Shown: in pieces, positions 1 to 64,000 of the stretch | Layout of the letters: the number at the start of each line of letters is the position of its first letter | Numbering within the stretch: position 1 is the stretch's first letter | Assembly: GCF_964355755.1 (NCBI RefSeq) | Contig: NC_092671.1 | Span: forward strand, 15,493,742-15,557,741 | Length of the DNA stretch: 64,000 nt | Reading direction: 5' to 3' | Source: Antedon mediterranea | Taxonomy: Eukaryota; Animalia; Echinodermata | Notes under the pieces: generated by a model | What the model saw: the letters and a program-made list of their open reading frames with translations, nothing else | Database searches by the model: none | What the model was told of the DNA's origin: nothing | Made by a program: the position numbers and the translations under genes

Positions 1-644
1 TTCGAAACAACTCGATGACCAAGAAGTATGTATTACTTGTTATTTATAAAATAACTTTTTATACAAACTATTTCATTGTGTTAAACTTTGAAGTTGCAAA
101 AGATATTCGAATTTGACAAAACTAGACTAAACAGTATTAATTCAAGTATACAATTTGGCTGCCGTACTTTTGTAGAACACAGTAGATCATGCGATAATCA
201 CTTCTTTAATTAATGTCAATTAAAATAGCGAATTGCGTCATCTACTGAGCTATGAAACCCAGAGGAATGCATAACAATTTAAGACATGATGCCGCGATCT
301 TAAAATAGATTCCCAATTGATATACTATACAGACAATTAAGATTAAATGAGCTTTTTTTATATCTTTTATTATCAAAAGTAAATTGATATTCTTCATGGC
401 AAAGACATATGGCTGCTAATTTTTAAATACCAGTGTAAATTCCGCACACAGTAATATACGAATATGAAATACATTTTACTACAATGTAAATAATCATTTT
501 GATTATGTACCCAACCCGTTTACTCCTGTTCGTGTGAATATTAAAAGAAAAGGATTCGATTGATAAATATTAGCCTGATTGTGGCGCATGTTTCTCTCTG
601 TTCATTGCCTATATTTTATGTGTTTATTTTATGATTCTTTTCAG

Positions 645-3600
645 ACAAACAAAGATATGAGTAAAGATGAGCAAGTTCTTGTCACTAAACCGCCGTCGTC
701 TGAGGAAAATACAGGTAGGCCTACTCCTAGTCTAATTAATAATATAGGTAGGCCTACTCCTAGCCTAATTAATAATACAGGTAGGCCTACTTCTAGCCTA
801 ATATATAGTACAGGTAAGGCCTACTCCTAGCCTAATTAATAATACAGCTATAGGCCTACTCCTAGCCTAATTACCATTACAGGTAGACTTACTCCTAGCA
901 TAATAATACGGTACTACAGATATAAATTTATAGCCGGACGCGAAGATTGGTTTTGTAAGCATTGAATACGATGTATAAATTAGATTATATTTATATATTT
1001 CATGTGTAATTTTATGTACGGCTACGCCTATAACTGGGTAGGCCTACGCATATGGATTATTATTTGCTAGTCATTGCGACTTTCTTGTAACCAGAATCAA
1101 TTTGAGGGCGGATACGTCCGCTTATTTTATAATGATAAAAAAAAGAATAAAATGATGGCAATTTTTCATAAACGCGACAAGCTATCTTGCAAACCAGGTA
1201 AACTGCGTATAATTTTTACAATTATTCCGAATGCAAACAATACAATGTAATAGTAAACAACTTGTGTGAATGCTGTCCTATTTTATTTAATATTAGAACT
1301 TAAACATTCGTTTACACGCGGTAACCACAATTCGAATTCTACGTTTCAAGCGAAGAATATAACTTCTTATTTTTAAATTCAATATTATGCGATGAGAAAA
1401 AACTGCCTTCCCTCGCCTACTTGCTGTGTTGAATTTCTATTATCAATACATTAATAAATGGCGGCATTAGTACATCATGCATGACAACTTAATGATGGCT
1501 ACTGTATTATCTAAATTCTTAAATGATACAGTAGAGAATAATTACAGCAAATTTATGAAAGTGAAATTGTTTAGATATATTGCCTTAATACTACATGTAG
1601 AAAAACAAGGTCAAGTAGTCTGAAAATATTATGATAACACATAGGCCTACGATTAAAATATCGTGATCAAGTTGTTACTGTTACATGATTTAAACCACAA
1701 ATTGAATAAGATGACATGTCATCGTTAAATAAAATAACAACAATATTCAATATATTCTTTTTATGAATTGTTAAGAATATCAATGTATGTCCTGATGTGT
1801 AGACTTAATGCAAGCAAAAATATTTTAATCTCAACGATTATAAGCAATGTCTTAGTTAAGTCGAAGATGCTCTCCAGTTGGAATGCCATCCTGAGATGAG
1901 TAGTAGTAATTTTGTTTATTTTATTTATTTCATTTATATGTAATTTACTTTCTATGGACCAGAGTTTCCGAAATAAAAGATTGAATGAATGAATGAATGA
2001 ATAACAACAAAATGTGTTTACGTTCCGAAAAGTTTTCCATCAAAACACATTATTCCTTTTAATATTAATAGTAGGTCTACATTTGTTTACGTTTTAGTTA
2101 TTTATTTATATCTATATTTCTTATACATATTTGAGATTTCTTATCTCAATACAGAAACGTATACAAATACAATTAACACACATAAAAATAGTAGGTAAGT
2201 AGGTAAATGAACCAAAAAAATGACAGTCAACTATATCAACAAGTTATTGATTTACTAAAAATAAAATAATTGTAATGTGTAGGTGTATACAGATTCGTAT
2301 TCATACTCATCTGAAAATGTTGTTTTCCTGTTTTGTTTTCTCCTCGATTTGACACCAGAGTGGTGAACAATGAACAAATGGTAGAATGTGCTAACATGCT
2401 CCGTTGTAATGGTTAATAGCCATAACCAATAATTGACATTTAAAAAAAAACTCAAATTAAACTACGCAATGCTTTTTACCGTCGGAATGCAATTTTCTTC
2501 AAATTTGAATAAGATCACTTTAAATTCGAGATTAATCTACGGTACGTCATATGTAACATAGATAGTTTCTCCAATTCTTTTATATCTGTTATTGTCAACA
2601 TTCACTTCAACCATTTCCTTTATTTATTGACATACGATGATTAAAAACGCTCAACAACGTCATAATGACGTCAGTCGGTTTATTTTTAGCTCTTAAATTT
2701 CTTAATCGTTATAATTGCAACAGCCTATGTACTCGAACGACCCTTGACCATTGGTTATTGATTGTAACAAACAAAATTGAATACGGTAAATGCGGCGGAG
2801 CATCCGACTCGCGCAGCTGCTACTGATGGGTGATATATGAAATAGATGTAAAGAAAATAGTTTTACGTCTGCGTACGATAGATCAAGATCACATCATATG
2901 ACATTCAAGAAAGACATTAAAATGAATTAAAATGTTTCAATAATTGATCTTTTTCTTGGATATTCACATTGGAAATGTAGAATATATTTTAAAAAAGAAT
3001 TAGGCCTATATCAACTTATCCAAATAATGTACTTAGGTCTATTGGTCAATGATATAATTATGTGTCTTGGCCTAAGTTATGGGAAGGTGTGGTCATCATA
3101 GACGCCTAACTGTACTTTTAAAAATCATAATCTAAGTATCTGTGTAGTGTTTACTTACCCGATAACCTATTACAGTATTTAGGCCTATACCTTAACTCAA
3201 TTATAATAAATGTTTTTCTTTTTCTAATCTGTAACAGATAATAACCCAGCCTTACAGACAGCAGCAGAAAGCTCAGAAGAACAAGGTGCAAAATCAGAAG
3301 AAGAATCAGAGAACAAAGAAGTTGTAGATTACCAAACGATCCAGAAGGATAGTGACAGTAAAGTAAGAAAAGAAAAACAGGAAAATGAAGTTTTTGATCA
3401 AAGTAAGTATTTTAGTTAGATAAAACTAGAATATATAATAATGATATAAATTTTTGTTTGTTTCTTGTGAATCGTAAATTCATAATAATAACCATAATAA
3501 CGTGTAGGTCTATAGTGTAGTGATTTTTACAACAAACAAAATTAATTATAAAATTGGAGTAATGATAAAAAAAAAAAATATTGACTATTAATTGATTGAC

Positions 3601-6600
3601 TATTATTGAAAAAATTAAAAAGTTGAATAATAAAATACTGAATAAATACAATGTTTTATTAGAGGATAGTAATATATTGATCTTGCTTGTTTTTGTGTCC
3701 ATTAAAAAAAACCTTTTGGAGTGAGCATCGGCGTCAGTCCACATACTCCGTGTAGATAATGTCCACATACTCCGTGTAGATAATGTCCCAGTTCGAAGCG
3801 CCCTTAACGTAACATTTATTATTGAAAATGATGATAGTAATAACAGTGAGTTTCTATTAAAGTGATACGTGCTGCTCAGTAAAAGCGTGTCATCTAATGT
3901 AAAGCGTAGGTTATTTGAGTGGGCACGGTGCGGAATATTACTAACGCTAAATGTATCTTAATTTCATTCAAATTCCCCATTATTTTCATTTAGTAAACTA
4001 AATCTTTTCCAATATTATACTGCATATGCCTAAGGTATAGTCATAAATAAGATTCATGTATCGCCCTTAGTAACATATTTCGATATTCGAGATGAATCGC
4101 CGAATTGATTACATGATTTGATAATATAATAAAGGTAATATAACAAGGTATACATTCCAAAATAATTATATAAGATTATGAGAACGATTTTGTATCTTAC
4201 TTATTAATACACAGATATGGCGCCGGGTCACATTATCTCCATATCATTGTACAGTACTGCACTCTTTTTTCATCTTATATACTTTGTAGATGTATTTTGA
4301 ATTGATGTTAAATAAACGATTCTACAATCATTAATTAAATGCTCATTTATGTTGTTAAATGTCGTCTGCTAAAGCATAGGCTTTAGCAATCAGCGTTACG
4401 TGACATAGCGTTAGGTTAATGTCGTTAGAACATTTCGAGATGCATGCGTCAGTACGAATTAATCACACCATATCACGTTTTGTATGTAATTATACATTTT
4501 AGTTAGCTCTTGTTTTCAACTTCATTCCTAATAACACCATCTTTGATATTGATTGTACTGTAATTAAATGCTAATATATTCAATCAGTTCCTCTTCTCAA
4601 TGTAAAACTATAAATAGATTTGCAAAGAATCTATGTAGGGCCTAAGCCCGAATATTCAAAACCTACACGCGAGATTATTATTTTTGCATAAAATTGCTCG
4701 AATACAATTTTGTTATCTATATTTCATGGCAATAGTGAATCTATATTAAGTGATGTATATTTTAATATAACCTCTGTCTATTTTTTAAATACTTTAACTT
4801 TTTATATATGTCAAATATTCAAAATCGAAAAACACAAACAAAATTTTAGGCTGCAGTGAAAGTTGTTGACAATGAACGTTGATATAGATTATTGTAACAA
4901 TTGTAAGGTATAAAATAAAAGTGAGTGAATCTCACAAAAGACAAAAAATGCCTAAAATGAGAATAAAATAGAATTTAAAAAAAAACAACATTTTTACGAA
5001 AGAATAAAATTGTTCGCGTTTGTACAGTACATTCAGAAAGAGGAATTCTCGTTACGCTCCTATTCAATATTTTTTCATAGGCCTAGCTATTGATTTCTGT
5101 TAGACCTAAGTTTATTAATTCATTTTTTTAATAAAAAGAACAACCTCCTGTGCTCTCAGACGAAGAAGCTGACCAGTTGATGATGTTAATGAGCGACCCA
5201 GTTGCAATTGCAGAATATCTGGCCGTTAGTGGCGACATAGTTGGTTTTCTGGAAGTTCTCGATACACTTCAGATGAATGGCTTTGTAAGTAACGCATCTT
5301 TATCATTATCCAGTCCGCCCATGCTGGCTAGGTTTTAGGTCTGAAGCTATTTTTTCAAGAAGTGAGCGTTTCTTGAAGCCACATCTTATTTTTGGTAAGA
5401 CTTCTAAACGTTGCGACCGATTGACTTGCGAGCTGCGCCAACTTGTGCCCCCTACCTAGGGAATTGTAGTTCATATTGTAGCGATATAACTATACAACAG
5501 ACTATAGACTACTCCTTGATTACTTTGTGTTTAATTCAAACATGAAATTGAATTTCGTTTTAAATCTTTCGTATGACTTTTTTCGAATAAGTTGTTCGTT
5601 CAATAGTCTCACCGCAGTCGCGTAATGGATTGTCATGATCATGTTTAGGGCTAGCTAAGGGCTGGCAACTGTATCTGCAAACGTAATGATTTCAATTCAT
5701 AGCGTGGTGTCAAAGCCTTTGCAAACATTAAAACTGTAGCACCATTTTGTTAAACACCACCGTAGAGAATTAAAATGTTTAAGATTACTTGATTTTGTTT
5801 ACATTGTTATTTTACATCTCTGTTATGATGAGTTGTGAAATTATCCACATTGGCCTAATTAGAAGCACTAACGTGCGTTATTAAACAATTTGTTGATCTA
5901 TGTTTTCTGAACTTACGTCAACAAGACGTTAAATGATGGCGCATGGATAAAATGAATGATTGATGTAAACGGCGTTTGGCACCGGTGCGTTTGGCGGTAC
6001 AACTTAGATTTTAGGTCGTTTATTAAAGGTCGCCTATTAATTAAAATTATATAAGGTAAAAAACAAATTGATAGTTTATTGAAATAAATTGTACCATTTA
6101 CGTAGGCTACAATGAAAAGTCGTTAATTCTAATATAGACTCGCGTATGTTCATCATTATAGTGAGTATTACAGTTGATTTGTTTATTTTGTTTAGATCGA
6201 TGGTAAAGTAGTAGATCGACTGAAGAACGAGGTCTCGAGTGAACTCGATAGGCTGCTAATTGAAAAAGATGCCGAAGAAAATCAGATGTATGAAAATGAG
6301 GTTTACCCAGCTCCGCCTCAGGTACTACATTGATATTAATTGTCTCATTGACAACAAGTCATCATTAATATCAGCTGATCCAGCTAATGAAACATCAGTT
6401 ATCGAGGCCATTTATTCCATTGTTTACATAAAGAAGTTGATTCGGATTTTCCTTTTAGGTCATGAGAAATACTTAAAATGTATTGAACTGTATTTCTCTA
6501 TGTGTTGGTGTATCATATCTTGTTAAATAACCATTTGATGAAAAGTGTAAAGCTTTGTCTACACTATCCAAATATGGACACGATGATGTCATGTCACTAC

Positions 6601-9600
6601 CATATTTGGGCATATCACTACCATATTTGGCTTTATACAATGTGGTAAATTGACTCTGGAGTCCTCAATATTGTAGCCTGCAGTGACGATTACCATTTAA
6701 TACCCACGTTAGCCCCACCCAAGAGTGGGCAAATACGACATTTCTTCGAAATAAACTAAAATCATCCGCATAAAGATATAGTTTAATTATGCAAGCACTT
6801 TGTTAACATCGTTGCTCGCAATCTTTTTGGATTCCTTATTTAATCTATCATTGTCAACGGCATTAATGCTATTTTACGAAAGTCATCGTTTTATTTTTAT
6901 AATTCGTAGAAATTAGATTATGTATAAATCGGTGAGCTGTTAGTGAATTTGTGTGTATAGTGTTTGGTTATAGGAAACCTGATACTATTTTAATGGCTAA
7001 TGCATTTTCAAATTTACACAACACACTCTTCGTGTCATGCGTTTTCATCAACTAACCAAACATAGCATTTGAAAGAGTTGACAAAATACACAATACAAGA
7101 AAATTATACAGTATCGTTTATGTTTAAAAGATGGACATTTAATATTGAATAACATCATTATTCTAATTAAACGGTAAATTATTTTGAACATATCATGAAT
7201 TCAACGGATGTGGTCTGAAATGAAACAAAAATAGAATTCAATTTGTATTTCAATTAATTTTCTAGAATGAAGTATACATGGAAAATGAGATGTTAAACAT
7301 TATCAAGCAAATAATGACGCTACCTGTTCTTACCCCAGGAGAAGTTTATCAAGCTATGCTATATGAAGGTAATTTAACAGCAGTTTAAATCTACCGAAAA
7401 ACAACCAACGTTATTTCGGTATTATTTCGGTAATATCCTGTCCATACATAATACAAAAATTACCCTAAAGGCCAATTTACACAAACGAGCGGTAACGCGA
7501 ATAAAAAATATAGAATCTATATCTATCTATCTATGGCCATTTTTCAGGATAGATGCAGATAGTACGTGGGACAAGCTAAGCAGTTTTTGGCTTGCCGTTA
7601 GCGCTTGTCCGTAAATCTTGCCTGTATAAAAGTCTTTGTGACACTCCCATTAAGGACACATCCGTGACACGAACAAGAGACAATGTTTTAACACTAAAGA
7701 CCAACAACTATTCAAGGGAAACCTCTATTAAGTGAACACTTTGTTAAATCCTGAACGTATCTCCTTAACAGGTTTTATTGTAGTATTAAATGTAAAGTTT
7801 TATCGTTTTTACAGGAGCTTCTGATTTGGTAGCGTCTGTAGCAGGATTGGTATATCAGAGGATAATTGAAAGAGAAATAACGCCTGAAGCCGGCGTCAGT
7901 CTTGTAGGTATGTATTCGTGTGCCGAAGATTTAATAATATTAATAATGTATAACGTTGGATTAAGACATTATGATAACATCACGCTAGACGCTAAACAAT
8001 TCTTTTTCACACACAAAAATGGTGTGGAGAAAAAAACATAATTGCGTCACGGCAAAATTCGGATACGATGTCATACTAATTATACGATGTAGGCCTACTG
8101 GTAAACTTAACGCATCCAGATTTTAAAGGAGTTACCTCACTTTTCATAGGAATAAACTCTACTACAGGGCCCGCCCCGGTCAGCTGACCATGCCGTTTTG
8201 TCCCCACCTTCAGAAGGCCATAATCTCTATGCTTATACCGTTTTCATGAATCTATGGCATTTAGTCATTTACTGTTACGTTTCTACGAGTTCTGACATCA
8301 AAAATGTTATTCATTAAAGTACAACTAATAGAGTAATACATATCAAACTAACTTTGTTGACATTTGTTTGATACATAGCCGCAGTGTTTCAACTCAGTCT
8401 ACCAAACGAATACATTCCAGAGGACGTCACGGATGAAAGTTTCTACGAAGACGCGTTCCTCGACTACGTCTTAGAGACAATGTCGCAAGATGAAAACATG
8501 ATCAATAATGACGTAATTGATAATGACGATGACAGCCAAGAAGAAAACGTTGAAGATATACCGCTTAAAAACTCTGCTGGAAAACAAATCGGAGAAGAAC
8601 AAAAGGTGCATAGCTTAAAGCCATTGAAAACGAAGGAAGGAAAGACAATCGGGAAAGAGGTTCACGACGAATTTAATATCCAGGCAGAAGATGGCGGCGG
8701 TAGTTTAGAGGAGGAGTTACAAGATATCGTGATGGGTGACGGAAACCAGGGTAATTACTTACTGAGCATTCATATTTTTAACACTCATAGTGTCTCTGGA
8801 ATGTGATTTGTTACAATACGTTTTTAACCTTGTTAAAGATTTGTAATGTTAGGCCTACTGTTTTATACTTTTTTGTCATTTTTAGTCCTTTGTATATGTA
8901 TCTTTTAATCGGATTTGCTGACAACCGACATTTCTTTGTTTTTAACGAAGACAAATAAAATTTCTTGTATCTTGTGTCAAATGGTTTAACAAAATATAAA
9001 ATGTAGTCTTCATGTTTGCTATGTAGGCCTATTCTGTATTTAAACATTGCTTGATGCCCTAACCAACATTTAAATTCTGTGTTAAAATAATGTTAACGCT
9101 ACTAAAGCAAATGCTACATGCCTACAGAAGGGGTATACTGTATGTAAGCTGAAAGAAGGGCTGGGTTTAGGTGGTGGTATAATTTTAATTTGTTATCAGA
9201 ACTCATGTAGGCCTATAACAATTGAATTTCTACTTTTATTTTGACTTCAGATACAAATGGAAAATCGTCATCGGAATCGGAAAATCTCGAAGGTTTTGGC
9301 TCAGGTGAATCGGAAATTGAGTATTTACTTGAAGGAAAAGGTACGCCTATTATTTGGAATTACATTCTAAATTTATAGTTTGTGTAACGGGCTTTGAAGG
9401 GTGTGGAGAAGTTGTGTATGCCTCACATGCGTCACAAAGGAGGGCGCCGTCCATTTCTTTATACGATTTTTTGTTGAACAAAACGGATTAAGATAGGACA
9501 CAATTCCAAAAATTAGTCGTGTATAACTGTTATTTAATCCTTCGTATTTCTGATTGATAGGGCCCCCTGCTTTTAGAGAATTTTTGATTGCGCGACGCAA

Positions 9601-9876
9601 AGACTACAATCATCTGCGTCTACGGCAAACATAGTACCTTTTGTAAACACAATAAAGCTACGGTAACATAATGCCAAATTGGTTTGTAAATTGTAGTACC
9701 GTCTGTTTCTTTGACGCCTTTTCTAATCGAACACCTGACTCCATTTTATGTCTAAATGCATTTTTATTGTTTACATTATTCTTATAGATATGGAAGAGCT
9801 ACCTGACATGTTGAAGATGAAGTTAAAGAATTACTTTAAAGCCGTAGATAATGCAAATTCCAAGCTACACAAGTAA
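645..9876 (+). CDS. Nine-exon gene for an Asp/Glu-rich acidic protein of unknown family; exons 645..714, 3238..3402, 5160..5284, 6196..6321, 7266..7368, 7815..7907, 8379..8750, 9251..9340, 9788..9876
   Basis: Every junction has a canonical AG/GT and compatible phases (1,1,0,0,1,1,1,1). Translation: (T)NKDMSKDEQVLVTKPPSSEENT-D-NNPALQTAAESSEEQGAKSEEESENKEVVDYQTIQKDSDSKVRKEKQENEVFDQ-N-EEADQLMMLMSDPVAIAEYLAVSGDIVGFLEVLDTLQMNGF-IDGKVVDRLKNEVSSELDRLLIEKDAEENQMYENEVYPAPPQ-NEVYMENEMLNIIKQIMTLPVLTPGEVYQAMLYE-GASDLVASVAGLVYQRIIEREITPEAGVSLV-AAVFQLSLPNEYIPEDVTDESFYEDAFLDYVLETMSQDEN...DGGGSLEEELQDIVMGDGNQ-GDTNGKSSSESENLEGFGSGESEIEYLLEGK-GDMEELPDMLKMKLKNYFKAVDNANSKLHK*. Exon 1 has an upstream acceptor, so a further 5' exon probably lies outside or at the start of the window. 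A possible poly(A) signal AATAAA lies near 10191. Confidence 0.6.
705..905. repeat. Tandem array of about 6 copies of a 33-bp unit GTAGGCCTACTCCTAGCCTAATTAATAATACAG, starting exactly at the splice donor of exon 1 of the acidic-protein gene
   Basis: Seen directly in sequence; each unit recreates the acag|gtaggcc donor context. Confidence 0.85.
6552..6660. mobile_element. MITE, same family, partial copy
   Basis: Left TIR ctttgtctacactatccaaa and core present. Confidence 0.55.
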
Positions 9877-11499
9877 TCTCAAGCCGGACACAAACCTACG
9901 TCGTTTTATGTTGTAGTTAAATCATTATTCCGCCCAACCCTCTTGGTTATTCCTTATTGATTTTTTTTTATAAAAAGCTTTAAAAACATTTATCGATGAG
10001 TATTAGTAGTATAAATTAAGATGTTTCAGAAATTCCATTCAGAAATATCTAAAAACATATAAGATAAATTTTAACAGAAATCCGCCAATAGTTGTCGTTT
10101 ACACATTTTGTACACATACTATACTGTATACATTTTTTTACGATGGTACCACAAGCGTGTCAGAATGCACATCTTTTAAAACTTAAAAAAAAATAAATAT
10201 ACAAAATTACTTCTTAGAAAGGGACAACTATAAACTTTTCATAAGTGGAAAAATACTTTTCTCAATTGGAACAATTGATACGATAGAGAGTTGCTTTGAA
10301 TATCCCATTGCAAGTACAAATAGTAAGTGTATGATTTATTCAGAAGTGCAATTACAAAAGTTTCTCTTCTAGAGGAGCTAATTTCCACACCGTATTTCAA
10401 TCATTGTTATGGCTGGTGCTAGTGTTATTGCTCAACTAACAGAAAGACGCTGACTTCGAACTAACCAACAAACTACAATTAACAGGGAAATACTAGATTT
10501 GAATTTTGTATAATTTCTGTTAACGACTTTTAAAAGGTTTAAACGTCTTACTAAGCAACATCAGTTAAATTATTATTGTATTTGTTTATTATTCATTACC
10601 TTGTATTGCTTTAACATTAAAGTTAACCAATGACATCTTTTAACTATTGTAGCTATAAATGCTGTATTGTACCGGTAATCATAAAATCAATTTGTGACGT
10701 CTCATTGTCGTCATTACGTCAATCGGCGTCATTACGGTCGCCGCGACGCATTATTGATATCAGTGAGAATCTCTTATTCAATGTATTTCGTGTCGTTTGG
10801 TCTGTAAATGTAATCTTTAATTATTTTTTTAAGACATACTCGAACTCTGTAATATAATTATTCATATCAGTGACTAGAATGTAGAAATCACAAGCGTTGG
10901 TTCCAGGAAAGGGAGTCCCTCTCCAAACTTTCTTATACCGGTCCTACCTTTCGTCGGTTGCTCGCAAAAATAACACGCCAATAATAGCGTTCGTTTCTTG
11001 TGTGTAAGGTTCCCACTTTGAAAGTGAATATGTACTGGCTTTAAACAGTTCACCGTGATCTATAGGCCTACCCACCGCACTCTCTTTCCTGGATATTACG
11101 TGATGCCTATAGTTAGTTAATAGTGTGCTACACATTACAAATACATTATGTAGTTATTTGGCCAAAACAATATTTGAAATATTCCTTAAATAATATGCTC
11201 ATACGTAATACAGAGATTAACATGAACCTGCAGGGCCTGCAGTAGTAGGTTTATATAAAAAAACGCTCTCTGGCAAAACGTAAAATAATAACACAATGCT
11301 AAGATGTGACATATATGAAGGTATAGTAAACTCCATGGTAGGCTACATAGTAATGAAATATAGTATATCGATGTATGCTTACAGAATGCACGTCTTATTG
11401 CTTAATTATATTTGTGATGTTTTGTAAAGGAGAAATATAACTATTTTATGTAATATTGATCGATATATAGATTTTACCAAGGAATGAGAGTCACACTTC

Positions 11500-11580
11500 T
11501 ACAGAACACGTGCTGATTGTCAAAATGTTTCAATTCAAATATCAACACGTGTTTACCGTTAAAACACGTGACGTGTGTGC
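11500..11580. promoter_or_regulatory. Cluster of three E-boxes (CACGTG) within 70 bp
   Basis: acacgtgctg...aacacgtgttt...acacgtgacgtgtg; motif cluster only. Confidence 0.2.
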
Positions 11581-14543
11581 CTTTAGGGATGATAAATAAT
11601 GTTGCCAGAAAGTTTATGTAAAGTATATTTTGAAATTTAACTATAATGCTTTGCTATTTTTGGTGTATATAATTACATTTTTGATATTTCACTGAAGATT
11701 GTAATCGTTTTGGTGCAAGGTCTGTAAAATAAAACAAAAATCATGTGCCAGATATCAAATTTGGAAAAGTATTTAAATAGTCACTCGCAGTAGACAAATA
11801 TGACGAACTTAGGAGGAAGTTTTTCATTAATTTCTACGAATTCAGATCTGTAAAGTTTTGCAACAGCAAGTTGAATGTTATCATATTGGTTTAACCGGAT
11901 GCCTCTGTGTAGTACTTTCATCTGTCAAAGAAATTTATTGATTATAATTAAGCTCTACTTTCATTGTATATTATTATTCCAATTTGCCAAAAAAAATGAA
12001 CGAATTTTGTCGATATCGACGAAATAGGTTGTGGATTGATCACGGGCCGAGTTAAATATTCATAAATATGGAAAACATAACTCCGAGTAGGGCCTAGTTT
12101 GGTAACACACAATAACTACAAAAACAATGGAAAGAGCTGATTATCAGTTATTAGTGAGGTGTGTTTGTGGGAGGGGATAATTATTAGCGTGTTGATGCAT
12201 CGGCCTTTGTTTGTTTCATTTTCATAGCTGTGGCAGTGACAGTTAAATTGATATCTATGAGTATCTAACTCTAAGTTGGGTTGTAGAAATTGCATTAGCG
12301 CCCTCAAAAAGGTTATGAAGACAAGCGAATGAAGTGAAACACGTAATTCTTTGAGTGAACATAAATTATAATTGACTTCGCCTTTGTGCACCAATTGTGT
12401 ACTGCTGTTAAATCATTAGTTTTTTTATAACATAGATAATAATAATGGTGATACAAATTTACTGAAAATCACATCTTCCTGTTGTTATCAGCCCCACAAA
12501 ATCTACAACATGGTGACAAGTTACATTACACAACATTCACAAAACATTTTAAGCCTACATAAAAAAAACGCCGAAAAAGACAGACAAAACCAATTAAGTT
12601 ACAATAAAGGTTTTAAAAATACTGTACTGTAGGCTATTCTACTTTTGTTACTTAATTATTTAAAATTTAAGTACAGTAACTTATAATTTAGAATTATTGC
12701 AAAAATAAGCCTACAAAGTGGAAACACACGTTTAATCGTTTAAAGATGTATTGTCCCTTGAAACACACAAAAAAATGAAGGTCAAAATATTCTAAATTTA
12801 AATTGGCCATATATAATTATAGTAATATTAAAGTTATTCACTTTAAGTCAAAAATTCGAGCCAAAAACAACAAGTTTACGTATAATTAACAGGTAAATTT
12901 AGTTTGATTACATTTCGTCTGGAAAATCGTCGCGAGCGAAAGTAAACAAAGACTTCAAACCACGAGTACGCATTATGCATGATGCTAATTAAGATTGTTT
13001 ATTACAACTCGTCACGGTCACTCGTCAAGGTATTTTCACACAGATCGTAAGGAAGTTTTATGATTATGCATACAGAGTGGCCAAAGAGCGTTTCATTATG
13101 GGATATGTTTTGAGCGAAAACTTTGACTGGAAGTCAAAGTTATTTTTTTAACGAAAAAACGTCTGTATTTCAGTTAAATGATTTTTTTTTCGACAAATTT
13201 TTGGTGATAGTTAATAACTATTATGACACTTCAAAATGACCCACCTTTTTTCAAAATCTTTTATTTTTTTTTTTTTTTTAATTAGTCAAAGGGACAATAC
13301 ATCTTTAACGAAACAAAAGTAATAGTTTCGAGAAAGTTTTCTCATGATTAATTTTTGTTACTTAAAAGATAAATATGCATGATCACTCTCAGACGCAAAG
13401 TTCCTGGAACCACCAGTAGGTGGTGCTGTACACTACTAAAACTTTTACGGAACACTCAATACTTTCGTAGTGAGAAATCAGCCTAGGGCCTAATGACTTA
13501 AAATGCCCCAGATATGTATGTTGTAGCCAACATGTTGACATTGTATCGCATGGAACGCCTTAGGATGGTTTTAAGAGGGTTGGAAACGCTGAAAAACATA
13601 CGAAACACCATCTTACCCAAAAAGTGAATTTTATGATTTTATTTAAAAAGGATGTGACGTCACAAACAACGTCATCTTTGGCATGTCTTCGGAAGCAACG
13701 TCTTCGGAAGCATTGGGATGCTCGGAAATGCCACCCAAACAAAGTTCAAGAAAAGATGTCAACTCTGTTCTAATTGGTCGGTTTTAATTGGATCGACGAG
13801 CTAGATGACTTGTATTGAGGCTGTGACCCTGGGGTTTGCAGGATCGATTCTCTACTTGACAATTTTTTAAATATTTGTTTTAGTTTGATTATTTAGTTAA
13901 TATTTAGGACGAGTTTTATTATTTATGTTTGTCATCAAAACAAGTTCATAGTTGATAAAACCATTCCTCCGTGGAATAAACAACGATTCCACATCATGAC
14001 CAATGTGAGTACAGACACTATCTCAACATTCACTTCCAACATTAAAATCAGTAGGTGAGAGGATGCATTCTCCGACGTATTGGGTAAAGCATCCTCTCAC
14101 CACCAAAATCCTTCATCAACTACAGTCATCCTCATCCAGGAACATAACACAAAAGTATGATGTGCAACATCAAAACTACGACAAGACATGTACCCTTCAC
14201 CATGCCTTCAACAAACTCACACCTTCATCTTTTAATTATTGTGCAGCGCGGTACAACATCTATACCTACAGGTAGGTAGTCCCTTTCATCTGGCCAGACC
14301 AGACACATGGCGAAAACAAAAAACACGAAAAACTCTGGATCATCACCGGTGACTAGATACTGGAAGGTAACTTGACCAATCACGACGCCATGGATCATCC
14401 GAACTACTGCTTGTGGTTGGTCAACTCACGTTGTGACTACGTCGTTCTGACCTTTGACACATGTGTGCTCCAGATAGCATCATTCAGTGCATCCCACAAG
14501 CTGTTTATTTTACTCGGAGCCGCACCCATAGCTTCATATCTTG

Positions 14544-14556
14544 CATATAATATAAC
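14544..14556 (+). promoter_or_regulatory. TATA-like element (CATATAATATAA) about 30 bp upstream of the Ly6-like ATG
   Basis: Position and sequence only. Confidence 0.3.
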
Positions 14557-14581
14557 CCGACATTTTTTTTCTAAGAAGAAT

Positions 14582-16985
14582 AATGAAGTACACGCTGATC
14601 GTTTTTGCAGTTGCTCTTTTTGTAGCTGGAGGTAGGTTAAAACTAAACAATTGCAACTTTGATTCACGAAAGTGTGTTTAAAAGTTTCGGTTAAAACTAC
14701 TTTAATTAAGTCATCTTCAACGTCAACGATCATCTATTTAAGGAGGTTATGGTGAGTCTATGACTATGAGTTTGAACATTTTAGGAGAATTGATATGAAA
14801 TGACATGACAATCAACGCCTATCATTTTAAGTTTTCATATATTTTTAGTACAGGATTTACAGAATGTTTTAGATGAATAAAAGGTCTCTCCCTATATAAT
14901 TATATATATATATATATCCGTCTTAAAGATTCAAATTCAAAATGCGACCTTTTTGCAACGGAATTTGCCATAACACGATTACTAATGAAATTTGAAGTAG
15001 GCGCCTTAAAATTCCAACAATTTAGGTGAATTGTACCTTGTTCAGAGAATTAGCATTTTAACTATTTGTTTGTTAATTATGGGATTTGTATTGCTACTCC
15101 AAAATCTTAAATATTAATATAATACGTGGAAATATAGAAAAGTTGAGATTTTATAAGAACAAAAATGCAGACAAAATACAGATAAATTAGCTGGAGACTA
15201 ATAATACTGTGTAACATAGTTTGTAGTACGATAGATAGAAAACAGTTCGATTAATTAAGCCGATTTTCCACTAGGCGAATAAAGCTGACACTTTTGATTC
15301 GCGCGAACAAATTCGCCTAGTGGAAAATCGGCTTAAAAGCTGACACTTTTGATTCGTGCGAACAAATTCACCTAGTGGAAAATCGGCTTAATTAATCGAA
15401 CTACGTACTGTAGTCATTTTTTTTTATGAACAAACAAACAAACAACAAATTAATTCGCTTAATGGAAAATCGGCGATGATAATGGAAAGAGAACACTAAT
15501 CAATACCGTGCATGGTACTGAATGAATCCGGTATGTACCAGGTACTGAATTTTACGGTATCATGTCGTGCTGTCTGCATTGACCTGAACGTTTTCTTGGA
15601 TGGAGAAATATGGATTACTACACATCCCATTGTTATTTCCGTTTCAGTCGAGTTTTCTAAAAGATTAACAAAAATTCAGATATAACAGCAAATCTATAAT
15701 AATTTATAATAATATAATTTTGTCTCTAATTACTTCTTCTTAATTTTAAATAGTGTCTATCATTGAAATTCAATAGAAACTTGGAAATGGTATATAATGG
15801 CTTGGTATACAAAGATTCATAAAAATACAAAAATGCAAGCATAAGCACAACAATCAAAAATAAAAAACGGTTGTGGTCGTTAAATGAAAAATATAATTAG
15901 GCAAATAATGATATAATGTTATTGACATTTATTTTATTTATAATCATGTAATTTTAATTCTATACTATTTATAAATTGAATCTTGAATCAAATTGATCCT
16001 CAATTAATTACGTAATAACTTGGACTACTTAGAAAGCACTGATTTTTATTTGTTTTAGCTGGTGCTATCGACTGTTACGATTGTCAAGAATGTAGTACAC
16101 CAAAAAACAGCATCACCTGTCCAGAAAACCAGTTGCTTGGTGAATTCGTATGTGGCTTGGCAGTTTCGGGTGACCGTAAGTATACTTTTCATCTGGCTAC
16201 CAATATAATGCAGTAATGTTCATAATTATTATCATTATACACTAAAGCAGCTTGGTTCCCACTAGGATTTATAAGCGTAACACAAGTCTTTTCGACCAAT
16301 CACGACGAGATATGGTCCACTGGTCGTGTTTGGTCAAATTCCGTGCCGTGCGCTTACGTCGTTGCGTTGAATCGGGAACCGCCAAGCTTGGTACCCACTA
16401 TGACGCAAGCGACTGTTTGAATTATCCATATAGCTTAAAGATGTATTGTGCCCCAAAAACATGAAAAATAAATATTAATAAAGTCGGATTTTGAATAGGC
16501 CATTTGTAGTTTTAATCAAGCCAATCACTTCCGCAAAAAAAACACGAAAAATGACAAAAGAAACGGATAAATTCAACCAAAAGGCAGCCAATTTTACTAT
16601 TTTTTGCTTTAAATTACAGTTTTTGTTTTGTCACAAAAAGTAGATGAAAATATTAATACGCATGCGCATTAGTGAACATTTTCGCAAAACCGGCTTCATG
16701 ATTGGAGGTCCATGCATTGGTAGTTGCGTTGCGCTCATTTGCGTTCTATCTATTGATTGAACTTTATTATACAAACGGACGGTTTCATTTTTAGGTAAAG
16801 ACCGAACCTGCCTTGCTAAATCTGCATGTGATCTTCTGAGCCCAAAATGTGACGATGATACACAAACTAACTGCTTTACATGCTGTAGTGATAAGGATAA
16901 CTGCAACTCATCTGCAATTGTAGGAATTAATCTTCTGACTGTAGTCAGCGTTGTTTTGATCAGTTTGTTCTTTTCAAGACAGTAG
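14582..16985 (+). CDS. Ly6/uPAR (LU, three-finger) domain protein, secreted, GPI-anchor type; 3 exons at 14582..14630, 16059..16175 and 16795..16985
   Basis: Exon 1 is a signal peptide MKYTLIVFAVALFVAG with donor G|GTAGGT. Exon 2 is AGAIDCYDCQECSTPKNSITCPENQLLGEFVCGLAVSGD. Exon 3 is RKDRTCLAKSACDLLSPKCDDDTQTNCFTCCSDKDNCNSSAIVGINLLTVVSVVLISLFFSRQ*. It has 10 Cys with the C-terminal CCxxDxCN signature and a hydrophobic tail typical of GPI signals. Phases are 1/1, consistent. Confidence 0.8.
15245..15412. mobile_element. Small foldback/MITE-like element with about 35-bp TIRs (gttcgattaattaagccgattttccactaggcgaa...) and an internal duplicated 56-bp unit, in intron 1 of the Ly6-like gene
   Basis: Direct reading: the left end 15245-15280 is the reverse complement of the right end 15378-15412. 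The unit aagctgacacttttgattcg(c/t)gcgaacaaattc(g/a)cctagtggaaaatcggcttaa occurs twice. Confidence 0.6.
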
Positions 16986-19527
16986 AAGAGCGGCAAGGCG
17001 TGGCCTACGATAGAAGGGTGTTTCTCCTCTCTCGATGATGTCGTTTAATAATTAAATTTCAATTCTAACTGGCAACTCTAAAAAAACAACATTTGTTGTT
17101 GGCAAATTTGTTTGGATGATTTTTATAACATTTTTAATCCCAAATGCAGTATTAAAAGCACAATTAATGTAGAAAAAGCAATATATATCTCATCTCAACT
17201 TTACTAGTCTACTGAATTAAAAATGTAGGCAGCTATGTACACTTTCAAATGAAAGTTTTTAAAGTTTTGTAACTAACTTTTTAAAGATTACTTTTAAACA
17301 ATTTACACTGTAATCCGCATGCAAATTAGATGATTTTGTACTCTTTTACGATCTTTTCTTTAAAAATAAAGTATTTGATTTTAAAGTGTCTTCTGGTTGC
17401 ATTCTTACATTTGCGGCAAAGTCAGTTATAATATATTTAAATAACATACAGAGTGATGCTCTGCCTGTAATTTAAAGAAAAAATTGCTTTTAATATTGAT
17501 TGATTAACATAATCAATATTTACGATACCAGTATATGAGGTGCCTGGTAGTATATGCATATTAGGTGCCTGGTAGTGTGTATGAGAAGCCTGGTTGGTTG
17601 GTTTCCATGTCTGAAGTAGGCCAAAATATTACTAATTATGAGAACTAAATTTATACAGTCAATTATATAATATTTAGGAAATGGTGTACTGTTCTACCGC
17701 ATCCAATAAAATCCGGAATATGTTAGGCCTATATGTTTTTAATATATATACCAGTTGAGGTTGAATTTATTTCTAAATGAACACACAAATGATTCACACT
17801 ATTCAATTTTTCGCTTTGAGACAACAAAATACAATACAAATACAAAACAAAAAGTACAAAATCCACGTAGGCCTATAGTATCTAACATGGTGCTAATAAT
17901 ATGGTAAAAACTATTAGGTATGGAGTCGTAATAATATGATATTAAAGCTGAATGATTTATCAAAGATGTTACGCTCAAGAAAAGACATAGAAGATGGAGT
18001 AAACATTTCTTAATTTCTTCATTAATCAACACAGAAAACTACAGGTAGTATGGTAGTTTATGATAGTTCATATTTTGGTATGTTTAATTCCACAGACCAT
18101 ATATTAGATGCAGGGGCTGTCATATCATAATAGTCAGCAGTGCTGATTTCAAATGCCTAATTGTATATATATATATATAATATATACACACAAACATCAT
18201 ATTTTCGATAGCAGATTAACTTTGCCCTGTAAACTCTAAAAGAAATGTTTACTCCATTTTCTACCAAAATAACAGGAATGTGCACGTAGAATTTAACTTG
18301 AGCCATACATGTGAGCACTAACTTGAATGCAGCTTTCCCCTTCAAGAACTGAATATTCAAATGTTTCTTTTGTATCATAAGTCGCTTTATAACAAATAAC
18401 AACATACAAGAATATTAGCATCTGTGGATGTCATTTAATATACAGTTACATTTCAAAACTGTTGTCAAACTGAAGAACCATAGATAAAGTTTTTATAAAT
18501 TCAAATAATATATTATTTTTATCAATGCTAAAAGATAAAATGCTATATTATTACACTGTGGGAGGAACCCTATATTTTTTTACAAATAAATTCATACCCC
18601 TATAAGAAAAAAAAACAATGCAAAATAATAAATGCTATGCAATATATATTATAGTTCTTTTTAAATAAACTCATATTCTATCATTATTATATTACTGTAT
18701 CATGGTTTAAATAATAAAATAAAAATAATATTCAGAAAGGATTATTTTCACTGTGTTAAAGTAATATTAATCATATTTGAAAGGTTTGGCATTTGATACA
18801 TAATTTAAATACTAATATGGTGATCATTCGAGGTCAAATTACATAAAATAAGTGATAAAACATTTCATTTTGAGAGTACAAGGTCAATAATTTATAATGT
18901 TCTTCACCCCTTTTTAGTCGATTATCAAAATTAATACTAAAACATTGTTACAAAGTAGAAAGTATTGAAACAAGAGAGAGATAGTTGAAATAATTCTACA
19001 CAATATATTAATAGTTATACTTAGTATTTAGAACAATTGTGTGTACAGTCGACTACTATCTTGACTGATATAATATAATTATTATGTTGGTTTGGGCATT
19101 ACATTACTAACTGCCATCAAGACAGGTCAAATTAAGGTCAAGTCAGGTCAAAACATGTCAGTCGCACTATAATAAACTATAAAAAATACTGCAATCAATT
19201 CCATGAAATTACAGTAAGTATAAAATGTATGAGTCATGCATTGAGTAAATCTACATCAGGAAAGCATTTGAAATACACACACGAAAACAGTAAAACATAC
19301 AGTACTTTATAGAATTATTACAATATAAATCTACCAGGAATCCATTACAATATACTAAAAATGAATTTACATTTTCAATATATATTTTATAAATTGTAGA
19401 TAAACTCAAGAAATATGTGTCCTACATTAATATTAATTATAATACTTCTTTTCCAACAAGGACTGTGTTCCACTAACCATCTGGAAAAGAGGCCTTAATA
19501 TCAATGTGAAAGTCGAATCAAATGTTA

Positions 19528-19654
19528 GGCATCACTTTTAAGGAAGTATACATTTCCAAGTTTGTCTCCGCAAGCGATGAATTTGCCGTGTTGTCTTTTG
19601 GTGGCTGCCATACTGGTTACAGGGGCCAGACAGTAAAACTGACCAATCTGAAGT
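19528..19654 (-). CDS. TEP1: TEP1 last coding exon (IGQFYCLAPVTSMAATKRQHGKFIACGDKLGNVYFLKSDA*)
   Basis: Acceptor ttcag|. Matches human C-terminus LAVGDVQGNVYFLNWE. Stop TAA = plus 19528-19530. Confidence 0.8.
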
Positions 19655-22600
19655 ATTTAACAAAAACCATATTAGTCATAGTGTACTAGAAACAATTGAA
19701 GACACCAGGGTGCGTATCCAGCATTATAGATTAGGGGTGGAGGGGCTAAATATTTCATAAATGATAAAAACGATCTGCCGGGTTGCAGAAGTAGTCATTA
19801 TCTTATTTTAAAAAGACATGGCTGTTCAATTTTAGGGGGGGGGGGGGGAAGCCTGATTAGCCCTGCCTAAATTCGCGCCTGTCACACTAACTAAATACTA
19901 TTCAACAAGTCTACAATTAAAGAAAATATTTGGAACAGACAAGCAGATTAGTTACATTTTAACGGAAAAAAAATGTATACAAAAAAAAAGGGAAAAAAAA
20001 GAGGCAAATCACAGATATCTGTGTCTGTATATGCCCATATAATATGGACACAATGACATCAATACCATATTTTGTCAAACTAATTTTATAGTGTGGACAA
20101 AGGTTAAGAGATTCAAAAGAATTTTTTTTTTTTCAAATTTTAAATAGATAAATTTTGTCTAGATACCAATACTTAAACTTATTGTTTACACCATAGAGAT
20201 ATGTTTACATGAATCCAAAAGTAATGTAAATATTAAATGTAGTATCTGTATCAAATAAAAACCAAAAATAATATTGCTGTTGATGCTGTTTTTTGCCAGA
20301 ACATGATAATGAATTAATGCAAATCACACACTTAAATCAATAGTAGCCTACCTGTGAGCGTGAAGCTTTAGACCATAGCTTTACAGTTCCATCAAGTGAA
20401 GATGTTACATACACATCACCAAGGTTCACCAAATCTGTAACAGCACCTTTGTGGATCTGGGAACATTCCTTTAAAATAAATTGGAGTATTATTATTTCTT
20501 AAATAATTCAAATACAATTCTACAGGAGAATTTCTCCTTCGGGACACCCTTACTCATGGGAAACCCCTATTAACAGACTCTTTCAACTGAAACAAACGAG
20601 GGAAAACTTTATGTTTTATCACTTCAACCAACCTCTATTCAGTGGACACCCTTATATTAAGGGACACTATGTTGGAACCGGGAGATGAATCCTTTTATAG
20701 AGTTCTATTCTAATAAGGCATTCGCTTACACACCACAAAACTGATGAATAAGCGCCTTCGATAACTCCAGAGGACGCCATATTTACAAGGTAAATCGGGA
20801 CAAAAAATTCCATCTAGGCCATAGCGCAGTGATGAAAACTTACATCATCGCGCTAGCCTATATGGAAATTGTTGTCCCGATTGACCTTGTAAATATGACG
20901 CCCTCTGGAGTTATCGAAGTTGCTTATATGCACAGCAGTTTAGCATTAAGATGCATTAACACTTGCTGTTCATCAATCTCTTTCAGTGTACATGATACAA
21001 CAACATTTCATTTTCAACAACATTATTAATCTAAACACTTACAATTGCAGTGTGCTCTATCGAGTCTGTATCTGAAACTACAAATAATTCTCCTGAATAG
21101 TTGCCAACCATAAAGACAATATCCTTCTTGTGACCACTGGACATATCGATGTCCACCACTGTTGCCCACTCTGGGTCGGAACTGTTACTTAGATTGAAAG
21201 ACAGTAATATCTAAAAATGGACAAATTAAGTTTGTTATTGTGTGAAAAAAAAGAAATTAATGAAGAGAGGTATAAAATTATAACCTTTTAATTATACATA
21301 AAAAAGGTAATGTAACCTTCAAAATATGCACAGAAAAGGGGATTAGGTTCTGCAGAATTGAATAAATAAAACATACTGTACTGACATTGATATAGCCCAT
21401 AATAATAACATGCAATTTAGTTTAATTTGTATGCTCAATATCCATTTTGATACATTATATTTTAACCAAATATTGTGCTGTGAGGTGTAACATAAATGCA
21501 CTTTTATATGCACTTACTGGTTTCTCTCCTTGAACTGCAAGTTGGGCATCACATGATACTACAGCAAAATTCTCTTTGCTCCACATTTTGAGGCCTAACA
21601 TTGAATCATTAATGCTGTTAAAAACAAAAAAAAGAACATTAATAGCTGTTCATTATAAATATATTGTTTAGTGTCAAGTTCAGATATGTTTATTGTTACC
21701 ATTGAATTTCATCTAATCACTTTATGAGGAATAGCCTAAGGCTCAAAATATGGAGGAACAACTGGCAGAAATGACAGATGTTGTTGGTTGCATGTTATTG
21801 AACCAACCTCAAGGTCACATGTGGAGTCTGAACTCGTGATGTATATAACATACACCAGTGCACAGTATGTTATTCATAAACCGATACAATGAAACACAAT
21901 ACAGTAGATACATTTGCCTAACTATTTCCTTTTTCCTGACTATTATATTGAACATATTGTAACGTTGTATTTGTGTGAGGTTGTTGTACGTTACTTGAGT
22001 GGTGGATTCAACGCACTCCCGCCGTAAATAAAAAATCTGCTAAATCACTTTATCATAAATGTTATCTTTATTCAAAAGGGTGTTGATATAAAAGCACATA
22101 TAATATATCCAGTCTACCTGGATTAATCAAAGTTGATTTAAATTTTATTTCTATAATATGTGATCCAAAAATCAGCTACAAAACTCCAGTATATATCAAA
22201 GATACTACGGTAATCTATTCTCTAACTTTTCTTTAAACTTTTCTTATCCTCCTTGCCAGTACATCCATATTTAAGAAACGATCCTATTTAATATGCATGT
22301 ACTGGGAGGGGGACTATTTGGAAAGGGGAACATTTTCCTTGATGATGAGGAAAAAGCAATTAGTGATAAAGGGTTGTTGACCTGATGGTCAGAGTGTTAC
22401 ACTATCATACTTACCCTAAGTTGTCCTTAATTATCTTGCACTCTCTTAGTTTTCCATTAATGGTATTGTACACTTTGATTACATTATCACTGTACAACAC
22501 ACCAAGATCTTTACCAGGCAGAGGGGACATGGCTACAACTGAACACCCATTATTAATCATGGATGATTTCCTACATTGTAAATAAACAGTTTTTTATTTA

Positions 22601-25600
22601 TGCAAAATATAAATCAAAGCAATTGAACAATAACAATACTAATGATTTGTAACATGCACTTCTCTCCACCATTATTGTCGAAGACACAATTTTCAAATTT
22701 AGGGAAATGTAGTGTAATACACCATATCCTATCCCCTTCACAGTTCATATAGAGTATAAATTGGCCGATAACTGTTGAATTTGAATCTTTAATGTTGCAT
22801 GTAATGTGTATTGTGGAACATGAACCTGATATACTATGGTGTTCCTTGCCAAAAAGGCCTGAGGAAAATTTAGATTTCTCTTATTAAACTTGTAAACCTA
22901 CCTCAATTTATAAATTCCACTGATGTTAAGCACATTCCAAAGGGTTACAGCTCCCATGTTGTCTCCTATGGCAACCAGATTATTTTCAATGAAGCAAGTA
23001 GCTGTCAAAGCTTTTTCAGAAACCTTAATTTAAAAAAAAAAATTTTTTTTAAATAAAATTTAGTCTACTAGAGGGTGAGCTCGCTCCCCCTCTAGGAAGT
23101 GTAGACGATGGTTCTCGGAATGATAATGTTCTCCTTATACGTTTTCTGTCGGTTACCATTATTGAAAATGCTTGACATTCGTAAAACTAAACTACTTTGT
23201 TTCACAGTGTTTTAGATGATTAATAACATTTTAAAGTATAGTTTTTATTGTTTGGTAGGGCCCTTTGGGGAGGCGGAGGTCATTTGAGGGAGGTGCTTAT
23301 TCGAGGGATATATGTTAAATTTTTTAGTTTTAATAATATGGTAATACATTTATAATCAAATGAAATCCTCTAATACAGTAGATATGAAAAGTGGTAAAAA
23401 AGAATAACAAATGTGGGGGGGGGGGGGGGTTATTATTCAAAGTGATGTTTTATTGGAGAGGCGTTTATTCAAATGAATACCATCCTAATAATTATTAATA
23501 CATTATTTTATTTAATCATCTTTTGAAACTGCCGTAACAGAGTGGGCCCAAGAAAGAAGACATTACGGCTTGCAACATGGGCAGACATCTCGGTCCTAAC
23601 GGGACACAGGAAGATATAGCCTACAGTTATTCCTGCAAGCTTCCTCAATAAAACTCAGCTATCGGGATTTCACTCGAAAAATGTCTTATCATCAAATCTC
23701 CCTATGTAATTTTATAATACTATTCCCCACAATATATTCTGATTCTTTATGACATATATTTAATTTGATCTTTATTAATTTGCAGTATAATTTAACTACT
23801 GTACCTTCACACCTAAAATAAACAAAAAACTGAAATGGCTATGACTAATGGCCAACTTAAGCTGCACTCCTACTATCTGATTTTTTTTTCATCTTCCAAA
23901 GGGACACTGTATTGATTGATGGAAAGTGCCTGTTTCCAGTCACCTTTAGGGTCAAATCTATTATTTTAACTGCTCCCTTGTGTTTAAAAGAGAGAAAATA
24001 TTTGAAACTAAGGTTGTTGCAAGGTGAACTTATCTTAAACCCGGAAATAACTTTGACCGGGAAGAATTGAAATTGAGAAGAAAATCTAATGTTGAAATCA
24101 TAAATGTTGTTAAAAAACTCTTTATAATATCTTCCTAAGATATAAATATGGAACAATAGCGTCGGCGTGCACACTAATGTTATCAAATCTACGTTTCGCG
24201 GTACATCTCGGATAGATAAGGTAGGTATCCAAGGCGGAGATTTGTACCGAAGTTTTTGCATTGTGCTCGCCTATGTCAGAATTAACCATAATTTATATAT
24301 AGATATGTCTGCTTGTATTTCTACATTACACTTGACATTTAATTTTCACTAGGTTTTACCTTTTTTTTCATCTCAATTAACATCCGGTCACTTTCACCCA
24401 TTTTTATTTATAAATGCCATTTGCTTAGCAATGGATGCAAACTGGGGATTTTTACTCCAAGAGTTTTAATATATTATCAGTCTGTGGTCCATGGGTTGTT
24501 GTTTTTATATTAATATAAAATATATTGTATTTTTGTATATGTATACTGATTATGAAATAAAGAATAAATGAAGTGAATATATAAATCTAGAGTAATGAGA
24601 ATTTCGCTTCACTATAAAATATATGTTCAATTTAACGATTTAGCTTTTTGCTTACAATATATGTCCTATATGTTACGTTTGACCATTAAAAATATTACTG
24701 CAATTAGTGCACAAATGGCAATTCTAATTGAAAAAAAAACCTATTTACATGTATACACGAGTGTTAATATGGATTAGAATACTCCATTAGGTTAATCTTG
24801 GCAATGGAAATTGACCTTTTACAATATACATGTACACAAGCATGCTACAATTACGGCATGATCATAAAGCTAACAGATATATCTATAAACAGAGGACTGT
24901 AAAACACACCTTTATACAGGCATCTTGGACTGGATGTGTGGATTCTTGTTCTGTCAAGTTCCATACAGCAGCTTGTCCATCTCTAAAATAAATGTAATAT
25001 TTGAAATATAATAAAATCTACTAGAATATTAAATAATTTCAGATCAAATTGTAAATAATTTGAAAATACTGTATATATATATATATATTGAAAAGGATAA
25101 GTCATGCACTTTTGATTCTTGAAAATAATGTAAAAATAGATTAAAAAGTTGAATTCTTAGTAGATGTGTTCTGACCTTTATTTGGAGTTACATAATATAT
25201 TGTTTCTGTGGTCTAGGTATGAATGCCAGGCTAGTGACTGGAGGTCATGGGTTCGAATCACACCCAATAATTAAGTGTTTTCAATATGTACTTTGCATTA
25301 ATATGTACAATAGTATGCAAGAGTATGGCAAACCTCTGCTCAATTAATCAAAAAGATATAAAAAGACCGTACCTTCCTGTAGATATGGCAATAGTACCAT
25401 CAGGTGAGAGTGCCATAGCTGTGACCTCTCCATTATGACCTTGCAAAGGTTCAGTGTCCGCATCCACTTGATATTTCCAAAACTTGATGGTCTTATCCAG
25501 AGATGATGTCACTAATTGACCATCCTTGCCCACTGCCACAGATGTCACTCGGTCTGAATGTCCAGTAAGAGTGGATAATTCATTACCCTGTTAAAAAAAA

Positions 25601-28600
25601 GGAAAGCCAGGCTTTGTGGATGATGATCATACTAATTTTATTTCATTCTTCATGGAAATTTGTTGCTACATGATATATATAATACATACATACATACAAT
25701 TCAAAATATAATTTCTAAACAATACCTGCAAAGGCTTCCAAAACTGAACGGCGCCTCCATCAGTTGCAATTGCAAGGAGGACATCTTCCATCATCACCTC
25801 TTTGTCTTTCACTTTATCAAGTTTCTTTGTGCTGTGTGTGTCCTTCCATTCATTTACAAGACTCTCTGTTACCCATGATGACTTAATGCTGAAATCATCA
25901 TTCTCAAAATCGAGCAGCTCTGTTTCTTCTATTAAAGAAAGTAAAAATATTTTTATCAATCATTTTTTGTAAGTAAAAAGTATTTTGCAAATTTTTGTGT
26001 GTCACGCAGAATAATTCAAATTTGGTTTTCAAGAAACTGGTAAAGACAACAACAAACCTATTTGAGCTTTGACCCTGATATTGCAGGAATTGATCCTTTG
26101 TTGCTGTGGATTGATAGTTGTAATCTCAACTCCTCTCTTGCTCCAAACTTTTACTGTACCATCAGTACTTCCAGATACAATGCAACCAGACTATAACAAA
26201 TGTAAAATTCTTTAAATTCTGTTCAAATATGAAACGAATACAAACTATTTGAATATGACATACTACTGTATACATACATCAAATGCAACTGAATTCACAC
26301 TGCTTTGATGACCTTTGAACTCCTTTTTCACCTCTTCATATTTCTGCATGTCCCACAACTTCAGGGTGAAATCATTTGATCCTGTGACCTATACAAAATA
26401 ATACATGTTTATATAAAATTATATATATAAAAAGGTTTTTTTTAGTATTTACAAACAAATTATTTTTATTTAAAAAAAGTATTACATATTAACATTTTGT
26501 ATAATGTTAATATTAAAGACCCCTTCCCTGCAATTTTGGACGTTTTTTGGAAAATAATACATATATATCACTTTCAAAACATTAAACCATGTCATTCCTT
26601 GTCTTAAATGTACGTTTTATGGTAAATTATGATAAAAAGTGAGAAACAATGCACTACCTAAGTAGCTCGCGGCGATCGACCTCTCGTGGACGGTCTTAGG
26701 CCTAGCTGGTAAACATCGGTAACGTACAAACATCGTACGCTAGCTATATACCTAGCCTGACGTTGTATAGTTGCAGCATTAATTGTCTTTCTATTTTTGC
26801 CAGACTCCGTTGATACAAATTGGAGAAAACCCGGTATTTTCGCTGAAAAGTTAGGAGTCTTCTATTTGTTTTGGCCTCACGATCGATCGAAAAGTGGGTG
26901 AATTACAGGTGAAAAACAAAAATATCAATCCGCGCGCAATGCATTTTGGGATTTATAGCGGGCCGCTATAATTATTAGAATCGACTTATTTTTCACATTT
27001 TTAACCGTTTAAAGACGAAAAAAGTTATCGCAATAGGACCATATAGTATTATTTTTACATTAAATATAGTTTGTGATCTTAAATTAGATCTAAAAAACGT
27101 AGGGAAGGGGGCTTTAATAGTTTTCATTAATATTTAAAGTTTAAATAGTTTACTTACCACCATATCATCCTTGTCAGACCATGCACAGCAATTTATCCAG
27201 TCTTTATGACATGCATTTAAAGTCTTAATTGGTGGAGCATTGCCGTTCCTTTTCACTAGTTTTTCAGTATCCCATACAAGTAAAGACTATACAGATAAAG
27301 AATAAATGGATATATACATGATTAATGCAAAAAAAAGATGATTCAGCCTTCTACCTGCTAATTTATTGTCGAATCTGAACTGAACATCCCATGAGTTTAA
27401 ATTCATCCCCCATCACCCCCCTTACACCAATCCAGAACAATAAAAGTAAAGATTATTGTTGTTTATTTATTTCACTTATATTAATTATTATAATAACAAT
27501 AACAATAATCATAATAACAACAATTACAATAATTAAAAAATAGTAACTACAACAGAATGACTATAATTTTTATGTGTTTAAATTTTAAATGTAAATATGT
27601 ATATGTTTGTATGATGTAGTATGTTTAAGCGGATATTAACCCTTGATGGCATTTGCAGCAATAAAGAAATTGAATTGAATTGAATTGAATTGTTATAATA
27701 CAAAAATTTGAAATATGCTAATTTCTCTTACCATATCTCTACTTCCAGTGACAAACTTTGACCCATCAGCATTAAAATCAACACAGCTGATTGGAGCAGT
27801 GCAGTTTGTGTAAATTTTACAAAGCTCAGAAATTGAGACCCTGAAAAATCAATATTATATAATGAACATGATTAAAACATATTATTTATAACAGAAATAA
27901 ATTATTACTAAACAGTACACGTAATATTCGGTAATAATGTATGCTAATGATTACAAGAAGATAGCATGAATAAACGGAAAGAAAAATAATGAATAATGTA
28001 GGTGGATAAATGAGATGATTTGAGATTGAATAATGGATGAATGATGATTGCATGATAGACAAGTTTAGCTACCTGTTTGATGGACGTTGTAATGGAATTT
28101 TCCACAAGTAAATTACTGCATTTTCACTTGTAGCCACGACAAAGCGCATTCTTTGACTGTAGGCTCCAGCTAAAAGGGCTTTACCTTCAGCTCCTTGCAG
28201 TTCTCTACTCATGTCACCTGATTTGTTTGTCATCTAAAAAATAATGTCAATAGAGAATAAATTGTATGTGATTTGATATGAAACATTTAAAATCTCAACC
28301 CAAATAATCTCACTTGTTATATTGACAATGTTAACCATTTTGGAAGTAAAATAGATTTTATTTCTTACCTATTGATAGAGATAATGATTACTATATTGTT
28401 AAGTTCTGTCTACACGATGTGATGTGCCCATATATTTCATTTCAATTATTTCGTCTCACATAATAATTATTATCATTATATAATTAAATTATAACAAAAA
28501 AATAACAAACAATAGAGAGAGACAGGATTCCAAAAAGCGAACTAAATCAAACTATCAAGTGGGTCTCCAATATGGACACGATGATGTCATATCACTACCA

Positions 28601-31600
28601 TATTTGTGTATATCTTTACCATATTTGGGCACATCACACTTTTTTTTTCAAACTACTTTGATAGTGTAGACAGAGCTTAAGAATGATATCAACTTACTCT
28701 TAGTTTGCCAGCTGCTGAGCCAGTCAGAATCTCAGGACCATCGGTAGTAGACACCAAACACCAAACCACAAAGTTAACCCTCTCTTTGTACAAACTCTTT
28801 GACCATTCTTCAATACCAGTAGACAGATCAAACAATCGAACCTCACCACTGTGGTAGCCCGCAGCAGCATACTGGCCATATGGACTAAATGACACACTAG
28901 TTGCCCCACCAAGCTCTTCACTCTCAAATGTTGTTACATGTCGTCCCAGTTGCCCAGACCAAATCTTAAAATTAAAAAAATAGCAATCTTATACAAGTAC
29001 ACAAAACCCAATTCACAGGCATAGAAAAATCTATAGAGATGTACATGAACAAACTACAAAATATTATTTTGTAAACCAAAATAAATACCTTAATTTTCTG
29101 ATCATCACTAACAGTAATCAGTTCTTGTCCAGCAGTTGAAAAGGACAATCCATTAATTGGCATAGCATGGCCAGACAGTGTCCCCACCTAAAATATGAAG
29201 AGTAAGCACCTTATTGACAATAGAAAATAAACAATTTTGCATACCTGGCTTGAATTTATACAGGATGAACTGCTTGGAAATACATAATAACAAAGAGTAT
29301 AGAGGTGGTACATTGTGTTCTCAATTAGAAATATTAAGCTCTGTCTACACTATCAAACTAGTCTGACAAAAAATGTGATGTGCACAAATGTGGTAGTGAT
29401 ATGCTCAAATATGGTAGTGATATGACATCATCATGTCCATATATGGGCACCTCAAATTTTGTTGTCACATAAAATTTGATAGTGTAGACAATGTTTTAAA
29501 CAGAGTATAGAGACTTATTAAATAGATGATTTAAATTTCTATTGATTCAAATAATAATGTTTTTAACTGTTTTATACATTCATTTCTTACCTGGGTGCCA
29601 TTGTCTGCAGACCAAAGCTTGACAGCTCCACATAGAGATGCTGAAGCTATGTGACGACCCGAAGGAGAATAAGCCAAGTCACGAATGGCTGAAGTGTGTC
29701 CTCTTAAGATCTTGAAAAAGATATATATACACACTATACAGATGCATGTTAATGTATTTATGTATGTTATATATATATAAGTTCATATGAGCTGCTAGTT
29801 TTTTTAAATTCTAAATCCTATTTCTTGTAATTTTTTGTTCAAACCAAAATATAATGCAAACGAAAATATCAAATAGAATACTTACAGCAAGTCTTTTCAT
29901 GTTCACAATATCAATTATTACAATGGTTGAATCCCAGCCTCCGAATGCAACTTTGTTTGATTCTGGATGTAAGGCAGCACAGTTGATTGGATTTGATGAG
30001 CGGTATTCCCTAAGATATGACCCATCTTTTGAACTCCAGACCATTAACATACAATCCCATGAAACGGACACAAGCAGATTTTCCTTAGCACTATATACAC
30101 AGTTACTCACTCGTCTCTTGTGCTTTGTCATTCGACCAATTCTGCAACAATATCAAGATTCTAATTTATATTGTATTTAAACACAATCTAAAACTATCTC
30201 ACTATTAAACAATACGTGTTTTGGATGATTATAAGTCATTATTAATTATAAAACTATTCCTATATTAAAACATTAACAGGAAAATTTATTCATAATTATT
30301 CAAAATATTTACCTATGGCCTTGGCTGACATTCCAAAGGCACAGTGTGCCATCCAAGGATGAGCTCACCAGATGTGTATTGCCAACAAAGCAGCAATGAG
30401 ACACTGTATTAGAATGACCTGAGAATGACATCAATTCCATGCCTGTTTCCTGCACATATAGCCTGACTGTACAGTCTTGACTGCCAACGGCAACTAACTT
30501 GTTGTTTGGAGACGTGGAAATACATGTGATGTCCTGAAATAAAGTAGATAAAAGTTGTTAGTAACAGTAAATGTTGGTAACAATACAAAATTTTCATAAG
30601 AAATATATGAACACACAACAAATCAGTTTCAGTCAATATTGTATAATGTAAAACCAGAAAAATAAAATATACCTTTGTAAAACCAGGCAATGTTCTGCTA
30701 CATGAATGAACTCCTTCATGTTTATTTTGCCAGATCAACAGTCGTTTTTTCAAAGATGTATCCAGATTCTCGATGACAGGTTTAACTGTCTGATGTACAA
30801 GAGAATCTGAAGATTCATTAATGGCTTGCTGCCATGTAAGAGACGGGATTCCTGCTATGATGTGGAGATTCCTAGAGACAAAATCTTTGAAAGCCTAGAA
30901 AGAAATAGTAATATTATTTGTTTTATTTTTTTCAATATCATAGTGATATGCCATATTTCACAGTGATGTAATGATGTAACCACAAGAAATTAAGTGGTGT
31001 GGTTTTCGCAAGAAAAGGGAACAATCTCTGTTTAAGCCACTGGGTTGTCAAAGGCCTATGTGAAAAAGTGGTCAGGAAATCAAATTCAACAGAATTAAGA
31101 ATTAATTTATGAATAAATAGCATAAGAAGAAATACAATTTTCTTGCTATAAACTTACAGTAACTTGAGGTGACTGAAGAAACTTTTCCTTTTCTCTTTTA
31201 AACTGTAGAGAGTTTGGTTTTCCTTCTCCTAAGAAATCTCCCATAAGTTGTGTTGCCAGGCCTAGTCTGCATTTAGCTTGGACAAAGTTTAGATTACAAA
31301 GAGTAGTGGCTAGGTTTGAGTACATGCCACAACAGGTTAAATGGTATGGTAACTCTGTGAAGGTATGTGATGATCTGCCTTTCCATGTACCATTCCTATC
31401 TGGATCTGCCTGTGTATGGTAAAAAGCTGAAATATACAAAAATAGGCCATTATATTTGTTATGTTTGACTTTTAATATTAAAAACAATACTATTTGGTTC
31501 AGAATCTCACCTGCCAAAAGTCTATGCAGGACCAACTCAAATTCCATTGCGGTTCCTCTTAAGTATCGCTGACGGATTGCTTTCTCAAATTCCCCATGAC

Positions 31601-34600
31601 CAAGGCTAAGACGTCCAAGACTTTAGAAAAAAAAACAAGTAAATAATAATCTACAATTTCCTAATATTTTTACATACGCATACAGTTTGGCAACGCTACT
31701 ACCAACATTATTACGCTAGCTTTGCCGAGATATTTTAATATTTACTAACCCTTCTTCGGCTATCGGCTGTAAAAACGTTTGCAGGCTACGTAAAAGTTGT
31801 CTGTATGTAGCTTGTGGCATTAGATCTTCTGCAGAAAGTTGTACATTCATAACATCGTGAAACTTGTACTTGTTACTATGGAGAATCTTGTGAATGCTCA
31901 GTAGCTGGTGTAGTTCATCTTCATATAGACCTGAAGGAAAAAACATACTTTATTCTAATATGTTACTTTTACAAGGGGCAGTGGTGTAACGCAGAGGGCA
32001 AAGGCGCCTGGTTTAGCACTCCTAAGGGCCCCTCAAACGATGGGTGTTTTTATTGGGACTGCTCTCATGCTCAGGGGCCCCCTAAGCTCCTGTTTTTAGC
32101 CAGTGAGTGCTCATGGCAATTATGCTATTGACATGAACAATAAAGGAATGAAAAAGGATGTGGAATAGTAATCCTAAACAAGAAATTATTTTTCATGAGA
32201 TCAGTAAATTCTTGATACTTGTATACTGTATACATGGTGTGATACATACCGTTCCTGGCACAGACCAATAAACATAGAGATGTTGAGATAGTGTCTTTAC
32301 TGAAGTCATTCTCCAGACGTTGGAAGATGTCTACCAGCAAAGAGCTCACTGTCTGTGACATCGACTTCAACTTCTTTGAAAGCTAAATAATAATGAACGA
32401 AACTATATTACAAACAAGTACAAGTGTTTCTAAACCTTGAAGTGGGGCTACTCTATAGTATCAACATGTAAATTAGTGTAATAAGATACATTGTTTAACA
32501 GCATGTGGATAAACAATTTATTTCATAAACCAGTAATAGTGTAGAAGTCTTGTAATACAGTATGTATAGTAGTACAGTAAATGTGTCAGAAAGGTAGTGT
32601 TATAACTGAGAGGGCTACCCTATCAAAATAAAATGAATAATAGAATGATCTTTGTACCTCCTCAAATACACCAAACAAGCGGATTTCTTCACAGGCTAAA
32701 CTCAGATAAAGCGGCAAGTTTGCTTCGCGTTTAGCAGTCAGTATTTTCAGCTGGTTATTGAAGGGCGATTCGTCAAGAGTCTTTCCATAAACTGATAAAG
32801 TACTGCGAATCATCTCAGCTTTCTCCAATATGTCTAAAGGTGGCAGAGCGATGATGGAACAACTCTCACGTTGCCGCCTCAACAATGCTTTGTGACTTAT
32901 TGAGTTCTCTTGGCAACTCACAACAAAGATGACATCCTATGAATAAAAAGATCTTTATTGGTGAAATGGAAATATAAAAGATTACTGAGGAAAGAAAAGG
33001 AGGAAGACCAAATGCTAAAATGGATGTTGTTTGGGAAGAAGAAGCAGGAGATAAATAAACATAGAAGAAAGCTATTAAAGGGAAAGAAAGATACTGAAAA
33101 TCATGTAAAATAAATAAAATTTATATCTAATTTTAACTATTATTAACTATAAATTAGGATTAGGTATAAACAAAATCATGTAATTATAAAACCTATATGA
33201 AAACTGATACATAAGAACATCTTTATCAAACCTCTGGAATATTCTCTGGAATCCATTCCAGGTTCTTTGGTTGGTTATCATCCTCTAGATCATCTACTCC
33301 ATCTATGAATATTTTAACTGGAGCTGATTCATAGTGGGATGCTGCTCCCTTCAAAAATTCTGAAAACTCTTCACATAAACTTCTGCAAATAAAGCATTCC
33401 ATATGTCCAGAAAACGTAATATAGGAAGGTGCTATACTAAATTTATATATAGTGTAATTAAAAGAAATACGAAACCAATATACAAAATGATTTCTTTCAC
33501 TGCTTTTGCATATCATTGGTTGTATTGTATTCTACAGACAGTACAGCGGTAAGTAAGGTAGATATATCTTACTTATAATTATCTGGAATTCTACGATTCA
33601 GTCCAAAGCTTGAATTAAGTTGAAAGCAGACGTGTTTAAGTAAGCTTGTGATGTTACCAGGTGCTGCTCCAACATAGTGTACAACAACCATATTATGTTC
33701 ATCCTCTAATATACATTCCCTACACTTCTTAGCAAGTGAGGCCTAGAAAATACAAATATTAATCATTAACAGCCTATTTTGTGTGTGTTTGTGTGAAGCA
33801 GCCTGCCATGAGTATAAGGTAATCAGGCCCGTATCCAAGTCCCCCAAGTCCCAAAAGGTCCACTATTTCCTCGGTTGGTATTTTTTCTTGTCTTGTTTAA
33901 CTAAAGACAATATCATTATATATATACAAAATTTACATTATCAATGGTACACAAACAAAAATATGCTAATATAAAATGAAAAAATACCGGTAATTAAATT
34001 ACGGAATCTGAACGGACTACAAACTCGATGTAAAACATGCGCAGTCGATCATGTGACGACAAGCAATAGCTTAGCGCTTCATGTACGCGGTACGCGGTAA
34101 AGTGTTTGCTGGAAATACAGACAACTTAACCGGCGGTAAAGACGTGTCTGGAAATACAGACACTATCGAATACGGCGCCTAAACAAGGGAAGGCCAACTC
34201 AGACAGCGTCGTACGACGCTGTCTGAGTTGGTCTCATCATGAAAGCGTTAAGTTCTGGTGTCCATCGTTCAACTAGCCCAAGCCACAACAGAGAGTCTTA
34301 AATCAGTCTTTAGAACGTCAAATAACGCAAATTTTGCCAGTGCCTTCGGCCCCTGGACCCTGGCCGGGGGCCCTTGGCGGCCCCCTGGCCCCCAGCCATT
34401 GTTGCTCGCTTCGCTCGCATCCCCCCATTATAAATGCTGCATACGGGCCTGGTAATGTATAGACAGGTAGGGCAGAGACAAAGTGTAAATCAGAGAGCAT
34501 GTCTTGTATTTACTAGGCCTATAGTTTCAGAATTGTTCTAACCTTAGAAAGCAAAGAAAAAATGTCACTACCAGTGAATTAATTGTTACTTAAAGCCATA

Positions 34601-37600
34601 TTTCTCATATGAAGGTATTATTCCACATATATTACAATCAAATGTATTAATTACCATAAAGGCAGACTTTCCACATCCTGGTTTTCCAACCACTCCAACC
34701 AAACCACTTGTCATGCTTTTGATGGCAATCAGACTACCTTTCAACTTGTTTTTACGGCCAACAAATTGGCTTAAATGTGATGACATATAATCTTCATGTA
34801 AATCGTTCTCGGATTCCTTTTCTTCTTCTTCGTCTTGGTCCTGTAATTTAATAAAAAAAATAAATGTGTTTAGTAAGTGTTCTTTGAAAACTAGTTCTTA
34901 AATTAGCCCTTTTTTGCAATCAATTTTTACCTTGAAATCTATGAATTCATCTTTTATTGCTTGCCACAAGTTGTTCACGACACGATTTCCAAACTGTTCT
35001 AATCCAGATAAGACTGGCTTACCATCTACAACACCTCCCCATTCACATGGATACCTAACAAAATCAAATGATAACATCAACATGTTTGTTTGTTTGTTTC
35101 AAACTCCATTTCATTTATTAAAATAAAATTCTAAAAGCTTAATTGTAAGAGTTGAAGTTTAAATCAAATATAGTTTTAGTTGGTAGGTTTATATTTGCAT
35201 AATATTTGTATAAAAATACTGTACTTACATATCGTAAACTTCGAGAGGGCTCTTGCGAATTCTTTCCTTTAGATTACCCCAATTGTCATCTGCAGAGAGG
35301 CTGTCATTGCGGAAATCTGATTTCCATTTATCAGGAATTTTGCTTTGAAAAATATTTTGTTGTTTTAATAATCTATTTATATATGCAGTACCTAATTGGC
35401 CAAATTTTGCTTCAATAGATTAAAATAATTTTACAAAACCAACATATACACATGATATTAATAAAGACACAGGGTTTGAACTCTGATAGAGGAATCTTAC
35501 CACCACGTGATTGAACTACAGTTCTAGAAATTAATTTTACTACTTACTCAATTATGGCATCAGTCCTGAAGTAGAAGAATGCTCGACCTACAGCGGACTC
35601 AGGGTTCGCAAGGGCACCATGCTGCATCTCAAGCTCCGTGATTGAGCGTCCTGTAGGATAATCTTTCAACCAATCAAATTCCTCAGATTGTTTGGATACA
35701 TCATATGATTCTGGTACATAACCGTAGCGATTCCCCAGCAAACCGATAAAGAAGTTAGATCGAGAAACTTCACCAAGACATACTTCAATTGATCTGCAAA
35801 AAATCATAATATAAAAATCATGATATAAAAATTACTTTTTTCAGTGCAAAACAATTTATGTTGTGTATTTTTGTGTACAATTTTCCTCAAATAAATGTCT
35901 TTGTATGGAATTGAAAAGATATCTATTGTTTAGCACTTTCAGTTTCTAAAAATAGAGTTATTACTGACCCATTCTGTTTTGCTTCCTGTTCAGTGACACC
36001 CCATCGTAGGTCAACTTCATAGACGTTAATGTGATGTTTCTTTGCTCGTGCCCTTAATTCTGGAAAGACGCACCTTGTCAAAATATCACGTTCCCCATGC
36101 ATGTCACGAAACGTTGAGGAAATAAATACTCTTGCTGTTCGCCACCTAACATGAACAAAATAGCACCACATTAACAATGTGATGTAAATCAACATGAATC
36201 AATTTTTTGTTATTTAGAAAGAAGAAGAAACATTTTAGAGCTGGAGGAAAGCTTTGAAATTTCATTGAAAAAAATGTAGGATTACAGTACCTTGGTGCTT
36301 TGATGACAGATGGTATTGACATTGATCCTTCAGTCTCTGAAGTAGCCGCCATTTTACTTGCTGCCTTGGCAACTGCAGCCTCCTAGTGTAAACAAAAAAA
36401 TAACTATGTTTTTCATTTATTCAAATATTTTTATTCTTGTACACACCCTAAGAAATATCCCCCACCAGCTTTTTTATAAAGACGTCAAAATTCAATTGCA
36501 TAGCTAATAATTATTATTACCAATACCTGTTCTGGCACCAATTTCTGAGCTTTGTCGATGTTCTCCACATGGGTCAACTGTCCACCACCTCCTCGTTCCG
36601 CAATATACCTCAAGATCTGATCACTGTAGCCAGCAATAAAGATATCATTCTCATTCTCTGGCTGTAAATCAGCTAGTCTGTGAGAACAAAACTAACATTA
36701 ATATTCAATTCAATTCATTCCGGATTTTACAATACAAACAAACACATACATCACACATGCTAGACCCGTGGACTCTAACAGTGAACTAAATCGCTTTCGA
36801 TGGGACTTAAACATTTATATTGGCAAGAGATAAAACATATTTACAGTATTTGTATGAAGAATTAAACCTATACTTACCCTGAAGATTTCCTGCTAAGATC
36901 TACATTGACAAAAAGCAAATTGGGGTTGACGATCTTTCGATATTTTTTGAGAAAATTACCAACCAATTTCCCTTGATCACTGTCCATTTTCAAGCCATCC
37001 GAGAGGATTACAAGATTGTCAAGCTGAAATACAGCATACAAAAATAAGTGTAAAGCTCCGGCTACACTATCAAACTATGTGTCAAAAAAATATGATGTGC
37101 CCATATATGGACATGTTGTCATATCACTACCATATTTTGGCATATCACTACAATACTGTATTTGGGCACATCACACTTTTTTGTCACATAGTTTGATAGT
37201 GTAGACAGAGCTTTAGTTATTAAGTTTTTATGTAACTTTGCTGGACAGTTAATGAGCTGGGCATGTTCAGTTAGTACTTTCTTAACTCCAGGTTTAATTG
37301 ACCACTATTCATCATTAGAATGTACAGTATGTGCGGCAGTGGACTTGCAATGATATTGATATTGATGGAAGAATGATCAAGCCTTACTTGCATTCTGTCT
37401 CTAATCATTTCAAAGAATGATTCATCACTCAAAACAGCTTCGCCAGTTGCATCATCTGCAGCAGTCATGACCTTTAAAAAAAGAGTAAGAAACATCAAAC
37501 ATGATACAGACATTGGGTTATACCATTTGTGGAAAGGGGTGTTCAATGTAAATTTTTCTTTTCAAGTTATATTTCGCTCTTTAAGGGCTATTGTCGGTTT

Positions 37601-40268
37601 ATCTAGGTAAGCTAGGAACGAAATAGTCTAAGTATCGTCCTATTGTCTTCATCACTCTATCTTTCCAATTTTCAGGTAGACATTCAAACAAAAAAGACAA
37701 TTTTAACTCTACCTCAGAGCAATCAATGACACTCTTCATATTATCCAAAATGGTTCCTTTCTCAAGTTCAACTTTCATCTGTTGACCATTGGCATAGATT
37801 ATCAATGTACATTCCTCACAAGAGTACTTGCACATGAGACCAAGCAAAACACCAACTTCCAGAACCTGCAATAAAAAAAATATACAATAGTTTAGTCTCA
37901 ATGGAAGAATTTGCCTCAGTCATGGTAATTAATGTCCATTAAGCTATGATCCCAAAATAATATCTTTTTTTAGAACTAGGTACATATATTAACAAAATCA
38001 AACAAGTTAAAACTGCCTCAATATAAATTTATTAACACATGAAAAAGAAAAGAATTGTAACAAAGGATAACATATATCCGTCTCAAAATTGCATAATACA
38101 ACAAATCAGTCAATCAAAGATGTCAACAAACAAAAAGCTATAAAAACATGCCTCCAAAAGCTAAGGTGTATCTACCCTGCCTATGCAGCTCTATTTATTC
38201 ATCATATATTAACATAAATGCTTCATTGGTTGTGGTGAAACCAGTTGAAATAACTTGATTGTTCATTTGTAAGCATATTAAAATTGCTGTATGAATGTTC
38301 AACAACTCAAAAGACATCACATTATTTCTTCAATGTAAATCTCTTATACAATTCTAGTCACTTCTAAAATCTCACCTTTTCCAATAACTATTGTTGGTCT
38401 TTTAGTGCTGTGAGACATCAGTTAATAGCGCTTTATAAAATTATATTATTATTAATATTATTACATACCGACTTAGGTCTTCCAAGTCCTTTTGCTGATG
38501 TACATGGAATTTTCATATGTGCTCCAACATTCAGGAAAATCATGGTGCGTCCTGGGATAGGAGACACGTTATAAGACGTGGCAATCTTGACAGCTGTGTC
38601 TAATGCTTTACGGTATCTCTCCAAGATAAGGACATCATACATTTTTTCTCTATCGGTTCAAAAAGTGGTAGATTACTTTATTACTAATTTATAGCATAAA
38701 ATGTAAGTATATTGGTTTACAAGCTATCATTATGGTTAGAGGAATTAATTATCTTCACACTTTGAGTGGCAAATATGTACTACAGTATGTATGTATTTAT
38801 ATTTATATAACCTGAGATGACAAAGGAATTTTAAACACCCTAAGCACCAATGGATGACCCCAAAATCACTCTCTAGATTTTGATTCAAGAATACAAAAAT
38901 GGGGGTGTATGGTAACCCCCTCTTCCTTGTTTACATACTTGACTATTACTTCTTTTTTCTTATTTTTCTTTCTTATATTGTGTTTTGCCATTTGTTCTTT
39001 CTTCATAGCAGCTTTGATGATTGCTCCTTCTATAGAAACAATTTAAAAAAATACAGTAATAGTTTTTATTATGTCTTGTCATCCTTATCTTCATAACTAT
39101 GATGTATAAACAACACTTCTATCACTAACAAAAGGAAATACTGTACATATTTATGTGTTTACAAAATACAAGTTAGTCTATGAACATCATTTTAATTAAT
39201 GCTGAAAAACAAATGAATGGCTTGAAGATCTTACCGGACTTTTCCAGATCTTGTTGAAGTTGTCGAAGGGCTTCATATGCAGAGAAAAATCTAAATGGGA
39301 ACTGGCGACTATTGACAACTGCATTCTGATTGGTCAGTCTTTTTATGACCCCATCATGATGTTTTTGTGACATACCAGATTGTATCATATTACGAAGATT
39401 CCTCAACATTGCCATGAATGGCAACTTTTTGTTATCTACAAAGATCACAAAACCAAATGTAATTAATTTATTGGAGTAAAAATTTAAATTAATTTAAAAA
39501 TTGCTTTGTATTAGGAGATTATGGCCAATGATACAGTATCAGTAATAGAAAACTAACAATTTACATTAAAATATAATACAACTCTTCCAATACTGGCCAA
39601 ATACGTCTGGTTTTCAGGAAAGTCTGTTATGCTATCTGTCTGTTATCTGGTAAAAATGAATTTGGGACCTGTTTGACCTAAAAAAAAGTCTGTATTGAGA
39701 GAGTTTACTGTATTGATGTTGTAAGCAAATACAGAATTCAAATATTCAGCCATGTTTAAGCCATAGCAACAATTATTAAGTTTTAAAATATCTACCTAAC
39801 AAGCGTTCCCATGTTTTTGCTTTGTTGCCAAACTTTGAAACCTGAGTTTCCCATGTTTCAGGTATTGCCAATTTCATTCTCTTTCCAGCCATATCTGCAT
39901 CCCAAACACCAGTTAATTTGGCCTTATAGAAGCTCTCCAAGTCCTCTGGATACCTGTAAATAAAACAAAACAAATCCATAAATATTAAAATATGAAAAGA
40001 TATAAAAAAACAAGATATACACAGATCTGCATTACATGATTGCCTGCATATGCACCTATAGTTGGATGCCCGCATGTACCTATTTAGACTGATTTTATTA
40101 GCAATGTTTGTTTGTTTTATTCGTTTACCACACACATTTTAATACAAAGTAAGACAAATAATTGAAAGATATAGTAGTAATACAGTGTGTGATAGGTCAC
40201 CAAAATAAGATTGCAAAGAATCTTTAAGTCATGGCCACCAGTTAAAATAAAAATAAAGAAAAAAGTAC

Positions 40269-40304
<36 letters not shown>

Positions 40305-56532: not shown

Positions 56533-59379
56533 GTTCACCATACTAGACTGTTGCCTTCATCAGTGATGAGGAGTTTATTGTGTTAATGAGTCATGTTGTA
56601 AATTCCAAGAACCTCCACTGGGAGGTTATTATTTATGATAATATGGGAATTCAATGAATCTTGAAAAATCTACCACTGTAGGCCTAAAATATCATTTGGT
56701 TTGTAATAATCAGTCGGGCAGCAAAGTGGTTGACCTCGCGAATTATTACCAAATCAAAATTTGAATTGCCGCCATCTTGGAATCGCGATAAAGCAAGTAG
56801 TGCGGAATTACAAAATGCAGCAAAAAAAATTTTCAATAACGTTTAAATAGCATATTCATACAATTTAATTTATATTAATACAATTCAACTAAGGATTTTA
56901 CGAAAGATGGGCTACTTAAGAAATACTGCCGAGATCGGTTCCCCCACACGGCGTAGGATACCGCAGTGCTAAGGGGCCTAGGTAGGAAAAAATCTGATTT
57001 TACCTGTTAAACATGCTTGAACCAAGGCCATTTTAATATATATTATCCAGATTATATATCAAAACAAACTGATAAAAGGATTTGTTGATTTGCTTCTGAT
57101 GAGAAAAGTGCCGGATTCATTTCGCTGACGGCGAATGAATACACGAATTTTCGCCATTTTCTAGCACTAGCCTTGGGTACCCAGACAGCTGATAACGATT
57201 ATATTCGATTGTCCAGACGTCTCTGCTACTGGTGCTCAATACTATACTACAGTATGTATTACTGTACCATGGACCTATAGGTCCATGGTATTACTATACA
57301 TACTAGTACTGTATGTTTAGTTTTTGCTTTCTTTATGGCAAAATAAATATTTGATTTTTATTATTGCTTATTTTCCTTTAACTTTATCCAAGAAGAAGTA
57401 AATATTATTATATATATGCATATTACAGTCAAGTTGCAACTGCCACGAATCCACTCCACTTTGGTTACTAACTAAATAATTAATAGTAACTAACAAATTA
57501 ACAAGTTAACAAATTAACCACCATTAAATAATTTTATTTACACAAAAGTATTTTACATACAGTATAACATGTAATATCTTGTTTACATCGAAGTAAAATA
57601 TGCCTATCAAACTATCTTGCTCAGGCTAAAATATCAAGTTATATATGTCAATATTTGAGTTAAATCATCGAGATAATAAAAATTTTTATTTTTTTTTAAT
57701 TTTTAAAGACATCTGTTACGTACATCAATTTACAAATATCAAAATAGGATTGTTTTTGCAGCACAAGATGAATCACAAGTCGGATAGTAATTTATTCTTA
57801 GAAACCTGAAAGAAAAAAAAACACCAATAATGAGCTATTCATAGTTAAATAATTTTAATGTCAACTTTAGTCATCCTAAATTTTGTCGCCATGATCACTA
57901 CTATACTGTATATATAATTATAAATATCATACTATGTACGACCATCCAAATTACCTAATCATACCTACAGTCCTTCCTAGCCTAGGCTACATTATTGTCA
58001 TTATATATTTACAAACCTCCAACAGCCACAACGTATTTTCTTTTCTTTGGCAAAGAATTTCCCGTAATATAGTCCTAAATTAATTAAATAAATTAAAAGG
58101 TCTAGGCCTTTCTTTAAATATCCGACGATATATATCCATAATCCAGTGGATATAGATTCAACATTTTAAACATAATATGGCTTCACATTGATTATAATAA
58201 GTCGGCGATATGCCACTAAAAACTAGCCTGCGGCCCTCTCTATCCCCTACAAATAGCACTGGGTTTCCGTCAAATGGGCTAGGCCTAGCCCTAGATAATA
58301 CAAGTTGGGTACATTTTTTTACAACCAAATAATCTACAATTATATTGCAATATTTACCAAACTAGCACCAAATCCAAAATAATAAAGCTACTAATAACAT
58401 ACTTTGGTATATTAACTGGTTTAAAAACGGATTGCACAATCATAGTGATTTTGAAGGATTGAAATTACTCAACCACACGGCCTGTACTAAACATACGAAT
58501 CCAAGATGGAGTCTGCTTAGAATATATCCCCAGCTTTGAACGGATATTGAATCCGTCCCACAAGCTGAACCAAGCTTAAACTTTCAGAAAAGATAGATTA
58601 ATAACCTAATAACTAACCACTAAGTTTTAATAAAGGTTCCGTGCTGATGAGAAAAGTGCCGGATTCCCTACGAAACCAAACAAATAAATCATGTAGCCTA
58701 CCTCAACGAACACCTCCATCTGCACTTTTTTCTTCAATAAGCTCTGTCGTCATTTCCTGGGCTATTTATACCAAAATTTTGTGGCGGGAATAATCTTCCA
58801 TATTAGGAGTAACAATTTCCAAATATAGAAAGATATAATTTAACCCGGATGGTGGAAATTGCAGCAGATTTATAAGGGTATTCCCATGCAAAATGCTTGC
58901 CGCGAAGTGAAAAGCGAACCGGAAGTCACTATAACTTGGCGATGCTCAGTGACCTGCGCAGTTAAAAAACAGCGTTTTAACGGCTAAATGAGCACTTTGC
59001 TGCTCGACTGATAATGGCTCTCATTGGATATCAAATCAAACCAATGGCATACCATGAAGGAATACATCCTTATGCTGTAACACTGTGATACATGAAGTAA
59101 GGTGATCAACTGTACAGTATAGAATTTTGATTTTATTTTTGAGTTTCTAAATTAAATATTATAATTTAGTTCAAAAATTCTAAAAGATCAAATAGAGTGA
59201 GGCTTGTGGCTTAATACCTAAAAATCAAAGATGTCACCATATGTTTAACATTTCTAAAGCAAGTTCATAGTTCAAAGTATATCATTGACATAATGAGTCA
59301 TTGTTAGATTTTGACTTATCAAAAGTATCACCCATGCTTCTATCAATTTTATGGTGAATGATATGCACAAATATAGTAG

Positions 59380-59462
59380 TGATATAACATAATTATGTCC
59401 ATTGTATGGGCACATCACATTTTTTCTGACATAAAGTCTGATAGTGTAGACAGAGCTTTAGA
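59380..59462. mobile_element. MITE, same family, fragment (right half)
   Basis: Core plus tctgatagtgtagacagagcttta. Confidence 0.55.
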
Positions 59463-59584
59463 ATCTATGTGTACAAATCCATATGGATCTCATACATAAT
59501 TACTGAATATGACACTTTTATTTTCTTCTAATCCCAGTAAGCAGTTTGTAAAGTGTTTCTTGTTTTCTTCATAGGTTATAAATC

Positions 59585-62500
59585 ATGGAGGTCCTCTCTT
59601 ACCAACTAGTTGTTCTGTTGAGTCTGGTTGCTATAGGGATTGCAAACATTCCCCTTGAACAAGAGGGAGATCATGTTTGTGAGAAAATTGAAAGGTAATT
59701 ATCTTACGTTGTTCTATAATTGCCAAAATATATTTATTACATTTTTAAATTATTTACTATTGGATTGGACATTACTATATATGCAGTACACAATACAGTC
59801 AACTCTCCCAATAACAGACTTTTCTTGAGGTCCAAAACGTCCCAAATTCCTTTTTTTATCATTAAAAACACATTCCGAATACCAGACTTTCCGGAAAACT
59901 AGACATATTTAGCAAGTCCAAAGGTGTCCGGTATTGGGAGAGTCATGGAGTAAGTTACTCCATGTGAGAGTTTACATTAACTTTATATTAACTACCTCGT
60001 CAAAGTGACAAGTTCAAATCAGCTAGTTGGTTATTTTCTTTCTTATAATAGTGATTCCTATTTATCATCATCATAACCATCATTAAACATTATAAATATC
60101 ATAATCGTTAGAGTAATGTCCTCCTTTTTATTACAGCTACCTGGAGTCATATGCAGCCTCCTTTCAAGAACCGTATCAGCAAACGTACTACACAACATGC
60201 TCCGACATCCGTAACCTATTCAAGTGTACCAGAAGAAGGTAAAGTTGAAAGTCTATTTATGGATCCTTGTTAACTCATGAACTTTAACCTTATTTTTCAA
60301 GTAATGTAAACAAACTCAACAGCAATATTAGTTTCATTGAGATATAATTCTAGATCAAATTTGAGGTGTTCTATGGTTTTTGGGGAAGGAAGAGGTCTAC
60401 TTTTTAAAACATAAACTAAAACTTATCCAAGCAAAGATTATGCTTACCATACTGTACATTTTGTTTGAGTGTACTGTATCCTCAGGGAAGAAAATTCCTT
60501 GAACCAGTGGAAGTATTACTATTAGTATGACCACTGAAAAAACAATCTACTACTGTCTGTAAACTGTGGCATTTGTACTCATCAAGGTAACTAATTACAA
60601 TTACAAATAAAGAATAAGACTGATTTCTTTTTTAAATGCTTCCTAATTACATTTCCCATTTTAAAATGTTAGATGGATCCATAACCCTGACTATAATTAA
60701 CTTAAACACCCTATAGATTTGATGGCAATGGCAAACAAATTAATTTGATCAATTTCACATAGCTAATTAAAGTTGTAATAATTGTATTACGATATGTCAC
60801 AGGTTTTTAGTGTATAGGTTATACAGTATTAAGTCCTAGTATTCAATCAGTATTCATATTATTTATTAATCTTTTAATATTTAGTCCTAGTAGTACAGTA
60901 TTGAATTGTTGATATTAATCTTTAATATTTTGGTCTTGGTATATTATTTAGTCTTTAATATTACAGTAATCTTTAATATTTAGTCCTAAGTACAGTATTT
61001 CATTTTTAATATTAATCTTTAATATTTAGTCCTAAGTACAGTATTTCATTTTTAATATTAATCTTTAATATTTAGTCCTAAGTACAGTATTTCATTTTTA
61101 ATATTAATCTTTAATATTTAGTCCTAAGTACAGTATTTCATTTTTAATATTAATCTTTAATATTTAGTCCTAAGTACAGTATTTCATTTTTAATATTAAT
61201 CTTTAATATTTAGTCCTAAGTACAGTATTTCATTTTTAATATTAATCTTTAATATTTAGTCCTAAGTAATGTATTTAATTTTTAATATTAATCTTTAATA
61301 TTTAGTCCTAAGTACAGTACTTAATTTTTAATATTAATCTTTTAATATTTAGTCCTAAGTACAGTATTTAATTTTTAATATTAATCTTTAATATTTAGTC
61401 CTAAGTACAGTACTTAATTTTTAATATTAATCTTTTAATATTTAGTCCTAAGTACAGTACTTAATTTTTAATATTAATCTTTTAATATTTAGTCCTCGTA
61501 AAGTATTTAATTTTTATTATTAGTCTTTAAAATTTAGTCCTTTTTAAAATTAATCTTTAATATTTAGTCCTAGTACAGTTTTTAATTTTTAATTTAATTT
61601 TGTAATTTATTCCTAGTAAAGTATTTAATTTTTAATATTAATCTTTAATATTTAGTACTACAGTAGTACAATATGCAATTTTTAATAATTATTAATCTTT
61701 TAATATTTAATCCTAGTACAGTATTTGATCTTTTATACTAATATTTTAATATATAGTCCTAGTAACAGTATAATTACTTAAAATGGTTATAAAACTAAAA
61801 CAAAGCAGAAAGACAATATCAAAGTTGAAGGGCACAGTTTTGTGGGTGAAACAAAAACTACAGTAGACCTACTGCAGCTGGAGTAATAATACCAAACAAA
61901 TTTACCAAGGAAACCTGTGGTTTAGACCTTCTAGAAGTTGCTATTGTTAACTGTATCATAAAAACACTGTTTGAACGCACGCATTCTAAAATACATATAG
62001 ACTTTTAAACAATGTTAAGAATTGACAGAAAGTTTACACATGTGTGTCTTTTGAGTCCACACTTTCCCATTCAGGATCTATTCTAACCCTCTATTTTCAT
62101 TGGATTGGTTTTTTCTTTGTGTCAGGAACACTTAATTAATTTTACAGATGTAAAATTATAAAGTACATCATTATTTACTGTATTCGGTCAATTCATACTC
62201 ATTTTATCACCATACACTGCATTAACTTTAATCAGTCCCATGATATTATCGGTTGCTGTTCCTTATTACATATCCCATACTACAACTAGTCCCATCTATG
62301 ACATATTAATATTTGTTCTGCTATACATGTACAGTTGCTGTTGACCACTCCCTACTTTGGTTCCTGTGATCCTTAACAATTATAAAATATAAACAGAATT
62401 CGACAAACTTAATTGAATGCCTTTTGGCAAGGTTTATTTCAAAATAGGTTTGAAATACAATGTTTATATCGACTTCATTTCTGCTAAATTCGTACTTACA

Positions 62501-64000
62501 AATAACCATTTAAATCAGCAGGAAATCGCTAGCATTAACCAAAATTCAATGCTCTCAGACTGTCAATTCAAGCGTTACTACAATGTAGTTGACCAAAGGT
62601 CTGCCAAAACCAGAAAATATCGTCTGCTGCCATAAATTGTGGTTAATTTATTCACATGGTTTATCTGGTTATTTTTTCGCGCCAGAAACCATGACCATGA
62701 TATCTTGGAATTGTAGTATGGATATCGTACAGTATACTTTATATTTTAAAATATTGCGGCATTGTTTAAGAGGATCCCCATGTGTTTAACATATTAGATG
62801 GTCCCTGCTTTCAAATGTTTTGTCATATAACATTTTATTATTCTACACCATGACATTTATGTTCGTTCAGGTGTTGATTTTTTATACATACTTTCAATTA
62901 CTATAGTTAAATTTATATTGAATATGATTATTGTCTATTATCTATTCTAAAATTGAAAATTTTATCAAAATTTAATTATTTTAGATTAATTATTTATAAT
63001 TTATTAATTAATTACTGTACAGTAGGCCTGTTATGCTATCTTCACTTTGTGAAATCAATTAAATTATTTATTATTTATTATGAAATGATTATGGTTCCAT
63101 TAGATAGTTAAAAGGTTATAAATTATAAATACAGCCATCATCTCTATCTTTGCAGCTTCATGTCTGCATAAATCAATAAATTAAACAGCTTTTCAGATCA
63201 ATGTGTTAAACTTAAAGTCCAATCACAACAATTTCATAATTCCATCACTGAATCGTCTCTGCTACAATGACACAATAAGCCCATGAACATAATTTGAGTG
63301 GGCTTAATCTATAGAAATGATTAGATTGGTGGATCCACCAGCCCTTTCCCTACCCCCTTGAATCCGCCTTTGAGTGAATATCGTATAACCGATTGTGGCT
63401 TATAAATATAGATTAAAATAGTTTACTTGACCTAAAATTATTTAAAAATCTATATTATAATATACAGTGAATTTTGAAAATTAATTGCACAAATTTAGTA
63501 ATTAATTTGTCTGTGCTTGGTATTCATTTAGAATATTCTCATCGTTTTATTTCTTGCAGACTTCTGTACCGTAAGGCTTACAGACAGGAAGTGCGCACAA
63601 TGTACCGAGCTAAGCGAGAATGTTGCTCAGGTTATGCAAGGAGTGGATCGAATTGTATTCGTAAGTACAGTTTGAATTTTACATTTTTAGTTTATAATAG
63701 TTTTTAATGTACTATCCGCTTTATATAAAGCTCTGTCTACACTATCAAACTTGATGTGGCAAAAGAAATGTGATGTGGTGCCAATATATAGACATGATGA
63801 TGTCATATCACAACCATATTTGGACATATGACAACCATATTTGGGCACATCACACTTTTTTTGATAGTATAGACAGAGCTTAAGATTACACTTTGTACAG
63901 TAATGTATTTATAAAACATGATGATATTTTTGTTTTACTTTCAGCTTTGTGTTCTCCCAGTTGTCTACATGGCACATGTATGTCACCAAATAATTGTGAA
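59585..64000 (+). CDS. 5' part of a MEGF10/MEGF11/Draper(CED-1)-family gene: exons 59585..59694 (signal peptide), 60137..60238, 63560..63660 (EMI domain) and 63945..>64000 (first EGF); continues beyond the window
   Basis: [123 protein letters not shown]... This aligns with human MEGF10 [95 protein letters not shown]. The ATG exon has an upstream acceptor at 59574, so a 5' non-coding exon exists upstream. Confidence 0.75.
60830..61760. repeat. Satellite-like array of about 20 copies of a 44-bp unit (TAATCTTTAATATTTAGTCCTAAGTACAGTATTTCATTTTTAATAT) in an intron of the MEGF-like gene
   Basis: Seen directly. The central copies are near-identical and the flanks are degenerate. Confidence 0.9.
63727..63892. 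mobile_element. MITE, same family (full copy), in an intron of the MEGF-like gene
   Basis: agctctgtctacactatcaaac...tttgatagtatagacagagctt. Confidence 0.8.

Follow-up and report, generated by a model that had tools for sequence, protein, structure and literature searches.

[quoted passage not shown] In mammals, TEP1 binds vault RNA via its TROVE domain together with a von Willebrand-like region, and the presence of this RNA in vaults depends on TEP1, vault RNA being lost from the vaults of TEP1-null mice; telomerase activity in mice does not require the protein (PMC7916137). The human protein carries 21 WD repeats, and the TROVE domain is also known from Ro60, where a von Willebrand-like domain comes after its RNA-binding ring of HEAT-like repeats (PMC7916137). 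Mammalian TEP1 is, moreover, an NADase within the vault (PMC13174449). As two 2026 preprints show, its DUF4062 module belongs to a TIR-like NADase family, also named NIR; human TEP1 hydrolyses NAD+ and NADP+ in vaults in a manner dependent on E1008, and mutation of either R908 or R976 lowers this activity (PMC13174449; 10.64898/2026.09.04.749371). The catalytic residue is retained in almost all eukaryotic DUF4062 domains according to the 2026 reports. Among echinoderms, MVP occurs and the vaults of sea urchins have been described (PMC3762200).

The window analysed here, a stretch of 64,000 nucleotides from the crinoid Antedon mediterranea, almost certainly contains the single-copy, intact TEP1 gene of this animal on its minus strand at 19525-42750, with 47 coding exons and a product of 2625 aa. 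The initiator ATG has its first base at 42750, A and G at -3 and +4, respectively, and an in-frame stop five codons further 5', and the TAA stop codon occupies 19527-19525, the last coding base being 19528. An AG acceptor is located 17 nt ahead of the ATG, and the first AATAAA/ATTAAA follows the stop codon at a distance of about 1.1 kb. Both outer limits, 42750 and 19528, had been placed exactly by an earlier sequence-only reading of this DNA, which had proposed a complete TEP1 ortholog with TROVE, DUF4062-like, NACHT, and WD40 modules. The stop-to-stop translation of the minus strand from 42765 to 19528 is a long run of short, protein-like open segments, in which all 11 peptide blocks quoted by that reading were found on the expected strand at mutually consistent positions. 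The coding sequence of the final model, 7878 nt, is open throughout, and an exact-sequence look-up found the rebuilt protein to be the same at every residue as RefSeq XP_071942652.1 and XP_071942653.1, both named "telomerase protein component 1-like [Antedon mediterranea]", so that the claim of completeness is borne out. These entries represent the same gene with no protein-level differences, and since the two carry one protein, any differences between their transcripts would fall outside the coding sequence. Antedon TEP1 is an ordinary ortholog that already bears its correct name in RefSeq and is not new.

Relationship to other TEP1s was assessed with several searches. For the N-terminal half, a rough TROVE-to-NACHT concatenation served as query and returned 463 proteins, headed by entries that bear the name telomerase protein component 1: Branchiostoma belcheri (E 7e-277, 52% identity), followed by Solemya, Lingula, and others, the precomputed Pfam annotation of the top matches being TROVE, DUF4062, DUF5920, and NACHT. 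The half that follows NACHT retrieved full-length TEP1s of 2100-2400 aa, among them those of Lytechinus pictus (E 3e-295), Priapulus caudatus, and Tachypleus as well as mammalian ones; its top matches, too, carry the TEP1 name, which agrees with the proposed identity, and the E-values of both halves lie far outside the range of chance. No match in either search exceeds 2396 aa, which suggests a ceiling on the length of the proteins they return, and the 2625-aa Antedon RefSeq protein is not among the matches. Translated searches (tblastn) of TEP1 proteins against the window gave co-linear minus-strand matches from about 41800 to 19528.

The exon structure was rebuilt by means of a custom protein-to-genome spliced aligner, combining codon matching, phase-aware GT-AG introns, and affine gaps, with 13 TEP1 orthologs as references, while ambiguous splice sites were scored by a model trained on the gene's own sites in a leave-one-out fashion. 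The references are covered nearly end to end (residues 13-2349 of 2356 in Priapulus, 11-2393 of 2396 in P0124, and 1-2392 of 2394 in P0130), exon borders from 41808 down to 25373 are common to most of them, and the introns, with a median of 236 nt and a range of 84-1886 nt, are GT-AG without exception (46/46). Where two donors competed, 38939 was favoured over 38870 by a splice score of 8.2 against 2.6 and by eight references against two, 37713 over 37656 by 5.8 against 1.6, and 32658 over 32619 by 5.0 against -0.1. The reference-guided acceptor 25865 was dropped for 25928 (splice score -6.1 against +7.7), a choice with which the RefSeq identity agrees. An initial ab initio exon-chaining model of 48 exons and 2751 aa was discarded, several of its exons overrunning into introns; its 33-nt exon at 23976-23944 was spurious and vanished upon alignment to the 13 references. 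With spliced alignment, the splice model, and a RefSeq-identical protein in hand, the 46 exons counted in the earlier reading become 47 coding exons, and two exons whose borders it had doubted are corrected from 39038..38950 to 39029-38939 and from 24982..24909 to 24982-24910, respectively. An exon that it suspected of having been missed between 23018 and 24909 does not exist, there being none between 24910 and 23023; the next exon begins at 23023 and not at 23018. The open reading frame 24270-23860, which lies in the 1886-nt intron, was rejected as such a missed exon, since it aligns with a single reference, and poorly, and is left out by RefSeq.

The domains of the encoded protein follow one another in the order Ser/Leu-rich N-terminus, TROVE, DUF5920, DUF4062 (TIR-like), NACHT, a winged-helix and APAF-1-type helical region, and about 21 WD40 blades. 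Exon positions in what follows are window coordinates on the minus strand, with the supporting references in brackets. Exon 1 (42034..42750, aa 1-239) encodes the Ser/Leu-rich region (Ser 20%, Leu 17%) with nine xxLLxx motifs, after which come MPIYDF and an acidic stretch. The TROVE domain (PF05731) spans aa 239-643 with 331.2 bits against a cut-off of 23 and covers profile positions 20-442 of 442. It starts in exon 2 (41674..41808, aa 240-284; border in 6 references) and continues through exon 3 (41320..41481, aa 285-338; 9 references), which carries LPSDWIDVAETYQ at 41358-41320, exon 4 (41114..41210, aa 339-371; 11 references), exon 5 (40890..41026, aa 371-416; 8 references), which holds a charged, Lys/Glu-rich insert, exon 6 (40468..40598, aa 417-460; 10 references, junction checked by eye), and exon 7 (39796..39953, aa 460-513; 11 references). 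Exon 8 (39235..39435, aa 513-580; 11 references) contains KLPFMAMLRNL at 39427-39395 and SRQFPFRF at 39310-39287, exon 9 (38939..39029, aa 580-610; 8 references) encodes a basic linker within TROVE, and the domain ends in exon 10 (38469..38649, aa 610-670; 9 references). Following exon 11 (37713..37865, aa 671-721; 7 references and the donor score), the von Willebrand-like region after TROVE is recognised as DUF5920 (PF19334) at aa 740-848 with 37.6 bits (cut-off 27), starting in exon 12 (37388..37471, aa 722-749; 8 references) and occupying exon 13 (36878..37023, aa 750-798; 9 references) and exon 14 (36527..36677, aa 798-848; 10 references). Exon 15 (36291..36382, aa 849-879; 11 references) is a linker.

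The TIR-like module begins in exon 16 (35969..36145, aa 879-938; 11 references), where RVFISSTFRDMHGERD lies at 36132-36085 together with R892, and extends through exon 17 (35548..35793, aa 938-1020), with R960 and the predicted catalytic E993 in GRSITELE, and exon 18 (35229..35342, aa 1020-1058; 12 references) to its end in exon 19 (34931..35054, aa 1058-1099; 10 references), with YPCEWGG at 35053-35033. Pfam DUF4062 matches aa 884-978 with 57.2 bits (cut-off 24.7), in line with the DUF4062-like module noted earlier. Of all solved structures only one was matched at the sequence level, the TIR-like domain of human telomerase protein component 1 in PDB 11gz_A, whose alignment spans aa 880-1093 (E 3e-66), and under the assumed offset by which residue n of this 220-residue chain is human n+893 (894-1113), all four named human residues land on the right amino acids. 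With this numbering, E993 aligns with the human catalytic E1008, R892 with R908, and R960 with R976, while R954 of the human BB loop corresponds to Gly938 in Antedon, a position that is variable among TEP1s in the consensus. A conserved NADase is thus predicted for crinoid TEP1 from its residues, and E993 fits the reports of near-universal retention of the catalytic residue in eukaryotic DUF4062 domains.

The NACHT domain (Pfam, aa 1148-1315, 31.1 bits against a cut-off of 26.7) has both of its nucleotide-binding motifs intact, Walker A GKPGCGKS at aa 1151-1158 and Walker B IFIDGVDD at aa 1242-1249. It starts in exon 20 (34655..34840, aa 1100-1161), with Walker A at 34687-34664, passes through exon 21 (33573..33742, aa 1162-1218; 10 references) and the Walker B-bearing exon 22 (33232..33382, aa 1218-1268), and ends in exon 23 (32658..32936, aa 1269-1361; 10 references and the donor score), which contains YGKTLDESPFNNQ and ESPFNNQ at 32771-32751. 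The winged-helix region of exon 24 (32250..32382, aa 1362-1406; spliced alignments) gives an HTH_NWD1 match of 23.5 bits, just under the Pfam cut-off of 27. Exon 25 (31750..31930, aa 1406-1466) and exon 26 (31511..31620, aa 1466-1503), with 9 references each, lead to the APAF-1-type helical domain of exon 27 (31158..31426, aa 1503-1592), detected as APAF1_C at aa 1497-1630 with 30.7 bits, above its cut-off, and ending in exon 28 (30673..30894, aa 1593-1666; 8 references). The Pfam families TROVE, NACHT, and WD40 that served to check the sequence-only reading are thus all found, the first two with 331 and 31.1 bits.

The first WD40 blades are encoded by exon 29 (30313..30533, aa 1667-1740), followed by exon 30 (29886..30141, aa 1740-1825), exon 31 (29591..29710, aa 1826-1865), exon 32 (29089..29187, aa 1866-1898), and exon 33 (28698..28964, aa 1899-1987), all five resting on spliced alignments and the repeat profile. 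The Beta-prop_TEP1_2nd match (PF25047; 174.7-275.8 bits, cut-off 89) begins in exon 34 (28073..28233, aa 1988-2041), there with 174.7 bits, and spliced alignments together with Pfam support the WD40 exons 35 (27732..27840, aa 2041-2077), 36 (27158..27286, aa 2078-2120), 37 (26278..26388, aa 2121-2157), and 38 (26058..26190, aa 2158-2202). Exon 39 (25726..25928, aa 2202-2269; acceptor score and RefSeq identity) encodes a blade with a lineage-specific loop insert, exon 40 (25373..25587, aa 2270-2341; spliced alignments and repeat profile) a further WD40 segment, and exon 41 (24910..24982, aa 2341-2365) is shared by 6 references. When an ortholog profile of the last propeller was compared with all open frames in 19000-25500, the WD40 exon 42 (22902..23023, aa 2366-2406; 5 references) was supported with E 1e-5, and exons 43-45 received no significant support of their own in this search. 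The region of these three exons is poorly conserved across all species; the exons have good splice sites, and their total of 140 aa compares with 129-162 aa in the references. Each encodes a divergent blade and is found ab initio and in the RefSeq protein: exon 43 (22415..22570, aa 2406-2458) with 2 references, exon 44 (21518..21614, aa 2458-2490) with references, and exon 45 (21043..21210, aa 2491-2546) with references and the repeat profile. Exons 43-45 rest on splice signals, expected length, and RefSeq identity, the RefSeq model being itself predicted. Exon 46 (20352..20468, aa 2547-2585) belongs to the TEP1 C-terminal propeller, with 92 bits for Beta-prop_TEP1_C (PF25048; 92-133.6 bits, cut-off 32), and exon 47 (19525..19647, aa 2586-2625 plus TAA) ends in GNVYFLKSDA, GNVYFL lying at 19557-19540. 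A repeat profile trained on Antedon TEP1 itself gives 18 blades plus three weak blade-like segments (exons 43, 44, and 47), and the sum of 21 matches the human count.

Three other readings of the locus have to be weighed against an intact TEP1. A paralogous STAND protein of the NWD1, NWD2, NPHP3, or TTC41 type would also possess the DUF4062-NACHT-helical-WD40 core (PMC13174449), and NWD1-like proteins (P0197, P0237) do occur among the weak matches of the post-NACHT half. However, proteins of this type are without a TROVE domain, of which the Antedon gene has a full one at 331 bits, and the scores of TEP1 orthologs, 1000-1750 bits with 32-50% identity, are roughly tenfold those of NWD1, which reaches 145 and 128 bits with 21-23% identity. 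The TEP1-specific propeller families PF25047 and PF25048, in addition, exceed their cut-offs. The TROVE domain and the order in which the matches rank exclude this reading, which we regard as having virtually no chance of being correct. The TROVE domain could alternatively belong to a separate gene, p80-like and TROVE-only, that was misjoined to a neighbouring STAND NTPase, and the databases do contain many TROVE-only fragments, 450-950 aa long, under the names p80-like or TROVE domain-containing. However, the linker exon is set off from the DUF5920 exon on one side and from the first TIR-like exon on the other by introns of only 144-145 nt with compatible phases, full-length orthologs of the same fused architecture, one from Priapulus and others of metagenomic or transcriptomic origin, align end to end, and RefSeq has one 2625-aa protein. 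Short phase-compatible introns, single-chain orthologs, and the RefSeq model together make a misjoined pair very unlikely.

The poor conservation of the last propeller in exons 43-45 is the one feature that might suggest a decaying pseudogene or partial copy, nothing else having been found in favour of it. Against such decay stand 7878 nt without an in-frame stop, 46 of 46 GT-AG introns with donor and acceptor scores that are nearly all positive, intact catalytic and nucleotide-binding motifs, and a divergent region of the expected length (140 aa within the 129-162 aa of the references). With frame, splice sites, and motifs all intact, a pseudogene is excluded, its probability being very slight, and the intact, single TEP1 gene is retained as the reading of the locus.

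The N-terminus was described in the earlier reading as a Ser/Leu low-complexity exon that replaces the repeats of human TEP1. That the mammalian repeats are absent holds, for Pfam TEP1_N (PF05386) has no match in the first 1666 aa even at E <= 1; that the exon is a lineage-specific replacement does not, since N-termini with LL motifs also occur in other non-mammalian TEP1s. Repeated xLL motifs (NPLL, SSLL, NRLL) are present in the N-termini of the Solemya, Lytechinus, Branchiostoma, Tachypleus, Strigamia, oyster, and stingray proteins, and several of these have an MPxYD(F/L) block and an acidic stretch directly before TROVE, as in Antedon. Among the homology matches, Prolemur and Cervus alone have PF05386 in their domain listing, and no TEP1_N-type repeats were seen in the invertebrate and fish N-termini inspected. 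On these comparisons, the Ser/Leu-rich exon 1 is not a replacement peculiar to the lineage of Antedon, and the TEP1_N repeats are treated here as a mammalian elaboration, not as defining the TEP1 family. The LL pattern itself is a modest side observation that is supported in part. The number of LL dipeptides lies above composition-matched shuffles in Antedon, Solemya, and Branchiostoma, where 8, 18, and 29 of 2000 shuffles, respectively, reach the observed count; seven other species show no such excess. Across 71 motif instances, a 4.8-fold enrichment of Asn is seen two residues ahead of LL. A doubtful proposal is that exon 1 might represent a conserved array of short linear motifs of approximately N-[S/N/P]-L-L-[S/G], nine in Antedon and 5-10 in other non-mammalian TEP1s, from which the mammalian TEP1_N repeats would be derived, and that the array could serve as a multivalent docking element, for example to the inner vault shell. 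[quoted passage not shown]

Head to head with TEP1 lies a UBXN4-like gene at 46227-51666 on the plus strand, with 11 exons, whose product is identical in 486 of 486 residues to A. mediterranea UBX domain-containing protein 4-like; its counterpart in a second crinoid, Anneissia japonica, shares 67.5% identity. Like the identity of the TEP1 protein, the full match places the window in this Mediterranean feather star. The 3.5-kb spacer between the two genes contains a palindromic 31-bp tandem array, and copies of a dispersed repeat of 115-135 nt as well as other small hairpin repeats occur in the introns of TEP1 and in neighbouring introns. Rfam and tRNA scans of the whole 64 kb gave no matches, with no vault RNA or Y RNA gene nearby, no MVP, PARP4, or vault RNA gene lies within the window, and Pfam searches of ten flanking open frames yielded nothing usable.

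How the crinoid protein might work can be outlined by analogy with mammalian TEP1. The TROVE domain and the adjacent von Willebrand-like region would bind the small vault RNA and carry it into the vault, and the TIR-like domain would hydrolyse NAD+ or NADP+ to ADP-ribose (or its phosphate) and nicotinamide, with oligomerisation as the activating step. More speculatively, oligomerisation driven by the NACHT ATPase may activate the TIR-like domain, with the WD40 propellers perhaps serving as a sensing or auto-inhibitory module; this division of labour is modelled on APAF-1, by an analogy that the authors of PMC13174449 put forward. For crinoid TEP1, a place in the vault, RNA binding, and NADase activity are in this way extrapolated from mammals, by orthology and the conservation of motifs. 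The discovery value of the locus is small, as RefSeq already lists the gene by its correct name and annotated TEP1 orthologs exist in many invertebrate phyla; of modest value is a clean and fully resolved crinoid TEP1 model in which the NADase glutamate, the NACHT motifs, and about 21 blades are all kept in an early-branching echinoderm. In comparative studies of vault function it could be used as one data point, and by itself it opens no new question.

Among the known systems to which Antedon TEP1 can be compared, the bacterial DUF4062 NADases (NIR/Swarozyc, Avs effector) belong with TEP1 to one TIR-like NADase fold family and have its catalytic Glu (PMC13174449; 10.64898/2026.09.04.749371). 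These, however, are anti-phage effectors in prokaryotic defence, whereas the Antedon domain sits in a eukaryotic TROVE-NACHT-WD40 protein. Ro60 (TROVE2) shares the Pfam TROVE family with Antedon TEP1 but has a length of only about 540 aa and is without the TIR-like, NACHT, and WD40 modules, all three of which are present in Antedon; a sequence search of solved structures at E <= 0.001 gave none of Ro60. Among other invertebrates, the TEP1s of Branchiostoma belcheri, Solemya velum, Lytechinus pictus, Priapulus caudatus, and Tachypleus tridentatus have the same architecture at 35-50% identity, with comparable Ser/Leu-rich N-termini that carry motifs of the N-x-L-L type and an MPxYD(F/L) block ahead of TROVE, and differ from Antedon by ordinary sequence divergence, with a last propeller that aligns poorly. 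Mammalian TEP1 (colugo, macaque isoforms) is 30-32% identical to the Antedon protein over about 1900-2100 residues. In contrast to the mammalian protein with its 30-residue N-terminal repeats, Antedon TEP1 starts with the Ser/Leu-rich region and its nine LL motifs, and compared to human TEP1 it has lineage-specific inserts of its own, the charged TROVE insert of exon 5 and the loop of exon 39. From TROVE to the C-terminal propeller, the order of domains is nonetheless the same in the human and the crinoid protein, and both have about 21 WD40 repeats.

The telomerase protein component 1 gene TEP1, on the minus strand, stands head to head with a gene of 11 exons on the plus strand (window 46227-51666), the translation of which is identical at 486 of 486 residues to the Antedon mediterranea protein named UBX domain-containing protein 4-like, and this identity shows which species the DNA comes from. 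An intron of this UBXN4-like gene carries a 48-bp tandem repeat of 4.1 copies (48463-48661), and because these copies are 100% identical, the perfect array suggests a very recent expansion. The spacer separating TEP1 from UBXN4 contains a tandem array of its own (44881-45074), the 31-bp unit of which includes the palindrome GCGCAATTT..AAATTGCGC. Units resembling this 31-bp unit are also seen immediately upstream of the TEP1 start codon, at about 42900-43150.

Both genes share a dispersed repeat, roughly 115-135 nt long, with an internal 21-nt unit, CATATCACTACCATATTTGGG, copies of which lie in both orientations at 6565-6630, 28563-28684, 29359-29502, 37051-37215, 50145-50266, 50538-50659 and 63779-63900. 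TEP1 introns 12, 31 and 33 (numbered 5' to 3' along the gene) and the UBXN4-like gene harbour copies, and the one at 37051-37215 forms a hairpin. In appearance, the repeat resembles a family of MITEs or SINEs. Other elements are found within TEP1 introns, such as an inverted repeat in intron 45 (20748-20927), with 79-nt arms that are 86% complementary and a 22-nt spacer, which is probably a small foldback element. Intron 20 (912 nt) contains a GC-rich segment at 34100-34520, set in a surrounding region of 33% GC and having open frames such as GGQGAAKGPRPGSRGRR and the like; this segment may represent an inserted fragment, such as a transposon. An AT-rich satellite built of a 46-bp unit occupies about 900 bp (60864-61771), 184-nt blocks in its core sharing 97-100% identity, and at 54531-54849 the trinucleotide TCA/CAT is repeated about 100 times in a degenerate array.

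On the plus strand at 3228-8803, several open frames that score well for coding and specify an acidic, Asp/Glu-rich protein probably represent another multi-exon gene, and a further plus-strand frame at 16761-16982 terminates in CFTCCSDKDNCN and then a hydrophobic tail, an ending which we take to resemble the C-terminal part of Ly6/uPAR-type GPI-anchored proteins. Pfam searches of the open frames in both regions returned no match.

The homology searches with the two halves of TEP1, TROVE to NACHT and post-NACHT, gave matches of at most 2396 aa, and an exact look-up found the 2625-aa RefSeq protein present in the collection; the search used may overlook very long proteins. Exon 1 of TEP1 (42034-42750, minus strand) encodes nine xxLLxx motifs, the majority of the form [N/S]-x-L-L-[S/G/L], and among the TEP1 N-terminal motifs Asn is enriched 4.8-fold at the position two residues ahead of LL. 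The same type of motif as in Antedon exon 1 occurs in the TEP1 N-termini of molluscs, amphioxus, sea urchin, horseshoe crab, centipede and stingray.
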